In this document: in pieces, positions 1 through 64,000 of the stretch
Layout of the letters: the number at the start of each line of letters is the position of its first letter
Position numbering within the stretch: the stretch's first letter is position 1
Source: an uncultured bacterium
Lineage (GTDB): Bacteria > Krumholzibacteriota > Krumholzibacteriia > Krumholzibacteriales > Krumholzibacteriaceae
Length of the DNA: 64,000 bases
NCBI GenBank assembly: GCA_963747385.1
Contig: CAVVEY010000006.1
Span: forward strand, 88,118-152,117
Direction of reading: 5' to 3'
Program-made: the position numbers and the translations under genes
The notes under the pieces: generated by a model
Seen by the model: the letters and a program-made list of their open reading frames with translations, nothing else
Database searches by the model: none
What the model was told of the DNA's origin: nothing

Positions 1-46
1 ATTCCGGGCTCCCCGAGTCGCTCGCGGAAAGGTTGGCGACGGCGCG

Positions 47-1864
47 ATGAACGGAAGAAGCGCGAAAAAGTACGAGATCTGCAATACGCTGGCGACCGGC
101 GGAACGGCCGTGCTCTACAAGGCGATCCAGACCTCGCTCGACCGGCCCGTCGTCATCAAGAAGCTCCATTCGCATCTCATTTCGGATCCGAACTTCACGC
201 GCCGGTTCGAGCTCGAGGCGAAGGCCGTCGCGAGCCTCGACCACGAGAATATCGTGCGCATCATCGATTTCGGATCCGCCGAGGGAAATTACTTCATCGT
301 CATGGAATATATCGACGGGCCGTGTTTCAAGGACGTGCTCTCGTCGCGGCGCGTCATCTCCGAGGATCTCATGCTGCTCGTCGCCCGCGAGATCTGTCTG
401 GGGCTCGACCACGCGCACCAGCGCGGCATCATCCACCGGGACATCAAGCCCGCCAATATCATGATCACGCTGGAAGGGCAGGTGAAGATCACCGACTTCG
501 GTCTCGCGAAGCTTCACCAGAGCCAGACGCAGCAGACGGTCGCCTCCACGCTCCTCGGCACGCCCCTCTACATGTCCCCCGAGCAGGCGATCGGGGATTC
601 GATCGACGGAAGAAGCGATCTCTTCTCCCTCGGAACGATCTGCTACGAAGCTATCACGGGAACGCAGCCCTTCCTCGGCGACAACTACGCCGCGGTCATA
701 CAGAATATCATCAACGGCGGCATCAGCGCGCCTTCGCGAATACGGAAGGATATCAGCCCCGGCGCGGAGGAGCTCGTCATGAAGGCGCTCCACCGGGAAC
801 CGGGAAAGCGCTTCAGGAACGCCCTTGAAATGGCGCGCGCGATCGAATCGCTTCTCGGGCAGGAAAGGATCGCCTCGGCCCGCGACCGGCTCAGAAGGCT
901 CGCCGCCGGCGAGGACGATCTCGCTGCCCGCACGCGGCGTCCGGCCCGGAAAAGTCCACGGAAAAAACGTCTGCTTTCCCTCGGCATCGCGGCGGCGTGC
1001 ATAGCCTCCGCGGCCGTCGTCGTCTCGCTGAACCCGAACGGCGTCCGGAATATCGTCGACGCCTTCAGGGTAATCCGCGGATCCGATCCGGCGCCTCCCC
1101 CGGCGAATCCTATCCTCGCCGGCCAGGGTGAAGAGCTCCCCGGCGTCTCGATGGCCGCGCTCGCGGAACCGACCCCCGCCGAACCGGCCGCCCCCGATAC
1201 CGCGGGCGCCGCGTCCGAGGCGCCCCGCGATTCGGGACGCGTCCTCGAGAACAGCACGGGGCGTTTCTCGCTCTCGAACGCCGAAGAGACGAGAAAGGCC
1301 GAGATGGAAAAGGCCAAACTGATGCAGCCGCTGCCGCCGATCGAAAAGGCCGCCGGGCCGCCTGAAAAGCCCGTTATCGAGAAAAGCGACGCGCCGCCGG
1401 CGGCGAGCGCCCGGATCGAGGCGCCGGCGACGGGATTCATCGATATCGACGTCGAGCCCGCGGCGGAAATACTCGTCGACGGACGGCGACGCGCCGTCGG
1501 CGGCCGTCTCGCGATGCTCGAGCTTCCCGCGGGGACGCACGAGATCGCCTGCAGGAGCGAGGGGTGCCGCGATTATCTCGAAACGGTGCAGGTCAAGCGG
1601 GGAGAGCTCTCGAGAAGGACGATCACGCTCGAGAAGCTCACCGGAATGCTCTCCATAGAAACGGCCGCCGGCGCCCAGATCTTCGTCGACGGTGCGTTCA
1701 AGGGAACGGTCCCGCTCGGCTCCCCCCTCGACGTTCCGGCGGGGACGCACCGCGTCGAGCTCAGGAAAGCCGGGTTCCAGACCTGGGCAAGCCCGGTGTA
1801 CGTCCCCCAGGACGAAACCGTGCGCCTCGCGATCAGTCTCGTCCCGGTATCAACCTCCGAGTAG
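47..1864 (+). CDS. Ser/Thr protein kinase with C-terminal PEGA-type domains
   Basis: 605-aa ORF. Hanks kinase motifs are readable ([33 protein letters not shown]). A Pro/Ala-rich linker carries one TM-like segment ([19 protein letters not shown]). Two C-terminal repeats have the VDG...PAGTH pattern typical of PEGA domains. Confidence 0.85.
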
Positions 1865-2956
1865 CTCCGCCGCCGCGGCGACCACCTCGTCGACGCTCAC
1901 CGATTCGACGCTCCCGTCTTTCCCCCGCACCGCGACCACCGTTTCGTTGACCGGCTTCCATCGCGCAGGATCGGTCGGCCCGAAGACGGCGACGCATCTC
2001 GCGCCGACCGCGCCCGCGATATGCATGATGCCCGTATCGTTGCAGAGGGTGAGCACGGATCGCTTCATGAGGGCGCCGAGAAACCCCACCGAAGGACACG
2101 GAAGAACGAACGGACGATCGACGCACGCTTCGAGAAACGCTTCGAGCGCCGCCGCGTCGGCGGGCCCCCCCGTCGCGACGGCCCCGGAGTCGAAGCGGTC
2201 GCGGAGAACTCTCACCGCTTCCGCGTACTTTTCCCCCGGCCACACGTTCCGCGCCTTTCCCGCTCCCGGGTGAACGACGATGAACCTCCCCCCCGTTCCG
2301 AACGAGGCGGCGATAAAACGCTCGCAGTCCCGTTCATCCTCCGCCGACGGAACGAACACGGAGGTCAGATCCGCCGCGCGCACGCCGATCGCCGAAAGAG
2401 GGTAGAGGTTGTGCGCGCTCTCGTGCATCGCGGCGAGCTCCTCTCTCGGGGGCAGCGGCAGCTCGAGATGGTAGAAGCGGGACGCGAGATCGTGGCCGAA
2501 CGGCTCGCTGGTGGAACCTATCCGCAGCCGCGCGCCGCTCGCGACGGCCAGCAGCATGCTCGTCACCGAAAAGGAAACGGTATTGAGAACGATAGCCGCG
2601 TCGAAGCGCCGTCTTCTGATATCCGCGACGAACCGCGCGAGATCGAGGGCGCTTCGAAGACCCTTCTTCCGGGGCAGAACGAGCACTTCGTCGACGTACG
2701 GGTTGCGCCTCATGCACGCGGCGTTGATCGGCGAAGCCAGGAGCGTTATCCTCGCGTCGCCGAAGCGCGTCCTGAGCCCCCGGAACGCGGGAACGGCGAG
2801 GAGCATATCCCCCATCTGGTGATGCTGTCTGATGACGAGGAGCCGCGACACGCCGAGACGGCCGAGCTCCCCGGCGGTTATGCGCCGCCTCGAGAGAAAC
2901 AGCGAGATAAATCGGGCGAGCGCCAGCTTGCACGTTCTCTCGATTTTCTTTATCAC
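1850..2956 (-). CDS. glycosyltransferase family 9 (heptosyltransferase-like)
   Basis: 368-aa ORF. The N-terminal LLVIRQHHQMGDMLLAVPAFRGLR and C-terminal CNDTGIMHIAGAVGARCVAVFGPTDP motifs are typical of ADP-heptose:LPS heptosyltransferases. It overlaps the kinase gene convergently by 15 nt. Confidence 0.7.
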   Translation of the reverse strand: MIKKIERTCKLALARFISLFLSRRRITAGELGRLGVSRLLVIRQHHQMGDMLLAVPAFRGLRTRFGDARITLLASPINAACMRRNPYVDEVLVLPRKKGLRSALDLARFVADIRRRRFDAAIVLNTVSFSVTSMLLAVASGARLRIGSTSEPFGHDLASRFYHLELPLPPREELAAMHESAHNLYPLSAIGVRAADLTSVFVPSAEDERDCERFIAASFGTGGRFIVVHPGAGKARNVWPGEKYAEAVRVLRDRFDSGAVATGGPADAAALEAFLEACVDRPFVLPCPSVGFLGALMKRSVLTLCNDTGIMHIAGAVGARCVAVFGPTDPARWKPVNETVVAVRGKDGSVESVSVDEVVAAAAELLGG

Positions 2957-3064
2957 CGATTCCCCCCAAAAAAAATGAAGAAGCGCCGGAACTTTTTCCG
3001 GCCCGACGCGTATCAGTAATCAGAGAGCGGGTGTTTTACCCCCATCCCACAATCCCTTCTTGCG

Positions 3065-3094
3065 GATGGCGGCCTCCCCCAAAGGGCCGCCATC
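3065..3094 (-). terminator. 10-bp GC hairpin just downstream of the corrected rsgA stop
   Basis: GATGGCGGCC (3065-3074) pairs with GGCCGCCATC (3085-3094) around a 10-nt loop. There is no U-tract on the minus strand, so terminator function is uncertain. Confidence 0.3.
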
Positions 3095-3136
3095 ATCTTT
3101 TGCGTCCCGCACAACTCCGCACGAGCGCCCCCCGGC

Positions 3137-4106
3137 TCAACCCGGCCGCTTCATGCCCCGCTCGTCCGGTACGGTCTCGAGAATTCTGAGATAGCTCTCG
3201 TACCGCTCGCGGGAAACGCTCCCCCTTCTCGACCGCGTCCTTCACGGCGCAATCGGGCTCGTGGCTGTGCGTGCAGCTCGCGAATCTGCACTCCGCGCGG
3301 AAGGGGGCGAAATCCCGGAAAAAGCCGGCGAGCTTCTCTTTCGACACTCCCCAGATGCCGAACTCCCTGACTCCCGGAGTGTCGCCGAGGTATCCGCCCC
3401 GCGCGAGGGGATGAATTTCGAAATGGCTCGTCGTATGCGTCCCCTTTCCCGTCCGGGCGCTCACGCTTCCCACGGCGAGCTCGAGACCGGGCTGCATGCG
3501 CGAAATGAGCGAGCTTTTCCCGCTCCCCGAGGGTCCCGCGAATATCGAGAGCTTTCCCGCGAGCATCCGCGCCAGTTCTTCGACTCCCTCTCCCGTGCGA
3601 GCGCTCGAGCAGACACAGCGATATCCCATCGTCCGGTAAGGAGCGAGCGACGCATCGGTACCCGCGCGGGAATCGCCAAGATCCATCTTATTGACGCATA
3701 TGACCGCATCCATCGGGCCGCACGCCGCGGAGACGAGCATGCGGTCCAGGAGGCGCAGGTTCAGATCCGGCTCCTTCACCGCGAAGACGAGGATCGCCTG
3801 ATCCATATTCGCTCCGAGGATCCGGTAGCCTTTTCTCTGGGAAGGATCGGTTCGCGCCAGGATCGATCTCCGGGCTCCGAGCTCGACGATGACGCCCTGG
3901 GCCCCCCCCGCGCCTCCACCTTGCCCGAGACCGACCGTGACCGTGTCTCCGACGACGGGAAGCACTTCTTCGGGCGTGTCCCCGAGGCGAAACCGCCCGC
4001 GGAGAGAGCATCGAATTTCCCCGACGCCGCTTTCGACGAAGAAAGCGCCGCCTTTGATCCGTATGACGAGCCCCCGAGTAGTTTCCATCGTCTCCGCGGC
4101 AGGCAA
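3137..4106 (-). CDS. rsgA: ribosome small-subunit-dependent GTPase A (RsgA/YjeQ), C-terminus frameshifted in this assembly
   Basis: OB-fold N-terminus, circularly permuted GTPase motifs (NKMDL, GPSGSGKSSLI, DTPG) and a Cys-rich zinc knuckle (CRFASCTHSHEPDCAV). After EKG the track ORF runs on to 3093 as nonsense. Skipping one base of the C5 run at 3221-3225 gives the canonical tail SVSRERYESYLRILETVPDERGMKRPG, with a stop at 3137-3139. Confidence 0.85.
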
Positions 4107-4176
4107 ATTCCCTGATTCAACGGGCGAAAAACAGGCGTGCCCGAGAGTAGCAAGAAATTATTACCCAAAAAAGGTG

Positions 4177-4193
4177 AAATTGTTATACAATTT
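4177..4193. promoter_or_regulatory. 17-bp palindrome AAATTGT-TAT-ACAATTT in the rsgA/ptsN divergent intergenic region
   Basis: 7-bp perfect arms with a 3-nt spacer, about 20 nt upstream of the ptsN start in an AT-rich patch. Possible operator. No cognate factor identified. Confidence 0.3.
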
Positions 4194-4213
4194 TCGAGGG
4201 AGCATGCTATATT

Positions 4214-4690
4214 ATGAAAAGTATGGAAGCGAGCAAGCTGATTTCGTTCTTCGAAGAAGATCTTTGCATATTTCATCTCCGGTCGCGCAAGAAGATGAGC
4301 GTGCTCACGGAGATCGTGCATCATCTCGCGGTCAACAACAAGATCTCGGACGAGCACTTCATCATCGAGATGCTGAAGAACCGGGAAAGCCTCGGCAGCA
4401 CGGGGCTCGGGAACGGCGTCGCCTTCCCGCACGGGCGATCGCTCGCCATCAAGGAGCTCTCCGTTCTCTTCGCCCGCTCGGCGTCCGGAATGGATTTCGA
4501 CGCGCTCGACGGAAAGCCGACGAAAGTCTTTTTCCTTATTCTCGCGCCATCCGATAAGGGCTCCGAAACCTACCTCGCGATCCTGAGCGAGCTCATCGGC
4601 CTGATTCAGAAACCTGCGAAGCTCAAGAGCCTCTACGAGGTCGCCGACTTTCAATCGCTCGTGAAGATTCTGGAGGATAAGGATCTGTGA
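4214..4690 (+). CDS. ptsN: PTS IIA-type nitrogen regulatory protein (EIIA-Ntr)
   Basis: 158-aa ORF with the PTS_EIIA_2 pattern, including LGSTGLGNGVAFPHGRS (phosphorylatable His context). Confidence 0.8.
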   Translation: MKSMEASKLISFFEEDLCIFHLRSRKKMSVLTEIVHHLAVNNKISDEHFIIEMLKNRESLGSTGLGNGVAFPHGRSLAIKELSVLFARSASGMDFDALDGKPTKVFFLILAPSDKGSETYLAILSELIGLIQKPAKLKSLYEVADFQSLVKILEDKDL

Positions 4691-5031
4691 GAGACGAGCA
4701 TCGGATCCTCATCGCCCTTCAAGACCTCGATATCATGATCAAAGAGGTCAAGGACAAAGCTACCTCCAAGGAGCTGCAGAACCTCGGTTTCAAGCTCACC
4801 GGCATGAGCGAGCTCCAGGAGGCGAGGGAGAAGCTCGTGAAGAAGGCGCCGAAAGGACTCCTCCAGCGCTACGAAAAGCTCACCAAGCACTTCACCGTGG
4901 CGATCCTCCCCGTCACGGGAAGCCTCTGCCTCGGGTGTTTCGTCAAGCTCCCCACCTCGTTTTTCTCCGCGGTGAGCAAGAGCGAGCTCCAGACGTGCGA
5001 GAATTGCGGAAGACTGCTCTACATCCCTTGA
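4687..5031 (+). CDS. C4-type zinc-ribbon / coiled-coil protein (short COG1579-like)
   Basis: 114-aa ORF. Its GTG start overlaps the ptsN stop (GTGA). The C-terminus reads CLGC...(x22)...CENCGRLLY. Confidence 0.6.
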   Translation: MRDEHRILIALQDLDIMIKEVKDKATSKELQNLGFKLTGMSELQEAREKLVKKAPKGLLQRYEKLTKHFTVAILPVTGSLCLGCFVKLPTSFFSAVSKSELQTCENCGRLLYIP

Positions 5032-5060
5032 AGGTGCCGTGCCATAGCGTTCTTGGCGCG

Positions 5061-5095
5061 GTTCCATTCCCGAGTTTCATTCCCGTTTCATTCCC
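5061..5095. repeat. three tandem copies of an 11-mer GTTYCATTCCC
   Basis: gttccattccc (5061-5071), gtttcattccc (5074-5084), gtttcattccc (5085-5095). They lie immediately upstream of a putative -35 for the large regulator gene. Confidence 0.6.
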
Positions 5096-5104
5096 AAGTT
5101 TCTC

Positions 5105-5133
5105 TTGATAATTTCGCCATCTTGATGTAAAGT
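5105..5133 (+). promoter_or_regulatory. putative sigma-70 promoter (TTGATA-17-TAAAGT)
   Basis: -35 at 5105-5110, 17-nt spacer, -10 at 5128-5133, about 40 nt upstream of the ATG at 5175. Confidence 0.35.
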
Positions 5134-5174
5134 ATTTTAACCAGGCAAGAAACTTAACAAATACAAGGGTTTTC

Positions 5175-5867
5175 ATGTACGGCGAGAAAGCAAAGGATGC
5201 GCTCAGCGCCAGATATTCCGTCAGGAAAACGCTCGGAGAATATCCTCCCTGGCACGGATACGGTGTCGCCGATTCGTTGAGCGAACGGGAGTATCTCCTC
5301 TTCTCCTTCGATGCGCCTTCGGGCGTCTCCCTGTCGATCGAAGATCTGAGAATGCGGGATTATCTCTTCTCCCGTTCCGGGAAGCTCGCGCCGGCGGTCG
5401 TCTCGCTCCAGCAGGCGGACGGTTCGATCACGTTCCTTCTCCCTCGCGCGGATATCGTGCCCCTGGCCGACGCGCTTCCGGGGATGAAACCGGCCGCGGT
5501 CGCCGAAATCATGCGCACGATCATATCCTACGTCCTCGCGCGCTTCGGGGAAGGACTCTGTTTCTGCAATCTCAATCCCGAATCGTTCTATATGGCGAAC
5601 GACGAGCCGGGCATACTCCCCGTCGCATACCTTCTTCCGGGTGATTGCCTGCGCCGCATGCCGGAGGGCGCTTCCGGTCCCGCCGGCGCTCCGGACGCGC
5701 CTTTCGGGGATCTTCGCTCTCTGGGAAAAGCGCTCTCGATCTTCGCCCCTTGCCTCGATCGCGAAACCGCCGGAAGGATCGAACGCCTCGCGGTGCGGCT
5801 TCAGTCGCTCGCCCCGGATACGACCGCAGCCGAGATCCGCTCCGTGCTCGACGAGCTCGCCGGATGA
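5175..5867 (+). CDS. fragment: N-terminal protein-kinase-like domain with degenerate catalytic loop
   Basis: 230-aa ORF. It has kinase-like spacing, but the catalytic-loop position reads FCNLNPESF instead of HRDLKPxN, and there is no obvious VAIK lysine or DFG. Confidence 0.5.
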   Translation: MYGEKAKDALSARYSVRKTLGEYPPWHGYGVADSLSEREYLLFSFDAPSGVSLSIEDLRMRDYLFSRSGKLAPAVVSLQQADGSITFLLPRADIVPLADALPGMKPAAVAEIMRTIISYVLARFGEGLCFCNLNPESFYMANDEPGILPVAYLLPGDCLRRMPEGASGPAGAPDAPFGDLRSLGKALSIFAPCLDRETAGRIERLAVRLQSLAPDTTAAEIRSVLDELAG

Positions 5868-6598
5868 CTCGGGAGAACCGCTCCCGAACGGGCACTTCTT
5901 CCCGGCGAGATCTTTCGGGGCGGCCCCGCCGTCCGCCCCCGTGCGCGCGATGAAGCACGCGGCCCTCAGGGCGCGCGAGGGGGAAAAGCAGCTCGTGATC
6001 GTCACCGGCGCGCGCGGCGGCGGGAAAACGCACTTCCTGGAATTCGTCGCGGATCGCCTCGCGAGCGAATGGGGTTTCCGGCACGGGCGTATCGCGGGGG
6101 ACCTGGCCCTCTACCAGGATCCGGCCGAGCGGGAGACGGGCGATCGGGACGATTTTCTCATCGTCGACGATCATGCGGATGAACCGCTGCTCGCGTGCCA
6201 CGTCGTCGAGTACGTGTGCCAGGCGCTCGAGCGCTGCAATCTCGCCGTGATCTCGCTCAACGAGGACGCGCCGCTCCTTGCGCGGCACGTCAGGGAAGAA
6301 GCGGCCAAACGTGCGATCGAGGTCAGGGAGATCAAGCTCCCCGCCCCGGGCCAAGGCCGGAACGGCCGGGGAAGCGGCACGCCCGCCCCGCGTTTCCTCG
6401 ACGCCCTCTCCGGCGAGGAACGATCGGTTCTCGGATTTCTCGCCGTATTCGGATTCGAAGTCCCGCTCTCGTTCCTGCTCGGGATTTTCGCGCCGGAGGA
6501 GAACGGCATTTACGCGGCGCTGCAGAATCTCGTCGCGCGCGGTCTCGTGAAATCGCGCGCCGAGACTTCGAGCCTCTCCGGCGACGACCATCGCGATC
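5866..6598 (+). CDS. fragment: P-loop NTPase (AAA_16/STAND-like)
   Basis: Frame 1 of ORF 5641..6807. Walker A is LVIVTGARGGGKTHFLEFV and Walker B-like is FLIVDDHADE. Confidence 0.55.
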
Positions 6599-6894
6599 GT
6601 GTACTCGCCGGCGAGCGGCTCGGCGGCGCGGGAGGTCCTTCGAAGCCTGCCGGCGGAAAGGAAAGGAATCGATCCACAGGAGCATCGCGCGCCTCCTCGC
6701 GGAGAAGCGCAACGCCCCTTCGCTCTATACCTTCTTCCATCTCGTCCGGAGCGGCGCGCGAGAGGAGGCCGCGCTCAAGGGCCTCGAGATACTCCGATCC
6801 TTCATGAAACGGAAGAAGCTCGCCGCGTTCAGTTGCTTCAACGCGAGCTACATGGAGCGAGAAGCTCGACCGGGCGCTTCCCGTCGACACGCGG

Positions 6895-8090
6895 TATCAA
6901 CCTCTACCTCGAGCTCGGCAACCACTTCTCGCTGACCGGAAACATGGAACGGGCGGAATGCTTGTTCCACCAGTGCCGCGAAGAAATCGCCCGCGAGGAA
7001 GAACCTTCGCGCTTCCGGAAGCTCGCGGTCGAGGCGACGAGGCGCGAGAGCGAGATTCTCGAGAAGAGGGGGGAATTCCTCAAGGCGGAGAAGCTCCTCG
7101 AAAAGGCGCTCGACACTCACGGGGAACAGCTCCTTTCGAGCGAGCGCGCCAAGCTCTACAACGACATCGCCTGGATCCACTATCGGCTCGGGGCGTTCGA
7201 CCGTTCGTGGGAGCACTGCCTCGTCGTGCACAAGCTGCTCGACGAGAAGCAGAATCCGGTCGAGATCGCGCAGGCCTACAACCTCATGGGCACGATCAAC
7301 TGGAACCGGAGCCGGTACGACGACGCGATACTCTGCTACAAGCGCTGTCTCGCGCTTCGCGAGGAGTGCAACGACGAAATCGGCATCGCTTCGAACTACA
7401 ACAATCTCGGTCTCGTGTACCGCTCCCTCGGCATGGTCGCCGAAGCGCTCGAATGCTTCACGAAGAGCATGGAAATCAAGAAGCGGCACGAGAATCTCCC
7501 CGGGCTCGCCGCCGCGCACCTCAACATGGCCCTCGTGTACCTCGACCTCGAGCAGACCAAGGACGCCGAACGGAGCTGCATCACCGCCCTGCGCCTCGCG
7601 GAGGAGATCGGGAACCAGCAGCTCCTCGCCGAATCGTACGGCACGATGGGCGAGATATGGTTTCTCCAGGGCAATTACGAGAAAGCGCAGAGCTGCTTCG
7701 CGAAGGATCTGCACCTTTGCGACAAGACGAAATCGCTCAGGGAACGAGCCGTCGTGTACCGGAAGCTCGGCGATCTCAACTTCGCGCTCGGCAAGCTCCC
7801 CGAGACGAAGGAGCTTCTCGCCCAGGCTCGATCCCTCAACCAGAAAATCGGTTCCCGTCTCGAAACGGCGCTTCTCAACCTGCTCGAGGGGAAGATACTT
7901 CTCGCCGAAGGGAAGCGCGAGGACGGCCGTTACAAGCTCGAAGGGGCAAGCCTCGAGCTGTCGCTTCTCGGGAAAAAGAACACGGCTTCCGCCGTCGCCG
8001 CCGACATCGGAAACCTCTACCTCGAAGAGGGAAACGAGCCGCTCGCCCGCGAGTATCTCCTGCGGGCGATGTCCCTCGTCGCCGGAGGAG
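6895..8090 (+). CDS. fragment: TPR repeat region
   Basis: Frame 2 of ORF 6599..8278. It contains many 34-aa TPR-like units (AKLYNDIAWIHYRLGAFDRSWEHC, AQAYNLMGTINWNRSRYDDAILCYKRCL, ASNYNNLGLVYRSLGMVAEALECFTKSM, and others). Confidence 0.7.
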
Positions 8091-8470
8091 AGCAGGCCCC
8101 TCGGCAGGCTCGGCTCTCTTCAGGACGCGCTCGACGCGCGATCTCCCCTCGCCCGCGACCAGATCGTCGAACGACTCGGACCGCTTTCGAGCGCTTTGCA
8201 GGCTCGCCTCCCTCATGCGGACGGCTCGCGATCAGGAAACGCTTCGGTCGACGATCGTCGAGACGGCCCGGCGGATAACCGCGATGGATCGCGCGGCGTT
8301 TCTCACGAAAGCCGAAGGCCACGACTCGTTCCGCATCGCGGCCTCGAGCGGCGGCTTCACGGCGGGAAGCATGCTCGCCGACCGGAACATCGGCGCCGTT
8401 CTCTCCATGACGCTCCGGCTCGGCTATCCGCTCGACGTTTCGCGCACGACGATTCCCGAGGGCAAGGTCG

Positions 8471-9510
<1,040 letters not shown>

Positions 9511-9699
9511 CGCGCGCGACGATCGAGGAAACGATCGACACCCTTCTCGAGAACGTCGAGCTTTCGACGGGGGACCCGATCCTGCCCCGGATCGAAGGGA
9601 TGATCGTGAACAAGGTCGTGGAGAAGATCGGCGATAAAACGAAGGCGGCCGCGGTCCTCGGCATATCGAAACCAACCGTCTACGCGAAGCTGAAGAAAT

Positions 9700-10820
9700 A
9701 TGGAAAGAACAAGAGCTCATAAACGCCCGCCGCTTCTCGTCCCGGCGCTCGTGGTCCTCGCCGCCCTGATCGCCGTCTATCTCCCTCGTTCGCTCGCGCA
9801 TGGCGGGGTCCGAGGGCTCGCGGAAGGCGCCCGCGCCGGGCATCGCTCTCAGTGTTTTCGTCACCAATCAGCTCGTCGGCTACCGCGAGCCATGCGGTTG
9901 AAAGAAGCACAAGCAATGCGGGATGGCCCGGTGGGCTTCCCTTGTCGAACAGAGACGAAGCGAGAGAGCGGTGCTCGTCGTCGACACGGGCGATTTTTCG
10001 CTGCCGCCGGACACGAGGCAGCGCGATCTGAAGGAACGCTATTTCTTCGAGGCGATGAAGCTCCTCGGTTACGACGCTATCGGCGTCGGCGAGTTCGAGA
10101 CACGGGCCGGGCTCGAGGGGCGCCTCGCGGCCGCCGAACGCTACGGACTCCCTCTCGTGAGCTCGAACATCTTCGATCGAACCCTGAAAAAGCCGGTGGC
10201 CACCGAATCGATCGTCAGGGATATCGGAGGCGCCCGAACGCTCTTCGGCCGCAGGGGAGCGCTGCGCGTCGGAATCTTCTCGGTCGTTCTTGCCTTCTTT
10301 TATCTACCGGGACGGCGCGAATGACCGGCACAGATACAACGTCGTCGATCCGAAACTCTCGGCGCTCGCGGCGGCGACGAATCTGCGCGCGGGGGGGTGC
10401 GATTTCGTCATCGCGGTGAGCCACCTCGGATGGCAGAAGAGCCTCGAGCTCGCCCGGGAAGTGCCGGGGATAGATCTCGTCCTGAACGGGCATCGCGAGC
10501 ACCCGAGAACGCACCAGGAGCGCGTCGGCTCGACGGTCGTGGTCGATACGGGGGAAAAGGAATGGTCGTTCACCGAAGTGTCCGTCACCGTCGACGGCGA
10601 TTCGCTCGTCGTCGTCGCCTCGGACGTCTGCGGCGCGGCCCTCTCGCTGCGCGAGGATCCGCGCTTCACCGGACTTCAGAAGAGATACGCCGATGAGCTC
10701 AAACGGCCTTCCTCGAGCGCGGCGAAGAACCTGAGGCCGGTGAATCGGCGAGATTGTCGCGTGATGATAAAAAGAATGGTGGGGACTGTAGGATTTGAAC
10801 CTACGACTTCTATCGTGTGA
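9700..10820 (+). CDS. exported metallophosphoesterase / 5'-nucleotidase-like protein with degenerate metal motifs, an in-frame UGA at 9899-9901, and 2-3 frameshifts in the assembly
   Basis: N-terminal signal/TM segment (KRPPLLVPALVVLAALIAVYL, frame 1). Frame 2 begins at about 9805: GIALSVFVTNQLVGYREPCG-TGA-KKHKQCGMARWASLVEQRR...VLVVDTGDFS...AIGVGEFE. Frame 3 begins at about 10300: FIYRDG...VSHLGW...DLVLNGHREH. The 3' end is uncertain because the open frame runs into the antisense tRNA-Val. Confidence 0.6.
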
Positions 10821-10851
10821 GGATAGCACTCTACCGCTGAGTTAAGCCCCC
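10777..10851 (-). tRNA. tRNA-Val (anticodon CAC)
   Basis: Manual cloverleaf: acceptor GGGGGCT/AGTCCCC, D stem ACTC/GAGT, anticodon stem CTATC/GATAG with loop CT-CAC-AC, T arm GTAGG-TTCAAAT-CCTAC, discriminator A, encoded CCA. Confidence 0.9.
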
Positions 10852-11201
10852 ACGCATATGGGATAGTATAAAACCCGGCGCCTAATTGCAAGCCCCGGCA
10901 TCGTCCGGATCGCCGGCTCGCCGGGATCCACGGGGTCTCCGGGCCCGCCGTCTCTCTCCCTCTCCTCGTTCTCCCTCATAACGGCCTTCGCCGCGTCGAG
11001 ATCGCTCTCCTTGACGAAGAGTTTCACCTGTCCGAGGCCGTCGACCGTGAACGGCAGAATACTCGGAGTCACGCCCGTTCGGACGGCCACTTCGATTCCT
11101 TCGGACTCGAGCATCCCCTTGAGAACCTGGGCCTCGAAATCCCCCTGCACCTTCGCGAGCTCGACGAGCTTCTCGTCCCGCTCCTCTTTGGAATTCTCCA
11201 T
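10842..11201 (-). CDS. DUF2007-like small protein (putative signal-transducing fold)
   Basis: 119-aa ORF. The N-terminal 70 aa (LVELAKVQGDFEAQVLKGMLESEGIEVAVR...VKLFVKESDLDAAKAVM) look like the family. The Pro/Gly-rich tail overlaps tRNA-Val by 10 nt, so the C-terminus is doubtful. Confidence 0.5.
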   Translation of the reverse strand: MENSKEERDEKLVELAKVQGDFEAQVLKGMLESEGIEVAVRTGVTPSILPFTVDGLGQVKLFVKESDLDAAKAVMRENEERERDGGPGDPVDPGEPAIRTMPGLAIRRRVLYYPICVGA

Positions 11202-11289
11202 CGTTTTCCTCCCGGCCTTATGATAATACTACCTGCTGGATGAACGGGCAAGACAATGCTGTTCGGGCCGCGAAGCGGGAAAGGCCCCG

Positions 11290-12162
11290 ATGAACCTCGG
11301 CGCGCACATGTCGATCGCGGGGGGTATGCACCGGGCCCTCGAGCGAGGTCGCTCGATCGGGTGCAACGCGGTGCAGCTCTTCGTGAAAAACACGAACCAG
11401 TGGAGAACGCGGGACCTCGACCCGGACGAGATCGCGCGCTTCAGGGAAGCAGCGGGAGCGTTCGCGCCCGATTTCATCCTGGCGCATTCGAGCTATCTCG
11501 TGAATCTCGCTTCGCCGGATCGGAAGATTCTCGAGCGGTCGCTCGAAGGCTTTCTCGAGGAGATGCGGCGCTCGCGCGAGCTCCAAATCCCGTACCTCGT
11601 CGTTCATCCGGGAAGCCACCGCGGCGCGGGGGAAGCGGCGGGCGTGAAGCGGATCGCCTCGAGCCTCGACGAGATCCTCTCCGCGACGGGCGTCCCGGGG
11701 CCGGAGATTCTGCTCGAGACGACCGCCGGCCAGGGGGATTCGCTCGGGACCACGTTCGACCAGCTCGCGCGCATCATCGGCGCGGTCCGCGCAAACGGCT
11801 CGATCGGAGTGTGTTTCGACACCTGCCACGTATTCGCCGCGGGATACGATCTGCGAACGAAACGGGCGTACGAAGAGACGATCCGGGCTTTCGATCTCGC
11901 GCTCGGACTCGGGAGGCTCAAGGCGTTTCACGTGAACGATTCGAGGAAGGAGCTCGGAAGCAGGGTCGATCGGCACGCGCATATCGGCGAGGGCGCGCTC
12001 GGGCTCGAGGCATTTTCGTTTCTCATGAACGACGAGCGCTTCTTCGACCGCCCCATGGTGCTCGAAACGCCCAAGGGGACGGACGATTCGAACGACATAC
12101 GAAACCTCGCCCTGCTGCGGGGGCTCCGCCGCCCGTCGAAACGGCGAGGATCATCCTCCTAG
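11290..12162 (+). CDS. nfo: deoxyribonuclease IV (endonuclease IV)
   Basis: 290-aa intact ORF: GAHMSIAGG, AVQLFVKN, YLVVHPGSH, LLETTAGQG, CFDTCH, HVNDS, DRHAHIGEG. Confidence 0.9.
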   Translation: MNLGAHMSIAGGMHRALERGRSIGCNAVQLFVKNTNQWRTRDLDPDEIARFREAAGAFAPDFILAHSSYLVNLASPDRKILERSLEGFLEEMRRSRELQIPYLVVHPGSHRGAGEAAGVKRIASSLDEILSATGVPGPEILLETTAGQGDSLGTTFDQLARIIGAVRANGSIGVCFDTCHVFAAGYDLRTKRAYEETIRAFDLALGLGRLKAFHVNDSRKELGSRVDRHAHIGEGALGLEAFSFLMNDERFFDRPMVLETPKGTDDSNDIRNLALLRGLRRPSKRRGSSS

Positions 12163-13191
12163 CTCGGCGGCGAGCTTCCAGTACGGATCGGTCACCGGAT
12201 GCTCCAGCTCCGTCGCCACGCCCCCCCGGATCACCCTCAATCCCTCTTTTTCCGGCACGATCTCGCCGCAGCTCGCGCTCGCGATGCCCTCGGCCGCAAG
12301 GGCGCCTGCAAGCTCGTCGACGTCGCGGCCGTCGACGGCGACGATGAGCGTGCCCTCGCTGATCGAACAGAAGGGATCGAAGCCGAAGATCTCCGCGGTC
12401 TGCTTCACGACCGGCTGGACCGGAATCAGATCCTGCTCGATCCGCAATCCATATGCCCCCGCCTTCGCCATCTCGTAGAGCCCGCCCCAGACGCCGCATT
12501 CGGTCGCGTCATGCATGACATGAACCCCCTTGAACGTCCGCGCGATCGCGCAATCGTCCAGCACGCTCATCTGCCTGAACATCGCGGCGGCTTCCCTCTG
12601 GAAGGCTTCCCCTCCCGCTTCGACGAATTTCCCCGGGAACAGCGCGGCGAGGAGCCCCGTCGTCTCTATCGCCGGTCCCTTCGTTATCAAGATCTCGTCC
12701 CCGATTTTCGCCCGGTGGGGACCCCTCAAATGCCTCTCGTCGCCGACCGCGATGGCCGTCGCCCCGCCGACCATCGGATAGTTGCATCCCGTGTACCGCG
12801 CCGTATGCCCCGTGACGACGCTGATTCCATAACGCTGCGCTTCCTCGTGCACGGCGCTCCACAGCTCCTCGAGCTGATCTTCGGTCGTTTCCGGCGGAAG
12901 GTTGAGATCGATCGCGAGGTACTTCGGCGTGAGCCCGGAGACGGCCACGTCGCATACGACGATGTGAAAACCGAACCAGGCCGCTCTCGCGAATCCGAGC
13001 GACGGAACGATGAAGAACGGATCGGTCGACAGCGCGATGACCCTGTCGCCGATTCTGACGACACCGAAGTCGACGCCGTGACGCGGGCCGATCACGACGC
13101 TATCGTCCTGAGCGCCGAGACGGGGGTAGATCACGCGATCGAAAAACTCCGGATGGATCTTGCCGAGATCGGGCAATTTCAAAGCGTTCAT
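12151..13191 (-). CDS. AIR synthase-related protein (PurM/HypE/SelD superfamily)
   Basis: Start at MNALKLPDLGK (ATG 13191-13189), preceded by GGAGGGAGG. It reads DDSVVIGPRHGVDFGVVRIGD...STDPF...GHTARY...MHDATECG. It lacks the SelD GxGCK motif. The track ORF's upstream 320 aa is antisense to trxB and spurious. Confidence 0.7.
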   Translation of the reverse strand: MNALKLPDLGKIHPEFFDRVIYPRLGAQDDSVVIGPRHGVDFGVVRIGDRVIALSTDPFFIVPSLGFARAAWFGFHIVVCDVAVSGLTPKYLAIDLNLPPETTEDQLEELWSAVHEEAQRYGISVVTGHTARYTGCNYPMVGGATAIAVGDERHLRGPHRAKIGDEILITKGPAIETTGLLAALFPGKFVEAGGEAFQREAAAMFRQMSVLDDCAIARTFKGVHVMHDATECGVWGGLYEMAKAGAYGLRIEQDLIPVQPVVKQTAEIFGFDPFCSISEGTLIVAVDGRDVDELAGALAAEGIASASCGEIVPEKEGLRVIRGGVATELEHPVTDPYWKLAAELGG

Positions 13192-13497
13192 GGGTCCTCC
13201 CTCCGCAGGTTCTAACCTGATCAGGTTCAACGGGTCCCCGGATCTCCTCCAGGTTCTCAGCCCCGGCCGGATCGATCGACGTGAGGGGCTCCCCGAACGG
13301 TATCGTTCGTCGCCGAACGCCGCAAGTATCCGCGAGAACGCGTCGTCTGTCAAGCCGCGAGCTTGCCGATCGAGCGGCGCTGAAACGCGGGCCGTCGTTC
13401 CGACGGAACCCCTCGGTCCCGCGTATCCACGTTTTCCCTTGTCCTCGCCCTTTGCAGACTCTATACTTCGAAGCTCAGACTCACGGGAGGATTTTCC

Positions 13498-14431
13498 ATG
13501 TACGACGTCACTATCATCGGATCGGGTCCCGCGGGCCTCACCGCGGCGATCTACACGCGCCGCGCCGAGCTCGCGACGCTCGTCGTCTCGGGCGCGCAGC
13601 CCGGCGGACAGCTCACGATCACGTCGGAGGTTGAGAATTTTCCCGGATTCCCCGAGGGCATCCAGGGTCCGGAGCTCATGGATCGGATGCGGAAGCAGGC
13701 GGAGAAGTTCGGCGTCGAATTCGACCTCGGAGAGGTCACGGCGGTCGATCTCGAAGCGAAGCCGTTCAAGATCACGATCGGGAAGAAGGCCGTCGAGACG
13801 CGCGCCGTCATCATCGCGACGGGCTCGGCGAGCCGCTGGCTCGGGCTCGAATCGGAGGCGAAGCTCCGCGGCAAGGGAGTCTCGGCGTGCGCGACGTGCG
13901 ACGGATTCTTCTTCACCGGAAAGCACGTCGCCGTCGTCGGGCGGCGGGGACGCGGCGATCGAGGAGGCGACCTTCCTCACGAGATTCGCGAGCCGCGTGA
14001 CCGTCGTGCACCGGCGCGACGAGCTCCGCGCGTCGAAGGCGATGCAGAAACGGGCGCTCGACAACCCGAAAATCGACTTCGAATGGAATTCGACCGTCGA
14101 GGAGATTCTCGATCCGGCGAAGAACAAGGTCACCGCGCTCGTCCTCAAGAACGTCAAGACGGGCGAGAAGAAAGAGCTCCCCGTCGACGGCGTCTTCGTC
14201 GCGACCGGCCATGAGCCCGCGACGGGCCTGTTCAGGGGAAAGATCGATCTCGACGAAAAAGGCTACATCGTGACGCGCGGCACGCGGACGTCGGTGAACG
14301 GCGTCTTCGCCGCGGGAGACGTGCAGGACCCGCGCTATCGCCAGGCGATATCGGCCGCGGGAAGCGGATGCCAGGCGGCGATCGAAGCGCTCAAGTTCCT
14401 CGAAGGCGAGGACGCGCTGCCGGGCTGGTGA
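13498..14431 (+). CDS. trxB: thioredoxin-disulfide reductase, frameshifted in assembly
   Basis: [19 protein letters not shown]...[11 protein letters not shown]...KHVAVVG, then a frame change at the GGG run 13939-13941. It continues [32 protein letters not shown]...[10 protein letters not shown]...[14 protein letters not shown], with a stop at 14429-14431. Confidence 0.9.
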
Positions 14432-14436
14432 ATCGC

Positions 14437-15187
14437 ATGGAGACAATTCGCAGGAAGACGCGCTCTCGTCACGGGAGGCTCCCGCGGCATCGGCCGCGCG
14501 ATCGCCCTCAGGCTCGCGAGCCTCGGCGCCGACGTCGCCGTCAACTACGTAAAGAACGATCAGGCCGCCGGGGAGACGGCGCTCGAGATCGAGCGGCTCG
14601 GGCGGCGGGCTCTGCGGGTCAAAGCGGACGTCTCGGAGCCGAAAGAGGTGAAGAGCCTCTTCGCGGCCGCGAAGGAGGCGTTCGGCGGGCTCGACATCTT
14701 CGTCTCGAACGCCGTCTCGGGCGTTCTCGGCCCCGCGACGCGCATCGGAAAATTCGGCTGGGACCTCGCCCTCAACGCGAACGCCCGCGCGTTCCTGCTC
14801 GGCGCGCAGGAAGCGGTGAAGCTCTTTCCCGAATCGGGAGGAAAGATCGTCGCGGTCTCGTCGATAGGAAGCTTCTCGTGCCTGCCCGGCTACGCCGCGG
14901 TGGGCGCGAGCAAGGCCGCTCTCGAAACGCTCGTCCGGTATTTCGCGAAGGAGCTCGCTCCGCGCGGCATCAACGTGAACGCCGTATCCGGCGGACCCGT
15001 CGACACCGCGGCGCTCGACTATTTTCCCGAAAAGGAAAAGATCCTCGAGGCGTGGAAGGATCGCACGCCCGCCGGGCGCATCGCGAAACCCGAAGAGATC
15101 GCCGCGGTGGCCGTGTTTCTTCTCTCGGACGAGGCCTCCTGGATCCAGGGGCAAACGATCGTCGTCGACGGCGGCCTCACGCTCTAG
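14437..15187 (+). CDS. fabL: short-chain dehydrogenase, FabL-like enoyl-ACP reductase; start region frameshifted
   Basis: The track shows only 14648..15187. The same frame stays open back to the trxB stop and reads [34 protein letters not shown], but has no start codon. ATG 14437 joins it if one base of AATT (14445-14448) is removed. It resembles my memory of B. subtilis FabL along its whole length (SSxxS...[12 protein letters not shown]). Confidence 0.7.
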
Positions 15188-15190
15188 CGC

Positions 15191-15712
15191 TCACGCGCCG
15201 TCCAGGTGACGGCCTCCCTTGCGCTCCATCCACTCCTGCGGATCGGTGAAATATTCGAGCGTGTCCTCGAGCGAGAGCCGGTGCTCGCGCTCCATCGACG
15301 CGAGAAGCGTGAAGAACCGCTTCTCGGCCTTGTCCTTGGCCTCGGCGGCGAGCTTCTCGTAGAAGTTCTCCCCCTTGTGCTCGAAATCGATCGCCGCCTT
15401 GACCGCGGCTATATCGTCGTCGTCGCTCTCGGGGGAATCCGTCGCCTCTTTCACGAGACGGCCGAGCGCTTCCGTGACCCGCGTCGGGATTTCGATCGAG
15501 AAACCGTCGGGCCACTTGTTGCGCTCCTCGAGCTTCGTGTGGAGCTCGACGAGCCGCTTGTAATGCTCGTTCTCGTCGGCCGCGATCGATTCGAACATCT
15601 GCCTTCCGAGGACGTCCTTCGTGCGCTTTGCGTGCGCCAGATAGAAATCTCGCTCCTTCTCCTCGTTCGTGAGCGCGAGCTTGAGAGCTTCCAGCTTTTG
15701 TACGCCGTCCAT
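15191..15712 (-). CDS. rubrerythrin/ferritin-like diiron protein
   Basis: 173-aa ORF with two ExxH-type helices (ADENEHYKRL and ASMEREHRLSL). Confidence 0.65.
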   Translation of the reverse strand: MDGVQKLEALKLALTNEEKERDFYLAHAKRTKDVLGRQMFESIAADENEHYKRLVELHTKLEERNKWPDGFSIEIPTRVTEALGRLVKEATDSPESDDDDIAAVKAAIDFEHKGENFYEKLAAEAKDKAEKRFFTLLASMEREHRLSLEDTLEYFTDPQEWMERKGGRHLDGA

Positions 15713-15740
15713 TGCGATGAACCTCCCTGGGCTTCATGCC

Positions 15741-15770
15741 TTGACACGCGGGAACGCGATACCCTATTAT
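15741..15770 (+). promoter_or_regulatory. sigma-70-type promoter TTGACA-18-TATTAT
   Basis: -35 at 15741-15746 and -10 at 15765-15770, upstream of the CDS at 15863. Confidence 0.5.
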
Positions 15771-15772
15771 CA

Positions 15773-15786
15773 ATAAGAATTCTTAT
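15773..15786. promoter_or_regulatory. perfect 14-bp palindrome ATAAGAATTCTTAT (candidate Fur/PerR-family operator)
   Basis: 7+7 inverted repeat, 3 nt downstream of the -10 and between two divergent ferritin-like genes. Confidence 0.4.
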
Positions 15787-15862
15787 CGCTTGCTTCTATC
15801 AAGGTAATTTTGCCCTCGATGCAAGTAAAGCGAAAAGTGAGCCGACACGAAAGGAAGCTGTC

Positions 15863-16369
15863 ATGGAACGCGAACGCGACCTCACGACACTCGAAGTCCT
15901 CAGCATCGCGATCAAGTCCGAGATCGAAGCGATCAAGCTCTACCACCGGATGAAGGATAAGGCGAAGAATCCCGACCTCAAGGTGAAGATGGACTTTCTC
16001 GCGTCACAGGAGATGAATCATGAGCGGATACTCACGGAGGCCTATCGGAAGAAATTCCCCGGAGTGGATCTGAGCATGCCGCCGAAGACGCTCGTTCCGA
16101 GCATCGACGATATCCTTCCGGCCGAGGCGACGCTCAAGGAGCTCTTCGTCGCGGCGATGGAGGCGGAGAAGAAAGCCGACGACTTCTATACGGGGCTCGC
16201 GAAGAAGACGCACGATCAGAGCAGCCGGTCGATGCTCGAGTATCTCGCGAGCATGGAACGGAGCCACTTCTCGATCCTTGACGCCGAGTACCGGCAGCTC
16301 CAGTTCACCGAAGACTACAACACGGACGATTTTCTGAGCGGCGGGCGCCTCATGAACGTGGGGCCCTGA
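15863..16369 (+). CDS. rubrerythrin/ferritin-like protein (second, divergent copy)
   Basis: Real start at MERERDLTTLEV (ATG 15863, RBS AAAGGAAG). It has ExxH helices (ASQEMNHERIL and ASMERSHFSIL). The track ORF's upstream part is antisense noise. Confidence 0.65.
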   Translation: MERERDLTTLEVLSIAIKSEIEAIKLYHRMKDKAKNPDLKVKMDFLASQEMNHERILTEAYRKKFPGVDLSMPPKTLVPSIDDILPAEATLKELFVAAMEAEKKADDFYTGLAKKTHDQSSRSMLEYLASMERSHFSILDAEYRQLQFTEDYNTDDFLSGGRLMNVGP

Positions 16370-16417
16370 ACGTTCGACCGGGTCTTCGCGGGCGCGTGAG
16401 CGCCGGCGGGCGCGCGA

Positions 16418-17722
16418 TCACTTCGTATAATGATCTATCATGCGCTCGATCGCCCGTCTGCATACCGGGCAAAACGGCCCGACCTTCTTGGAAAACATGA
16501 TGCAGTCGCGGCACGGCCGGTAGAGCCCCTTCGCCGAGTATCCGGCCCCCTCGAAGACGCCCACGACGCCGTTATGCAGAGAGTCGTCGGGCGTCGGGAC
16601 CGGCGTCCCCTCGAGAACGAGATCTCCCCATTTCACCTTCGCCGTATCGAGGAGCGCCGTGATGTTCGGCTCCCACGGCTCCATTCCCTTCGGGTAGAGA
16701 TCGTTGTACGCGACCTGCGAGCTGTAGTACTCGTCGCCGAGCCCGGCGAACGAGTGGCCGAACTCGTGCGTGAAGATGTAGGCGTCGAACTCGTTGTTCG
16801 AGCAGCCGTTGGAATAGAGATTGAATATGCCCCCTCCCCCGTACCGCTTCGAGTTCGCGATTATGATAATGGCGTCGCAGGGGACGTTCCCGGCGATGTC
16901 GCGCATGACCTTGTTGGAAAAGGTCAGCATGTACCGGGCGATGTCGAACGTGTTGTACGAGAGACCGAGGATCGAATTGCGGTATTTGCCCTCGCGCGGC
17001 TCGTCGACTCCCGATTCGGCCGACGCCGTCTCGACGAGACGCACGTTGAAATCCCTCTTTCTGCTCTTGAACGGCTCGGTGTCGAAAAGCGCGCCCAGAA
17101 GCCGCTCCGCGTCTCCGTGGAGCTTGTGCATCTCGTCCCGGTCGTACCCGTCGCCGAGAACGACGATATCGACTTTGTTCGGAGAAGGACCGCCGTCGAG
17201 AAGCTGCTTCACGCGGAGACCGGCGAAGCGACGCTCCGTGCCGACGTGGTAATCGGCAGGGTCGACGACGAGGTCATAGACGGGCCTGAGAACGTTCTTC
17301 CGGTCCCTCGTGTCGATCCTCACCTGCACCGGCGCTTTCGGCAGCGGGATGATCAACGATTCGTGAAAGGTCCGGGGGAATCCGGCGATCGCCTCGCCCG
17401 TCGTCTTCCATTCGTCGAAAAGGGTCGAATAGCCCCGCGAATAGATCATCGTATTCGTTTTGACGTCGAACACGCGGAGGATGCAGCTTCCCAGATTGAG
17501 CGTGTCGAGAAGGCTGTGCGGGTTTCCCGCCCAGTACGGCTCGATCCGCTCCTCGTCGAGGCTGTACGTCTCCTCCGTCGCGTCGCCGGTATGGTAGAGA
17601 TCGATCCTGAGCGCCTTCGCGGTGAAGAATCGATCGAAGTCGGGAGAGGCCGGCGGACGTTCCGCCGCGGCGATTTGGACGCCTATGGTTATGGCCAGCA
17701 CGAACAGGCAGAGACGACGCAT
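16418..17722 (-). CDS. secreted peptidase M64 (IgA-peptidase-like) family protein
   Basis: Signal peptide MRRLCLFVLAITIGVQIAAA. Reads VDIVVLGDGY, HEFGHSFAGLGDEYY and a C-terminal Cys pair. Confidence 0.75.
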   Translation of the reverse strand: MRRLCLFVLAITIGVQIAAAERPPASPDFDRFFTAKALRIDLYHTGDATEETYSLDEERIEPYWAGNPHSLLDTLNLGSCILRVFDVKTNTMIYSRGYSTLFDEWKTTGEAIAGFPRTFHESLIIPLPKAPVQVRIDTRDRKNVLRPVYDLVVDPADYHVGTERRFAGLRVKQLLDGGPSPNKVDIVVLGDGYDRDEMHKLHGDAERLLGALFDTEPFKSRKRDFNVRLVETASAESGVDEPREGKYRNSILGLSYNTFDIARYMLTFSNKVMRDIAGNVPCDAIIIIANSKRYGGGGIFNLYSNGCSNNEFDAYIFTHEFGHSFAGLGDEYYSSQVAYNDLYPKGMEPWEPNITALLDTAKVKWGDLVLEGTPVPTPDDSLHNGVVGVFEGAGYSAKGLYRPCRDCIMFSKKVGPFCPVCRRAIERMIDHYTK

Positions 17723-17778
17723 CGATGACCTCCTCCTGGAATCCTCCGCCGCCTTCATCGCGGCTGCACATCCTGCAT

Positions 17779-18504
17779 TCAGCGCGACCGGACCACTCCG
17801 GCGCGCGCGCACGAGCGCGTGATCGGACAGATCGAGCATCGGGGCGATACCGGCGCGCAGATCGTTTTTCCGAACGTGACCAGAAGATCGTTTATCTCCA
17901 GCCAGTGTCCCTTCGGAAGCGTCGCGCGGAGACAGGCTTCCGTTTCGACGGGAGCTTTCGTCCTGATGATCCCGAGACGGTTCGCGACCCGGTGCACGTG
18001 CGTGTCGACGCAGATCCCCGGAAGGCCGAACCCGAGCGTGAGAACGAGATTCGCCGTCTTTCTGCCGACGCCGGAAAGCGCGAGAAGCCCTTCCATCGTA
18101 TCGGGGACGCGGCCCCCGAGCTCGTTCGCGATCTTCGCCGAGAGGGCGCGAATCGCCTTCGCCTTCGTGCGATAGAATCCGGCGGGGTAAATCAGCTCCT
18201 CGATCCGTTTCGCGGAAAGAGCCTGGAGCGTCCTCGGCGTCGAGGCTTTCGCGAAGAGCCGCCTCGCCGCCTCCGCCGTCACCTCGTCCTTCGTCCGGGC
18301 GCTGATCACCGTCGAGACGAGCACCTTGAACGGCGAGCGGCTCTTCTGCGCGATTTCGGTGACGGAGGGAGCGCGCTCCCCGAGGACCGCCTTCCGCACT
18401 GCGGGAACGATGCGGCGCATGGTCGCCGTCGCCGCGCGTTTCCCGCGCGGGAACCATTCGACTCGAGGCTCTCTCAGATTCGACAGAGCATTCGTCATGT
18501 ACAT
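17779..18504 (-). CDS. nth: endonuclease III
   Basis: HhH-GPD pattern (FKVLVSTVISARTKD, LSGVGRKTANLVL, VDTHVHRV) and an Fe-S cluster loop (CAPVSPRCSICPITRSC). The start is taken at MYMT, and later Met codons are possible. Confidence 0.85.
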   Translation of the reverse strand: MYMTNALSNLREPRVEWFPRGKRAATATMRRIVPAVRKAVLGERAPSVTEIAQKSRSPFKVLVSTVISARTKDEVTAEAARRLFAKASTPRTLQALSAKRIEELIYPAGFYRTKAKAIRALSAKIANELGGRVPDTMEGLLALSGVGRKTANLVLTLGFGLPGICVDTHVHRVANRLGIIRTKAPVETEACLRATLPKGHWLEINDLLVTFGKTICAPVSPRCSICPITRSCARAGVVRSR

Positions 18505-18702
18505 CTCCCGCGCGGGTCCTCGCGCTGGTTGCACCCCGCGAGTGCTCGTTCGCTTCGCTCGCTGCGCCCCTCGCGGGGGCCCCACCAGCGCCACCCGCTA
18601 TTCGGGGTGTATCATACGCTTGGCGACGCTTCAATTCATTTCCCTTGACAGCGGGCGCGGCAGGTTTTTATCCTTCCCTTTCCCGAACGAGGAGGAATAA
18701 TC

Positions 18703-19854
18703 ATGGATTGGACCTTCACTGACGAGCAGAAAATGCTCAGGGATATGGTCCGCAAGTTCGTCGCGAACGAGATCAAACCCATCGCGGAAAAGATCGACCA
18801 GGAAGAGAAGATACCGAAAGAGCTCATCGGAAAGATCGCGGAGCTCGGACTCCTCGGAGTTTCGTTTCCCCCCGAATACGGCGGCTCCGGCATGGGCGAG
18901 ACGGGCTACTGCATCGTCCAGGAGGAGATCGCTCGGGGATGCTCCTCTACCGCGACCTTCATCGGCGCCCATCAGAGCATCGGAAGTACGGGCATTTACC
19001 TGTTCGGCACCGAGGAACAGAAACAGAAATACCTCGTGCCGCTCGCCGAGGGGCGCAAGATCGCCGCGTTCGCGCTCACCGAATCGAACGCCGGCTCCGA
19101 CGCGTTCAACAGCGAGTCGACCGTCGAGGACAAGGGGGATCACTGGCTCCTCAACGGACGCAAGACCTTCATCACGAACGGGAGCTTCGCCGACGTCTTC
19201 ACCGTATTCGCCAAGCACCTGGGCGGGAAGGCCGACGGCAAGGTCTCGAGCTTCATCGTCGAGAAGGGCTCTCCCGGATTCTCCATCGGCAAGATCGAGC
19301 ACAAGATGGGCATCCGCGGCTCCGAAACGGCCGAGCTCGTCTTCGAGGACGTGAAGATCCCGTACGAGAATCTTCTCGGGCGCGCGGGACGCGGGGTCAT
19401 CGTCGGCATGCGCATACTCGCGTGCGGGCGTCTCGGCCTCGGCGCCGCGACCCTCGGCGCCGCGAAGGAGGCGCTCGCGCTGAGCGCAGCTCATTCGAAG
19501 GAGCGCGTTCAGTTCGGGCACAAGATCTCGCAGAACCAGGCGATCCAGTGGATGCTCGCCGACATGGCGACCGAGATCTACAACATGGAATCGATCGTCT
19601 ACCGCACCGCGTGGATGTACGATCAGGGGATGGACGTGACGAAGGAATCGTCCATGGTGAAGCTCTATTGCTCGGAAGCGCTCGATCGGATCGTCGACAC
19701 GGCGCTTCAGGTGCACGGCGGATACGGCTACATCCGCGAGTACGCGATCGAACGGATGTACCGCGATTCGCGCATCAACAGGCTCTTCGAAGGGACGAGC
19801 GAGATCCAGCGCCTCATCATCGCGCACGAGGTGCTCCACGCGAGACAGATCTAG
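18703..19854 (+). CDS. acyl-CoA dehydrogenase
   Basis: 383-aa intact ORF with typical ACAD motifs (FALTESNAGSD, GGYGYIREYAIERMYRDSRI..LFEGTSEIQ). A TTGACA box at 18645-18650 lies upstream. Confidence 0.9.
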   Translation: MDWTFTDEQKMLRDMVRKFVANEIKPIAEKIDQEEKIPKELIGKIAELGLLGVSFPPEYGGSGMGETGYCIVQEEIARGCSSTATFIGAHQSIGSTGIYLFGTEEQKQKYLVPLAEGRKIAAFALTESNAGSDAFNSESTVEDKGDHWLLNGRKTFITNGSFADVFTVFAKHLGGKADGKVSSFIVEKGSPGFSIGKIEHKMGIRGSETAELVFEDVKIPYENLLGRAGRGVIVGMRILACGRLGLGAATLGAAKEALALSAAHSKERVQFGHKISQNQAIQWMLADMATEIYNMESIVYRTAWMYDQGMDVTKESSMVKLYCSEALDRIVDTALQVHGGYGYIREYAIERMYRDSRINRLFEGTSEIQRLIIAHEVLHARQI

Positions 19855-19893
19855 CGGCACGGACTCATTACCGCCCGCAGGGGTCGTCGATAG

Positions 19894-19928
19894 GCGCGAG
19901 GCCGGCAGGGCCTCGCGCTTTCCGTTTC
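19894..19928 (+). terminator. intrinsic terminator (10-bp GC stem plus TTTCCGTTTC)
   Basis: GCGCGAGGCC (19894-19903) pairs with GGCCTCGCGC (19909-19918) around a 5-nt loop, followed by a T-rich tract. It sits between the convergent acd and comM genes. Confidence 0.6.
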
Positions 19929-21463
19929 AGCTCCCCTCGAGAAACCTCGGCGCGCGGTATTGCACCGCTTCGGCGAGATGCCGCGCCGCGATCTTCTCCG
20001 ATGCGTCGAGGTCGGCGATCGTGCGCGCGACCTGGATGACGTTGCGCCGGCTCCGCGCGCTGAAGAGGAGCCTCCGCTGCGCCGCGGAGAGGAGCTCGCG
20101 CGCTTCCGCCTCCATGAAACTCAGCGATTCGAGATCGGACACGGGCATGTCGGCGTTCCGCTCGATGCCGGGCCTGGCCTGGAAACGCTCCCGCTGCATG
20201 TCGACCGCGCCGAGCACTTCCCGCCGCATTATCTCCGAGCTCATCCCCGACTGTCCCGATTCGCTCTCGAAATCCCGGGGATCGACCGGCTTCACCGGCA
20301 CGTGCAGGGCGATGCGATCGATGAGAGGTCCCGAGATCTTGGCGAGGTATCGCCTGATCGAGATCGGCGTGCATCGGCAGGGATGGCCGGACGCGCCCGC
20401 GTAGCCGCACGGGCACGGGTTCATCGCGGCGACGAGCTGGAAGCGCGCGGGATAGGCGAACGAGGCGTTCGCTCTCGATATGACGATCCGCCCTTCCTCG
20501 AGGGGCTGCCGCAGACTCTCGAGAACGTTACGCTTGAACTCGGTGAGCTCGTCGAGGAAGAGCACTCCGTTGTGCGCGATCGTGATCTCGCCCGGAGAAG
20601 CGCCTCTCCCGCCTCCGACGATACCGGCGTCGCTCGCCGAGTGATGCGGAGCCCTGAACGGCCGCTCGAAGCTCAGCGCGGCGCCGTTCCCGTTGCCGGA
20701 GACGCTCGCGATCTTCGCGTTCTCGAGCGCCTCCTCCTCGCCGAGGGGAGGCAGGATCGTGGGAAGCCGTTTGGCGAGCATCGTCTTCCCGGAGCCGGGA
20801 GGTCCGACCATGATGACGTGATGCCCCCCCGCGGCGGCGATCTGCATCGCCCGCTTCGCCGCGGCCTGCCCCATGATCTGCGCGTAGTCGAGATCGAACC
20901 TGCGCGTTTCCGCGCGCCGGCGAGGCGCCGGGCCTCTCGACGGCGCGCGGCGCGCCGCCTTCGAGCACGCGAAGCGCCTCGCGAAGGTCGGCGCAGGGGA
21001 CGACCTCGATTCCCTTCACCACGGCGGCCTCGGCTCCGTTCGCCTCGGGAACAAGCATGCGGCCGCAGCCGCGATCGCGCGCGTAGAGCGCGATCGGGAG
21101 CGTTCCCTTGACCCGTTTGAGCCGCCCGTCGAGCGCGAGCTCCCCGAGAATGATCGACTGCGGCGAAACGGCTCCCGAGGTCTGGCCGCTCGCCGCGAGA
21201 ATGCCGATCGCGATCGGCAGGTCGAAGGCCGCCCCTTGCTTGCGCACGTCGGCGGGCGCGAGGTTCACCGTGATCCGTTTCTGGGGGAGCTTGAAGCCGT
21301 TGTTCTTGATTGCCGACGTGACGCGCTCGCGGCTCTCGCGGACGGCCGCGTTCGGAAGCCCGACTATCGTGAATGAAGGAAGTCCCGTGGCGAGATCGAT
21401 CTCGACCGTAACCCCGAACCCGTCGATCCCCAACACCGCACCGGAACGAATTTCAGCGATCAT
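19927..21463 (-). CDS. comM: Mg-chelatase-like ATPase ComM/YifB, frameshifted in assembly
   Basis: The N-terminal fragment (MIAEIRSGAVLGIDGF...LAPADVRKQGAAFDLPIAIGILAA) and C-terminal fragment (FDLDYAQIMGQAAAKRAMQIAAAGGHHVIMVGPPGSGKTMLAKRL...) join with a +1 shift at about 20915-20930. Confidence 0.85.
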
Positions 21464-21539
21464 CCCAAACCTCCCCGCACGTCGTCCCACGATCGCCCGG
21501 CGCCCCGCGAGCGCCGCGAGGCGCCCGCCGGAGCGTCAC

Positions 21540-22533
21540 CTAGAACGAGAATTTCGGAATGCCGGGTCTCTTCTTCCCTTTCCGCCGCGTGAGCACCGCC
21601 GCCGCGACGATCGGGAGCGCGATGGTCGCGTCGCAGAGGACCGAGACCTGCTTCGCGGACGGCGCGATCTTTCCCCACGAGACCGCTTCGTCGAAGGTGC
21701 ACCCGCTCAGGCCCCCCCACTGGGGCGGATCGGCGACGAACTGAACGGCGTAGCGGTGCCCTTCGACGCGCCGTCCGAGAATCTGGTTCGTGACCTCCGT
21801 CTGCTGGATGAAGTTCTTCGGAGTTCCTCCGCCGACGTAGATCACCATCGTCCGCTTCATCGCGGCGATATCGGCCGTTTCTTCGACGTCGCCGACCATG
21901 TCGAAGATCACTCGGGGCGAGCGCCCGGCGAGCCCGATGCCGATCGACGAGTCCCCGATCGCCGGGCAGTACACCGGCACGCCCTTCCGGTACGCCGCGC
22001 TCAGAATTCCCTGCTCCCCCTTCGACAGGCGGTTCGCCTCCTTGCCGAGGAGAGAGAGAAACTCCCTCGTCGTGTAGGGCCTCTCCTCGAGCGCTTTCGT
22101 CGCCCACTTCCCGATCCGCTTGTCGAGGCTCTGAAATCCCTCTTCGTCCGCGAAGGTGTCGTAGATCCGGTCGACCATCTCATCGCGGAGCTTCGCGTCG
22201 TCGACGTTCGGGCGTGCCGAGGTAGTGGTAGCTCCCCGCTGTCTCGTAAAAATCGTGGTAGAGATTGGCCCCCGTGGACGCGATCACGTCGATGAACCGG
22301 TGCTCGATGAGCGTCACGAGCACCTTGCGCATGCCCGCCGGCACCATCGCCCCGGCGAGACCGAGCATGACGATGATGTCGTCGTCGAGCGCCTCGGCCC
22401 AGATGCGCGCCGCCTGCGCGAGCCCCCTCGCCTGGAAGCTGCACCCTTCGAGACCCTCGAGAAGCTCGTCGCACGTCATACCGGCCTTGAGCTCGATCGG
22501 CCGCGTCGGATGGGTGAGGTACTTACGCTTCAC
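21540..22533 (-). CDS. deoxyhypusine synthase-like (homospermidine-synthase-like) protein, frameshifted in assembly
   Basis: ORFs 22180..22533 and 21540..22178 join as ...GANLYHDFYETAGSYHYLGTP|NVDDAKLRDEMVDRIYDTF... when one base of the GGG run 22210-22212 (plus strand) is removed. The DS family pattern runs throughout. Confidence 0.75.
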
Positions 22534-23365
22534 GGTGCAACTCCTTCCTGATGTGTCTCGAAATCGCCTCGTAGACGATCTTCGCCGCGATGAAATTGGA
22601 CGTTTCGTCGTGCTCCACGGGCGCGAGCTCGACCGCGTCCATCGCCACGACGCGCTTGTTCTCGAAAACGAACGAGAGGAGATCCATCAGCTCGTCCCAC
22701 TGGAGCCCGCCGGGCTCGGGAGTGCCGACGGCGCGGAGAATCGAGGGATCGACCGCGTCGAAATCGATCGAAAGGTACACGGGATCGGGAAGCCGCCGGA
22801 TCGCCTCCCACGCGCCCTCGCTCCACCACCCGAAGACCCTCGTTCCGTCGCAGCCGCGCAGAAAATCGCGCTCCTCGCTCGAGTAGCTCCGCACGCCGAT
22901 CTGGACGAGCTTCCCGAACGGGAGCGAATTCCGCGCCGCGCACGCGTGGCTCTCCTTCTCGCCGAGGTACTGCGCGCGCATGTCGGCGTGGGCGTCGAGC
23001 CACACGATGCCGAGCGATTCGTAGCCGAGACCTTCGAGAATCCACGGAGTGATCGAGTGCTCGCCGCCGAGAAAGCAGGGAAACGTCTCGCGAAAGTACT
23101 CGCGATGAGCGCGCACGAACGAAACGAGATCGTCCTTGCACGCGATCTTCTCCCGCAGGGTGACGATCCCCGTTTTCTCGAGATCGAGGTCGAGCGCGGA
23201 GTTGTAGAATTCGATCTGCATCGAGGCGTCGAGGATCGCCTGGGGAGCCCGGGCCGTTCCCCTCCCGTACGAGGCGCTCCATTCGACGGGAACAGGGATC
23301 ACGGCGACGCGATCCCTGTCCGCTCCCGAAACTTCCGTGCCGAGAAAATCGAACGTCCGTTCCAT
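22523..23365 (-). CDS. speB: agmatinase (ureohydrolase family)
   Basis: Start at MERTFDFLG (ATG 23365-23363, sharing one base with the pdaD stop). Mn-binding motifs are GGEHSIT, WLDAHADM and SIDFDAVDP. Confidence 0.8.
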   Translation of the reverse strand: MERTFDFLGTEVSGADRDRVAVIPVPVEWSASYGRGTARAPQAILDASMQIEFYNSALDLDLEKTGIVTLREKIACKDDLVSFVRAHREYFRETFPCFLGGEHSITPWILEGLGYESLGIVWLDAHADMRAQYLGEKESHACAARNSLPFGKLVQIGVRSYSSEERDFLRGCDGTRVFGWWSEGAWEAIRRLPDPVYLSIDFDAVDPSILRAVGTPEPGGLQWDELMDLLSFVFENKRVVAMDAVELAPVEHDETSNFIAAKIVYEAISRHIRKELHREA

Positions 23366-23925
23366 CACCGGCTCTTGTAGCTGCAGAACACCGCCGCGGC
23401 GACGACGGTGGTCCACATGCCGTCCTTGCCGAACGCCGTCTGCGTGATGTTCGTCGTGCGGACGATCTGCCCCGCGATCTTCCATTCCTGTTTCCGCTCG
23501 TTCCACGCTCTCGTGAGATCGATCTCGATGCCGAGGGTCGAGGCGAGCATCGTCGCGGCGAGATCCTCGGTGTAATCGCCGAGCTCCTCCTGCCTCTTTC
23601 CGAACGCGTGGTGCTCGGAGATGTATCCGTACCGCTTCCGGTCGGTCGGTATCGCGACGCCGATCGCGGAGCCGACGAGGCGGCTCTGCTCGTCCGTGTG
23701 GTTCGTGCTCAGCACGCAGTACACGATCTCCCCCGGATGGAGCATCGAGGCGCCTCTCTTGCGCGGAATCAAAACGCAATGAGGCGGAAAGATGCTCGAA
23801 ACATGGACGAGGTTGAACTGCGACAATCCCGCGGCTCTCAGCGCGAGCTCGAAGCTCGTGAGCTTCTCCTTGTGCCTCCCGCCGCCGCGCGTCAGGAATA
23901 TCTTGTCGGGGACCTTTCCCTCCAC
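23365..23925 (-). CDS. pdaD: pyruvoyl-dependent arginine decarboxylase
   Basis: 186-aa ORF with a GTG start. The self-cleavage context is LVHVSSIFP, and the sequence matches the PvlArgDC family pattern as I remember it. Confidence 0.75.
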   Translation of the reverse strand: MEGKVPDKIFLTRGGGRHKEKLTSFELALRAAGLSQFNLVHVSSIFPPHCVLIPRKRGASMLHPGEIVYCVLSTNHTDEQSRLVGSAIGVAIPTDRKRYGYISEHHAFGKRQEELGDYTEDLAATMLASTLGIEIDLTRAWNERKQEWKIAGQIVRTTNITQTAFGKDGMWTTVVAAAVFCSYKSR

Positions 23926-24017
23926 GGAGTACCTCTTTTCGAAATGACGCGATGACTGTGTGCGGTTCCGCCGTGACGCCGAACCGCCGCTTTCCGCCGA
24001 TTGATTCGGTTCGAGTG

Positions 24018-24046
24018 CATTATGACCGAGGCACGGGCGTTGTCAA
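24018..24046 (-). promoter_or_regulatory. sigma-70-type promoter for the pdaD operon (TTGACA-16/17-CATAATG)
   Basis: Minus-strand -35 at 24046-24041 and -10 at 24024-24018. This leaves a leader of about 85 nt. Confidence 0.5.
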
Positions 24047-24049
24047 CGC

Positions 24050-24084
24050 CAAAATAAAACGGGAACGGCCGATGCCGTTCCCGT
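24050..24084 (-). terminator. intrinsic terminator of the Lys-rich mini-gene
   Basis: Perfect 11-bp stem ACGGGAACGGC/GCCGTTCCCGT (24059-24069 and 24074-24084) with a 4-nt loop. On the minus strand it is followed by TTTTATTTT. Confidence 0.75.
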
Positions 24085-24122
24085 TCATTAGCACTCTCAA
24101 ACTACGATATCAAGAAGACGTG

Positions 24123-24251
24123 CTATTTCTTGGCTTTCTTGCGAACTTTGCGCTTCGCTTTTGCCTTCACTGCCTTCTTCGCCTTGGCTTTGCCCTTAGC
24201 TTTCTTCTTGGGCTTCGCTTTGGTCTTGGCTTTCTTCTTGGCTTTTGGCAT
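24123..24251 (-). CDS. 42-aa Lys/Ala-rich basic protein (histone-H1-tail-like), absent from the ORF track
   Basis: Hand translation: MPKAKKKAKTKAKPKKKAKGKAKAKKAVKAKAKRKVRKKAKK, with a TAG stop. An RBS GGAGTGGGAG lies 5 nt upstream. It has its own promoter and terminator. Confidence 0.7.
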   Translation of the reverse strand: MPKAKKKAKTKAKPKKKAKGKAKAKKAVKAKAKRKVRKKAKK

Positions 24252-24367
24252 TTCTCCCACTCCTTTGTGAAAGTTGAAAGCCCGCCATCGCCTCTATTGC
24301 ATGCGTTACCTTGTTCAACCGGGACCTTGTGATGTCGCGCAACGCATGCACCGAATTAATTGTGCAC

Positions 24368-24397
24368 ATGTTATTCACTGGAGAAAAAATGTGTCAA
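24368..24397 (-). promoter_or_regulatory. sigma-70-type promoter TTGACA-18-TAACAT with an AT-rich UP-like tract
   Basis: Minus-strand -35 at 24397-24392 and -10 at 24373-24368. An A/T tract lies upstream at 24398-24430. Confidence 0.5.
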
Positions 24398-24405
24398 GAC
24401 TTTTT

Positions 24406-24428
24406 AAAATTATTTGAAAAATAATTTT
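24406..24428. promoter_or_regulatory. 23-bp palindrome AAAATTATTT-GAA-AAATAATTTT
   Basis: Perfect 10-bp arms in the AT-rich island between two divergent promoters. Confidence 0.4.
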
Positions 24429-24509
24429 CGCCGACGCGCGCGCGAGCGAGATGAACACGCGAGCGCGCGCGACGTCGCATGACGCCGATTCGAAACGGCG
24501 CGACCCGCA

Positions 24510-24538
24510 TTGACACGCGCCCTCCGCGTTGTTATATA
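24510..24538 (+). promoter_or_regulatory. sigma-70-type promoter TTGACA-17-TATATA
   Basis: -35 at 24510-24515 and -10 at 24533-24538, 45 nt upstream of the CDS at 24584. Confidence 0.55.
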
Positions 24539-24583
24539 TAGTCCGACTGTCTCGCGCGCGGCGCGCGAGCAACGAACGGAGCG

Positions 24584-25588
24584 TTGAAAATGCGGCACGA
24601 AACGGTATTCACGCGGAGCGACGACTCGCTCATCGCTTTTCTCGCGGAGCGTCTCCGCGGTGTATTCGCGCGGGGCGACCGCGTGGCGATCAAGCTCCAC
24701 ATGGGAGAACCGGGCAACACCTACTTCATCGCCGCGCCGTTCGCGAAACGCGTCGCCGATTGCGTCGCCGCTCTCGGCGCGAAGCCGTTCATCTTCGATT
24801 CGCCGGTCATGTACTCGAGCCCGCGCAACGACGAGCGCCGCTATCTCGGCGCGGCGGCCGCGCACGGCTACTCGAAGAAGGAGCTCGGGTGCCCCGTCGT
24901 CGTCTCGAACGGGAGCGTCTCCGCGAAGGGTTCGCACCTGACGTACCGGATCTGCAAGGACCTGCTCAAGGCGGACGGCGTGCTCCTCCTCACGCACGTC
25001 AAGGGACACGTCGCGTGCGGCATGGGCGGCGCCGTCAAGAACGTCGGCATGGGATGCGTGGCGAAGGAAACGAAAGGCGCGATCCACGAGGGGGGCGAGC
25101 CGGTCTACACGGAGGGATGCACTCGATGCGGCGCCTGCGTCGAGAACTGTCCGACGGGGAACGTCGCGCTCGATCCGGCGGGCCCGCGCTTCGGCGTCAC
25201 CTGGTGCCCGGGCTGCAGCAACTGCGTCCTCGTCTGCCCGGCGCAGTGCATCCGGCCGCGCGTCGCGACGTTCGACGAGCTGCTCGCCGAAGCCGCCGCG
25301 ATCGCGCACGGGAGATTCAAGAAGCGCTACTCCGTGAACGTTCTCAAGAACATTTCGAAATTCTGCGACTGCATGTCGAACCCGGGCCCCCTCATAGCGA
25401 AGGACATCGGCTTCGTGTGCGCCGACGACATGGTTGCGGCGGACGCCGCCACGCTCGAGGTGATCGCGAAGGAGACGGGACACGAAGATCTCTTCGCCGA
25501 GCAGCACAAGCACTCCCCCTGGGGACACGTGCGGGCCGCGGCGCGATTCAGCGGCACGGATACCGCCGTCGCCGTGAAGGAGATCTGA
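24584..25588 (+). CDS. DUF362-like protein with an inserted 2x[4Fe-4S] ferredoxin module
   Basis: 334-aa ORF: VAIKLHMGE, LTHVKGH, then CTRCGACVENCP and CPGCSNCVLVCP. Confidence 0.65.
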   Translation: MKMRHETVFTRSDDSLIAFLAERLRGVFARGDRVAIKLHMGEPGNTYFIAAPFAKRVADCVAALGAKPFIFDSPVMYSSPRNDERRYLGAAAAHGYSKKELGCPVVVSNGSVSAKGSHLTYRICKDLLKADGVLLLTHVKGHVACGMGGAVKNVGMGCVAKETKGAIHEGGEPVYTEGCTRCGACVENCPTGNVALDPAGPRFGVTWCPGCSNCVLVCPAQCIRPRVATFDELLAEAAAIAHGRFKKRYSVNVLKNISKFCDCMSNPGPLIAKDIGFVCADDMVAADAATLEVIAKETGHEDLFAEQHKHSPWGHVRAAARFSGTDTAVAVKEI

Positions 25589-25589
25589 C

Positions 25590-27293
25590 ATGGGGGATCA
25601 TGCGTTCGTTTTTGCGCTGCAGGGCGCGGGATTCAAGGGTGTTCTGGACGTCATCGCCGGAAATTCGATCCTCCTTCTCTTTTCCGTGATCGGGCTCGGA
25701 TACCTCATCGGAAACATCAGAATCTTCGGCTTCAAGCTCGGCGTGGCCGCCGTCCTCTTCGTCGGGATGGCCTTCAGCGCCCTCGACGGGCGTCTCACTC
25801 TGCCCGATCATATCTATGTCATAGGACTCGTGCTCTTCGTGTATGCCATCGGGCTCCAATCCGGCCCCGGTTTTTTCGCCTCGTTCCGCAAGCGGGGTCT
25901 TCGGCTCAATATTTTCGCCGTCGCCGTTCTCTGCGCGGGAGCCGCGCTCGCCATGATCCTCAAGAGCGTCATGGGACTCTCGGCGCCGAGCGTCGCCGGA
26001 CTTTTTTGCGGCGCCCTCACCAACACCCCCGCCCTCGCCGCGACGATCGAAACGATCGAGAACATGAAAGGCGCGCTTCCCCCCGAGGCGATGACGCTCT
26101 ACCTCGGAAGCCCCGTCGTCACCTACGGGCTCGCGTACCCCTTCGGCGTGCTCGGCGTCATTCTCTGGTTCTTCATCTTCATCAAGCTCTTCAGGATCGA
26201 TTTCGCCAAGGAAGAGGCGGAACGCCTCGAGGAGTCGGGCACGGGCACCATCGTCAGCAGAACGCTCAGAATAACGAACCCGGCCATCGACGGCAAGACG
26301 GTCGCGGAAGCGCTTGTCGCGCTCGGCGAGCCCGGATTCGTACTGAGTCGCATTCAGCAGGGAGATACGATCGCGGTTGTTCTCCCCGACACGATCCTCG
26401 CGCTCGGAAACCTCATCGTTGCGGTCGGCAGTCCCGCCACGATCGAGCGGGCTCGCATCATCTTCGGCGAGCTGAGCGCCGAGTCTCTTCCCGAAACGGC
26501 CGGGAACGTCTCCTATCGGCGCATCTTCGTCTCGAACCGACACGTGATCGGCAAAACGCTCCGCGAGCTCGATCTTCACAAGCTCTTCGACGCGACGATC
26601 ACGAGGCTCCGGCGCGGCGACGTCGATTTCGTCCCGTTTCCCGACACGATCCTCGAATCGGGGGACCGCATCCGCGTCGTCGCCCGCCGCGACAATCTCG
26701 AGGCTATCTCGCGGTACTTCGGCGATTCGATCCGCTCGATCTCGGAGACCGATTTTCTCTCGCTCTCTCTCGGCGTCGTTCTCGGAGTGCTCCTCGGGAT
26801 GATCGCGTTCCCGCTCCCGAATGGAATGGTCTTCCGCCTCGGCTTCGCGGGAGGGCCGCTCATCGTCGGTCTCGTCCTCGGCAAGCTGCACCGGACCGGG
26901 CCGATCATCTGGGGGCTGCCGTACACGGCAAACCTCGTGCTGCGCCAGATCGGTCTCGTTTTCTTTCTCGCGGCGATCGGAACGAAGGCGGGTCCGGGGT
27001 TCGGCGCGACATTCAAGTCAGGCGGTTGGGGGCTCATCGCAGCCGGGGCTCTCATCACGAGCCTCGTCGCGGTAACGACGATACTGGCCGGGTACAAGTT
27101 CCTGAAGCTCCCGATGTCGGCCGTCATGGGCGTCGTCTCGGGAATGCACACGCAGCCCGCCTGCCTCGCCTACGCGAATCAGCAGGCGCCGAACGAGCTC
27201 CCGAACATCTGGTACGCCGCGGTCTACCCCGCTTCCATGATCGCGAAGATAATCCTCGCGCAGATCATCGTCTCGTTCCTTCTCGTATCCTGA
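25590..27293 (+). CDS. YidE/YbjL/AspT-type transporter with two central RCK_C (TrkA-C) domains
   Basis: 567-aa intact ORF. Hydrophobic N- and C-terminal halves flank two soluble repeats (RTLRITNPAIDGKTVAEAL... and RRIFVSNRHVIGKTLREL...). Confidence 0.7.
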   Translation: MGDHAFVFALQGAGFKGVLDVIAGNSILLLFSVIGLGYLIGNIRIFGFKLGVAAVLFVGMAFSALDGRLTLPDHIYVIGLVLFVYAIGLQSGPGFFASFRKRGLRLNIFAVAVLCAGAALAMILKSVMGLSAPSVAGLFCGALTNTPALAATIETIENMKGALPPEAMTLYLGSPVVTYGLAYPFGVLGVILWFFIFIKLFRIDFAKEEAERLEESGTGTIVSRTLRITNPAIDGKTVAEALVALGEPGFVLSRIQQGDTIAVVLPDTILALGNLIVAVGSPATIERARIIFGELSAESLPETAGNVSYRRIFVSNRHVIGKTLRELDLHKLFDATITRLRRGDVDFVPFPDTILESGDRIRVVARRDNLEAISRYFGDSIRSISETDFLSLSLGVVLGVLLGMIAFPLPNGMVFRLGFAGGPLIVGLVLGKLHRTGPIIWGLPYTANLVLRQIGLVFFLAAIGTKAGPGFGATFKSGGWGLIAAGALITSLVAVTTILAGYKFLKLPMSAVMGVVSGMHTQPACLAYANQQAPNELPNIWYAAVYPASMIAKIILAQIIVSFLLVS

Positions 27294-27301
27294 AGCCGCC
27301 G

Positions 27302-27330
27302 TTGACAGGGCGCGCGTTTTGCGGTATCAT
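27302..27330 (+). promoter_or_regulatory. sigma-70-type promoter TTGACA-17-TATCAT
   Basis: -35 at 27302-27307 and -10 at 27325-27330. The likely start ATG at 27338 is only about 8 nt downstream, so the mRNA may be leaderless or have a very short leader. Confidence 0.45.
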
Positions 27331-27337
27331 GGACGGC

Positions 27338-27859
27338 ATGAAGAAGCTCATCGCGCTCGCCGCCGCCGTTATCGTCCTCTCTCCGTGCCTCGCGCGGGCG
27401 ATAGACGTGTACGTGCAGGCGGAGAGCTTCACGAGCTCGAGCAACATCAGCTACGAGAACATCCGCGCCTACGAGACCGTACTCCTCGGCCTCGACTATC
27501 CCGGCGAATGGGCCGAGTTTCAGGTTCCGGCCTCCGGGTTCGGGACATACCTGCTCTCGATGCGCTGCTGGGGCAATCTGGGCTCGCCGTACCTGTTTCA
27601 TCTCGTCACAAAACCGGTCGCGGGGGAGGAACCTCAGACGATCGCCCTGAGCTTCGCCGGCAAAGGGTACTGCGGCAGTTGAGGCACTTCCATACTGGTC
27701 TTCGGTGGAGACCTCGTCAGAATCTTCGAATCGCCCCTCACCTTCAGGCTCGTATTCGTATCGGGAGACATCAACGCGTGGATCGACTGGTTCGACTTCG
27801 CGTCGGTGAACGCGACCGAGGGTCGATCCTGGGGAGCGATCAAGAGCCTGTTCCGCTAG
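27338..27859 (+). CDS. secreted beta-sandwich (CBM-like) protein with an in-frame UGA at 27680-27682
   Basis: Signal peptide MKKLIALAAAVIVLSPCLARA. The mature part reads IDVYVQAESF...GEWAEFQV...GTYLLSMRCWG...SFAGKGYCGS-TGA-GTSILVFGGDLVRIFESPLTFRLVFVSGDINAWIDWFDFASVNATEGRSWGAIKSLFR. Sequence on both sides of the TGA is in the same frame and protein-like. Confidence 0.6.
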
Positions 27860-27884
27860 ATTCGCGGCCCGCCGGCCTGCCGCT

Positions 27885-29851
27885 TCAGAATTCGATCGAG
27901 GAATAGAGCGAGTACATATCCGTCCCGGATTCCGTCCTATCGGGAGCTGTCTCCGTGTAATCGATTCGTTCATACCGGAGCCTGACGGAACCGATCTTCT
28001 CGAGCTCGCAGCGAAGTTCCCCGACGATCCCCTTCCGGGACGAGCGTGACGGGGAGATCTCGCCGTCGCGCCATGTTCTCTTCTCGAGCCAGCCGAGACC
28101 GGCGACGAGATTCCTCCCGAGACCGATATCGACCGAAACACCGGAAAGAGAGATCTGCTTCCGCTCCGTCTCGGACGGGGCGAGGTCCGCTTCGCGCAGC
28201 CTCTTGTGGAAGAGAGAGAGCGACATGCGATCGCCGGGCAACGGCATCCGCGCCGACAGCGCGGATGCCCTCGGTGTTTTCCTCGTACGAGAGGGCGGAG
28301 TACGGCGTCGAAAATCCGCGCGCGAGGCGCAGGTAATCCACACGGAGAGACGCGCCCGGCTTCTTTTCCACGACGATTCCCCCGTATCCGCCTCCCCCCC
28401 TGCGCGACACGTCGGCAAGTCCGCCCGCCGTCACGACGCCGCGCTCCCTGGTGTCGTTCCACGCGAGGATCTCGCCCCGCAGGCGCGCGTACCGCACGAT
28501 CGGCGCCTCCGCCGTGAAACTCAGCGTCCGCGTGTCGGTCCACGGATCCGCGGCGAAATACCCGAGCGCGGAGAAATCGACCGAGCGCCTGTTTTCGAAG
28601 CTCGCGATCGCGTGCGCCGCCGCCTTCCAGAACGACCCCGTCCGCCGATCGAGGCGCTGCCACCTCAGCTCGGCGCCCGCGATCTCCCTGGAATATCGCG
28701 CCCGCTCCGTTCCACCGAAACTGTGCGCCAGGTAACTCGTTTCGATCGCCCGCCGCGGGATCGCGTAGAACAGGCGCACCTCGAGATCGGCCGCGCCATA
28801 TGAAGCGAGCGCCCCCTCGAAGGTCAGATCGGGCCCGAGCTCCTCGAGGCTCTCGACGATGAGCGCCCCCGCGGCCGGGCCGCCGCATCCGCAGCCGGCG
28901 TCTCCCCCGACGCGCGGGCTGTCGTCCCAGTCCCAGCGCATGAGGGTCAGCGGCGTCATGGAGATATCGTAGTATCCGATTCTCGCGCGGAAACGCCGCG
29001 GCCTCGAACTCGGCGAACGCGCTCCCCCACTCCGAGCCGAGGTATTCCGGGCCTGAAGCGAGGATCTTCTTCCCTTCGTTGGAGACCCTGAGAAGCCCCC
29101 CCGCGCGAAGACCCTTCGCGAGCCTCATCGACGCTTCGACCTCGAGCCGGTACTGAACGGTCCGCCGCGGACTGACCGGTTCACCGTAGAGCCCCGTCGC
29201 GTCCGCCCCGTGCGCGTCGACGGCGAGCAACCGGATCCGCTGGAGCCCGTGACAGGAGAAGACCCTTCCCTCCTCCCATGAGCCGGCTTCTTTCGGCACG
29301 CCGGGCGCGCCCCGCGGTTCCTCGCTCCTCGCGACAGGGATCTCCCCCTGCCGCAGCATCTCCTCCATCGCCGCGCCCGTATCTCCTTCGGGATCGAATC
29401 GCACGCCGAGAACGGCGCCTCCCTTTCCGACAAGGCACAGCGTGAACGTCTCGAACGGTATACCGTAGCTCGCGGCCACCATCCCTCCCGCGTCATGAGC
29501 CTGGGGAAAGGTGATGCCGTTCGACTCGATCACCCCGCGCGCCGCGAGCCGGTCGCGGTCGTCGCCGTTGATCCCGAAGACGGCGATATCCTCGCCGCCG
29601 TATATTCGATGGAAACGCTCGCAGCCGAGGAGCGATTCGACGCAGTGGAGACAGCTCGATCGCCAGAAAACGACGAACGTGTACTCGTGTTTCGAAAAGA
29701 GCTCGCCCGACAGCGCGCTCCCCGCGCCGTCCACGAGCGGAAGGTCGAAAGGGGGCGCCGTCTGACCCGGATCGATCGCGAGCGCCGACGATCCCGCGAA
29801 CATGCTCGCTGCGAGCGCGATCGCCGCCACCAGGCGAAGCCGTGCGTTCAT
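27885..29851 (-). CDS. TlpA/ResA-like thioredoxin-fold domain fused to an outer-membrane beta-barrel-like domain; two frameshifts in assembly
   Basis: RBS AAGGAGG, signal peptide MNARLRLVAAIALAASMFAGSSALA, and a redoxin domain with WRSSCLHCV (CxxC). About 450 aa of alternating-pattern sequence follow, ending YSLYSSIEF (terminal Phe). The three ORF pieces join by +1 shifts at 28980-28981 and about 28250. Confidence 0.6.
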
Positions 29852-30000
29852 GAACGTCGCCTCCTTGTTCCGTTCCATATTGAAGGTTGCGCGCGGCCCG
29901 ATTATATTCGCGCCTTCGAGGCTCGCAAACACATTTTGCGGGAGAACCGGACGGTATTCCTTGACAATGCCGTCATATTATTATATGAGTATATAGGAAT

Positions 30001-30378
30001 ATGAAAAAGGGCGGTCCGATGACGTTCGATGCCGAATCCATGCCGTTCGAACTCGTGGCGCGGCGCCTCAAGGCGCTCGCCGACGCGTCCCGCCTCTCCG
30101 TGCTGCGGCGTCTCTGCGCCGGCGAGAAGTGCGTGACGGAGCTCGTCGACGAAACGGGTCTCGGCCAGGCGAACGTCTCGAAACACCTGCGCATTCTGCT
30201 CGGAGAGGGATTCGTGCTCGCCCGCAGGGACCGCCGCAACGTGTTCTATCGTCTCTCGAACGGGATGAGCGAGGAGATATGCGCGATCATCTGCAGGTCG
30301 ATACAGGAAAGGGCGGCGGACGAGAAGCGCGCGCTCGCCCGCTATCTGAACCGGAAACGCGCGCGAAAGGCCGATTGA
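30001..30378 (+). CDS. ArsR/SmtB-family transcriptional regulator
   Basis: 125-aa ORF: LKALADASRLSVLRRLCAGEKCVTELVDETGLGQANVSKHLRILLGEGFVLARRDRRNVFYRL. Confidence 0.85.
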   Translation: MKKGGPMTFDAESMPFELVARRLKALADASRLSVLRRLCAGEKCVTELVDETGLGQANVSKHLRILLGEGFVLARRDRRNVFYRLSNGMSEEICAIICRSIQERAADEKRALARYLNRKRARKAD

Positions 30379-30383
30379 AACAC

Positions 30384-30464
30384 ATGATCAAGGTTCTGAT
30401 ATTTCTCGCGGTATGGATCGTCGTCATGAAGCTCGTCCTCCCCCGGCTCGGCGTGCCCACCTGA
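30384..30464 (+). CDS. 26-aa single-TM peptide, possibly extended through UGA to 30539 (51 aa)
   Basis: MIKVLIFLAVWIVVMKLVLPRLGVPT-TGA-MSQTCGTGDRSEKNEHETDAETRK-TGA. Not in the ORF track. A 7-bp GC hairpin lies at 30481-30497. Confidence 0.4.
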   Translation: MIKVLIFLAVWIVVMKLVLPRLGVPT

Positions 30465-30544
30465 ATGTCGCAGACGTGCGGGACCGGGGACCGGTCCGAG
30501 AAGAACGAGCACGAAACAGACGCCGAAACAAGGAAGTGAGCCCG

Positions 30545-30730
30545 ATGCCCATATTCGAATACGAATGCGAAAAATGCGGCAGGCTCTTCGAGGAGCTCGT
30601 CATGAGCGCGGCCCAGGAGGTCGCGTGCCCCTCGTGCGGTTCCGCCGACATCGAGAAGCTCATCTCCCGGATCGCGAAAACATGCGGCGGGTGCGCCTCG
30701 TCGGGAGGCGCTTCCTGCGGCCCCACCTGA
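30545..30730 (+). CDS. FmdB-family zinc-ribbon protein
   Basis: MPIFEYECEKCGRLFEELV...ACPSCGS (CxxC...CxxC) with a Cys/Gly-rich tail. The RBS is AAGGAAG. Confidence 0.75.
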   Translation: MPIFEYECEKCGRLFEELVMSAAQEVACPSCGSADIEKLISRIAKTCGGCASSGGASCGPT

Positions 30731-30770
30731 GGAGGCTGCTGAAGCGGCGGTCGGCCGCATGCGGAAACAC

Positions 30771-30810
30771 GAAGCCCGGGAGAACGGCGATTCTCCCGGG
30801 CTTCTATTTT
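30771..30810. terminator. strong, probably bidirectional intrinsic terminator
   Basis: Perfect 14-bp stem GAAGCCCGGGAGAA/TTCTCCCGGGCTTC with a 6-nt loop, followed by TATTTTT on the plus strand. It abuts the 3' end of tRNA-Glu on the minus strand. Confidence 0.75.
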
Positions 30811-30885
30811 TGGTAGCCCCTAGGGGAGTCGAACCCCTGATTCTTGGCTGAGAACCAAGCGTCCTGACCACTAGACTAAGGGGCC
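30811..30885 (-). tRNA. tRNA-Glu (anticodon CUC)
   Basis: Manual cloverleaf: GGCCCCT..., anticodon stem CTTGG/CCAAG with loop TT-CTC-AG, T arm AGGGG-TTCGACT-CCCCT, encoded CCA. Confidence 0.9.
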
Positions 30886-30897
30886 ACCCTGTCGTTC

Positions 30898-30971
30898 TGG
30901 CTGGGGAGGAAGGAGTCGAACCCTCATTAACTGATCCAGAGTCAGGTGTCCTGCCATTAGACCACTCCCCA
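30898..30971 (-). tRNA. tRNA-Gln (anticodon CUG)
   Basis: Manual cloverleaf: U1-A72 acceptor TGGGGAG/CTCCCCA, anticodon loop CT-CTG-GA, T arm GAGGG-TTCGACT-CCTTC, discriminator G, encoded CCA. Confidence 0.85.
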
Positions 30972-30982
30972 ATAGCTTAGAG

Positions 30983-31011
30983 AAATTAAGAAATACGCCG
31001 CAAGAAATCAA
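30983..31011 (-). promoter_or_regulatory. putative promoter for the tRNA-Gln/tRNA-Glu pair (TTGATT-17-TAATTT)
   Basis: Minus-strand -35 at 31011-31006 and -10 at 30988-30983, about 12 nt before the tRNA-Gln 5' end. Confidence 0.4.
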
Positions 31012-31088
31012 CCCCTCTTTTTCGCGCCCGGATCCGGCATCCCTCCCGCGGGAGGGCCGCGCCGCCCCGCCGGGCGGCGGATCGGCGC

Positions 31089-32679
31089 CTACGATCCGGG
31101 AATACCCTTCGCGCCGAGCGCCGAAACCGAGCGAAGCCGCTCGATCGTTTTGGCCTTTCCAAGTAGAACGATGACCCAGAAGATATCCGGCGACACCGTC
31201 TTGCCGGTAAGGGCGACCCGGCTCGGATGGATGAGCTCTCCCGCCTCGATCGTGAGGCGGTCGGCGAGGCCCCGGAGCGTTTCCTCGACCGAAGCGCGAT
31301 CGAAATACTGGAGCTTCTCGAATTCGTCGGCGAGCGCCGAGAGCCGCGAGGAAGCTTCCTTCGTCATGAGATGGTTGCTCACCGCCGCTTCGTCCCGCGT
31401 GTAATCGTCCCGGTAGAAATAGCCCATGAGATCGGGAACGTCCTTGAGAAGCTTGAGCCTGTTTCCCAGGGTCTCGATGATGAGCGCGAGGCGCGGGATC
31501 TCTCGCGCATAGGCGCGGCTTCCCGCGTCGGGCGCCTCGGCCCGCACCGGTTCCTTCCCCGGCACGAGCTTGAGATCGACGGGACGGGAAAGATCGACTT
31601 CGAACGACGGCGGCACAAGCCCTTCCTCCTCGAGAACGCCGTACACGAGCTCCGCCTTCGCCGCCGGAGGCAGCGTCTTGAAATGCTCCGCGTTGATCCA
31701 TTCCATCTTGGCGAGATCGAAAACAGCCGGGTTGCTCGAAACCCTCTTGAGAGAGAAAGCCTCCACGAGCGCCTTGAGGGTGAAGAGCTCGCGCGTGCCG
31801 TCGAGCGACCAGCCGAGGAGCGCGAGGTAGTTGACCATCGCCTCGCTCAGGTAGTGCTGTTCGCGGTACGAATCGACCGAGGTCGCGCCGTGGCGCTTGC
31901 TGAGCCTCGTCTTGTCGTGACCGAGAATCATCGGAAGGTGCGCGAACTTAGGCGCACGGTATCCGAGCGCGTTGAAGAGATGCACCTGCCGCGGCGTATT
32001 GGAGATATGATCGTCGCCGCGGATCACGTGGCTGATCTTCATATGGCCGTCGTCGACGACGACGGCGTAGTTGTAGGTCGGCCGTCCGTCGCTCTTTGAT
32101 GAGGACGAAATCGTCGAGATCCGCGTTCGCGAAGGTGAAATCGCCCCTGACGACGTCGCGGAAACGCACGTCCCCTTCGAGGGGCATCCTGAACCTGACG
32201 ACGAACGGAAGGCCGCGCGCGAGCTTCTCGTCGATCTCGGACGGATTCAGATCGCGGCACGTGAGCGTGTACTTCGGGGGAAGCTTCTTCGCCTCCTGCT
32301 CGACCCGCGCCGCGTCGAGCTCCCCGGTCGTGCAGAAGCAGCGGTAGACTTTTCCCTCGCGCATGAGCCGCTCGATTTCGGAATGGTAGAGAACGCCGCG
32401 CGCCGATTGCACGTACGGCCCATACTCGCCGCCGACGTCGGGGCCCTCGTCCCATTCGAGCCCGAGCCACCTGAGTCCGCGCAGGATGCCCTCGTACGAC
32501 TCGCGCGTCGAACGCGCCGCGTCGGTATCCTCGATGCGGAGCACGAAGACGCCCTGATTCCTGCGGGCGTAGAGGAAGTTGTAGAGCGCGGTCCGCGCCC
32601 CGCCGACGTGGAGATGCCCCGTCGGGCTCGGCGCGAAACGCACCCGGATCGTATCGTCGTTCTTTTCGATCAGACTCAT
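31089..32679 (-). CDS. gltX: glutamyl-tRNA synthetase, frameshifted in assembly
   Basis: N-terminal ORF (RFAPSPTGHLHVGGARTALYN...) and C-terminal ORF (MKISHVIRGDDHISNTPRQ...KLSKRHG). They join as DFVLIK|SDGRPTYNYAVVVDDGHMKISHVIRG when one T of the TTT run at 32095-32097 (plus strand) is removed. Confidence 0.9.
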
Positions 32680-32700
32680 CGCACTCCCGTCGCGAAGCGG

Positions 32701-33556
32701 CTACCGGTCGATCCGTATCCTGTCGATGAGCGTTCCATATTCGACGCCGAACGCATCCCGGCTCGCCTGATCGAGCGTTTTGCCTTCACCGAGCCGGTCG
32801 AGGAAGGAGAGGACCTTCTCCATCGAATGATCCTCGAGAAGGTTCTCGAGCATCCGGCAGGCGGAATAGTACGCGATCCGCGAATCCCCGCGGTTCGTTC
32901 CCTCGGCGATCGCGCGTTCGATCGCATCGGGGGAGGGATTCATGTTTCGCCCTTCGTACTGGAACTCGGGCTGCTGGATCCTGAGAATCTCCATTTCGCC
33001 GGCGATACGCACGGCGAGAGCCTCCTTGAGCCAGTATGGAGACGTCCCCCCCGACCGGCGATCGATCGCGACCTGCGCGATGCGATTGACGATGCCCTGC
33101 TCGCCGATCATGCGTTTGATCATGATGTCGAAGGGCTCGAAGATAATCGTGTCTCCCTTGACGAAACCGTAGTACCACCATTCCTTGCGCGTCATGAGAA
33201 GATATTCGTCGAGGTCGGCCGTTCCGATGAGGACGATCTTCCCGGCGGCGGGACGACCGATCTCCTTCGTGACCTTCTCGTAGCCTGTCTTGGCGAAACC
33301 GAACACTCTCACCGCGACGTATCGACCGACCTCGGAGGCGGGATAGCGAACCTCGATCTGCGCGTTCGCCATGACGCCTCCGTTGACGACGTGGTACTCG
33401 TCGACGGTGAGATGATATCCCTCGATGGGAGCGAGAAGGGAATCGGGCACACGGAACGCTTCCTGGCTCTCCTTCGTTGTCCTTCGCGCCCTTTCCGCAG
33501 CCGAAAACGACGAGGAGCGCGCTCAGCGCCGCGACCAGGCTCACCTTTCGCATCAT
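32701..33556 (-). CDS. hypothetical lipoprotein, frameshifted in assembly
   Basis: Lipoprotein signal MMRKVSLVAALSALLVVFGC (the ATG overlaps the ilvC stop as ATGA). A +1 shift at about 33455 leads into the 249-aa ORF 32701..33450. No family recognised. Confidence 0.5.
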
Positions 33557-34566
33557 GATCCTTTCTTCGGGCGTTCGCCCGATGCGCGCGAGGGTTCCGA
33601 CCTCGCGCGAACCTCCGTGCCGACCTTTTCGATGAGAAGCCCTCGTTCCTTTTCCCGCAGCTTCAGGAATTCCTTGCAGCCGGCCCGATTCTCGTCGAGC
33701 CAGATCTTCGCGAACGCGCCGCTCTCGATTCGATCGTAGAGCTCTTCCATTTTCTTCTCGACGTCGTCCCCGATGAGATCCTCGCCGAACGCGAGGCTTC
33801 CGTATGCGGCCGTGCCGCTGATGACGTCCCGCATGCCCGAGAGGCCGAGACGGGAAAAAAGATCGACGATGATCTTCACCTCGTGAAAGCACTCGAAATA
33901 CGCGACCTCGGGGCTGTGCCCCTTCTTCACGAGCACGTCGAAGGCGCGCTTCATGAGGGCGCTTACGCCGCCGCAGAGCACGGCCTGCTCGCCGAAGATA
34001 TCGCTCACGGCCTCTTCCCGGAAGCTCGTTTCGTACGCGCCGACCCGGAGACACCCGAGCGCCCCCGCGACGGCGAGCGCGATTCTCTTCGCGTCGCCCG
34101 ACGCGTCGTGCCCGATACCGACGAAGCACGGAAGTCCGGTTCCTTCGAGGTACGTCTCGCGGAGCTTCCCTCCCTGCCCTTTCGGCGCGACGAGGAGCAG
34201 ATCGAATTTCTCTCCCTCGATCCCGCCGAAAGCGACGGAAAAACCGTGCGCGAAGCACAGGGCGGCGCCGGGCCTGAGAGCGTCCCGGATTTCATTGTCG
34301 TAGATCTCTCCCTGGACCTCGTCCGGGAGCAGCATCATGAGAATATCCGCCCGCCGGGCCGCTTCGGCGACGGCCATGACCGCAAATCCGTCATCCTGCG
34401 CGCGCATCCAGCCGCGCCCCCCATCCCGGGCGCCGACGATGACGGCGCAGCCGCTATCGCGGAGATTCAGCGCCTGCGGACGTCCCTGGTTGCCGTATCC
34501 GGCGACGGCTAACGTCTTCCCCGAGAGGACGCCGCGGTCGGCATCTCTTTCCATATATATATTCAT
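33553..34566 (-). CDS. ilvC: ketol-acid reductoisomerase (class I)
   Basis: MNIYMERDADRGVLSGKTLAVAGYGNQGRPQALNLRDSG...LLPDE...FAHGF...GEQAVLCGG. An RBS ACGGAG precedes the ATG at 34566. Confidence 0.9.
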   Translation of the reverse strand: MNIYMERDADRGVLSGKTLAVAGYGNQGRPQALNLRDSGCAVIVGARDGGRGWMRAQDDGFAVMAVAEAARRADILMMLLPDEVQGEIYDNEIRDALRPGAALCFAHGFSVAFGGIEGEKFDLLLVAPKGQGGKLRETYLEGTGLPCFVGIGHDASGDAKRIALAVAGALGCLRVGAYETSFREEAVSDIFGEQAVLCGGVSALMKRAFDVLVKKGHSPEVAYFECFHEVKIIVDLFSRLGLSGMRDVISGTAAYGSLAFGEDLIGDDVEKKMEELYDRIESGAFAKIWLDENRAGCKEFLKLREKERGLLIEKVGTEVRARSEPSRASGERPKKGS

Positions 34567-34701
34567 GCGACGCTCCGTTTGCATCTCTCGAATAAGTAAC
34601 TATTTATAACAGAATGGAGAAACCGTGGCAAGGCCCTTGTCGAAAAGGAGCCGAGGATCGCCAGACCGGAGCGCTGTCGGCCGGGGCGCCGAGCTTTTCC
34701 A

Positions 34702-34730
34702 TTGACAGGGGCGATTTTTCGCCTTAATTT
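34702..34730 (+). promoter_or_regulatory. sigma-70-type promoter TTGACA-17-TAATTT
   Basis: -35 at 34702-34707 and -10 at 34725-34730, about 11 nt before the tRNA 5' end. Confidence 0.55.
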
Positions 34731-34741
34731 GGTGCGGACGT

Positions 34742-34817
34742 GGCGGTGTAGCTCAGCTGGTAGAGCAGGAGAATCATAATCTCTGTGTCCGGGGTTCGAG
34801 TCCCTGCACCGCCACCA
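34742..34817 (+). tRNA. tRNA with CAU anticodon (elongator Met or Ile2, not initiator)
   Basis: Manual cloverleaf: GGCGGTG/CACCGCC acceptor (G1-C72), anticodon stem GGAGA/TCTCT with loop AT-CAT-AA, T arm CGGGG-TTCGAGT-CCCTG, encoded CCA. It lacks the three G-C pairs of an initiator anticodon stem. Confidence 0.85.
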
Positions 34818-34865
34818 GATTTATATTCAGACCCTTACGCTCCACATCTCAAAGTCCGCATTAAG

Positions 34866-36249
34866 ATGAGCTGCATCGAAAAGGTCAGGGATTACGTCCG
34901 CGCCCGCGGGATGATCGCGCCCGGCACACGGGTGCTTGCGGCGGTTTCGGGCGGATCCGATTCGATGGCGCTCATGACGATACTTTCGGAGCTTTCGGCC
35001 GAAATGCGCATCGAGCTCGCTGCGGCTCATTTCGACCACGGAATCCGTGCCGAGGCGGGCCGCGAGCGCGCGCTCGTCCGGCGCGCGGCGGGCAAGCTTG
35101 AAATTCCCCTGTTTTTCGGCTCGGGAGACGTTCCCGCCGAGGCGCGCCGCACGAAGAAAGGGATCGAGGAAACGGCGAGACTCCTCAGATACCGTTTTCT
35201 CGAAGAGACGGCGCGCGCCTGGGACGCCGGCTCCGTCGCGCTCGGACACAACCGGGACGACCAGGTCGAAACGATACTCCATCACATCATCAGGGGCTCG
35301 GGATGGCGGGGCCTCCAGGGAATCCCCCCGCGGCGAGGGATCTTCGTGAGACCGCTCCTCGCGTGCAGCCGCGCGGAGCTCAAAGCGCACGTCAGGAGCC
35401 GCCGTGTCCCCTACGCGCTCGACCGGAGCAACCTCGACAACCGGTTCCTCCGCAACAGAATCAGAAACCGGCTCCTCCCCTATCTGGAAAGGGACTACAA
35501 CCCCGCGGCGGCGGAAGCGCTGCTCCGTCTCGGGGAGAATCTCGCCGAGGGATGGGAGGCGCTCGAGAAGCCGCTTCACAAGCTCGTTCCTCGCGCGCGC
35601 GCGCGGGAGAGAGGTCGCTCTTCCGATCGCGAGAATCTCCGGTCTCACCGATTTCCAGCTCTACCTCCTCGTCGATCTCGTGCTGCGCGAGCGCTTCGGC
35701 GTGCTCCAGGACGTCGAGAGAACGCACTTCGACGCGGCCAAGCGCCTCATCCGTTCGGGACGCTCGGGCAAAGCGGTTCATTTCCCGCACGGGATCGTCG
35801 CCCGGCTCGAGCACGGGAACCTGGCGGTGTCGAGAAGCGGCGCTCCCCCCGCGGCCGCCGGCGAGGTGATCATCGCCGGTCCCGGCACGTATCCGCTCCC
35901 CTGGTGGAATCTCTCGGCGGCGGTCGAGAGAGTGAACGCGCGACGCGTCGATCCGAAGGGAGGCGCCGCGGAGGCCTGTTTCGCGGGCGTCGCCTTTCCC
36001 GTGCGCGTCAGGGGAAAGAGGCCGGGCGACCGCTTCGTCCCGTTCGGCATGAAGGGCGGAAAGAAGCTGAGCGACATGTTTATCGATCGAAAGGTGCCGC
36101 TCTCGCGGCGCGGCGCGATCCCCGTGTTCGAGGACGCCCTGGGCGTATTCTGGGTCCCGGGAGTCGCGGCGGCCGAGCGGACGAGGATCGTCCCCGAAAC
36201 GCGGGGAGCGCTGCGCATAAAACTTTTTAAGGGTTCCGGCAAAAAGTGA
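34866..36249 (+). CDS. tilS: tRNA(Ile)-lysidine synthetase, frameshifted in assembly
   Basis: PP-loop motif VLAAVSGGSDSMAL, plus HFDHGIR and GHNRDDQVETIL. A +1 shift at about 35590 leads into the C-terminal part (...RPGDRFVPFGMKGGKKLSDMFIDRKVP). Confidence 0.85.
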
Positions 36250-36302
36250 TGGCCGCGCGAGGCGGTTGTGATACACTTCGCTGATGAAGGCGGGTATCTT
36301 CG

Positions 36303-36899
36303 GTGGATTGCGTACGGAAAGGCCGCGCTGTGCAAATCGGCAGGGTGCTCATAACGCGGGAAGAGATCGAGACGCGCGTCCGCGAGATCGGGGGCCAGAT
36401 CTCCGCGGATTACGCGGACAAGAATCCCGTTCTCATCAGCCTCCTCAAGGGAGGCTTTATTTTTCTCGCCGATCTCGTCCGTTCTATCACGATTCCCCAT
36501 GAAGTCGACTTCATCACCGTCCACAGCTATCGCGACGGAATCACGAGAAGCGAACGGGTCGAGATACTGAGCGATCTCAAACGGAGCGTGAGCGATCGCG
36601 ACGTCATCATCATCGAAGGGATCGTCGACACCGGCCACACGCTCTCGTTTCTCGGGCGGATGCTCGAAGACCGCCTCGTGCGCAGCCTGCGCGTCTGCAC
36701 GCTCCTCGACAAACCTTCGTGCCGGGAAATCAAGGTGCCCGTCGATTACGTCGGATTCAAGGTACCCGACGTTTTCGTCGTCGGTTACGGTCTCGATTTT
36801 ATGGAGCGATTCCGGAATCTCGCCTACATCGCCGAGCTCACGAGCGCGCCGGTCGAGCCGGAAGGGAAGGAATCGGGCACGGCCGCCGGAGCGAAATAG
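36303..36899 (+). CDS. hpt: hypoxanthine phosphoribosyltransferase
   Basis: LISLLKGGFIFLADL, DVIIIEGIVDTGHTL, DYVGF...FVVGYGLD. An alternative GTG start lies at 36330. Confidence 0.85.
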   Translation: MDCVRKGRAVQIGRVLITREEIETRVREIGGQISADYADKNPVLISLLKGGFIFLADLVRSITIPHEVDFITVHSYRDGITRSERVEILSDLKRSVSDRDVIIIEGIVDTGHTLSFLGRMLEDRLVRSLRVCTLLDKPSCREIKVPVDYVGFKVPDVFVVGYGLDFMERFRNLAYIAELTSAPVEPEGKESGTAAGAK

Positions 36900-36944
36900 A
36901 ATCCCTGTTGTGGACAAAATCCGGGTTTTTCGTTATTTTCCGGA

Positions 36945-38975
36945 TTGAACCGGAAACGGATCGATATGGCGCAAAACCGTCAGAATAAGAACAAATCACG
37001 CAAGGAACAGCAGATGCAGAAAAAATGGCCTCCTTCCAGCCCCCTGCCGGGCCCCCAGCGGACGTCCCGATCGATGGCGCTCTGGGTCATGGTGCTCATC
37101 ATCATGTTCATGGCGTACCTCATGTTCAACACGAACAAGGAACGGGAATGGACGCTCACCTACACCCAGTTCGTCAAGCAGATCGAGAAAGGCAACGTGT
37201 CTCGCCTGAAAATCAAGGGGCTCGAGCTCAAGGGCAAGCTCGTCAGCGAGATCGTGATCCCCATGGGGGACGGTGACGCCACCATCTCGAGCTTCCGCGT
37301 CATTCTCCCGGCCGAAGACAAGGACCTGCCGGACAAGATCTGGGCGAAGAATCCCGACGCCCAGATCGAGGCGGAATTCCCGGGAGGCAGCGCCTGGACG
37401 AAGGCGCTCTTCGCGGCGCTCCCCCTCCTCGCGCTCTTCGTTCTCTGGATCGTCCTCATGCGCCAGATGCAGTCCGGAGGCAACAAGGCGTTTTCGTTCG
37501 GCAAGAGCAAGGCGAAGATGATCGACGCCGGCCTGCCTCGCGTGACCTTCGCCGACGTCGCCGGCGCCGACGAAGCGAAGGAGGAGCTCCAGGAAATCAT
37601 CGAATTCCTGCGCGAGCCGAAGAAATTCCAGAAGCTCGGGGGGCGGATTCCGAAGGGAGTCATCCTCCTCGGACCGCCCGGCACCGGCAAGACCCTTCTC
37701 GCGAAGGCGGTCGCCGGAGAGGCGGGCGTGCCGTTCTTCAGCATGAGCGGTTCCGATTTCGTCGAGATGTTCGTGGGCGTCGGCGCGAGCCGCGTGCGCG
37801 ACCTGTTCGACAAGGGCAAGAAGCACGCGCCGTGCATTCTCTTCATCGACGAGCTCGACGCGGTGGGCCGCCACCGCGGCGCGGGGCTCGGCGGCGGACA
37901 CGACGAGCGCGAGCAGACGCTGAACCAGCTCCTCGTCGAGATGGACGGTTTCGAGACGAACGAGGGAGTCATTCTCCTCGCCGCGACGAACAGACCGGAC
38001 GTGCTCGATCCGGCGCTGCTGCGGCCCGGGCGCTTCGACCGGCGCATCGTCGTCGACATGCCCGATCTGAGGGGACGTCTCGGCATATTCAAGGTGCACA
38101 CGCGCAAGGTGCCGCTCGCCGACGACGTCGATCTCGACACGCTCGCGCGCGGAACGCCCGGCTTCTCGGGCGCCGACATCGCCAATATGGTCAACGAGGC
38201 GGCGCTCCTCGCCGCGCGGCGCGACCGTGACAAGGTCATGATGGAGGATTTCGACGAGTCGAAGGACAAGGTCATGCTCGGGCCCGAGCGCAAGAGCCAC
38301 ATCATGAAAGAGGACGAGCGGCGGATGAGCGCGTACCACGAGGCGGGACACGCCGTCGTCGGCATGCACCTCGAGCACGCCGATCCGCTCCACAAGGTGA
38401 GCATCATACCGCGGGGAAGAACGGGCGGGGTCACTTCGTTTCTTCCGACGGACGACCGGCACGAGGTCTCGCGGGAGTGGTGCATCGATTTCATCACGAT
38501 ATCGCTCGGCGGACGCGTCGCCGAGGAGCTCGTTCTCAACCGGATCGGGACGGGGGCGCAGGAGGACATCAAGCAGGCCTCGCGCCTCGTCCGCAAAATG
38601 GTCATGCAGTGGGGCATGAGCAGCAAAATGGGACCGATCGCATACGGCGACCATGACGAGCAGATCTTCCTCGGCAAGGAGATCGCCGTGCGGCGCGACT
38701 ACAGCGAAGACACGGCGCGCGAGATCGACAACGAGGTGCGCACGCTCATGAGCGAATGCCACGAGCGGGCCCGGCACCTTCTCGCGGAGCACAAGGAGGA
38801 TCTCCACAAGGTCGCCGCCGCGCTCCTCGAACGGGAATCGCTCGACGCGGAGGATATCAAGATCCTGCTCAACGACGGGATCCTGCCGCCGCTCAAGAAG
38901 AATTCGGCGAATAACGGCGGCGCGGCGAAACCCGCCGCTGACGCCGGGGAGCCGGGCGGACAGGCCCTCGCGTAG
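36945..38975 (+). CDS. ftsH: ATP-dependent zinc metalloprotease FtsH
   Basis: 676-aa intact ORF: [56 protein letters not shown]. An alternative ATG lies at 36966. Confidence 0.95.
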
Positions 38976-39026
38976 CTCCCGGCGCGGAACGATCCCACGG
39001 CATCCTGCCCGGGCACGTAGTGAAAT

Positions 39027-40241
39027 ATGCGCTATCCCCTTCGTTTGATATCTCCGCGGCCGAGAGGCGCCCTCGCGCGCGTTCTCGCCGAAGCCGGCGT
39101 CGATCCTCACGGCGTCGCGATCGTCGAGCGAAAGGCCGAAACGATCGTCGTGCGCGTCGACCGCGTCGCGGCGCCCGTCGCGAACATCATCAAACAGCAG
39201 CTTCTCTCGATGGGCGGCGACGCCGCGGTGCACCGCGACGCCATCACCGGCGGTCCGCCGCAATCGACCGTCTACATCATCGCCGACCGCAACAGGCTCG
39301 CGCAACTCCCCGCGAAGCTCGCGCGGCAGCCGTTCGGCCTCGCCGGGCTCGGGGCGGAGATCGAGCGCCTGCTCGGCGTTCTGGAACGGCCCCCCGCGAG
39401 GGTGAGCCTCCCGCGCGGCGAAATAGACCTCGCGGCGGGCCCGATCGTGATGGGCGTGCTCAACGTCACGCCGGACAGCTTTTCCGACGGAGGGGCCTTT
39501 CTCGATCCCGGCGCCGCGCACGAGCGCGCTCTCGCGATGATCGAGGAGGGCGCGAGCGTCATCGACGTCGGCGGCGAATCGACACGTCCCGGCGCGGCGG
39601 AAACGAGCGTCGAGACGGAGCTCGAACGCGTGATGCCGCTTCTCCGCAGGCTCGGCGGCGCGATACCCGTCCCCCTCTCGATCGATACGCGCCGCGCGGC
39701 CGTCGCGCGGGCGGCGATCGACGCCGGAGCGGCGATCGTCAACGACGTGAGCGGTCTCCGGCGCGACCCGGCGATGATCGAGACGGTCCGCGATTCCGGA
39801 GCGGCCGTCGTCGTCATGCACATGCAGGGAACGCCCGAGACGATGCAGGCGAACCCGAGCTACGCGGACGTTACGGGAGAAATTATCGCCTGGTTCGAAG
39901 AACGCACGGCCGAGCTCGTTCGCGCCGGGCTCGATCGCGAGAAGATTATCGTTGACCCGGGATTGGGTTTCGGAAAAAGATTGGAGGACAACCTGGCGAT
40001 TCTGAACGAGCTCGGAGACTTCGCCGGTCTCGGATTTCCCGTGATGGTCGGCTACTCGAGGAAATCGTTCATCGGAAGAATCACCGATCGCGAGCCGGCC
40101 CTGCGGCTTCACGGCGGGTTCGCGGCGCTCGCGAAGTGTCTCGCGGGAGGCGCGGCGTTCGTCCGCGTCCACGACGTCAAGGAAACAGTCGATTTCCTGA
40201 AGGTCTGGAAGGCGATAGAAAGCGCGGGGGGCGATCGATGA
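39027..40241 (+). CDS. folP: dihydropteroate synthase with an N-terminal extension domain of about 130 aa
   Basis: IVMGVLNVTPDSFSDGG, IDVGGESTRPGA, NDVSG, DPGLGFGK, MVGYSRKSFIG. Confidence 0.85.
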   Translation: MRYPLRLISPRPRGALARVLAEAGVDPHGVAIVERKAETIVVRVDRVAAPVANIIKQQLLSMGGDAAVHRDAITGGPPQSTVYIIADRNRLAQLPAKLARQPFGLAGLGAEIERLLGVLERPPARVSLPRGEIDLAAGPIVMGVLNVTPDSFSDGGAFLDPGAAHERALAMIEEGASVIDVGGESTRPGAAETSVETELERVMPLLRRLGGAIPVPLSIDTRRAAVARAAIDAGAAIVNDVSGLRRDPAMIETVRDSGAAVVVMHMQGTPETMQANPSYADVTGEIIAWFEERTAELVRAGLDREKIIVDPGLGFGKRLEDNLAILNELGDFAGLGFPVMVGYSRKSFIGRITDREPALRLHGGFAALAKCLAGGAAFVRVHDVKETVDFLKVWKAIESAGGDR

Positions 40242-41014
40242 GCACTTTTCATCTCAACCTGACGATCGACATCCTCGACATCATCATCGTCTCGTTTCTG
40301 TTCTACCGGCTCTTTCTCCTCATCAGAGGAACGAGAGCCGCGCAGATGTTCATCGGCCTCTTTATCCTGATCGTCATCTCCTTCGTCGCGCGCTGGCTCA
40401 ACTTGAACGCGCTGAACTGGCTTCTCTCGAGTCTCAAGACGGTCTGGGTCGTCGCCTTCGTGATCCTCTTTCAGCCGGAGCTGCGGCGCGCCCTGTCGCT
40501 CCTCGGCCAGAACCGCATCATCGGCTATTTCCTCAAGGTCGAGGAGTCGAGCACGCTGAGCGAGATCGTCAAGGCGTGCCATCAGCTCACGCAGAACGGC
40601 CTCGGCGCGATCATCGTGCTCGAGAAGGATGTCGGCCTGCGGAACTACATCGAGACGGGAACGCCGGTCGACGCCCGCGTTTCGGCGGAGCTCCTCGTCA
40701 CGATATTCACGACTCCGAGCCCGCTCCACGACGGCGCGGTCATCGTCGAGAAAAACCGCATCGTGGCGGCCGGCTGCATTCTTCCCCTTTCCCAGAATCC
40801 CCGCCTCACGAAATCGCTCGGCACAAGGCATCGCGCGGGCCTCGGCTTGAGCGAGGAAACCGACGCGGTCGTCATCATCGCGAGCGAGGAAACGAGAACG
40901 ATCTCGCTCGCCGTCGGGGGAAAGCTCAAGCGCAAGCTCGACATAAACACGCTCCGCAACGATCTTGCGGGCATGATCGGCATCAAGACCGAGGAAGCGG
41001 CTTCCGTCTCCTGA
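40238..41014 (+). CDS. cdaA: diadenylate cyclase CdaA (DisA_N) with three N-terminal TM helices
   Basis: The ATG overlaps the folP stop (ATGA). Reads GAIIVLE, PLHDGAVIV, GTRHRAG, ETDAVVIIASEE. Confidence 0.85.
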   Translation: MSTFHLNLTIDILDIIIVSFLFYRLFLLIRGTRAAQMFIGLFILIVISFVARWLNLNALNWLLSSLKTVWVVAFVILFQPELRRALSLLGQNRIIGYFLKVEESSTLSEIVKACHQLTQNGLGAIIVLEKDVGLRNYIETGTPVDARVSAELLVTIFTTPSPLHDGAVIVEKNRIVAAGCILPLSQNPRLTKSLGTRHRAGLGLSEETDAVVIIASEETRTISLAVGGKLKRKLDINTLRNDLAGMIGIKTEEAASVS

Positions 41015-41262
41015 CGGCCGATGCAAAAGAGAGGAGTGAAGGCCTCGCCCGTCCCCGCGTCCGCCACCCCGCCGACCGACACTCCTCTTGCTGCCAGGCA
41101 CGCGCGCTTTCCGGCAGGGCATAATAAATGCCGAACCCCATGCCCTCGATGCGCGGATTTTCAATTGATTGCGCGGGAACGCGTTGCGCGAAGGCGCACC
41201 GCCGGGGAGCGGATCGAAACGGCCGTCGCGGCGTGAACGCCGTTGCCGTTTCGCGATCGGCG

Positions 41263-42807
41263 TTACCGCCGTATCTTGCCGCTCGTGACGAGTTGTTCGA
41301 CGTACGCGACGACGTCCTGATCGAATTTCTCGCTCTGGTTCTTGAGCTGATCGATGCTCTCCTCGAGAGAAAACGCCCGCCGGTAGGGACGGTCGCTCGT
41401 CATGGCGTCGAAGCTGTCTGCGACCGCGACGATGCGCGCGCCGAGCGATATTTCGTTTCCCTTGAGATGATCCGGGTAGCCCTTTCCATCGAGCCGCTCG
41501 TGGTGGTGGCGGACGAGGTCGCAGGCCGATTCGAGAAATTTCATATTCTTGATGATGTTGGCGCCCACCTCGGGATGGCTCCGGACAATGTCCCATTCCC
41601 GCTCGGTGAGCTCTCCCGGCTTGTTGAGGATTTCCTCGTATACGCCGAGCTTTCCGATGTCGTGGAGCGCCGCGCCGAAGCACACGATCTCCAAGTCGCG
41701 CTTCGAGAGCCGCATCTCCTCGGCGATCATGCGCGCATACTCGGCGACGCGGTCCGTATGGCCGCGCGTGTAGGAATCCTTCGCCTCGATCGTCGAAACG
41801 AGCACCTTGATCGTCGAGAGGTAGGTCGCCTGCAGCTCCCCGTAGAGACGCGCGTTCTCGAGACCGGTCGCGGCGGACGTGCATATCGACTTGAAGAGGT
41901 CGAGCTCGTCGGTGACGTATTCCTGACGGTTCACCTTTCCGCCGATGAACACGATCCCGATGAGCCGCGATTTCACGATGAGCGGATACCCGTATTCGAA
42001 TCCGAACCGGGTCAGGAAATTCGCCTCTCGTTTCGCGTCTTCCGGGAATCCCTCGTCGCCAAGCCTGACGCATTCGTGTTTGCCGAGGAGGTATTGCGAA
42101 AGGGCGATCTCGCGCGAAAGTCTCACCGACTGGAGCACGCTGTTCGATACGCCGCTTCCGCCCGCGTAGGAAAGATACTCGTCCATCTCGTCGAAGGCGT
42201 AGAACAGCGCGACGGAGCTCACGCCGAGCTGCCCGATGACGGTGAGGCAGAAGACGCGAATGAGATCCTCGGGATCGCGGAGCCGGTTGAGATCCTGGCT
42301 CAAACCCGAAAGGGAACGCATATCGAGAACCTTCTTCTTGAGCTCGCGATTGACCCGGGTGTAATCGGCCTGCCCCCGCTGCACCTCCCCCTCGAGCTGC
42401 AGGTTCTGCTCGCAGAGATTCTTTTTGCGGCGCGACTGGGCGAGATAGTTTTCGACCTTGACGAGCATTTCCTTGAGGGAAAACGGCTTCCTGAGATAAT
42501 CCTGGGCGCCGGCGCGAAGCCCCCTGGCCATCGAATCCTGGACGGAGTTCGCCGAGATCATAATGACGGGCACGTCGCGGTGAACGTCCCTCGCGCGAAT
42601 CGTATCGCACACTTCGAATCCGTCTTTCTTCGGAAGCGCGACGTCGAGGACGACGAGGTCCGGCTGGAAGCGGTCGTACTTCGCGAGCGCCTCGTCGCCG
42701 TCCGAGGCCGACTCGGTCTCGTATCCCTTGTTCCGGAGACATTCGGTGAGTATCTCTATGACGTTCGGGTCGTCATCGACGACCAGTATGCTCCCGTTCA
42801 CGCTCAC
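41263..42807 (-). CDS. response regulator: REC, coiled coil, GAF, intact HD-GYP
   Basis: REC (ILVVDDDP, DLVVLDVALPKKDG, YLRKPF). HD-GYP motifs are all present (GHTDRVA, AALHDIGKLGV, HHHERLDGKGYP, VADSFDAMTSDRPYR). Confidence 0.85.
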   Translation of the reverse strand: MSVNGSILVVDDDPNVIEILTECLRNKGYETESASDGDEALAKYDRFQPDLVVLDVALPKKDGFEVCDTIRARDVHRDVPVIMISANSVQDSMARGLRAGAQDYLRKPFSLKEMLVKVENYLAQSRRKKNLCEQNLQLEGEVQRGQADYTRVNRELKKKVLDMRSLSGLSQDLNRLRDPEDLIRVFCLTVIGQLGVSSVALFYAFDEMDEYLSYAGGSGVSNSVLQSVRLSREIALSQYLLGKHECVRLGDEGFPEDAKREANFLTRFGFEYGYPLIVKSRLIGIVFIGGKVNRQEYVTDELDLFKSICTSAATGLENARLYGELQATYLSTIKVLVSTIEAKDSYTRGHTDRVAEYARMIAEEMRLSKRDLEIVCFGAALHDIGKLGVYEEILNKPGELTEREWDIVRSHPEVGANIIKNMKFLESACDLVRHHHERLDGKGYPDHLKGNEISLGARIVAVADSFDAMTSDRPYRRAFSLEESIDQLKNQSEKFDQDVVAYVEQLVTSGKIRR

Positions 42808-42821
42808 GTATCGTTATCCTC

Positions 42822-44621
42822 CTACGGCGTCCCCACGCCCTGGCGAACCGACTGCGCTATTTCCTTCTCCATGATCCGCGCAAACTGCAGGATAACCTCC
42901 CGGTCGTACCGCAGTCCGTAATTCTCCTTGAGCGCGCCGAGCGCTTCGTGCCCCGAGAGCGCGGGCCGGGTCGGCCGTTCGTGAATCATCGCCGCGTAGC
43001 TTTCGACGACCGATATGATGCGCGAGCCGAGCGGAATTTCCTTGCCACGGAGACCGTACGGATATCCCTCGCCGTTGAACCGCTCATGATGCGTTCTCAC
43101 GATGCTGACGACGTGGTCGCCGAACTTCATCCGGGAGAGCATCTCGGCGCCGTCCTCGGGATGCTTCTTGATGATCTCCCATTCTTCCCTCGTAAGATCG
43201 CGCGGGCTGCGCAGGATGAGATCGCTCACCTTCACCATGCCCATGTCGCGGAGCACCGTGCCATAGATGAGGTCCTTGAAATGCTCTTCGGAATAATCCA
43301 TATTCTTCGCGACCATTCCGACATACCGCGAAACGAATTCGGACGTGCCCTTGAGAAGCGTATTTTCCTCGATGATCGATATGAGCGTCTTGACGATGCC
43401 GAGCGTGCGCTCGTGCTCCCGGTCGAACATGACGGCGTTATCGTACGCTCCCTGGGCGATATTGACGAGAATGCGGAGAAACTCGAAATCCTCTTCCTTC
43501 ATGCCCCTGCCGGCGATGCGCTTGCCGAGCAGAACGAGCCCCGAGGTTCCGTCCTTCGTACGGAACGGGCACACATATTCTATCCCTTCCCCCTTGATGA
43601 TCGCCCTGACACCGTCCTCCATCGCGAAACCGTCCACCGGAATCACGTTGTTCTCTCCCATCACCTTCGCAAAGGCGTCCGCGGGGATCTCGAGCCGCAG
43701 GAGCGACTCGGGCTCGAATCCCTTGGACATTATCGGCTTGAACGATTTTCCCTGATTTTCGAGAAACACCGCCGATTCGACGCCTCCCTGGGCGATCGAG
43801 GTAAGGAGGAAGATATCGAGCAGCTTCCTGCGGTCCCATATCGCGTTGAAATCGGCGCTGATCGAGAAGAGCGTCTTGAGCTCGAGAATGCGCCGGCGAA
43901 GCCGCCGGTTGAGATCGACGACCGTGGCGTCTTCCTTCTTTTGCGGCGCCGCCTCGCCGTGATTCGCCGCCGAAATGCCGCTCCAATCGGACAACCCCTC
44001 CGCCACCGGGCCGTTGAAGATCTCGTCTATGATCTCCTCGGCGGCGGCGTCGACGGGCAGGTCCTCGGAAGTGGCCCGGCGCGGAGCCGGGGAATTCACC
44101 GGCGGCTCGTCGACGGCGTCGTACGACATGATAATCACGTTCGAATCGACGCCTGCGGAAGCGTTCGCGGACGGCGCGGCGGTCGCGGCGGGCGCTGCGG
44201 GAGATGCCGCCGTTTCCTCCGCGACGTTCCGGGCACCGGAGGCCGCCGGCGCCGCGTTCGGCGTACTCGCCGCCGGCGCGTCGCTCGATGACAGAGCCTC
44301 GTTGAGCGAGCGATGAATGGAAACGGAGCGTTCGCCGTCTTGAAGGAATTGCGTAATGATGTCGTTCGTGACGACGAAACGCACGCTTCCCCCCTTCGCC
44401 GCGATCGCGTCGACGAAATCGCGAAGAATCTTCGCGACCCCGCCGCCGAGCGACGAGAGTTGGGAGAAGTCGAATATAACGGTGCGCATATCGCGCTTCA
44501 GGCATTCCTCGACGAGACGCTGGATCTTGGTGTTCTCGTGGAATCCGAGCTTTCCCTCGATCCGGAACGCGGCCACGCCGGGACTGCCGACTTCGATTCT
44601 CTCGAACTTCGTTTTCACCAT
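42822..44621 (-). CDS. STAS, Ala/Pro-rich linker, GAF, degenerate HD-GYP protein
   Basis: STAS-like N-terminus (AAFRIEGKLGF...VIFDFSQLSSLGGGVAKIL...VRFVV). The HD-GYP-like C-terminus keeps HHERFNGEGYP, but the HD position reads VLRDMGM and the first His motif reads TSEFVSRYV. Confidence 0.75.
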   Translation of the reverse strand: MVKTKFERIEVGSPGVAAFRIEGKLGFHENTKIQRLVEECLKRDMRTVIFDFSQLSSLGGGVAKILRDFVDAIAAKGGSVRFVVTNDIITQFLQDGERSVSIHRSLNEALSSSDAPAASTPNAAPAASGARNVAEETAASPAAPAATAAPSANASAGVDSNVIIMSYDAVDEPPVNSPAPRRATSEDLPVDAAAEEIIDEIFNGPVAEGLSDWSGISAANHGEAAPQKKEDATVVDLNRRLRRRILELKTLFSISADFNAIWDRRKLLDIFLLTSIAQGGVESAVFLENQGKSFKPIMSKGFEPESLLRLEIPADAFAKVMGENNVIPVDGFAMEDGVRAIIKGEGIEYVCPFRTKDGTSGLVLLGKRIAGRGMKEEDFEFLRILVNIAQGAYDNAVMFDREHERTLGIVKTLISIIEENTLLKGTSEFVSRYVGMVAKNMDYSEEHFKDLIYGTVLRDMGMVKVSDLILRSPRDLTREEWEIIKKHPEDGAEMLSRMKFGDHVVSIVRTHHERFNGEGYPYGLRGKEIPLGSRIISVVESYAAMIHERPTRPALSGHEALGALKENYGLRYDREVILQFARIMEKEIAQSVRQGVGTP

Positions 44622-44646
44622 CGGATCGCTCCCTGCTCCAGAGCGC

Positions 44647-44889
44647 TCAATCGAGGACCTTGACCACCTCTTCTTCCTGAGCGAGCCAACGATCGAGAAC
44701 GCTCCTCAGGAATCTCCATTCGCTTCCGACCTTCTTCGCCGGTATCTTCCGTTCCTTGGCCAACCGGCAGACGGTCTTCACATGCATCTTGAGGTACTCC
44801 GCCGCCTCGACCGACGTCATCACTTCGACTGCGTCGTCATGGCCTCCGATGATGATACTGCCGTAATCGTGCTGATGCTGATTGGACAT
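44647..44889 (-). CDS. excisionase/MerR-superfamily helix-turn-helix protein (HTH_17-like)
   Basis: MTSVEAAEYLKMHVKTVCRLAKERKIPAKKVGSEWRFLRSVLDRWL. The start is taken at MSNQHQ (RBS GAGGTGGAG). An upstream start at 44961 would overlap the previous gene by 8 nt. Confidence 0.7.
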   Translation of the reverse strand: MSNQHQHDYGSIIIGGHDDAVEVMTSVEAAEYLKMHVKTVCRLAKERKIPAKKVGSEWRFLRSVLDRWLAQEEEVVKVLD

Positions 44890-44953
44890 CTCCACCTCTC
44901 TCCGTTGGTGGCCCGACCTCGCCCCTGCCCGAGAGATCGGTCCGCTCACTGTG

Positions 44954-46564
44954 CTACACACGCGGGACCGTTACCTCCTGATCGTTCACCTGCCCACCAT
45001 CCGCATACGTTCCGGCTTCCTCCGGGCCGCCTTCGATGCCCTGAAGGGAGCTCGATATGCGCAGTACAAGATCCACATCGATAATCGGAAATTCCTCTTC
45101 CCCGAGATTCAGTATCGATTTCGCGAGCGAAGCCCACGAACCTTCGGTAACCTGCTCCGCGAGACAGTCGATCGTGCGGCTCGTCCCGTCGACGAGCAGG
45201 CCGACCCTCTTTTCGGCGCGGCCGATGACGAGGACGCGATCGGCCCGTCCGGACGATTCGAACTCGTCGACCACCGCGATCTCTTCCATCGTGTAAACGG
45301 GAACGCGAATCCCCGAAAGAGTTACGCATCTCCCTCCCGATCCGCGCTTCGGCTCGATCGCATCCATGCCGACCGTCGTATCGACCGCGTGGCGCGGCAC
45401 CGCGAGCCTCTTGCCCGAGGCGTTGAAGATCTGGAAATCGGTCTTCCCTTTCGTCCGCGGGAGGGTGAACATGAACCTTCCCTCGCCGGCGCCGCCGGGC
45501 TCGATCCAGAGGAGCGAGCCAAAGCCTTCGAGCCGGCCGCGCACCTCCCTGAAGCATTGATAGAACGCGCCCGCGTCGTCCCGGTCGATCTCCGAATCGC
45601 AGAGATAATCGGGGCTGTTATCCTGTATCTTCGCGACGAGGAACGAGCCCTCGCTCCGAATATCGACGCCGATCGCGAGCGAGAGGTCGTCACGCACCTC
45701 GTTCCGCTTGCAGATATCGAATATGCACCGGATGAGTATGGAGACGAGGGCGGAGGCGTTCTCCCGGTCGAGCGTGCATTCGGCGCACCGCGTCGCAAGC
45801 CGCGCGTTCCAGCGACGGATCTGCAGATACGCCCCGAAAAAATCCTTCAGCCCGTCGAGCACCGCGTCGCACGAGATTCTGGCCGTGAAGGGCTTGTTGC
45901 TCTTTCCCAGCATCCGCATCGTCTCGGCCGCGAGTCCCATATAGAATTCGCTCTCGCCGAACGCGACCTCGAGATCGCGCATCGACTTTTCCCCGCGGCT
46001 CGGCTTGTCGATGAATTCCTGGAACATGTCCCTCACCGCGGCAAGCGAGTCGACCAGTCTCGTAAACGTCGGAACGTGCTCCGCGCCCGCGGGCCGATCT
46101 TCCCCGGAACGCGCGTCGGCGGCCGGAGCCGCGGAGATCGTGACCGTTTCCGCGGCGGTTTCATGCGGCTCGCTCGAGAGGCACTCGATCTCCTTGAGCA
46201 GGCCCTCGAACTGCTCGTGGCGGGCGAGCTCCTCGAGCTCTCCCGCGAGTATCTCCGCGACGATCTGCTCCTCGGTCTCCAGGATCTCGGATACGAGAGT
46301 GGAAAGCTGTTCGTCCCAGCACCGGCCGGCGCGCGCCGACTGCTCCAGGAGGTCGCGGAACGCCTTCAGGGTAACGCTCCAATCGCCGAGATCGAGCATG
46401 CGCGTGCTCCCTTCGAGGAGACGCGTCGCGAGGCACGCCCTGCGAATCGTCTGCTCGCTGAAGCGGGCGCCCGACGAAAAGCCCATAAGGTCGTTGAGCT
46501 TTTCTATGTGGTCGTTGACCTGCTCGCCGAACAGACGTCTGTTATCCTCTTTGAGTATCACCAA
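44954..46564 (-). CDS. CheA-like scaffold: Hpt-like N-terminus without the phospho-His, degenerate HATPase-like core, C-terminal CheW-like domain
   Basis: 536-aa intact ORF. The Hpt-like helix reads IRRACLATRLLEGSTRML where CheA has H-T-L-K-G-S. The core (ALVSILIRCIFDICKRN...IQDNSPDY...) has no clear N/G1/G2 boxes. The CheW-like tail reads FQIFNASGKRLAVPRHAV...LSGIRVPVYTMEEI...RVLVIGRAEKRVGLLVDG. Confidence 0.65.
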   Translation of the reverse strand: MVILKEDNRRLFGEQVNDHIEKLNDLMGFSSGARFSEQTIRRACLATRLLEGSTRMLDLGDWSVTLKAFRDLLEQSARAGRCWDEQLSTLVSEILETEEQIVAEILAGELEELARHEQFEGLLKEIECLSSEPHETAAETVTISAAPAADARSGEDRPAGAEHVPTFTRLVDSLAAVRDMFQEFIDKPSRGEKSMRDLEVAFGESEFYMGLAAETMRMLGKSNKPFTARISCDAVLDGLKDFFGAYLQIRRWNARLATRCAECTLDRENASALVSILIRCIFDICKRNEVRDDLSLAIGVDIRSEGSFLVAKIQDNSPDYLCDSEIDRDDAGAFYQCFREVRGRLEGFGSLLWIEPGGAGEGRFMFTLPRTKGKTDFQIFNASGKRLAVPRHAVDTTVGMDAIEPKRGSGGRCVTLSGIRVPVYTMEEIAVVDEFESSGRADRVLVIGRAEKRVGLLVDGTSRTIDCLAEQVTEGSWASLAKSILNLGEEEFPIIDVDLVLRISSSLQGIEGGPEEAGTYADGGQVNDQEVTVPRV

Positions 46565-46575
46565 GAGGCGTCACC

Positions 46576-48534
46576 TCATCTCTGTATCTGGCTCTCCTTG
46601 ACATACTCGACCGCGCCGAGGTCAAGGAGATCGTAAATGGTCTCGCCATCGTCATTGTTCTCCGCGCCGAGAGGCGCCTCTTCGAGCGATTCGAATACGG
46701 TCCCGGAATCCTCAGGCAGCGCCTCGGGAGAAGCCGACGCTACCGTGACGCTGACCTGCCCCGCCTCGTCCTCGATTTCCGTTTTCTCGACTTCCACCTT
46801 CCGCCAGGGGTGTCCCGGTTTTTCCCCGGGGCCGCCGTCTTCCGGCGTCTGTTCCCGCTCGCGCGCGGGCTCAGGAACCGTTTCGACCTTGCCGTCGAGC
46901 TGTCTCAGGGAGGACATATCCGAATAATCGGACGCATTTCCTTCACTCGCGGCTTCCGGCGCCGCATGGGCGAAGGCCTCTTTCATCTCGTCCAGGTTCT
47001 TGAACGAGAACCCTTCTTCCTCGCTCCCTTCGCTTTCCGTCTTTTCGCGAACGTTTTCCCGCGGATGCATGCCCTTCCATGAGCTGCCGTGATCGATGAC
47101 CATATCGAGGGAATCGGCCGAGTCGTCCGCGGCATCTCTCTCCTGCGCCGCCGGCGCGGCGCCGGGGCCGCGCGAAGCGCCGAGGTCGGCGGCGACGCCG
47201 TGCGGGGATCGGGAATCGTGAACCGTTTCATGCGAGCCCGGGCTCGCCATATCTTCCTGAAGAATCTCGTGCACGTCATGCAGCTCGCTTCCGAGACCCA
47301 TGATCCGCTTTTCGAGGGCGGAGCTCCGCTCGTCGATCCGGCGCGCGATTTCGACTATCGCGCCGGAGGCCTCCGCGTCGATCGCGGCCGCGGGCATTTC
47401 GATCTCCGTGCCGGCCTTTTCCTTGATCGCGTAGCAGCTTCCGAGAAGCCCCTGGGCGATGCCCGACACGCTGTCGCTCAGCTTGTGAAAGCGCTCCGCG
47501 GTGGAACGGACGCGCTCGGCGAACGTCGCCAGGGCGTGCTCGTCCACGTTTCCCCGCGCCGCCATGAGCGCGAGATGTATCGCGATGCCGTTATTTTCCT
47601 CGGAGAACTCGTGGAGCACGCGGCCGCCTTCTTCGAGCTTGCGCACGGAGCTCTCCATCTCGGACATGGTCGTCTTGAGCGCCCTGGCGTTCGAGCCGGC
47701 GGCGCCGCTTCGCGCCGGCGCGGCGTTCCGGGCGGCGGCGTTCGCATTGATGCGCTCGGCGACGCTGGTAAGCTCCGCGACGGAATTCGTGATCGCGAGC
47801 AGTTCCTCCCCGGCGCCGCTGATCGCCTCCATGGCCCTGCCGTAGGCGAGCGTCGCGTTGCCGTAGGCCCGCCGCTCCGCCTCGTTCCGTTTTTCGAGCT
47901 CCTCGATGCGCGCGCGGTCCGCGTCGACGCGATCGCGCAGCTTTTCGTATATCGATCCGCAATCCTTCCCCTCGGGAACGTCCTCGCCGGCGCATTCCCC
48001 GCTGATGAGGCTTTCGATCTCCGATTTGAGCTCCGAGTAGTTCGACGCGTTATCCTTCGTCCCGAGATCCTGGGATATCTCGCGGATCTGATCGCCGTAG
48101 TTCCTGAGCACCGCCTGAAGCTCGGGATACTGCGAGAGCCGCGCGATCTGGGCAGGGTTCGTAAGGTCGTCGATGCTCTCGGCGAGCGATATCATCGTGC
48201 GGTAATCCTGTCCCGAGTCGAGGTAGAATTTATAGCGGTGCACCGCCGAAGCGATGAGAAAATAGGCGAAGAGCGAAACGATGATGACGGCCGCCGCAAG
48301 CGGAAGCATATCCCTCATGAAGAGCGTGGAATCGACGCTCCAGCCGCCGGCGCCCGATTTGATCCACTTGAGATCGACGTTGTAGAAGCTCACCAGGTAG
48401 TACCCCACCCCCAGGCTCATGAGAACGAGAAGGAGAGATACGAAGATCCCGATTTTCCACGGAGATGTGAGGACCGGCTGCTTGTCCCTGCTCTTTCTCT
48501 TTTTCACCTTCACCTTTGTCTCCTTCGTCGTCAT
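46576..48534 (-). CDS. MCP-like membrane protein: 2 TM, no periplasmic sensor domain, divergent signalling hairpin, long acidic tail
   Basis: The start is taken at MTTKETKV. The TM helices are WKIGIFVSLLLVLMSLGVGYYLV and MLPLAAAVIIVSLFAYFLIASAV. The tip-like segment FSEENNGIAIHLALMAARGNVDEHALATFAERVRSTAERFHKL aligns by eye with the Tsr tip [38 protein letters not shown]. Confidence 0.6.
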   Translation of the reverse strand: MTTKETKVKVKKRKSRDKQPVLTSPWKIGIFVSLLLVLMSLGVGYYLVSFYNVDLKWIKSGAGGWSVDSTLFMRDMLPLAAAVIIVSLFAYFLIASAVHRYKFYLDSGQDYRTMISLAESIDDLTNPAQIARLSQYPELQAVLRNYGDQIREISQDLGTKDNASNYSELKSEIESLISGECAGEDVPEGKDCGSIYEKLRDRVDADRARIEELEKRNEAERRAYGNATLAYGRAMEAISGAGEELLAITNSVAELTSVAERINANAAARNAAPARSGAAGSNARALKTTMSEMESSVRKLEEGGRVLHEFSEENNGIAIHLALMAARGNVDEHALATFAERVRSTAERFHKLSDSVSGIAQGLLGSCYAIKEKAGTEIEMPAAAIDAEASGAIVEIARRIDERSSALEKRIMGLGSELHDVHEILQEDMASPGSHETVHDSRSPHGVAADLGASRGPGAAPAAQERDAADDSADSLDMVIDHGSSWKGMHPRENVREKTESEGSEEEGFSFKNLDEMKEAFAHAAPEAASEGNASDYSDMSSLRQLDGKVETVPEPAREREQTPEDGGPGEKPGHPWRKVEVEKTEIEDEAGQVSVTVASASPEALPEDSGTVFESLEEAPLGAENNDDGETIYDLLDLGAVEYVKESQIQR

Positions 48535-48751
48535 ATGCAACGCAAACGGCCCGGCGCACGATCCTGGTATGCTGAAAGGGCGTAATTCTCGGTCGCTGCG
48601 GAAGTTCGCAAGTATTATGCCAGGGGTCGCCGTACGCAAAACTGTCGTTCCGATAAGACGTTATGAGGAATTTCGACGGAAAAGAAGGGACATGGCGCAG
48701 CAATGCGCGGCTGTTACTTCGCGTTTTGCATGGGAGTTCGCGGCCGTCCGC

Positions 48752-49556
48752 TCAGCGCCGCTTCTGGACGAGCGCCGTGTAGAGCTGGGGAACGCGGTCT
48801 TTGAACAGGTGATTGTTCGGCGTGAAGTTCTTGTTGTTCGCCTCCCCGACGTCGATCTCGACGACGCGGAGCGACTCGCTGCGGTCGCTCGCCGAGGCGA
48901 GAACCTCTCCCATCGGATTGACGATCTGGCTCTTTCCGGTGAAGGTGAGAGCGGCGGCGCCCCGGCCTTCGCTCCCGATCCGGTTCGCCGTGATCGCGAA
49001 GACGCGGTTCTCGATGCAGCGCGTTTTCATCGCATCCTGGGCGTAGGGAAGGACGAGGTTCGACGGATGACAGAGAATCTGCGCCCCGCCGAGGGCGAGG
49101 ACGCGCGAAACCTCGGGAAAGGCCCAATCGAAGCAAATCAGGAGCCCGAGCTTCGCGTCTCCGGCCGAAACCACCTTGAACGACGATCCCCTCGTGAAGA
49201 AGAGCTTCTCGCGATCGAAGAGGTGCACCTTCTGATAGACCTCGACCTTTCCTTTCGACGGAGATGAAGACCGCGGAATTGTAGAATGTGCTCCGGTGCT
49301 TCTGCGCCATCCCGAATACGAGATTCAAGCGCCTGCGCTTCGCGAGCTTTTGCATCTCGGTGACGGTGAATCCTCCGGGGATCGACTCGGCGAGGGACGC
49401 GAGCTCCTTCTCGTTCCGGAAGAGATAGCCCGAGTTGAACAACTCGGGAAGAACTACCGTCGCGTCGGAAAGCCTGTCGAGAATCGCCGCCGCCTTGCGG
49501 ACATTCTCTTTAACCGCGCCAAACCGCGGACGCAATTGGAGAAAACCGATTCGCAT
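48752..49556 (-). CDS. carbon-nitrogen hydrolase (nitrilase superfamily), frameshifted in assembly
   Basis: MRIGFLQLRP...VVLPELFNSGY...YNSAVFIS|SKGKVEVYQKVHLFDREK...LGLLICFDWAFPE. The join needs removal of one base at 49260-49261. The Glu-Lys-Cys triad context is visible. Confidence 0.8.
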
Positions 49557-49719
49557 CCTCTTCCCCCTGCGTTTATGTGACCGTTCCGGGGGGCGCCCCC
49601 GGCTGGAAACGCATTATAGCAGATAACTCACCGTGATACAGCACCTTATTGGAAACGCGAAAGCGCCTCGAATTTCAGCATGGCATGGAGCTTGCACGAC
49701 TCAAGGAGGACAACGAGTT

Positions 49720-50544
49720 ATGCATTCCGCTCCGCAACCGTGGAGAAGCACCATGGCGGTTTCGACACGCTCTACGACCCTTCACGTCACCCCGAAAACC
49801 TCGGGCGGGGACGCTTACTTCTTCATGATGAACGGCCTTCTCCACAGCCGGATGGAGGCGGGTTTTCCCTCGAACGACATTTGCTTCGACGAAGACGTGA
49901 ACGTCTATCTCGCGAGCCTTCTCACGTCCCTTATCTTCCCGCGAAACGGCGACGACGGCGCCGGATGTCTGCTCCCCGTCGATGCGTCGCTCTTCGAAGC
50001 GGCCGAAGCCGCGGCCGGACCGAGAGAAAAGTACCGGATGTACAGGCGCTCAGCCGACCGCATTCTCGTCTCGCTCGGCATCTTCAAGAACGCGCGCATG
50101 AAGCGCCCCGATTCGGTGCCGCACCTCGCGACGAGCGACGCGGCGCATATCGGCCGGGGAAAAGCGTACTACGCGATCGCGCGGGCCTACGCCGCGCAGG
50201 TCCATCGCAGGAATACCGCGATCGGCGACGTTCTCGGAAAGCTCTCGGATCATTTCGAGCGGTACCTCGGAGTTCTCTCGCTCATGGGCGGGGAGCATCT
50301 CAATATTTTCAAGCAGCTCTCGGACGGCGAGCTCTTCCACCTCGAGAGCTCGCCTCGCCCGGCGGAAAAGAGCGCGGAGCTCGCGCTCCGGCACGACCGT
50401 TTCCTCGATCTCTATTCGAGCTACCTGGAAAACAAATCGGCGCGGACAAGAGCGGCGCTCATCGAGGCCGTGCGGGAGATCCGGGCGCTGGATCCCTCGT
50501 TCGAATTCGACATCGACGCGCGGGAGCGCGTCAGGCCCGTCTGA
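49720..50544 (+). CDS. hypothetical protein
   Basis: RBS AAGGAGG lies 9 nt before ATG 49720. 274 aa with good coding character (DAYFFMMNGLLHSRMEAGF...). No family recognised. Its 3' end overlaps the convergent hydrolase gene by 14 nt. Confidence 0.5.
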   Translation: MHSAPQPWRSTMAVSTRSTTLHVTPKTSGGDAYFFMMNGLLHSRMEAGFPSNDICFDEDVNVYLASLLTSLIFPRNGDDGAGCLLPVDASLFEAAEAAAGPREKYRMYRRSADRILVSLGIFKNARMKRPDSVPHLATSDAAHIGRGKAYYAIARAYAAQVHRRNTAIGDVLGKLSDHFERYLGVLSLMGGEHLNIFKQLSDGELFHLESSPRPAEKSAELALRHDRFLDLYSSYLENKSARTRAALIEAVREIRALDPSFEFDIDARERVRPV

Positions 50545-51436
50545 GAAACTCCGCGCAGAGCTTGTAGACGAGCGCAGAGTCCTCTCCCTTCACCAGCACA
50601 TGCCGGTCGCTCGGGAGAAGCTCGAAACGAGACTTCGGATTCGACGCGACACTCTTGAGAAAATGCAGGCTCCTCGGCGAGACGATCCGCTCGCGCGCGG
50701 CGTGGATCACGAGGATCGGCTGCTGGATCTTCTTGAGACGCGAGCGCGTCTTTTCGAGAAATTGCATGAGGTTATACTCTTTCGGGACGATGCCTTTCGC
50801 GGCGAACGGGACGACGCTGCGAACGAGCTTGAACGCGAGGTAACGGCCGTCGGCCGCGGGATAGAGCGCCGGGGCGATGAGCATGGCCCCCTTGACGGGA
50901 GCCTCCTGCATGAGATTCAGGGCTATGGTTCCGCCGAAACTGAATCCCACGAGATACGTGTTCGGGGAAAAGGTGAGAAGCGCGCCGAGAACGACCTTCG
51001 AATCGAGAAGGCATCGCTCCCAGTTGTAGCCGCCCCGCACCGCGCTTCCCCGTTTCTTGTCGAGAAATCTCCGCCAGTGAGAGCCGCCGCGCGTGGTTTC
51101 CCGCGCCGAATGGCTGCCGTTCGTCCCGAGGGCGAGATTGACCCCGTAGACCGTGTATCCCGCCTGAAAGAGATGCTCCGCGAGATCGCGCATCTCGGCG
51201 GGAGAGCCCCCCGCACCGTGCAGAAGGAGACAGCAGACCGCTTCGCGGTTCTGGAGATAGAGGAAACTCCGGTCGGTCTCCGATACGCCGACCTTCCTCT
51301 CGATAAAGATGCGGCTCTCGTGGAAGAATTTGAGAAAATCCGCCCTGAGCGTGAAGCTCCCGGGATTCTTGGCGACGAGCCTCCCGAGCTCCCATACGGA
51401 ATGATCGATTCGCGCGAGCGTGTCTTTCACGCGCAC
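50531..51436 (-). CDS. alpha/beta hydrolase (esterase/lipase-like)
   Basis: CCLLLHGAGGSPAEM, nucleophile elbow GFSFGG, C-terminal DRHVL. A GTG start lies at 51436 or 51430 (GTGA overlap with the upstream stop). Confidence 0.65.
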   Translation of the reverse strand: MRVKDTLARIDHSVWELGRLVAKNPGSFTLRADFLKFFHESRIFIERKVGVSETDRSFLYLQNREAVCCLLLHGAGGSPAEMRDLAEHLFQAGYTVYGVNLALGTNGSHSARETTRGGSHWRRFLDKKRGSAVRGGYNWERCLLDSKVVLGALLTFSPNTYLVGFSFGGTIALNLMQEAPVKGAMLIAPALYPAADGRYLAFKLVRSVVPFAAKGIVPKEYNLMQFLEKTRSRLKKIQQPILVIHAARERIVSPRSLHFLKSVASNPKSRFELLPSDRHVLVKGEDSALVYKLCAEFLRRA

Positions 51437-52169
51437 CCTCCCGCCTGCACCGTGCCGGCCCCCGCGGCCGCCGAAGAGGCGCCGCCGCAGGCCTTGACGC
51501 AGATGCCGCATATCAGAGTATTGAGTTTTTCGCTCTTGGAGAAACGTCTCACCTGGGCCGCGCACCGGTCGAGGTCGAACGCGAGCGGATCCATCTTGAT
51601 CGCTCCCGCCGGGCAGACGCCGACGCACGCCCGGCAATCGCCGCACCCCGCCGCCGCGTCGAGCGCGAGCCCGCGATCGGGAAGCGGGGCGTCGGTGAGA
51701 ACCGACGCGTAGCGGACCTGCGAGCCGAACTCCGGATGAACGAGAAGATTGTTCCTCCCGCGCCAGCCGATCCCGGCGAGCGCGCCGAGCTCGCGATGCG
51801 AGAGGTGTCCGAGAAGCCGGTCCCAATCCATCAGCTGGGAGGCGGGGACCGGAAAAGCGCGATACCCCATCCGCCGGCACTCCGTCGCGCAGAAGAGCGC
51901 GGCCTGGTCGAGGGCGAAGTTCACCGTGCGGTAATGGTGGTAGTAGGTCCAGTTCGGGGCGCCTTCGATCGTCGCGAGCACGTCGCCGGAGAGGCGACAG
52001 CCGAGGACGATCGCGCGGTCGAGGGACGCCGCGACCTTCCGTATCGACGCGTGAAACCGCTCCTTTTCCGCGGGGCCGATCCGCGCCGACGAAACGACGT
52101 CGACGCCGAAGCGCGCGGCTTCAAGCCGAAGCTTCTCGAGGGTCTCCTGGGGTGTGTGCGATTCGGCCA

Positions 52170-52170
<1 letters not shown>
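51427..52170 (-). CDS. 4Fe-4S protein related to epoxyqueuosine reductase (QueG-like, short form)
   Basis: 247-aa ORF: HRELGALAGIGWRGRNNLLVHPEFGSQVRYASVLTDAPL, then CGDCRACVGVCPAGA and a second Cys cluster. Confidence 0.5.
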
Positions 52171-54570
<2,400 letters not shown>

Positions 54571-54662
54571 GGTTCGAGGAAGATAACAGACGGAGCGGGA
54601 TTCGGCAACGGCGCAGCTGCGGCGCCTGCGAGGGCCGGCGGAGCTGCGCCGCGGCGCGCATT

Positions 54663-56156
54663 TCACTTCTCGAGAATTTTCGGAGGCGTTTTTGAGGGAA
54701 CGCACCGGAGATCGGCATAGATGATCCAATACGGGTTCGGGAACATCTTTCTCGTCTCGCCGGTCTCTTCTCCCCAGCAGACGATTCTCGTCGAATCGCC
54801 GAAGGCGGCTTCCCTGCCCATGTATTGGAGCTGGCTTTCCCCTTTGTAATACCTGGCATTAGTGAATCCCCGATTGAGTTGCTTTGCATCTTTGATAGCG
54901 GCCCGGAATTCGTCGCCAGGCCTTCCATCCTTATCATATTTCGCAATAAGCAGCGGACGCACCTTCGATGAATCCCCCAGAGCCTCGATATCGTCGGGGA
55001 ATGCTCCGCCGGATAGCGACACCCAGGCCGAAAGCGCCTCGGCAATCGCCTGTACGGCGCCCGATGTTTGCTCAGCAAGCATCTTTTCCACCATCTTCTC
55101 CCATGAATACTTATCTATGACGGTATCGATCCTGGAAACTGCATATCCGGGGGGAGGCGACAAGCTGAAATATGAAGTATCAGGCTGTACGTTCCATCGA
55201 AAATTGTCCCAGATCACGGCCGGCTCTCCCGGACCGCGATCCGTCCATCCGGCAGCCGCGGAGCGCGGCGAGTCCGGAGGCATGAAATCGCTCACGTCCA
55301 GACCATACGGATACGATTTGTCCCAGCTTGCGGAATCGAGACGACCGACATCGACGCGGAACGGCAACTCGGTTTCCAGGTCGACCCAAATCGTGGTTCT
55401 GGCGGTCCTTGAGGGCTTCCCTGTTCGAAGTTCATAGACCGCGGAGCTTCTGCCTTCATAGCGCTCCCTGCGAATAAAAGAGAAACCACTCCTCTTGTGC
55501 CATAAAGCCATGCTTTCCACGGGATTCGTCTCTGGAAAAGTCGACCACGAAGTCACCCTCCAGAGGACGGCTCGTTTCGTTGCAGGATAAAGATGAAGAA
55601 TTCCCCTTGTTGAGCCATGATAATAAGATATACGCGTGCTATCCGCAAAGTCGTCACGGGTAAAACCCGATCGATTCGTCCCGTGTTGCATCGTCGTCCA
55701 TTCACCAAGCGACCATCGTCGACATCGATAGATAAGGCTCTCGGACTGTTCCATCCTTTCTACCACCGCCGCGAAGGCGGGAACGGCGCCATTATGGGCA
55801 CCGCGCAGAAAATCGATGCCCGCGACGACGACAATGGCGGCGGCCACTGCGGCTGCGACGCGCACGGCTCCGGGAATCCGTGCGAATGTGCCGAGGACGT
55901 TCCGGTGTTGCGCCGCCGTCGGAGCTCCCGCCGGCAGCATCTCAATCACTCGTTCCTCGAAGCGCTTTTCCGACGTCGAGTGGAGCGTCGCGAACATGTC
56001 CAACCGGGAATGGTCGTCGATGAGCCGCGCGCGATATTCCCTACACGACTCACATTCGGCGCAGTGCAGATCGAGCGCAGCCTGCTCTTCGGCACCGAGA
56101 GCGCGCCCGATAGAGTCTTCTATTCTCTCTCGTATCCGTTCGCAAGTGTGGTTCAT
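54663..56156 (-). CDS. anti-sigma factor (zf-HC2) with one TM and a periplasmic domain of about 370 aa
   Basis: The N-terminus reads LDLHCAECESCREY and the TM is AVRVAAAVAAAIVVVAGI. The gene overlaps the sigma gene by 4 nt. Its GC content is visibly lower than its neighbours. Confidence 0.7.
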   Translation of the reverse strand: MNHTCERIRERIEDSIGRALGAEEQAALDLHCAECESCREYRARLIDDHSRLDMFATLHSTSEKRFEERVIEMLPAGAPTAAQHRNVLGTFARIPGAVRVAAAVAAAIVVVAGIDFLRGAHNGAVPAFAAVVERMEQSESLIYRCRRWSLGEWTTMQHGTNRSGFTRDDFADSTRISYYHGSTRGILHLYPATKRAVLWRVTSWSTFPETNPVESMALWHKRSGFSFIRRERYEGRSSAVYELRTGKPSRTARTTIWVDLETELPFRVDVGRLDSASWDKSYPYGLDVSDFMPPDSPRSAAAGWTDRGPGEPAVIWDNFRWNVQPDTSYFSLSPPPGYAVSRIDTVIDKYSWEKMVEKMLAEQTSGAVQAIAEALSAWVSLSGGAFPDDIEALGDSSKVRPLLIAKYDKDGRPGDEFRAAIKDAKQLNRGFTNARYYKGESQLQYMGREAAFGDSTRIVCWGEETGETRKMFPNPYWIIYADLRCVPSKTPPKILEK

Positions 56157-56677
56157 CTCGCGCCTCCAGAATTATCGAAGAGCTTCCGCAACTCCCTGCG
56201 CGCCCGGCTCAGTCTCGTGTGGACCGCTTCCACCGAAATACCGAGCGAGGCGGCAACACCATCCGTGCTGTGCCCATCAAAGTAGTACATCATAAGGGGA
56301 ATCCGGTGCTGCTCGGGCAGCTTGCCGAGCATGGCCCGAAGATCCGTCAGGTCATCGGGCGCTTCACGGGGATGATCCGGCTGCATTGCGACGGTTCGCT
56401 TTCGGCTCGAGCGCTTCTTGATGAAATTGCGGCACGTGTTACCGGCTATCGCCGCGATCCACGGCCCGAATCGATCGCGATCCCTGAGTGAACCGAGCTC
56501 CGTGAATCCCCGCATGAACGCCTCCTGCGCCATATCCTCCGCATCCGCGGCGTTGCCCGTCATCGCGAGGCAGATCGCGTACACACGCTTCCCGTGCGCC
56601 CTCACGAGCCCGGCATAGGCCCGACCGTCCCCCGCCAGGCACGCCTCGACGATTTTTGCGTCCCGTCCGCTTTCCAA
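56153..56677 (-). CDS. ECF-type RNA polymerase sigma factor
   Basis: 174-aa ORF. Region 2 reads YAICLAMTGNAADAEDMAQEAFMRGF and region 4 reads MMYYFDGHSTDGVAASLGISVEAVHTRLSRARREL. Confidence 0.85.
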   Translation of the reverse strand: MESGRDAKIVEACLAGDGRAYAGLVRAHGKRVYAICLAMTGNAADAEDMAQEAFMRGFTELGSLRDRDRFGPWIAAIAGNTCRNFIKKRSSRKRTVAMQPDHPREAPDDLTDLRAMLGKLPEQHRIPLMMYYFDGHSTDGVAASLGISVEAVHTRLSRARRELRKLFDNSGGAR

Positions 56678-56809
56678 AAGGCCTCCCCTTCAGTCTCTAT
56701 CCCAAGAGACAATACGAGTGCGGGGATCCTTACCGATAATTTTCGAATGGATTGCGGCGGGGTTATCGGGCGGCTCCGGGGCGGGACATTGCAGGCGCGG
56801 CCCCATCAT

Positions 56810-58636
56810 TCACTCGGGCTTCCCGTAGCGGATGATGTCGCCGTACTTCCCGGCGAAGACGATGGTATCGGCTCCGCTCCCCCAGATCGCACCTAACCGG
56901 TTCGAAGGAGATTCTATCGTCTCCCAATCCCCGCCGTCGTAATGCAGGACGTTGTAGTTCGGCCCCACCGCGTAGATATCCTCGCCGCAACCCCAGAGGC
57001 CCGTGAGCGGACGATTGGAGACGACCGACGGCTGCGGCGGATCGAGAAATCTCCACGCGGTGCCGTCGAAGTGGTAGATGCCGAGGTTCCCGATAGCATA
57101 AACATCGTCGGGGCCCCGTGCCCAAAGCCCTCTCTGAACCGACCAGTACTCCTTGACCCATTGAGAACCGTCGAACGAGCACACGGTCCCGGAGCCAATG
57201 GCGTACACCTCTGTCGGCGAGACCGCGCACACCGAATAGAGCGGTACCGACGACTCGAGAACGACGCTCCAGCTCATCCCGTCATAATGAAGCACCTGGC
57301 CGGCGTTCGCCTCCCCGGCGACGGCATAGACATCCGTCGCTGACGCTCCGTGAACGTCCCATAGATCGAGGCCGGTCGGGCTCGCGACGACGCCGAATGA
57401 GGAGGCGTCGCCCTGAAGGATCGTTCCGTTCTCTCCCACGGCGAATACGTCGGTCGACACGCTCGCCCACACGCCTTTGAGGTTCTGGGACGTCCCTCCA
57501 CCCACGAGCGACCACGCCGAGCCGTCGTAATGGGCGATCAATCCAGTCGCGCCGACCGCGTACACGTCCGAGCCCGAGAGTCCCCAAAGGTCATTCACGT
57601 CCCGCCGCGTCACGGCCTGGCCGCCGCTCTCCGTCCACTCGGCGCCGTCGAAATGCCGAATAATGCCGGCGTCCCCCACCGCGTACACGTCGCTCCCGGA
57701 AGAGCCCCAGACGCCGTAGAGGGAGGCCCCCGTCCCGCTGTTCATCGAATTCCATGCGCTCCCGTCGTACCGTACCGCTGCCCCGGAAGCGCCCACGGCG
57801 AATATGTCGCTCGCCGTGATTCCCCATATGTCGAGCAGGGCTCCGCCGTTCGATCGGAAGCCGGTGAAACCTTCGCCGTCATAGTGAAGTGCCTTCCCCG
57901 ATCCAACGAAGTACACGTCCCGGGGGCTGCTTCCCCAGATTCCCCGAAGGCTGACGCCCCGACTTTCCAGGTACGTCGTCGTGGTCCATGATGCGCCGTC
58001 ATAGTGCGACACATTGAGCACGGCGCCGAAGAAAGCCTGATCGTCGGGGATTGTATAGTATGCCGCGGTGAACACCTCGCCATTCTCGCCGGCCCAGATA
58101 TTCATGTGATCGAGCGTACTCCCGCCCTGCCTCAAGACCGACCAGCTCCACCCGTCGTTCTCGAGCACGATGCCCCCCGCCCCGCATGCGTAGACCGTCC
58201 CGTCCTTGTTCACCCACAGGGAGTAGAGCGTCTTGGTCGTCCCGATTTTCTTCTCGGTCCATGACCCACCGGTTTTGAGAAGCACCTCGCCGCCCGCGCC
58301 GACAGCCCAGATCCGGATCGAGGAGCTGCCCATGACGTCCCAGAGCCTCGCGGTCGTCCCGCTCTCCATCGCCGTCCATTCAGAACCGTCGAAATGAACG
58401 ATCGCCCCCCTTTCGCCGACTGCGTACACGTCGTCGGCGGAGGAGCCCCACACGGCAAGAAGTGTATTTCCCTGGGGAAGCGGGTTGAGCCATGTCCATG
58501 CGGGGCGCACCTCGGACGAGCTCTTCCGAGGGGCGACGGTGCTCTCGGAGCACGAGCCGAGCAACAGAAGAACGAGCAGTGCCGGAGTCAGTGGCAACGC
58601 GCGCACGCCGCACGATCTCGTCATTTTCACGATCAT
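56810..58636 (-). CDS. lipoprotein with 14 beta-propeller-type repeats (WGSSxxDVYAVGxxGxIxHYDGxxW)
   Basis: Signal and lipobox ALLVLLLLGSC. I counted 14 units of about 40-45 aa by eye. The HYDGxxW element resembles a degenerate BNR/Asp-box. Confidence 0.7.
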   Translation of the reverse strand: MIVKMTRSCGVRALPLTPALLVLLLLGSCSESTVAPRKSSSEVRPAWTWLNPLPQGNTLLAVWGSSADDVYAVGERGAIVHFDGSEWTAMESGTTARLWDVMGSSSIRIWAVGAGGEVLLKTGGSWTEKKIGTTKTLYSLWVNKDGTVYACGAGGIVLENDGWSWSVLRQGGSTLDHMNIWAGENGEVFTAAYYTIPDDQAFFGAVLNVSHYDGASWTTTTYLESRGVSLRGIWGSSPRDVYFVGSGKALHYDGEGFTGFRSNGGALLDIWGITASDIFAVGASGAAVRYDGSAWNSMNSGTGASLYGVWGSSGSDVYAVGDAGIIRHFDGAEWTESGGQAVTRRDVNDLWGLSGSDVYAVGATGLIAHYDGSAWSLVGGGTSQNLKGVWASVSTDVFAVGENGTILQGDASSFGVVASPTGLDLWDVHGASATDVYAVAGEANAGQVLHYDGMSWSVVLESSVPLYSVCAVSPTEVYAIGSGTVCSFDGSQWVKEYWSVQRGLWARGPDDVYAIGNLGIYHFDGTAWRFLDPPQPSVVSNRPLTGLWGCGEDIYAVGPNYNVLHYDGGDWETIESPSNRLGAIWGSGADTIVFAGKYGDIIRYGKPE

Positions 58637-58847
58637 GTTCCCCGTCGAAGAGCCTTCGAACCCGCATCTATTGTACAGCAAATGGAGCGCGATTGCAATC
58701 CGGCGACGCCGGTCGTGGGCCACCTCGCGAGCCGCCCCAGGGAAACGGCCCGGATTCCGCTTCGCGGTTGTTTCCCGCATCCGCCTCTGATATACTGGTA
58801 CGCGGATCCTCGTGCGTGCGCTGCAGAGCGATCCATGGCGGCGAACG

Positions 58848-60632
58848 ATGACTTTTTGCGACAACCGAAGAAGACGGCTCTTGCTCTCATTGGGCTTGGC
58901 GCTCCTGCTGTGCGCAATCTATTCGTGCGGCGAATCGAGCGTCGAGCTCACGAGGGAGCTCCCCCCCTCGTACGCGTGGCGTCAGCAGCTCACCGCGCGC
59001 GGGTTCACAGGCCTCTGGGGCAAGGGAGCGGAGCTCTTCGCCGTCGGCAACTACGGAACGATATTCCACCGCTCCCGATACGGCTGGTATTCCATGAATA
59101 GCGGCGTCGCGAGCGGCTCCTTCTACTCGGTGTGGGGATCGGACGTCGACGACATATACGCCGTGTGGTCCTCCGGCCACGAGGGCGCCATTTACCGCTA
59201 CGACGGCGCATCGTGGACGCGCGCGTGGTACAACCACAATTATACCGTGCTCGATATCTGGGGCGGCTCCGCCGATACGATCTTCGTGGTCGGCGAGAGC
59301 ATCCTGATGCGGGGGACGAAAACGGAGTGGCGAGTCGCCTCATACTGTTCCGCGACACTTTCGGGCGTGTGGGGGTTCTCCGCGAGGGACGTGTTCGTCA
59401 CCGGCTACTCGAGCTACTACAATGCAAGCGTATTCGGCCGCTATGACGGAAGCACGCTGAATCTCATCGCGACGAATCTGCCGCTGTACCTCCATGACGT
59501 CTGGGGAAGCTCGCCGACGGACGTGTACATCGTCGGGTATAGCGGGAGGATCTATCATTACGACGGCTCCGCCCTGACCGCCATGGAGAGCGGAACCTCG
59601 AGCGATCTCCTCCGCGTATGGGGCACGTCGAAAGATAACGTGTTCGCCTGCGGGAAGGACGGCGTCATCGTCCACTTCGACGGCTCGCAGTGGAGTCCGA
59701 TGCCGACCGGAACGTCCCTGTGGATCTGGTGCGGATGGGCGGGGAACGCCCAGGAGATCTACGCGGCGGGGGAGTCGGGCTCGGTGTACCGCCTCGACGG
59801 CGGCCGGTGGATGCGCGAGATGAACGGCACATCGTACGCCTTCGAGGACGCCTCGGGCACGTCGAGCACCAACGTATTCATGGTGGGCCTGGGCGGGACG
59901 ATTCACCGCTACGACGGGATCGGATGGAGTTCGATGGAGAGCCCGGTGACCGTTGACCTCTTCGGCGTGTGCGCGGTCGCTCCGAACGACGTCTACGCCG
60001 TGGGGGATGGCGGGACCATCCTCCATTTCGACGGCGTCTCGTGGAGCGCCGTCGAAAGCGGAACGACGAACCGGCTTCTCGACGTGTGGGGCTCTTCGAG
60101 CGGGGAGATCTACGCGGTCGGCGCGGCCGGCACGGTTCTGCGACGCCTCAGGGGAAGCTGGAAGCAGGTGAGCGTCCCGACGTCGGAGGATCTCTACGGA
60201 ATCTGGGGAGACGGAAAGGGAAGATGGATCGTCGCGGCTTCGAGAGGCACGTTCCTCCACTACGACGACAATCGATGGACCTTCGTAACGCTCGGCACGG
60301 ATCAGACGTTCTGCGGAGGGCTCTGGGGCAGCTCGGTGAACGACGTCTACGCGGTCGGTACATACGGCATCATAGTCCACTACGACGGCCGGAGGTGGAG
60401 ACCGGTCGAGAGCGGCTGTCTCGAGCATCTCTACGGCATCTGGGGATCGTCCGCCGACAACATCCTCGCCGTCGCCGGCCACGGCACGGTCCTTCGATTC
60501 GACGGAAAATCCTGGAGCGCTCTCGGCCTCGATACGTCCGAGGACGTGCGATGCGTCTGGGGATCTTCTCCCCGGGACGTCTTCCTCGGAGGCGCAGGAG
60601 GAACGGCGTTTCGAAGCGTTCCAAATCCGTGA
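58848..60632 (+). CDS. paralogous 14-repeat beta-propeller lipoprotein
   Basis: Signal and lipobox LALLLCAIYSCG. It has the same repeat as the divergent neighbour, and I counted 14 units. Confidence 0.7.
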   Translation: MTFCDNRRRRLLLSLGLALLLCAIYSCGESSVELTRELPPSYAWRQQLTARGFTGLWGKGAELFAVGNYGTIFHRSRYGWYSMNSGVASGSFYSVWGSDVDDIYAVWSSGHEGAIYRYDGASWTRAWYNHNYTVLDIWGGSADTIFVVGESILMRGTKTEWRVASYCSATLSGVWGFSARDVFVTGYSSYYNASVFGRYDGSTLNLIATNLPLYLHDVWGSSPTDVYIVGYSGRIYHYDGSALTAMESGTSSDLLRVWGTSKDNVFACGKDGVIVHFDGSQWSPMPTGTSLWIWCGWAGNAQEIYAAGESGSVYRLDGGRWMREMNGTSYAFEDASGTSSTNVFMVGLGGTIHRYDGIGWSSMESPVTVDLFGVCAVAPNDVYAVGDGGTILHFDGVSWSAVESGTTNRLLDVWGSSSGEIYAVGAAGTVLRRLRGSWKQVSVPTSEDLYGIWGDGKGRWIVAASRGTFLHYDDNRWTFVTLGTDQTFCGGLWGSSVNDVYAVGTYGIIVHYDGRRWRPVESGCLEHLYGIWGSSADNILAVAGHGTVLRFDGKSWSALGLDTSEDVRCVWGSSPRDVFLGGAGGTAFRSVPNP

Positions 60633-60642
60633 CGAGGCCGAT

Positions 60643-61158
60643 ATGATACCCATCAGAAAAGAACAACCCGGCGACGAGGAACAGATCCGGTTCGTCAATA
60701 CGCGCGCTTTCGGGCAAAACGCCGAGGCCGACATCGTCGACACCCTGCGACGAACATGCCCCGAGGGCGTCTCCCTCGTCGCCCTGCGCGACAGAATAAT
60801 AGCCGGGCACATTCTCTTCACTCCCGCCGAGATCGTTTCCGCGAAAGGAAGCTTCCACGGCATGGGCCTCGCCCCCATGTCGGTGCTGCCGGAGCTCCAG
60901 CGCCAGGGAATCGGCTCGGCGCTTGTGCGTGCAGGCATCGAGGAGATTCGCCGAGCCTCACAGCCGTTTATCATTGTGCTCGGGCACCCGACGTACTATC
61001 CTCGCTTCGGATTCGTCCCGGCGTCGCGCTGCGGAATCACGAGCGAATATAACGGCGTGCCGGACGAGGCGTTCATGATGCTTGTGCTCGACGAATCCGC
61101 GCTGGCAGGCGTTGCCGGAACTGCGAAATACCGCCCCGAGTTCGCGGCAGCGGTCTGA
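60643..61158 (+). CDS. GNAT-family N-acetyltransferase (YhbS-like)
   Basis: 171-aa ORF. The acetyl-CoA loop reads LPELQRQGIGSALV, followed by LGHPTYYPRFGF. Confidence 0.75.
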   Translation: MIPIRKEQPGDEEQIRFVNTRAFGQNAEADIVDTLRRTCPEGVSLVALRDRIIAGHILFTPAEIVSAKGSFHGMGLAPMSVLPELQRQGIGSALVRAGIEEIRRASQPFIIVLGHPTYYPRFGFVPASRCGITSEYNGVPDEAFMMLVLDESALAGVAGTAKYRPEFAAAV

Positions 61159-61207
61159 ACGCGCCGCGCGAAGCGGCACAATTCTCTCGTTTCAAAAGGA
61201 GGCAGTT

Positions 61208-62095
61208 ATGAGCGGACTTCAATTCGGCTGGATGTTCATCCTGGGCGTCATTGTAGTGATCCTCTTCCTCATGGGCGTCAGGATCATCCGCCCGACGCAT
61301 CGAGGGCTTGTCGAGCGACTCGGGAAATACCAGCGGTTCGGGAATCCGGGATTCCACTGGATCACCCCCTTTATCGAGCGCATGTATCAGGTGAACGTCA
61401 CCGAGCTCATGGTTGACGCCGATCCGCAGGAGATCATCACGAACGACAACCTGAACGCGATGGTCGACGCGCAGATCTACTACCGCGTCAAGTCCGACGA
61501 GGAGAGCGTCAAGAGCTCCCAGTACAACGTGAACAACGTCCATTGGCAGATCGTCAACCTCGCGCGCACCACGCTCCGAAACATCATCGGCACGCTGACC
61601 CTGAAATCGGCCAACAGCGAGCGGGGCAAGATCAACGACGAGCTCCACAAGGTGCTCATCCAGGAGACGCATTCGTGGGGCATCGACATCGTACGCGCCG
61701 AGCTCAAGCAGATCGATCCGCCGAAGGACGTCCAGGACACGATGAACAAGATCGTCAAAGCGGAGAACGAGAAGATCGCAGCGGTCGATTTCGCGACCGC
61801 AGCCGAGACGACGGCCGACGGCATCAAGCGCGCCGAGATCAAGAAAGCGGAAGGCATCCGGCAGGCGAGGATCCTCGCGGCGCAGGGGGAAGCGGAGGCC
61901 ATCCGCCTCGTGAACGACGCCGCGGACAAGTATTTCATCGGGAACGCCCAGCTGCTCAAGAAGCTCGAGATGGTCCAGGTGTCGCTCAAGGACAACGCGA
62001 AGATCGTCGTGCCGGCCAACACGGAGCTCATCAACGTCATCGGCGATATGGCGGGCGTGCTGCCGCTTCGAATGGGGCAACACGAAAAGCCCTAG
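61208..62095 (+). CDS. SPFH/band-7 (stomatin-like) membrane protein
   Basis: RBS AAAGGAGG, an N-terminal TM (WMFILGVIVVILFLMGV), then a PHB-domain pattern and an Ala/Glu-rich coiled coil. Confidence 0.8.
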   Translation: MSGLQFGWMFILGVIVVILFLMGVRIIRPTHRGLVERLGKYQRFGNPGFHWITPFIERMYQVNVTELMVDADPQEIITNDNLNAMVDAQIYYRVKSDEESVKSSQYNVNNVHWQIVNLARTTLRNIIGTLTLKSANSERGKINDELHKVLIQETHSWGIDIVRAELKQIDPPKDVQDTMNKIVKAENEKIAAVDFATAAETTADGIKRAEIKKAEGIRQARILAAQGEAEAIRLVNDAADKYFIGNAQLLKKLEMVQVSLKDNAKIVVPANTELINVIGDMAGVLPLRMGQHEKP

Positions 62096-63117
62096 CAGAT
62101 CCTCGGAAGCAGATCGCCGTAGGGGATATCGACGACGCGTTCGCCGCCGAAGACGGTCTTGAGAATCACCATTCCCGGCGGGCCCGCGGCGACCTCGCCG
62201 ATCCGCGCCGCGCCGCGGCCGAGTGGATGCGCCCTCATGAACGCGAGCGCCTCATCCGCGTCCTCGCTCGCCACGACGGCGACGAACTTCCCCTCGTTCG
62301 CGATGTGCAGGGGATCGTACCCCATCAGCTCGCAGCCGCGTTTCACCGCTTCCAAGACGGGTATCGCCTCCTCGACGAGGCGTATGCACGCCGCCGAATC
62401 GGCCGCGATCTCGTTGAGGACCGAGGCGAGCCCCCCGCGCGTCGCGTCCCGCATCGCGCGCACCGTCTTCACCCGCTCGAGCAGCGGGACGATGAGATTC
62501 GAGAGCGGCGCCGTGTCGCTCGCGAGATCGCTTCCGAAATCGATTCCCTCCCGGCGGCTCATGATGGCGAGCCCGTGCTCGCCGATCGTCCCGTTGATGA
62601 GCACGGCGTCTCCCGGCCGCACCGAGGCCGAAGAAAGCTCGACGCCCGGCGGAATAACGCCGATCCCGGACGTATTGATGAATATCCCGTCCGCCTTGCC
62701 GCGCTCGACGACCTTCGTATCCCCCGTGACGACGCTCACGCCCGCTTCCCGCGCGGCGAGAGCTACGGAATCGAGCACGCGATCGAACGTCTCGAACGGG
62801 AGGCCCTCCTCGACGATGAACGAGAGCGAGAGCCAGAGCGGCCGCGCGCCCGATACGGCGAGGTCGTTCACCGTCCCGCATACGGCGAGGCGCCCGATGT
62901 CCCCCCCGGGAAAAAACAGAGGGCTCACGACGAACGAGTCCGTGGTGAATGCGATGCGCCCGGCGTTCATCGGGAGCGTCACGCTGTCCTGGAGGGGGCC
63001 CTTTGCGCCCCCGAGCTTCCCGACAATTCTCTCGACGAGCTCCTTCATCAGGATCCCCCCGCCCCCGTGGGCGAGAAGGATGCGTTCGCTCCCCTTTTCA
63101 GCCATTGAGCTATTCAC
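62092..63117 (-). CDS. hypE: hydrogenase maturation protein HypE
   Basis: ILLAHGGGG, FTTDSFVV, VNDLAVSGA, MRDATRGG and the C-terminal PRIC motif. Confidence 0.9.
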   Translation of the reverse strand: MNSSMAEKGSERILLAHGGGGILMKELVERIVGKLGGAKGPLQDSVTLPMNAGRIAFTTDSFVVSPLFFPGGDIGRLAVCGTVNDLAVSGARPLWLSLSFIVEEGLPFETFDRVLDSVALAAREAGVSVVTGDTKVVERGKADGIFINTSGIGVIPPGVELSSASVRPGDAVLINGTIGEHGLAIMSRREGIDFGSDLASDTAPLSNLIVPLLERVKTVRAMRDATRGGLASVLNEIAADSAACIRLVEEAIPVLEAVKRGCELMGYDPLHIANEGKFVAVVASEDADEALAFMRAHPLGRGAARIGEVAAGPPGMVILKTVFGGERVVDIPYGDLLPRIC

Positions 63118-64000
63118 TCCCTTTCAGCAATTGCGCGGCGCCGACGACGAGCTGTCCGAACGCGATGCCGCCGTCGTTCGGAGGCACGAGCCCGTGCTGG
63201 TGGAAGCGCAGCGGCGAGCCCAGCGCTCGCTCCATGACGCACTCGCAGAGGAATCTGTTCTGAAACACGCCCCCCGAGAGAACGACGTCCGTGCACCCGT
63301 GCGCCTTCGAGAGCTCCGTCGCCAGATCGACGACGAGCCCCGCCACTCCACGATGAAACGCGGCCGCGATAGCGGTGAGCTCCCGCCCTTTGGCCAGGTC
63401 GCCCACGATCGCCGCGACGACCGGGGCCGGATCTATTTCCAGGCGGCCGCCGGGGACGGCCTTCCATTCGAACGCGTAGGCGCCCCGCGCGTCCGTCGCC
63501 TCGAGCGCGAGAGCCTCGAGAGCGACCGCGGCCTCGGCCTCGTAGCTCACGAGCGCTCCGCAGTCGAGCAGGAAAGCCACCGCGTCGAAGAGCCGCCCCA
63601 TGCTCGATGCGAGCGGGGAATTGACCCCCCGCTTCGCGATGGCGAGCACCTCTCTCGCCGGCAATCCATCGAACGAGATCGGCCGGGGAAGCGCCTTCTC
63701 GAGCACGGCGTCTCCAAAGACGCTCCGCAGATGAACGAGCGCCATTCTCCACGGCTCGCGAATCGCCGCTTCTCCGCCGGGGAGCGGCGCATACTTCAGC
63801 GCGGCGAGCCTTTCGAACCCGTCGTAGCGGGCCAGGAAGAACTCTCCCCCCCAAAGCGCCCCGTCCGTTCCGTACCCCGTCCCGTCGAAGGCCACGCCGA
63901 TGGCCGGCCCGGAAAGACCGCGTTCGGCCATGACGCCCGCGACGTGGGCGTGGTGGTGCTGGACGGCGATCGTCTTCACGTCGCCGATCGAACCGGCGAG
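63110..64000 (-). CDS. hypF: carbamoyltransferase HypF, C-terminal part (gene continues beyond the window)
   Basis: VQHHHAHVAGVMAE, FDGTGYGTDGALWGGEF, SSMGRLFDAVA, LSGGVFQN. The frame stays open to the window edge. It overlaps the hypE start by 8 nt. Confidence 0.85.
   Translation of the reverse strand, partial: LAGSIGDVKTIAVQHHHAHVAGVMAERGLSGPAIGVAFDGTGYGTDGALWGGEFFLARYDGFERLAALKYAPLPGGEAAIREPWRMALVHLRSVFGDAVLEKALPRPISFDGLPAREVLAIAKRGVNSPLASSMGRLFDAVAFLLDCGALVSYEAEAAVALEALALEATDARGAYAFEWKAVPGGRLEIDPAPVVAAIVGDLAKGRELTAIAAAFHRGVAGLVVDLATELSKAHGCTDVVLSGGVFQNRFLCECVMERALGSPLRFHQHGLVPPNDGGIAFGQLVVGAAQLLKGSE

Follow-up and report, generated by a model that had tools for sequence, protein, structure and literature searches.

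We found that the window, the whole stretch of 64,000 nucleotides analysed here, very probably carries a complete gene for a UshA-like selenoprotein at positions 9700-10743 of the plus strand, in which the UGA codon at 9899-9901 is read as selenocysteine (Sec) through a hairpin at 9920-9941; this is the best explanation of the observations. Most likely, selenocysteine is what this in-frame UGA truly encodes, with the hairpin acting in its recoding. After removal of three inserted bases that are specific to the window copy, the gene encodes ~347 codons, and the full-length orthologs contain 334-357 codons. The start (ATG 9700) and the stop (TGA 10741-10743) were fixed by aligning the intact orthologs L049, L050, and L002. 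All related loci with the whole gene have one open frame except for the TGA.

In the window copy, single-base insertions spread the gene over three frames: frame 1 for the signal-anchor segment, frame 2 for the body, and frame 3 for the tail. An inserted G at 9788, missing from L049, L050, and L002, shifts frame 1 to frame 2, and an inserted C at 10289, located by the ortholog alignment, shifts frame 2 to frame 3. The third inserted base is a T or an A at 10732-10734, where the alignment is ambiguous and the relatives end in K-N-R-D-R-stop; because this insertion masks the true stop, the open frame continues into a tRNA gene. These three plus-strand insertions were missed by the original prediction. 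Approximately 20 single-base, non-homopolymer insertions are scattered over 2976-15729 and also break the genes for a sigma-54 activator and trxB. The inserted bases at 9788, 10289, and ~10732-10734 are probably assembly or sequencing artefacts.

The gene follows the 3' part of a gene for a sigma-54-dependent activator (8645-9722, plus strand; AAA+ and HTH), assigned from the Pfam domains of the orthologous 1512-residue protein; the stop codon of this activator gene (9720-9722) falls 20 nt within the selenoprotein gene. An AAA+ domain lies on the same strand ~440-490 nt upstream of the selenoprotein gene in 30/32 loci. Directly downstream, tRNA and RNA scans place a convergent tRNA-Val(CAC) gene (10777-10851, minus strand) that marks the end of the transcription unit; of the 32 related loci, 10 have the same tRNA downstream of the selenoprotein gene, and in eight it immediately adjoins the gene.

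The TGA at 9899-9901 lies in frame 2, where the surrounding sequence translates as ...GIALSVFVTNQLVGYREPCG*KKHKQCGMARWASLVEQRRSERAVLVVDTGDFS..., identical to the translation given originally. The 32 related loci share pairwise identities of 32-91%, and clustering the 30 full-length ones at 75% identity gives 19 clusters. All 33 sequences have TGA at this column, 32 of them from independent assemblies and mostly from MAGs of Candidatus Krumholzibacteriota, and it is flanked across the loci by G-Y-R-E-P-C-G on the upstream side and K-K-x-x-x-x-G-M-A-R-W-A-S on the downstream side. The E-P-C-G-U motif at 9887-9901 (plus strand), with the TGA read as Sec, was delimited from column conservation and homologs and is nearly invariant in 30 orthologs (E 29, P 30, C 29, G 26, and U 30). 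The true terminator of the same gene varies, being TGA in 19, TAG in seven, and TAA in five of 31 loci. The entropies at the three codon positions are 0.67/0.40/1.24 upstream of the UGA, 0.92/0.97/1.29 from the UGA to the hairpin, and about 1.0/0.8/1.4 in the remainder of the gene, and this periodicity bears out the proposal that frame 2 is coding on both sides of the TGA.

Only three sense-codon variants were seen at the UGA column inside the Krumholzibacteriota clade, namely Arg, Arg, and Asn (with the Arg codons CGA and CGC), and no Cys form was seen there. In one of these, P0029, which has Arg (CGC), the Cys of the motif is gone too and the hairpin bears a pair-breaking GCA; loss of Sec seems to accompany decay in this sequence. 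A screen of ~500 kb of related loci for conserved in-frame TGA codons gave this gene and off-frame artefacts, and no other gene.

The SECIS-type hairpin at 9920-9941 (plus strand), delimited by folding and conservation, consists of 4 bp, a bulged U (U9924), a further 5 bp, and an apical GGU loop, with the letters GGGA(U)GGCCC-GGU-GGGCUUCCC, and forms part of the minimum-free-energy structure of 9899-9958 (RNAfold). It starts 18 nt after the UGA, with 28 nt separating the UGA from the first loop base, and overlaps the codons for G-M-A-R-W-A-S-L. Folded alone, the hairpin has a free energy of -12.5 kcal/mol. The z-score of the 60-nt stretch against shuffled sequences is weak at -1.45, so the single window fold is unconvincing alone and the weight rests on the comparison with relatives. 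In 32/33 sequences, the free energy of the hairpin falls between -8.6 and -15.2 kcal/mol, the proportion of paired cells in the hairpin alignment is 92.6%, and all substitutions keep the pairing, such as G-U to G-C at 9925/9937 and G-C to G-U at 9920/9941. A UCC-to-ACC variant changes the bulged base and retains the 9 bp. In L016, the most divergent sequence, an alternative hairpin lies 19 nt past the UGA and has GUG as its loop. The synonymous entropy of the hairpin is low, at 0.48 versus 1.57 bits (Mann-Whitney p = 2.5e-4), and the codon-position entropies of the hairpin codons are 0.34/0.08/0.32. RNAalifold and explicit pair counts found no compensatory double substitutions in the clade, in which the sequence is too conserved to show covariation; for that reason, the argument at the RNA level rests on the suppression of synonymous sites.

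The bSECIS consensus comprises a loop of 3-9 nt with a G in the first two loop positions, an upper stem of 4-16 bp, a distance of 16-37 nt from the UGA, and a minimum free energy of -7.5 kcal/mol or lower (PMC13188914). The hairpin at 9920-9941 agrees with all four constraints, with a loop of GGU or AGGUG, an upper stem of 4-5 bp (9 bp in total), and a spacing of 28 nt. Its layout is also that of the Escherichia coli fdhF element, which was folded alongside, and the SECIS-like character proposed for the hairpin is thus supported. Both hairpins are situated in the coding sequence just past the UGA, with a bulged U in the 5' strand and a loop that starts with G-G-U, but the stems are 4+5 bp in the window hairpin and 3+3 bp in fdhF, the loop is GGU or AGGUG in the window hairpin and its relatives instead of GGUC, and the distance from the UGA is 28 nt instead of 18 nt. 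No SECIS match was obtained from Rfam over 9870-9990 at gathering thresholds or at E values up to 10.

Comparisons with more distant homologs indicate that Cys and Sec alternate at the UGA column. The nearest Cys-form relatives, which share only 26-33% identity with the window clade, carry P-C-G-C at this column (P0060, P0070, P0080, P0091, P0114, P0161, P0164, and P0182). The P-C-G-C expected in the original prediction was borne out in this way, but the Glu expected in front of it was not, the preceding residue in these eight homologs being T, K, S, or A. The cytochrome-fused homolog L057 has P-C-G-TGA at the same column and a hairpin on the same G-x-A-R-x-A codons. The COG0737 UshA-like family is an established CxU selenoprotein family (PMC2398784, PMC9312934, PMC13188914). 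With the family defined from PMC2398784 and PMC13188914, the window protein shows both the homology to the N-domain of UshA and 5'-nucleotidases, evident from sequence and fold matches in the PDB, and the C-G-U motif. That the selenoprotein family already has names (COG0737 UshA-like CxU and NF041198) had been missed previously.

The top NCBIfam match of the window protein and of L002 is NF041198, 'UshA_like_PCGU', at 110 bits against a cutoff of 275, and it spans only model positions 18-266 of 519. P0080 passes the cutoff with 281 bits, and the ordinary 5'-nucleotidase P0061 also scores 110 bits. The window clade and the NF041198 family share a 5'-nucleotidase-type N-domain, a degenerate motif I followed by P-C-G-U/C at the same column, an N-terminal export signal, and a SECIS hairpin on the same G-x-A-R-x-A codons. 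However, the NF041198 family has a multihaem cytochrome c554-like domain (model positions ~356-518), which the window clade lacks; the CxxCH motif occurs in 0/32 sequences. Compared with NF041198, the clade also has a signal anchor and no obviously cleavable signal peptide, and it is almost wholly confined to Candidatus Krumholzibacteriota, where it is consistently located behind the sigma-54 activator gene. Since the clade lacks the C-terminal multihaem domain, the window protein is, judged from its sequence, a short and divergent variant of the known UshA-like PCGU selenoproteins. The second-best NCBIfam match is SoxB (TIGR04486; 58 bits), a periplasmic protein that shares this fold and whose substrate is a sulfur compound and not a nucleotide, but the cutoff of 550 is far above this score, and SoxB, which retains a dimanganese site, lacks a CxU motif. 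A tie of the window protein to sulfur chemistry by way of SoxB is speculation.

An AlphaFold model was made on the Arg variant P0026 (pLDDT 88.6), in which the segment upstream of the UGA provides the first β-strand of the domain core and the CGR loop is modelled with little certainty, at a pLDDT of about 49. The predicted fold matches the N-domains of UshA, CpdB, and YfkN with query-normalised TM-scores of 0.66-0.75 and Foldseek E values of about 1e-18, and sequence matches in the PDB to the 5'-nucleotidase group have E values of 4e-11 to 1e-4. The likeness to periplasmic 5'-nucleotidases and 2',3'-cyclic phosphodiesterases lies in the N-terminal calcineurin-like domain, as in UshA of E. coli (1oid/1ush), the CpdB-type proteins (5eqv/3jyf), and YfkN of B. 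subtilis (3gve). Nothing follows the N-domain in the window protein, which lacks the C-terminal nucleotide-binding domain PF02872 and matches no Pfam family above threshold.

Alignment to the Thermus 5'-nucleotidase 2z1a places TNQLVG (9863-9880, plus strand), a remnant of motif I (D-x-H-G), opposite TNDTHA, and GVGEFE (10082-10099, plus strand), a remnant of motif III (G-N-H-E), at the position where G(E/F)xE sits opposite GNHE. Across 30 orthologs, the Asp column of motif I contains E, Q, G, D, or N and the His column A, K, N, and others; the Asn and His columns of motif III vary as well, and the bridging Asp is conserved in 19/30, the motif IV His in 20/30, and the motif V His in 17/30. The variability of these ligand columns, while E-P-C-G-U is nearly invariant, confirms the suggestion that the metallophosphatase motifs are degenerate. 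The conserved dinuclear-metal ligands and catalytic His of motifs I-V, which characterise an active 5'-nucleotidase or metallophosphoesterase, are not found as a set in this protein. In contrast to the periplasmic 5'-nucleotidases, the window protein thus lacks the conserved metal ligands, the catalytic His, and the C-terminal substrate-binding domain, and has Cys-Gly-Sec inserted after motif I.

At the N-terminus, a hydrophobic segment, PPLLVPALVVLAALIAVYLP, is translated from 9727-9786 of the plus strand in frame 1 with K/R before it; it is out of frame with the body because of the inserted base. This segment is predicted to be a signal anchor or an uncleaved signal peptide. All 30 full-length relatives have a 19-residue stretch with a mean Kyte-Doolittle value of at least 1.84, mostly above 2.5, and a net positive charge generally precedes it. 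The presence of such a transmembrane-like segment, preceded by K/R, in every full-length relative argues for the export that had been predicted.

The search for Sec machinery covered the 64-kb window and the flanks of the 32 related loci, where ARAGORN found no tRNA-Sec and the SelA, SelB, and SelD proteins of E. coli, used as tblastn queries, revealed no selA, selB, or selD. Two AIR-synthase-family genes of the window were considered as SelD and rejected: the gene at 12151-13197 does not reach the selD cutoff and is preceded by a TPP riboswitch, and the gene at 62092-63120 adjoins hypF. Within the paper library searched, nothing relevant was found on Krumholzibacteriota together with selenocysteine or selenium.

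Three other explanations of the UGA were weighed. If the UGA were an ordinary stop, the gene would yield two products, a membrane peptide of 66 residues and, by re-initiation at the AUG at 9923, a protein of 272 residues, and the hairpin would serve termination-reinitiation or have another role. Of the 33 sequences, 32 have this AUG, eight codons past the UGA; it is the annotated start in 53 of 59 database relatives, and the lack of Sec machinery in the window and the locus flanks fits this reading too. However, the bases of the AUG belong to the hairpin (A9923, bulged U9924, and G9925), which accounts for its conservation, and the cytochrome-fused homolog L057 has CUG (Leu) at this position, while L016 lacks the AUG and has its next in-frame start only at codon +55, past conserved motifs. 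The UGA codon, moreover, is never TAA or TAG in 19 divergent clusters, though the real terminator switches freely, and the seven codons between the UGA and the AUG retain coding periodicity and the conserved K-K. The Cys homologs and the Arg variants are single polypeptides, β-strand 1 of the fold comes from the segment upstream of the UGA, and the 272-residue product would be without an export signal. Two separate polypeptides are very improbable on this evidence.

Read-through without Sec, in which a near-cognate tRNA for Trp, Cys, or Arg decodes the codon or UGA has been reassigned in this lineage, would agree with the failure to find Sec machinery for Krumholzibacteriota in the literature or in the window and locus flanks, and with the Arg codons (CGA and CGC) that two relatives have at the UGA column. 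But UGA is not reassigned, because it terminates the same gene in 19/31 loci, and the loop sequence, bulge, and spacing of the hairpin are typical of SelB-dependent elements. Such read-through would also leave the frozen synonymous sites 21-43 nt downstream unexplained, in a gene that belongs to an established selenoprotein family with alternating Cys and Sec at this column, and we give it a very small chance of being correct. That the window copy is a pseudogene, as three frame-breaking insertions and a TGA inside 1 kb might suggest, or that the TGA is a miscalled TGC or TGT, a doubt raised originally, is highly unlikely, because 32 independent assemblies, mostly MAGs, share the TGA in an otherwise intact gene, and the ~20 insertions also hit neighbouring genes, a pattern more consistent with an error process than with targeted decay.

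With the UGA taken as a Sec codon, the product of 9700-10743 would be a membrane-anchored protein of ~347 residues, the body of which is predicted to face the periplasm and to fold like the N-terminal metallophosphatase domain found in 5'-nucleotidases. Selenocysteine would be inserted at codon 67 (UGA, 9899-9901): the hairpin 18 nt past it, with its bulged U and GGU loop, is expected to bind SelB-GTP-Sec-tRNA(Sec), so that Sec would be delivered rather than release occurring. The product would bear Cys-Gly-Sec (CxU) right after the lost D-x-H metal-binding motif. E-P-C-G-U and Cys233 are conserved and the dinuclear-metal ligands are not, so the reactive centre is likely the CxU loop, and the site is probably a selenenylsulfide redox site. 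We infer the actual insertion of Sec, the binding of SelB, the export topology, and the redox chemistry of the window protein from these comparisons. More tentatively, the gene may represent a phylum-wide selenoenzyme behind a sigma-54 activator, in which the Cys-Gly-Sec loop, possibly together with the invariant Cys233, replaces the abandoned metal centre of the 5'-nucleotidase fold.

Both the recoding mechanism and the protein family are already known, and current understanding is not overturned. What the analysis corrects is a systematic annotation error: in this data set, all close relatives from the clade are either trimmed to the part after the UGA or are rare Sec-loss variants. Because the relatives are annotated from after the UGA, the databases lack both the export signal and the probable active-site motif, and the curated NCBIfam model NF041198 fails to catch these proteins. 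The finding implies selenocysteine decoding in the uncultured phylum Candidatus Krumholzibacteriota and, if true, would be the first evidence that this phylum decodes UGA as selenocysteine. If the CxU loop does replace the metal centre, it would represent new redox chemistry on a metallophosphoesterase scaffold without the cytochrome domain of its relatives. A compact, cytochrome-free UshA-like selenoprotein with a strictly conserved, adjoining sigma-54 regulator may make the role of the CxU centre easier to study.

Frame 2 of the window is coding on both sides of the TGA at 9899-9901, and the flanking translation agrees with that of the original prediction, which had read this UGA as selenocysteine (Sec). 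The repaired translation of the window gene (9700-10743, + strand), used as a protein query, gave 59 close relatives with 41-90% identity, 53 of which have their annotated start at the Met of M-A-R-W-A, eight codons past the UGA; a start just past a UGA is the usual mark of gene callers halting at a Sec codon that they do not recognise. A scan covering one genome per species located 32 orthologous loci, labelled mostly Candidatus Krumholzibacteriota or Krumholzibacteriia. At the loci that hold the whole gene, one frame, interrupted only by a stop codon, spans in order an N-terminal basic and hydrophobic segment, S-[IV]-F-x-T-x-x-L-x-G-Y-R-E-P-C-G, the stop codon, and K-K-x-x-x-x-G-M-A-R-W-A-S-L with the remainder of the protein. 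The internal stop is TGA in 33/33 sequences; at 75% identity, the 30 full-length loci fall into 19 clusters, and pairwise identity goes as low as 32%. An ordinary stop would be expected to vary as the real terminator of the same gene does (TGA 19, TAG 7, TAA 5), which argues that the internal TGA is not one, and the TGA among the real terminators shows that these genomes continue to use UGA for termination. Nucleotide entropy at codon positions 1/2/3 follows a coding pattern on both sides of the UGA, with 0.67/0.40/1.24 in the 18 codons before it, 0.92/0.97/1.29 in the six codons after it, and about 1.0/about 0.8/about 1.4 in the rest of the gene.

The hairpin at 9920-9941 is present in the minimum free energy structure of 9899-9958 (RNAfold) and consists of GGGA(U)GGCCC, a GGU loop, and GGGCUUCCC, with a free energy of -12.5 kcal/mol for the hairpin alone. 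A single sequence would not carry the case, since the 60-nt stretch is better than shuffled sequence by only 1.45 standard deviations. Across the orthologs, the entropies of the eight hairpin codons are 0.34/0.08/0.32, position 3 being as frozen as position 1. Among well-conserved residues with at least four synonymous codons, the mean codon entropy is 0.48 bits in the hairpin (n = 5) versus 1.57 bits elsewhere in the gene (n = 51; Mann-Whitney p = 2.5e-4). All four codons are used for the Gly before the UGA, and the Gly opening the hairpin is GGG in 28/30. The variation that is observed preserves the pairs: the partner of G9925 at 9937 is U or C, never A or G; the partner of G9920 at 9941 is C or U; the change of C9929 to A merely enlarges the loop from GGU to AGGUG; and UCC to ACC in two loci moves the bulge between A9923 and U9924 with nine pairs retained. 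Double compensatory changes are absent from the hairpin of the clade sequences, and covariation statistics give no support.

The bacterial SECIS consensus quoted in PMC13188914 calls for a loop of 3-9 nt with G in its first two positions, an upper stem of 4-16 bp, a distance of 16-37 nt from the UGA, and an energy of -7.5 kcal/mol or lower. The hairpin agrees with every constraint of this published consensus, including its 28-nt spacing from the UGA, and folds at or below -7.5 kcal/mol in 32/33 sequences. The proposed likeness to the E. coli fdhF element holds, with a bulged U and a GGU-type loop in both folded elements; the fdhF element, folded for comparison, has 3 bp, the bulged U, 3 bp, and a GGUC loop 18 nt past the UGA, whereas the hairpin here has 4 bp, the bulged U, 5 bp, and a GGU loop. 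Re-initiation of translation past the UGA is disfavoured by the most divergent ortholog, L016 (5120-5179; NATK01000058.1, labelled Candidatus Latescibacteria 4484_7), which keeps the TGA, has no AUG in the hairpin region (the next in-frame start is at codon +55), and forms a different hairpin, CGCCG-GUG-CGGCG, 19 nt after the UGA and thus 9 nt nearer to it. This locus argues that the requirement at the hairpin would be one of structure rather than of sequence.

No Pfam family scored above threshold for the protein, and the best NCBIfam match by a wide margin was NF041198, 'UshA_like_PCGU' (E = 1e-31, 110 bits), described as a UshA-like (seleno)protein, followed by SoxB with 58 bits. 'COG0737 UshA-like' is a selenoprotein family with a CxU (Cys-x-Sec) motif, which comprised 76 Sec and 92 Cys sequences in an ocean-metagenome study and whose model in later reviews is NF041198 (PMC2398784, PMC9312934, PMC13188914). 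As originally proposed, homologs carry Cys at the UGA column: P-C-G-C is aligned there in homologs of 26-33% identity, many of which have a C-terminal multihaem cytochrome domain, and one of them, P0080, exceeds the NF041198 cutoff. The DNA of the cytochrome-fused homolog P0130, annotated as N-terminally truncated, is locus L057 (GCA_031431875.1, JANPEF010000082.1); it reads A-P-C-G-TGA-H-T-P-K-G-G-L-A-R-R-A-S and contains the hairpin CUGGCCC-GGC-GGGCCAG over the same G-x-A-R-x-A codons, and the gene is split in the record into ORFs 5797-5964 and 6001-7149 (55 + 382 residues). The window gene therefore has its UGA, its motif, and the placement of its recoding hairpin in common with an established selenoprotein family. 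Many relatives of ~380 residues (P0117-P0133) begin just past the P-C-G-TGA point of L057, and these may be mis-split Sec forms too.

In the strict sense, the Krumholzibacteriota proteins lie outside the NF041198 equivalog: their score of 110 bits is below the cutoff of 275, the match is confined to model positions 18-266, the proteins end at 334-357 residues, and none contains a CxxCH motif. Model positions of about 356-518, matched in P0164, correspond to the cytochrome domain of the P-C-G-C homologs. A score of 110 bits on NF041198 is also reached by an ordinary 5'-nucleotidase; hence, the case rests on the motif and the hairpin, not on the HMM score. The gene most likely encodes a short version, lacking the cytochrome domain, of a known kind of selenoprotein, and the recoding mechanism is ordinary. 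No Cys form at the Sec column was seen within the Krumholzibacteriota clade. Three relatives lack the Sec codon: P0026 (locus L054) has CGA (Arg), one change from TGA, with the hairpin intact and the signal-anchor frame broken; P0029 (locus L055) carries CGC (Arg) and no longer has the Cys, and its hairpin Ala codon, GCA, breaks the G9925 pair; and P0044, seen as protein sequence only, has Asn. Such patterns would be expected once the recoding constraint is lifted, and the three may be decaying copies.

The AlphaFold2 model was built on the Arg-containing P0026, a rare type of relative (mean pLDDT 88.6, pTM 0.89). In this model, the first β-strand of the core comes from the segment preceding the Sec position, so both halves belong to one domain. 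By Foldseek, the model resembles the N-terminal domain of E. coli UshA and the corresponding domains of CpdB-type enzymes and YfkN (TM-scores 0.66-0.75, E about 1e-18). In the alignment to the Thermus 5'-nucleotidase 2z1a, T-N-Q-L-V-G lies opposite T-N-D-T-H-A and G-E-Y-E opposite G-N-H-E. Across 30 orthologs, the Asp and His columns of motif I and the Asn and His columns of motif III are variable, and the bridging Asp, the motif IV His, and the motif V His are kept in 19/30, 20/30, and 17/30, respectively; this alignment and this variability support the description of the protein as catalytically degenerate. The residues of E-P-C-G-U are conserved in 29, 30, 29, 26, and 30 of the 30, and Cys233, Asn156, and Asp95 are invariant. 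The best available reading is that the CxU loop, modelled at about pLDDT 49, would be the functional center. In 30/30 full-length orthologs, a 19-residue stretch at the N-terminal end, generally after Lys or Arg, is as hydrophobic as a transmembrane segment, which suggests a signal anchor that places the domain on the periplasmic side.

Besides the TGA, the window gene is broken at three more places, which the original prediction had not noticed. The N-terminal hydrophobic segment (ATG at 9700) is in frame 1, the body in frame 2, and the last 150 codons in frame 3, and the open frame past the gene runs into a tRNA-Val gene. Single bases absent from the related loci L049 and L050 (92% nucleotide identity) and from L002 occur in the window at 9788 (G), 10289 (C), and about 10732-10734, and there is a further one at 10753, just past the stop; once they are deleted, the gene runs in one frame from the ATG at 9700 to the TGA at 10741-10743. 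Against L049 and L050, about 20 single-base insertions are spread over 2976-15729, outside homopolymer runs and with deletions almost absent, and they also disrupt the sigma-54 activator and trxB; the stretch 18589-20852 showed no such insertion. The insertions look like an assembly or sequencing error process rather than decay of the selenoprotein gene.

The upstream neighbor is always a large sigma-54-dependent activator gene (TPR, GAF, AAA+, and HTH domains; 1512 residues); in 30/32 loci its AAA+ domain, encoded on the same strand, lies some 440-490 nt upstream of the selenoprotein gene. The pair is strictly conserved in 30/32 loci (window 8645-9722 and 9700-10743; L002-L033), and in the window the activator stop codon (9720-9722) falls 20 nt inside the selenoprotein gene, an overlap of about 23 nt. 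A convergent tRNA-Val follows the gene in the window; tRNA-Val is downstream in 10/32 loci, directly after the gene in eight. No cytochrome gene lies near the selenoprotein gene.

Elsewhere in the window, a TPP riboswitch at 13180-13305 (-) scores 60.6 bits (gathering score 54.3), and directly downstream is an AIR-synthase-family gene, 12151-13197 (-), which does not reach the NCBIfam cutoff for HypE, ThiL, or SelD. Its score and its place behind the riboswitch led us to reject it as SelD, and it may be an unrecognised thiamine-related kinase. The hypE-like (AIRS, AIRS_C) and hypF-like (HypF_C_2) genes at the window edge, 62092-63997 (-), point to a probable [NiFe] hydrogenase maturation system in the organism; the hydrogenase itself is absent from the window. 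A signaling cluster at 41263-46567 (-) contains a response regulator with GAF and HD-GYP-type HD_5 domains, a STAS and HD_5 protein, and a CheW-like domain protein.

No tRNA-Sec, selA, selB, or selD was found in the 64-kb window or the flanks of related loci; Sec machinery genes normally lie elsewhere in the genome. About 500 kb of related DNA contained no other conserved in-frame TGA codon, the selenoprotein gene being the sole result. From four converging lines, namely UGA conservation, the constraint on the SECIS-type hairpin, the alternation of Cys and Sec in homologs, and relatedness to a known selenoprotein family, we infer Sec insertion at the UGA, and we consider it highly probable that the finding is real and was correctly interpreted at the outset. 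None of the papers searched links Candidatus Krumholzibacteriota with selenocysteine. The finding concerns a phylum for which such a case had not been reported and in which public annotation truncates the gene, and its value lies mainly in annotation and in a simpler model for the UshA-like family.

Follow-up and report, generated by a model that had tools for sequence, protein, structure and literature searches.

A probable exported selenoprotein family with a predicted carbohydrate-binding-module-like fold in the Krumholzibacteriota

Background

Known bacterial selenoproteins are almost all thioredoxin-like or enzyme active-site proteins (PMC13188914). Several of them, including the SelW-like, GrdA, AhpD-like/CMD-like and DUF1858 proteins, carry a C-x-x-U motif in which selenocysteine (Sec, U) and Cys exchange, and have a hairpin soon after the UGA codon (PMC13188914). 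The UshA-like 'PCGU' selenoprotein (NCBIfam NF041198), a metallophosphoesterase that has already been catalogued, is exported, has a non-thioredoxin fold and carries a Cys close to its Sec. Two further groups of proteins are relevant here, namely the carbohydrate-binding modules (CBMs) of the CBM6, CBM35 and CBM36 type (PDB 2w1w, 2cdp/2cdo, 1gmm and 1ux7, and the repeats of 8zvk), which are beta-sandwiches, and the ResA/TlpA-type thiol:disulfide oxidoreductases of the cell envelope.

The locus described here lies in a window of 64,000 nucleotides (the whole stretch of DNA analysed) from an uncultured member of the Krumholzibacteriaceae. Positions 27338-27859 very probably constitute one gene, encoding a 173-residue exported selenoprotein in which UGA-115 would be decoded as Sec and the hairpin at 27697-27713 would be the SECIS element, since the locus and its relatives show every sequence-level feature by which bacterial selenoprotein families are recognised. 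We class it as a selenoprotein family that is new and built on an uncommon scaffold, with a mechanism that is already known. The classification as a new family follows from three negative results: NCBIfam release 20, which includes recently named selenoprotein families, gave 0 matches at E<=1; none of the 119 prokaryotic selenoprotein families or subfamilies in Table 1 of PMC13188914 has a CBM-type domain; and no description of a selenoprotein with a carbohydrate-binding module or galactose-binding domain, or of one from Krumholzibacteria, was found in the literature. The terms carbohydrate, CBM and secreted are not mentioned in PMC13188914 or in the BSepDB paper.

The gene and its in-frame UGA

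The features of the gene are as follows.

27338..27859, + strand: candidate selenoprotein gene, 173-residue precursor, terminator TAG at 27857-27859; 114 aa according to gene callers
27338..27400, + strand: signal peptide, residues 1-21 (MKKLIALAAAVIVLSPCLARA), with an A-R-A cleavage site before IDVYVQAE, as read from the sequence
27671..27673, + strand: Cys112 codon TGC, the C of C-G-S-U, present in 19/31 aligned family members
27680..27682, + strand: UGA probably read as selenocysteine, residue 115; TGA column conserved, U or C in 31/31 aligned members
27683..27856, + strand: coding part after the UGA, residues 116-173, the last four beta-strands of the modelled sandwich; third-position excess, dN/dS 0.44-0.54
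27697..27713, + strand: putative SECIS-type recoding hairpin GGUCUU-CGGUG-GAGACC, 6 pairs including one U-G, pentaloop CGGUG, 14 nt after the UGA
27827..27856, + strand: C-terminal tag SWGAIKSLFR, conserved in every member of the family; the motif is lineage-wide and a candidate signal for sorting

The in-frame TGA that the initial annotation had reported in the ORF starting at 27338 was confirmed at 27680-27682. Around codon 115 the window reads tac tgc ggc agt TGA ggc act, in frame with ATG 27338, and translation of 27338-27859 with TGA as U gives 173 residues, ...GKGYCGS-U-GTSILVFGGDLVRIF...SWGAIKSLFR, identical to the string given in that annotation, with Sec115 flanked as GYCGS-U-GTSILVFGGDLVR. 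By itself the sequence of the window offers weak evidence, because a run of 58 open codons after the UGA would be expected by chance roughly one time in five at 62% G+C (our own rough estimate) and because the hairpin region folds like shuffled sequence. The case for recoding therefore rests on comparison across relatives and not on the single sequence. In public records these relatives are each entered as 'hypothetical protein' and are shortened at the UGA.

Conservation of the UGA column and exchange with Cys

Related loci were fetched as DNA, giving 22 that were full-length or nearly so, 17 of them distinct. The tblastn matches cross the stop and run over residues 1-173 in the 20 loci spanning the whole gene, and TGA occupies the same column in 18/18 distinct loci, whereas the true terminators vary (TAG, TAA, TGA); the homologues thus have the TGA followed by a conserved in-frame extension and do not end there. 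A word-indexed search yielded 31 homologues with identities down to 53%, annotated at 113-130 residues and most of them ending straight after ...C-G-S. When 208 Krumholzibacteriota species genomes were searched in six frames the family was found in 52 of them, as 67 copies, of which 56/67 have exactly one TGA, 1/67 has two, 1/67 has one TGA and one TAA, and 9/67 have no stop, one of these last being a fragment at a contig end. Members titled 'Latescibacterota' or 'Patescibacteria group' at NCBI sit in the same GTDB phylum or family according to kinship tables.

The copies that lack a TGA are informative about what the codon specifies. All of the full-length ones (8/8) have Cys at the exact Sec column, and in the 31-sequence alignment this column holds U in 25 sequences, C in 6 and nothing else, Cys thus being the sole alternative and no unrelated residue occurring there. 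Cys-containing versions, for which the initial annotation had proposed a search, do exist, among them P0037, P0038, P0039 and P0089. Some stand in tandem with a Sec copy as paralogue pairs (G058, G061, G052 and G049), and another Sec/Cys pair is found inside one genus (G012 versus G011). A profile search of 1.84 billion representatives returned more than 100 clusters whose members are 110-125 residues long and break off at profile position 111-114, together with four uninterrupted proteins of 176-195 residues that have Cys at the Sec column. In size the family amounts to more than 100 clusters at 50% identity, mis-annotated as hypothetical proteins of 113-125 residues. Comparison thus shows a family that is widespread in the Krumholzibacteriota, with exchange between Sec and Cys at this one position.

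The codons beyond the UGA evolve as coding sequence. The 58 downstream codons are conserved as ...VFESPLTFRLVFVSG..AWIDWF.F.....E..SWGAIKSLFR, with indels of whole codons only, and dN/dS is 0.37 upstream of the UGA and 0.44-0.54 downstream. Nucleotide diversity at the three codon positions is 0.187/0.156/0.298 in the part after the hairpin and 0.209/0.195/0.354 in the N-terminal part, so that the third-position substitution excess of the post-UGA part matches that of the N-terminal part. There is no conserved start codon in the downstream part, the conservation starting at the first codon after the TGA.

A probable SECIS-type recoding hairpin

RNAalifold applied to 18 distinct sequences independently returned one helix, pairing alignment columns 27-32 with 38-43, which correspond to window positions 27697-27713. 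Pairing is preserved in 98% of cells, compared with about 50% in slid controls, and none of 500 shuffles reached the observed values (0/500). Compensatory change was seen in 4/6 stem pairs (GC/CG, CG/UA, AU/UA/GC). The initial annotation had placed a hairpin at these same positions, which stands, but its stem of 5 bp around a 7-nt loop gave way in the covariation analysis to 6 bp around the pentaloop CGGUG. Within the hairpin the diversity is equal at all three codon positions (0.37/0.34/0.35) and the peptide encoded there varies (FGGD, TGSG, TGSD), which argues that it is the RNA, rather than the protein, that is under constraint. Folding of the window's hairpin region as a single sequence gave z = 0.33 against shuffles, with the minimum free energy structure taking another register, and covariation was relied on for this reason. 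Rfam had no match over the window at gathering thresholds, and a permissive scan of 27600-27800 gave no SECIS-type match.

Divergent copies, at 30-40% identity, extend the comparison. In five of those with TGA a GC-rich hairpin of 5-8 bp lies 12-17 nt downstream of the UGA, and its pentaloop is CGGGA in all five although the stem sequences are unrelated. Variant loops occur in two further divergent Sec copies (G039 and G012), and the Cys copies in this comparison lack the hairpin. The apical loop can be written CGG(G/U/C)(A/G), with the hairpin 12-17 nt after the UGA, and contains the G looked for in the loop of a bacterial SECIS element. The loop CGGUG is found in identical form after the other candidate Sec codon of the window, at 9899.

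Selenocysteine machinery and genetic code

The genome encodes the complete system for selenocysteine insertion: a tRNA-Sec (anticodon tca) on contig C7, SelA on contig C19, the wing domains of SelB on contig C3 and, on contig C6, SelD with an in-frame TGA of its own. SelA was found in 200/208 Krumholzibacteriota genomes and in 125/125 of those of good quality. TGA is also the commonest terminator in this genome, ending 950/1558 long ORFs, which excludes a change of code; a lineage-wide reassignment of TGA was accordingly ruled out on stop-codon usage. The proposal of the initial annotation that UGA 27680 is read as selenocysteine is thus supported by conservation, by exchange with Cys, by a covarying hairpin and by the presence of the machinery.

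Alternative explanations of the in-frame UGA

It is extremely improbable that TGA 27680 is a true stop closing a 114-residue protein, with the conservation downstream belonging to an antisense gene or to a separate small ORF. Gene callers do annotate the homologues at about 114 aa, there is a 69-codon ORF on the opposite strand at 27634-27843, and two downstream fragments of 53 aa have been called as separate proteins in public data. However, the downstream part, besides having no conserved start of its own, is always in the same frame and has only whole-codon indels; TGA is the stop in every case, with neither TAA nor TAG in its place, while terminal stops vary; and the eight copies with Cys in place of the stop are uninterrupted ORFs. 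A product of 114 residues would also miss four strands of the modelled sandwich and the C-terminal tag. Very improbable, too, is a read-through in which the UGA is translated as Trp, Cys or Gly by near-cognate decoding or suppression, or by a reassignment of TGA throughout the lineage. Some Patescibacteria lineages reassign TGA and one related contig is titled 'Patescibacteria group', but the genome of that contig falls in the window's own family on GTDB-based kinship, and TGA, apart from being the commonest terminator of long ORFs, also ends several members of the family. Moreover Cys is the only sense alternative at the column, a covarying hairpin at SECIS spacing accompanies the TGA copies and not the Cys copies, and the Sec machinery is complete. 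The assembly is error-prone, and the neighbouring gene has two +1 insertions that are absent from relatives, but the same TGA recurs in more than 50 assemblies made independently in different projects, so that an error of sequencing or assembly, or a lesion in a pseudogene, can be given practically no weight.

The predicted protein

The product has no enzyme domain in Pfam over its 173 residues and is a stand-alone protein. Its signal peptide is a typical one of the Sec export type; a lipoprotein reading of it was considered and rejected, as Cys17 (LSPC) is not conserved in homologues. AlphaFold2, run on an 18-sequence alignment, gave an all-beta sandwich (pLDDT 81.7, pTM 0.77) with an N-terminal helix at residues 2-14 of low pLDDT and a short C-terminal helix at residues 165-172. 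The strands modelled beyond the Sec are 119-122, 127-129, 134-142 and 148-156, with pLDDT 86-90 over residues 121-160. Foldseek found its top PDB matches among CBM35, CBM6 and CBM36 modules (E 8e-6 to 2e-4, target-normalised TM 0.65-0.78), and the family profile matches the CBM6-like repeats of 8zvk with E 1.5e-9. The match to Pfam CBM_6 (PF03422) is below the gathering threshold (14.1 versus 28.9 bits) and covers residues 27-70 only. The guess of a carbohydrate-binding-module-like fold in the initial annotation has thus been borne out as CBM6/CBM35-like by AlphaFold2 and Foldseek; no thioredoxin-like fold surrounds the motif, the model being an all-beta sandwich and the Foldseek matches being CBMs. 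We know of no CBM that is a selenoprotein.

The invariant residues are E29, G51, D53, E57, W58, G69, G79, G108, G110, U115, G123, G143, D150, W165 and K169. The Sec is held in a loop of the form G-x-G-x(1-3)-U between strands 101-107 and 119-122, here G108-x-G110-x-C112-G-S-U115, which the model places at one end of the sandwich. In CBM6/35 modules the loops at that end form a ligand-binding cleft. Nearly all members have a second Cys near the Sec or Cys: in 19/31 it is at -3 (CxxU) and in the others the arrangement is UxC, CxC or CxU, members without the -3 Cys having the second Cys in an inserted loop, SGCSGGY, as in the GxGYG-U subfamily. Where it is present the second Cys occupies position -3, +2 or -2, or falls within a neighbouring loop that is inserted, and none of these positions is universally conserved. 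The C-x-x-U motif to which the initial annotation drew attention is therefore valid for this subfamily and fails family-wide, where the invariants are the G-x-G...U/C loop and a Cys of varying position. The occurrence of a second Cys, at varying places, in nearly all members suggests a two-residue selenol/thiol site.

About 30 ORFs of the genome end in [ST]-W-G-x-[IV]-K-x-[LI]-[FY], 0-2 residues before the stop, and the tag of the present protein belongs to this motif. Its location beyond the UGA provides a further independent argument for read-through. On the model, the 114-residue product would be an incomplete domain without the four strands and the tag, so that only the recoded product would be expected to fold and to carry the tag.

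Promoter, genomic neighbourhood and partner gene

Two features flank the gene.

27302..27330, + strand: sigma-70-like promoter, TTGACA, 17 nt, TATCAT, with 11/12 consensus matches
27885..29851, - strand: convergent partner gene, whose product has a signal peptide, then a thioredoxin-fold domain (CxxC) that is ResA/TlpA-like, then about 450 aa of C-terminal domain

The promoter is the only such site in 27200-28000, where 0.2 would be expected, and genus-level relatives conserve it as TTGAC(A/T)-17-TACAAT, equally far from the gene. With 7 nt between the end of the -10 hexamer and the ATG, the mRNA probably has no leader or almost none. Upstream lies a gene for an Asp-Al_Ex/TrkA_C transporter, which is syntenic within the genus.

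The partner protein has AhpC-TSA, Redoxin and ResA matches in its N-terminal domain, with the motif W-R-S-S-C-P/L-H-C. ResA/TlpA-type domains reduce specific periplasmic clients. Its domain of about 450 residues has some 20 long beta-strands and ends in Phe (...YSLYSSIEF); in a low-confidence AlphaFold2 model (pLDDT 55) all of the Foldseek matches were porin-type outer-membrane barrels, with no specific family assigned, and the domain is probably an outer-membrane beta-barrel. In relatives the partner is a single ORF of 654-662 residues (657 aa in L002), whereas in this assembly it is spread over three frames by two +1 insertions, near 28258 and at 28989-28991, as judged against three relatives. 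The initial annotation had remarked that the other frame breaks in the window are +1 insertions, and for this neighbouring gene, the one to which the comparison applies, the two single-base insertions agree with the remark.

The partner lies within 1 kb of the selenoprotein gene in 38/52 carrier genomes, with partner identities down to about 30%. Three families have the two genes in convergent orientation, and a further one (G009-G013, G018 and G019) has them co-directional. There are exceptions to this association: the partner gene is missing from one genus that has both Sec and Cys copies, in G200 the two genes are 220 kb apart, and the copy of the distant subfamily represented by L023 lies among pyrimidine and nucleotide-sugar housekeeping genes with no partner. 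A word-index search with the L023 protein gave only unnamed shortened proteins.

Possible function in the cell envelope

The events envisaged may be set out as follows. The SelA/SelB/SelD/tRNA-Sec system would decode UGA-115 as selenocysteine, directed by the GC-rich hairpin 14 nt downstream, whose CGG-containing pentaloop would act as a bacterial SECIS. Removal of the signal peptide would leave what is modelled as a single CBM6/CBM35-like beta-sandwich with the Sec in a Gly-rich loop. In the cell envelope the Sec and the nearby Cys may then act as a pair, either in selenol/thiol redox chemistry or in binding a chalcogen or metal, and the protein may work with, or be handled by, the neighbour that joins a ResA/TlpA-like CxxC domain to an outer-membrane barrel.

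An envelope redox or chalcogen/metal pair of Sec and Cys that works with, or is handled by, the partner protein is quite possible, though we would place it somewhat short of even confidence; it is suggested by the motif pattern and by the adjacency of the genes, and it is the adjacency in 38/52 genomes that we infer to indicate an envelope thiol/selenol redox pair. The main alternative to this functional reading is a ligand- or metal-binding role without any partnership. Here the protein would be a genuine selenoprotein whose Sec is a ligand-site residue of a lectin-like module, engaged in metal or metalloid binding or in covalent capture of a ligand, and the gene adjacency would be incidental, which is a serious possibility even if it falls appreciably below an even chance. 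The fold is that of ligand-binding modules, the loop that carries the Sec is at one end of the sandwich, the family has no universally conserved second Cys and the partner gene is missing beside some members. On the other hand the adjacency has been kept in 38 of the 52 genomes, in two orientations and at identities down to about 30%, and some second Cys, in the sequence or in the inserted loop, is near the Sec or Cys in nearly all members. In a still more specific version of the partnership, this family would be the first among selenoproteins to have a lectin fold (CBM6/35-like) and would make up, with its partner, an undescribed two-gene envelope system, in which the exported, tagged sandwich would be kept reduced by, docked to or passed through the ResA/TlpA-barrel partner; in that full form the proposal is tentative and rather unlikely.

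Should the two-gene system be true, selenol chemistry would take place at the cell surface, for example as extracellular redox or as chalcogen/metal capture. More generally, a stand-alone secreted protein with the fold of a sugar-binding module and with Sec or Cys at an invariant position would add to the scaffolds known to use selenium, and it suggests that selenol chemistry takes place in the envelope of an uncultured phylum about which little is known. The SECIS consensus of this lineage, in which a GC-rich stem carries the pentaloop CGGGA/CGGUG at 12-17 nt downstream of the UGA, could reveal further selenoprotein genes in these genomes, and the thiol reductase-barrel partner and the common C-terminal tag are testable leads on envelope biology.

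Comparison with known systems

With the CBM6, CBM35 and CBM36 modules the predicted protein shares the same beta-sandwich fold, and its N-terminal signature, (Q/E)AE(D/S)(F/Y)...G(L/I)D.xGEW..(F/Y)...xGxY, aligns with the CBM6-like repeats of 8zvk. Whereas such modules are usually attached to a carbohydrate-active enzyme, it is a stand-alone secreted domain that is not appended to a glycoside hydrolase, and it differs from them also in its C-terminal tag and in the Sec or Cys of its Gly-rich loop. The likeness to the CxxU selenoproteins (PMC13188914) lies in the C-x-x-U, in the exchange of Sec and Cys and in the hairpin soon after the UGA, but the folds of those proteins differ, and the family described here is exported, has a CBM-type sandwich and does not have CxxU family-wide. 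Export, a non-thioredoxin fold and a Cys close to the Sec are shared with the UshA-like selenoprotein (NF041198), to which the candidate at 9899 belongs; that candidate has the same apical loop after its UGA and is likewise shortened in public annotation, but the two proteins are unrelated in fold and family. As for the ResA/TlpA-type envelope thiol:disulfide oxidoreductases, the neighbouring protein shares with them a CxxC domain with a signal peptide, and departs from them in the fusion of this domain to about 450 aa that probably form an outer-membrane barrel, and in that the proposed client, from adjacency only, would be a lectin-fold selenoprotein.

Promoter and other features of the window

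The features considered here, with coordinates in the window, are as follows.

27302-27340: near-consensus promoter TTGACA-17-TATCAT, upstream of the selenoprotein gene
27827-27856: example of the C-terminal tag
27885-29851 (-): partner gene, ResA/TlpA-like CxxC domain and probable outer-membrane beta-barrel of ~450 aa, ending YSLYSSIEF
13180-13305 (-): TPP riboswitch (Rfam)
10780-10851, 30814-30971 (-); 34742-34814 (+): four tRNA genes (Rfam)

The riboswitch and tRNA matches were made at Rfam gathering thresholds. The promoter of the selenoprotein gene is kept within the genus as TTGAC(A/T)-17-TACAAT. In the window its -10 hexamer ends 7 nt ahead of the ATG, a Shine-Dalgarno sequence is absent from the stretch before that ATG, and the selenoprotein mRNA is probably leaderless.

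Other candidate selenocysteine codons

The other candidate selenocysteine codon of the window, at 9899 (PCG-U; region 9899-9945), is followed by the hairpin GGGA(U)GGCC-CGGUG-GGCUUCCC, the apical pentaloop of which is identical to that at 27703-27707. Elsewhere in the same genome, beyond the window, the gene for selenophosphate synthetase (C6:9360-10286, -) has an in-frame TGA of its own (...SCAG-U-AAKLSP), and SelD is therefore itself a selenoprotein in this organism.

C-terminal tag

Across the whole genome some 30 ORFs end in [ST]WG[AGS][IV]K[SNQ][LI][FY] followed by 0-2 residues and a stop, often with G-V-(E/Q)-x-x directly ahead of the tag. This looks like a candidate lineage-wide C-terminal sorting or anchoring signal, and we know of no machinery that acts on it. 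In one related locus, L051 (G080:C20:41832-42347, -), a second in-frame TGA stands in place of the tag Trp (SSS-TGA-GLIKAIYKN). It may have arisen by a TGG-to-TGA lesion or through error, or it may mark a second recoding event.

Paralogues and the partner gene

Tandem Sec-form and Cys-form paralogues, spaced 50-120 nt apart, were found at four loci (L043, L044, L045 and L046, in genomes G058, G061, G052 and G049 respectively), and these constitute natural pairs for the study of Sec/Cys exchange and of SECIS gain or loss. One protein in the representative library, P0120 (136 aa), begins with a segment resembling that after the UGA (GSGQVQL...), continues with the N-terminal CBM-like part and ends TWGAIKSLYE; it may be a permuted or chimeric gene call spanning tandem copies.

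The partner gene, the convergent neighbour of the selenoprotein gene, is kept across the phylum, and its usual position is beside the selenoprotein gene. By comparison with three relatives (L002, L003 and L007), the copy in the window carries two single-base insertions, at ~28258 and 28989-28991, which divide its reading over three frames and may represent either assembly indels or a real pseudogene. The fusion of a ResA/TlpA-like CxxC domain with a probable outer-membrane beta-barrel is an unusual architecture.

Follow-up and report, generated by a model that had tools for sequence, protein, structure and literature searches.

Five intact genes on the minus strand of a Candidatus Krumholzibacteriota genome, at 41263-48534 of the window (the whole 64-kb stretch of DNA analyzed), encode an MCP-like receptor (g1), a pseudo-CheA (g2), a small predicted DNA-binding protein (g3) and two HD-GYP proteins, one degenerate (g4) and one intact (g5). 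We put at roughly 55% the probability that this operon encodes a receptor/pseudo-CheA scaffold that works without phosphorylation and is linked to the sensing and hydrolysis of c-di-GMP and to an output through DNA binding, a wiring that we infer from the anatomy of its parts. No published description of such an operon was found.

Layout and distribution of the cluster

All five ORFs of the preliminary description were recovered, as were its junctions of 11 nt (g1/g2), 25 nt (g3/g4) and 14 nt (g4/g5). The g2/g3 junction had been given as either 64 nt or an 8-nt overlap, and indeed it depends on the choice of g3 start; as the orthologues favor the ATG at 44889, the junction is 64 nt. GC3 was 0.73-0.82 in all five genes, typical for the real genes of the window. 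Moreover, each of the five aligned full-length with its orthologues (up to 41 genomes), thus the block is without frameshift, as had been claimed. CheB, CheR, stand-alone CheW and CheY, noted earlier as missing from the operon, were not found in the ~40 window ORFs scanned (a subset of the window's ORFs), and neither was a histidine kinase; CheR and CheB were also not found in the 10-kb flanks of related loci, nor a PP2C phosphatase or sigma factor in the cluster neighbourhood. Features are listed in Table 1.

Table 1. Features of the cluster and its upstream region (window coordinates)
Feature	Position	Strand	Basis
g1, MCP-like receptor, 652 aa	46576..48534	minus	family profile, hhalign, hydropathy
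g1 cytoplasmic N-tail (PVLTSPWKIG)		minus	N-terminus
g1 TM1	48388-48456	minus	hydropathy
g1 TM2	48244-48309	minus	hydropathy
g1 invariant juxtamembrane segment, possibly HAMP	48067-48243	minus	ortholog alignment
g1 signalling hairpin tip	47485-47649	minus	tip alignment with MCPs
g1 conserved motifs of acidic disordered tail, including C-terminal IYDLxxLGAVEY	46597-46641	minus	ortholog alignment
g2, pseudo-CheA, 536 aa	44954..46564	minus	AF2, Foldseek, profile, Pfam CheW
g2 P1-like five-helix bundle, R48 replacing phospho-His	46172-46564	minus	model and Foldseek
g2 P3-like hairpin	45908-46072	minus	Foldseek
g2 degenerate P4/GHKL	45458-45880	minus	Foldseek, motif analysis
g2 P5/CheW-like	45041-45445	minus	Pfam CheW, profile
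g3, HTH_17 DNA-binding protein (predicted), 80 aa	44647..44889	minus	Pfam
g4, STAS-GAF-degenerate HD-GYP	42822..44621	minus	Pfam, ligand conservation
g4 STAS	44334-44585	minus	Pfam, E 9e-9
g4 GAF	43422-43889	minus	weak GAF_3
g4 degenerate HD-GYP	42894-43385	minus	HD_5, E 2.9e-31
g5, REC-GAF-intact HD-GYP	41263..42807	minus	Pfam, residue conservation
g5 REC	42454-42789	minus	Pfam, E 2.4e-30
g5 GAF	41854-42279	minus	Pfam
g5 intact HD-GYP	41311-41805	minus	HD_5 E 3.1e-40, HD E 4.7e-25
Predicted sigma-54 (-24/-12) promoter TGGCATAATACTTGCG, 72 nt upstream of g1 ATG	48607..48622	minus	motif scan
Conserved element (T)TGCAAAACGC(A/G)A, inverted TTGC-N5-GCAA	48718..48729	minus	ortholog comparison
Second predicted sigma-54 promoter	49681-49696	plus	other of two window matches
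u1b, divergent gene, 274 aa, possibly associated with cluster	49720-50544	plus	neighbour in all three lineages

Co-occurrence in relatives, which had been proposed as a check on the cluster, was borne out: the five-gene order was the same in 41 genomes and in Latescibacterota, and it was found in every related genome with enough flanking sequence. The cluster was also present in a third metagenomic lineage, where g1-g4 stay together while g5 (found in Krumholzibacteriota and Latescibacterota) and a gene labelled g0 are missing (lost or never present). Thus the core is g1-g4, and the universal core includes the degenerate g4, not the active g5. In both Latescibacterota and the third lineage, g2 carries an extra C-terminal receiver (cf. 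CheA-REC hybrids), which argues that g2 still partners receivers. Around the cluster, a neighbourhood of ~20 kb (IMPDH ... FtsH, with CN hydrolase, CdaA, FolP and TilS) is syntenic across the phylum; therefore gene order alone is weak evidence of functional linkage.

A divergent receptor and a pseudo-CheA

The MCP-like nature attributed to g1 was evident at the level of the family but not in a Pfam scan of the window protein, which gave no MCPsignal match even at E<=1: PF00015 was present in several orthologues, the family profile matched the PDB MCPs Tm1143/Tsr/Aer with the tips aligned (E 5e-8 to 3e-6), and hhalign likewise aligned the tips of g1 and E. coli Tar (E 3e-5). Hydropathy placed an outer loop of only 26 aa between the two TM segments, consistent with the earlier view of a receptor without sensor domain. 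The tip sequence, ENNGLALNxALMAARGxxxEHDLA, diverges strongly from the MCP tip. We classify g1, by these similarities, as a predicted membrane-anchored and divergent MCP homologue without sensor domain.

That g2 is a CheA-like protein ending in a CheW domain was corroborated by sequence and structure: i) CheW was the only Pfam family in the window protein (E 3.6e-8) and was found in 25/27 family members; ii) the g2 family profile matched T. maritima CheA from the end of P4 through P5 (E 1.3e-10); iii) the AF2 model (pLDDT 80.9) matched P3-P4-P5 of E. coli and T. maritima CheA (Foldseek, E 2.6e-14), the alignment with chains 8c5v_A and 1b3q_A covering ~410 columns; iv) the nine best PDB matches of the P1 domain model (pLDDT 89) were all CheA P1 (TM 0.68-0.81). 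Thus the P1-P3-P4-P5 fold order of CheA is present, including the P3 hairpin and the CheW-like P5, with a disordered linker and no P2 after the P1-like domain.

The residues of phosphotransfer are mostly gone from these folds. At the His48 position of the HxxKG motif, g2 has R48 (Lys, Arg or Asn in homologues; R48/K48 in the three lineages), while G52 of the motif is kept. In the GHKL-like P4, the N-box Asn is absent (ILExCxFDICR), and the stretch from G1 to the last helix is 23 residues vs 57 in E. coli CheA, which indicates deletion of the F and G2 boxes (the ATP lid). Pfam Hpt and H-kinase_dim had no match in 27/27 family members, and HATPase_c (4/27, best E 9e-4) and HATPase_c_2 (one member) were marginal. 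A search of 44954-46564 for an intact H-box together with N/G1/G2 motifs did not find the set. Therefore, of the earlier statement that g2 appears to lack both the phospho-His and the ATP boxes, the former part stood and the latter was slightly overstated, since the G1 Asp (D315 in D315-N-G) is invariant in the g2 family. The acidic N-box residue D283 is invariant as well, so P4 may still bind nucleotide or another ligand. Across the three lineages, in which g2 proteins have 17-24% identity to that of the window, P4 residues D283, D315, Y335, E355, P356, R363, F364 and P369 are invariant. Such conservation of the dead P4, as of the altered g4 HD-GYP described below, is read as pointing to selection, not decay.

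HD-GYP proteins, HTH protein and predicted promoter

Pfam domains agreed with the architectures first proposed for g4 and g5. In g4, where a low-complexity linker separates STAS and GAF, the HD-GYP metal-ligand changes were fixed in 30/30 orthologues: H->S (GTSEFVSRYV), HD->RD, D->N (HHERFNGEGYP) and D->E (VVESYAAM). The RD, N and E recur in both other lineages, where the first-ligand position differs. Thus g4 lacks the ligand set of an HD-GYP phosphodiesterase while keeping HH and GYP, resembling P. aeruginosa PA2572, a degenerate HD-GYP that keeps the GYP region without the HD metal ligands. Its STAS domain has an invariant S57-L-G-G-G motif and weak matches to anti-sigma-antagonist models; no alignment of S57 to the SpoIIAA phospho-serine was obtained. 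On the other hand, g5 shares the organisation and all catalytic residues of RpfG-type REC-HD-GYP proteins (metal ligands, GYP and receiver Asp): receiver residues D11, D12, D55, S85 and K107 and the HD-GYP motifs GHT(D/E)RV, LHDIGK, SHPEVG and VADSFDAM were invariant in 29/29 orthologues, and HHHERLDGxGYP had its D in 28/29. By sequence, g5 is a predicted canonical receiver-controlled c-di-GMP phosphodiesterase of the HD-GYP type, and its complete set of phosphorylation residues implies a kinase somewhere. Unlike RpfG and PA2572, both proteins contain an extra GAF, g4 has an N-terminal STAS, and the operon context is Che-like.

The small excisionase-type HTH protein was confirmed as HTH_17 (excisionase/MerR-like, E 8.6e-14). 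Its identity within the phylum is 85-99%, compared with 33-45% for g2, and its core shares 47/50 residues with the window protein in Latescibacterota and 42/50 in the third lineage.

Upstream of g1, a predicted sigma-54 promoter (TGGCATAATNNTTGCG) was invariant in 31/31 loci: TGGCATAAT[AC][CT]TTGCG stands 58-107 nt ahead of the g1 start in every one of these orthologous intergenic regions, and the element also precedes g1 in Latescibacterota and third-lineage loci. It has the -24 GG, the -12 GC and the TGGCAC-N5-TTGCW spacing, and the pattern TGGCAYN5TTGCR matched twice in 64 kb vs 0.01 expected. Via this promoter, g1-g5 are predicted to be transcribed as one sigma-54 operon. No enhancer-binding protein for it is encoded in the cluster, and the sole bEBP of the window lies at 8645-9637, 39 kb away. 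About 107 nt further upstream, an element at a fixed distance in 29-31 of 31 loci is a candidate enhancer or HTH site; taken over the window alone, its motif does not stand out statistically. The second sigma-54 match, retained at almost every Krumholzibacteriota and Latescibacterota locus, precedes the ATG of u1b by 24 nt; that ATG has an AGGAGG RBS, and u1b itself had no Pfam or NCBIfam match.

Known systems, alternative explanations and proposed wiring

Compared with the chemotaxis core unit (E. coli Tsr/CheA/CheW; T. maritima Tm14/CheA/CheW), the operon has in common the MCP hairpin of g1, the domain order of g2 and the adjacency of the two genes. It differs in that g2 is without phospho-His, P2, N-box Asn and F/G2 lid, g1 is without ligand-binding domain and has a divergent tip, and CheW, CheY, CheR and CheB were not among the scanned ORFs; the active CheA/CheW/MCP/CheY core of the classified pathways (Fla F1-F17, Tfp, ACF) is thus not what it encodes. 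In the Wsp system of Pseudomonas, the kinase (WspE) is active, two CheW proteins and CheR/CheB homologues take part, and a REC-GGDEF cyclase is the output. By analogy, the operon would be a chemoreceptor/CheA-like module serving c-di-GMP rather than motility, with the CheA-REC of the sister lineages resembling WspE; unlike Wsp, its kinase would be dead, adaptation enzymes absent, and its partners HD-GYP proteins (one degenerate) and an HTH protein. Caulobacter DivL is a repurposed pseudo-histidine kinase (DHp-CA) that retains its ATP-binding domain and works outside a receptor array. As in DivL, g2 may represent a histidine-kinase fold that has no phospho-acceptor and that strong selection maintains as a sensor or scaffold for receivers, but the two have no homology beyond the GHKL fold.

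It is possible, though unlikely, that g1 and g2 are accessory parts of a conventional array, on the model of split CheA3/CheA4 (Rhodobacter) or of the array-integration protein ParP: the P5 of g2 would sit beside a CheA/CheW encoded elsewhere, g2 would anchor the HD-GYP proteins to the array, and phosphorylation of the g5 receiver, which retains every phospho-acceptor residue, would fall to the genuine CheA. In at least one published MAG of Krumholzibacteriota, the majority of flagellar and chemotaxis genes are present (PMC10936416); the cells that carry the cluster may thus also contain a canonical CheA/CheW. The P5 fold of g2 is well preserved. CheAs without Hpt or HATPase_c are known to cooperate as split kinases, and the split architectures CheA.IX, XI and XII are without the phosphorylation site or without the ATP-binding domain (Vass et al., bioRxiv 10.1101/2022.05.07.491035). 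Like Rhodobacter sphaeroides CheA3/CheA4, g2 is of CheA lineage with domain function missing; however, those proteins are complementary halves, each keeping a working part, that rebuild a kinase, whereas in g2 a single polypeptide keeps both folds but has neither the His nor the ATP site left, with no complementing partner nearby. Moreover, the operon has its own receptor with a strongly divergent tip, suggesting an insulated g1/g2 pair, and the cluster is vertically kept in three lineages independent of nearby che genes.

A distinctly improbable explanation is receptor-controlled partner switching, in which the P4-like domain would be a live, remodelled GHKL acting on the g4 STAS, as SpoIIAB/RsbW/RsbT act on SpoIIAA/RsbV/RsbS. 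The fused STAS with its invariant S57 motif, the resemblance of D315-N-G to a G1 box, the invariant D283 at the N-box and the one marginal HATPase_c_2 match are in its favor; as in SpoIIAA/SpoIIAB, RsbV/RsbW and the stressosome RsbR/S/T, a STAS is encoded beside a GHKL-fold protein. Unlike in those modules, the STAS is joined to a GAF-HD-GYP, the GHKL of g2 lacks the Mg-ATP-binding N-box Asn, the F box and the lid bearing the G2 glycines, and neither PP2C phosphatase nor sigma factor is nearby; nor did the STAS serine align with that of SpoIIAA. Hardly credible is the notion that five independent signalling genes are adjacent solely through unusual regional stability in these phyla. Synteny does span ~20 kb of unrelated housekeeping genes, but the five genes share one strand with junctions of 11-64 nt and a single invariant predicted sigma-54 promoter ahead of g1, g1-g4 stay together in the third lineage without g0 and g5, and an MCP homologue beside a CheA homologue is a canonical interacting pair.

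For the phosphorylation-independent scaffold, we propose that g1 dimers would bind the P5 of g2 dimers in a membrane-proximal lattice. A conformational change in g1, starting in its short outer loop, juxtamembrane segment or conserved tail motifs or at the membrane, would be relayed through g2, whose dead P1-like and P4-like domains would offer docking sites, P1 to a receiver (that of g5 or, in the sister lineages, the one joined to g2) and P4 possibly to the STAS domain of g4. Local c-di-GMP would be under signal control: g5 would hydrolyze it, the HD-GYP of g4, catalytically dead, would sense it, and the c-di-GMP state would set the availability or activity of g3, whose probable target is the conserved element that precedes the operon's own sigma-54 promoter. 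The operon points to an undescribed, phosphotransfer-free use of the chemotaxis scaffold.

Gene order and conservation of the cluster

The five minus-strand ORFs that the preliminary description had proposed as an operon (g1 to g5, transcribed in that order) were confirmed at their coordinates (see the table of features), as were junctions of 11, 64 (or an 8-nt overlap), 25 and 14 nt. For the g2/g3 junction 64 nt is the real distance, because ATG 44889 encodes the residue with which the g3 orthologues start. Third-position GC was high in all five genes, as in the genuine genes of the window, and all five aligned end to end with their orthologues; therefore the block carries no frameshift, as had been claimed. 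The finding is real and its anatomy was correctly drawn. The window organism is a Candidatus Krumholzibacteriota, since every named source of close homologues was a MAG of that phylum. Scanning the block for sigma-70 promoters and terminators returned no more sites than were found in shuffles.

A genome scan recovered 41 loci, all from Krumholzibacteriota or from MAGs labelled as neighbours. The order g0 (the CN hydrolase gene just upstream of g1)-g1-g2-g3-g4-g5 was kept in every locus with a long enough contig, which bore out the co-occurrence of the five genes in relatives. Identity of g3 to the window never fell below 85%, so it is conserved more than FtsH or IMPDH of the same loci. The neighbourhood of ~20 kb was wholly syntenic across Krumholzibacteriota: IMPDH, a 4Fe-4S protein, an alpha/beta hydrolase, the divergent gene u1b, CN hydrolase and g1-g5, then CdaA, FolP, FtsH and TilS on the opposite strand.

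An exhaustive search with the g2 profile revealed a second group of relatives, also full-length (650-720 aa, E 1e-50 to 1e-69), from Candidatus Latescibacteria, which bear an additional C-terminal receiver and lie in the same cluster and neighbourhood: CN hydrolase, g1-like, g2-REC, HTH_17, STAS-GAF-HD_5, REC-GAF-HD_5, an inserted M16 peptidase and CdaA/FolP/FtsH. In these loci Lys, Asn or Arg occupies the g2 His position, and the lid is short too; the fused receiver has Glu instead of the phospho-Asp (LIISEFRxPxMAAK); g4 has the RD, N and E substitutions found in Krumholzibacteriota, with a residue other than Ser at the first-ligand position; and 47/50 core residues of g3 are identical. A third, more divergent lineage from metagenomes encodes a g1-like protein, g2-REC with a true Asp, g3 (42/50 core residues identical) and a STAS-GAF-degenerate HD-GYP protein with the same RD, N and E substitutions, and its loci contain neither g5 nor g0. 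Since g5 is missing there, g1-g4 are the universal core, and the active phosphodiesterase g5 is specific to some lineages. At least two candidate phyla and the third lineage have kept the module among their core features.

Several observations concern the surroundings of the cluster. In the window g0 is frameshifted (break at 49259/49260): residues 1-99 and 100-266 of the intact orthologues (267 aa) lie in two frames that meet at GAAAGGAAAGG. As g0 is intact in all other loci, the break reflects either an error of sequencing or assembly or recent pseudogene formation. The Glu/Gln-tRNA synthetase gene is spread over two overlapping ORFs, a likely second frameshift, in an essential gene. The two frameshifts suggest assembly errors in the contig, with the five-gene block unaffected. 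CdaA (diadenylate cyclase, c-di-AMP synthase) is convergent with g5, their stops ~250 nt apart, with FolP, FtsH and TilS upstream of it; the cluster lies next to cdaA-folP-ftsH in all three lineages. Two antisense ORFs of 1058 and 877 aa, running over FtsH/FolP and CdaA/g5, had no family matches and resemble high-GC artefacts rather than genes. The Ser/Thr protein kinase at the start of the window has, as far as can be seen, no link to the operon.

Features of the window and lowest identity of their counterparts to the window
Feature	Coordinates	Strand	Description	Lowest identity to window
Ser/Thr protein kinase	47-1864	+	C-terminal PEGA domain
Enhancer-binding protein	8645-9637	+	330 aa, PspF-like
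Glu/Gln-tRNA synthetase	31089-32679	-	two overlapping ORFs
Synthetase ORF	31948-32679	-	Pfam positions 2-182
Synthetase ORF	31089-32042	-	Pfam positions 198-314
Antisense ORF	36996-40172	-	1058 aa
Antisense ORF	40109-42742	-	877 aa
CdaA	40136-41014	+	diadenylate cyclase
g5	41263-42807	-	REC-GAF-HD-GYP	about 54%
g4	42822-44621	-	STAS-GAF-degenerate HD-GYP	about 50%
g3	44647-44889	-	HTH_17 protein	85%
g2	44954-46564	-	CheA-derived pseudokinase	33%
Asp18-His19 of g2	46507-46512		helix A of P1-like domain
g1	46576-48534	-	MCP-like receptor	34%
Sigma-54 promoter (predicted)	48607-48622	-	ahead of g1
Upstream element	48718-48729		TTGC-N5-GCAA
g0	48752-49556	-	CN hydrolase, frameshifted
Second sigma-54 promoter (predicted)	49681-49696	+	24 nt ahead of u1b ATG
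u1b	49720-50544	+	divergent gene
FtsH				70%
IMPDH				72%

The receptor g1 and the CheA-derived protein g2

For the window g1 (652 aa) Pfam gave no match at all, including MCPsignal at E<=1, and NCBIfam merely Tap at E-value 0.15, so its identity was settled by the family profile only. Built from 26 family members, this profile matched the solved MCP signalling domains of Tm1143 (T. maritima), Tsr (E. coli) and Aer at E 5e-8 to 3e-6, pairing the family stretch ENNGLALNxALMAARG with a stretch of these domains; the same stretch fell on the tip of E. coli Tar (hhalign, E 3e-5), and several g1 orthologues passed PF00015. Hence, of the two domain matches expected by the preliminary description, CheW was found in g2 by Pfam, while MCPsignal failed for the window g1 in Pfam and was recovered through the family profile. 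Hydropathy placed two membrane segments in g1 with ~26 residues between them; therefore the receptor lacks a periplasmic sensor domain, as originally proposed. The most conserved part directly follows TM2 (RRYKFYLDSGQDYRKMISLAxSIDDLTNPAQIARLSxYPELQxVLRNYGDQIREIS) and looks HAMP-like by eye. Beyond the hairpin the tail is long, acidic and disordered, with three conserved short motifs, the last of which, C-terminal IYDLFELGAVEY, is kept in Latescibacterota (IDLYELGAVDF) and, in a looser form, in the third lineage.

The only Pfam match of g2 (536 aa) was the CheW domain. Its AF2 model (pLDDT 80.9) comprised a five-helix N-terminal bundle, a disordered linker, a helical hairpin, an alpha/beta domain and a double beta-barrel, and matched CheA P3-P4-P5 of the E. 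coli core signalling unit and of T. maritima at E 2.6e-14 to 4e-13 over ~400 aligned columns (Foldseek). When the N-terminal domain was modelled by itself (pLDDT 89), its best nine PDB matches were CheA P1 only (TM 0.68-0.81, rmsd 2.5-3.8 Å). At the profile level, the g2 family aligned with the part of T. maritima CheA that spans the P4 end and P5 (E 1.3e-10), and alignment with full E. coli CheA (hhalign) was limited to the P4 end and P5. Thus, on the Foldseek and P1 structural matches and the T. maritima profile, g2 is a CheA homologue with the domain order P1-P3-P4-P5, without P2. A match of the P1-like profile to the ExoS GAP domain (PDB, by sequence) was marginal and judged a helical-bundle artefact.

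Within this fold the catalytic features have been lost. The position in register with His48 was Arg48 (Lys in some) across all 27 aligned Krumholzibacteriota sequences and Lys, Asn or Arg in the sister lineages, and Gly52 of the HxxKG motif was retained; since hhalign of the P1-like domain with E. coli P1 was non-significant (E 0.13), the His48/R48 correspondence rests on that register together with the structural match. In P4, the N-box reads ILExCxFDICR, without the conserved Asn, and the G1 region xDNGxDF, with Asp315 invariant; the G1 Asp is followed by the last helix after 23 residues, versus 57 in E. coli CheA, and therefore the lid with the F and G2 boxes is deleted. Pfam found Hpt or H-kinase_dim in 0/27 family members, CheW in 25/27 and a marginal HATPase_c in 4/27. 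The absence of the phospho-accepting His, noted at the outset, therefore stands, and that of the ATP-binding boxes holds for the N-box Asn, F and G2 but not for the G1 Asp. By all sequence criteria g2 is incapable of autophosphorylation on the canonical His and of canonical ATP binding. As g2 fails the two defining catalytic features of CheA and has the structural ones, it should be named a CheA-derived pseudokinase rather than CheA. The Asp18-His19 pair of g2 was invariant in all 27 aligned Krumholzibacteriota sequences, though the canonical helix-B histidine is lost, and was unconserved in the sister lineages.

Putative output proteins and transcription signals

The protein encoded by g3 has 80 aa and an HTH_17 domain (Pfam, E 8.6e-14). 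A phage or excisionase role for it was rejected because the locus is vertically inherited and no integrase or mobile-element genes were found in the ORFs examined; a magnetosome link was also dismissed, the MamR match being weak and far under its cut-off. Against PDB, the sequences of g3 and the g4 STAS domain gave no useful match (BldC at E ~1). In g4, STAS is followed by a low-complexity linker, GAF and an HD-GYP-family domain (HD_5, E 2.9e-31) in which the first His ligand is changed to Ser, HD to RD, the Asp of HHExxDGxGYP to Asn and the last Asp to Glu, with HH and GYP unaltered. The substituted residues were invariant in 30/30 orthologues; therefore the degenerate domains are under purifying selection rather than decaying, and gene decay of g2 or g4 was rejected. 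g5 is a paralogue of g4 (~30% identity over GAF-HD-GYP) in which receiver and catalytic residues are all present: both sets were invariant in 29/29 orthologues, except the HHExxDGxGYP Asp (28/29).

A conserved-word search of the g0-g1 spacer of 31 loci found TGGCATAAT[AC][CT]TTGCG in every one of them (31/31), 58-107 nt from the g1 start. This word fits, with correct spacing, the sigma-54 consensus TGGCAC-N5-TTGCW. The pattern TGGCAYN5TTGCR matched twice in the 64-kb window (0.01 expected), ahead of g1 and ahead of u1b. Both sites have counterparts in almost every Krumholzibacteriota and Latescibacterota locus; in the third lineage it is g3 that the second site precedes, and the u1b-promoter counterpart is unmatched. 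u1b (274 aa, without a Pfam or NCBIfam family match) adjoins the cluster in all three lineages (49681-50544 with its promoter) and may belong to the same regulon. At a fixed distance, ~107 nt upstream of the g1 promoter, lies the element TTGCAAAACGCAA, a candidate binding site of g3 or of an activator; as GSAAAACGCRWA was not enriched within the window, it is conservation across loci that argues for it. The cluster encodes no enhancer-binding protein. The sole one seen in the window, which has little beyond the AAA+ domain and lid and neither receiver nor sensor domain, is a possible activator of both promoters. In Latescibacterota a third sigma-54 match (L043, 15260-15274; L044, 12736-12750) lies between g5 and the M16-family peptidase gene, which is absent at that position in Krumholzibacteriota.

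A proposed chemosensory-type module without phosphotransfer

The operon is best read as a chemosensory-type module rewired to function without phosphotransfer. Its closest known counterparts are the MCP-CheA-CheW unit, Wsp, split CheAs, DivL-type pseudo-kinases, RpfG-type and degenerate HD-GYP proteins and STAS partner-switching modules; a full-text literature search of non-exhaustive coverage found no description of this wiring. To the general picture, a phosphotransfer-free g1/g2 complex acting on g5, g4 and g3, we assign a probability of about 0.55, and to any single docking assignment much less. g1 and g2 would form an array-like membrane complex via tip-P5 contacts, and the retained P1-like and P4-like folds of g2 would offer surfaces for docking or allosteric control. 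That g2 carries a fused receiver in the sister lineages speaks for receivers still being its partners. Signals would change c-di-GMP hydrolysis by g5, c-di-GMP sensing by g4 and g3 activity, possibly with autoregulation through the sigma-54 promoter.

Other explanations compete with this picture. It is plausible that g1 and g2 are accessory to a canonical array and that the CheA of this array phosphorylates g5, because a Krumholzibacteriota MAG carries flagellar and che genes (PMC10936416) and split CheAs exist. Alternatively, P4 of g2 may be a remodelled GHKL module with the STAS domain as its target, in the manner of partner switching. The five genes may also be merely co-located: given synteny over so long a stretch, conserved gene order by itself is weak evidence. 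Extending the phosphotransfer-free complex to a distinct, ancient chemosensory-like class is a more tentative step, to which we give somewhat less than even odds. There, a dedicated receptor and a pseudo-CheA would form an array in which dead P1 and P4 act as allosteric and docking sites of receiver and STAS domains. The array would turn a membrane signal into c-di-GMP receptor and phosphodiesterase activity, and at sigma-54 promoters into action of the near-invariant HTH protein. Krumholzibacteriota, Latescibacterota and the third uncultured lineage would all have conserved it as a core module in single copy.

To our knowledge, every described chemosensory pathway (flagella, pili or 'alternative cellular functions') signals through CheA autophosphorylation. 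Here, strong purifying selection has kept a receptor/CheA pair in three or more lineages after loss of the phospho-site and ATP pocket, which would show that array architecture is reusable as a conformational signalling scaffold. Further parts of the operon are a fixed-pattern degenerate HD-GYP as candidate c-di-GMP receptor, the small HTH protein, and an invariant sigma-54 promoter with its fixed upstream element. Domain-based censuses recognise CheA by Hpt and HATPase_c matches, so g2 would be filed as 'CheW' or a hypothetical protein, as the public annotations show (for the proteins of the cluster these read 'hypothetical protein', 'chemotaxis protein CheW', 'response regulator' or 'excisionase family DNA binding protein'); therefore such systems are invisible to current classification.
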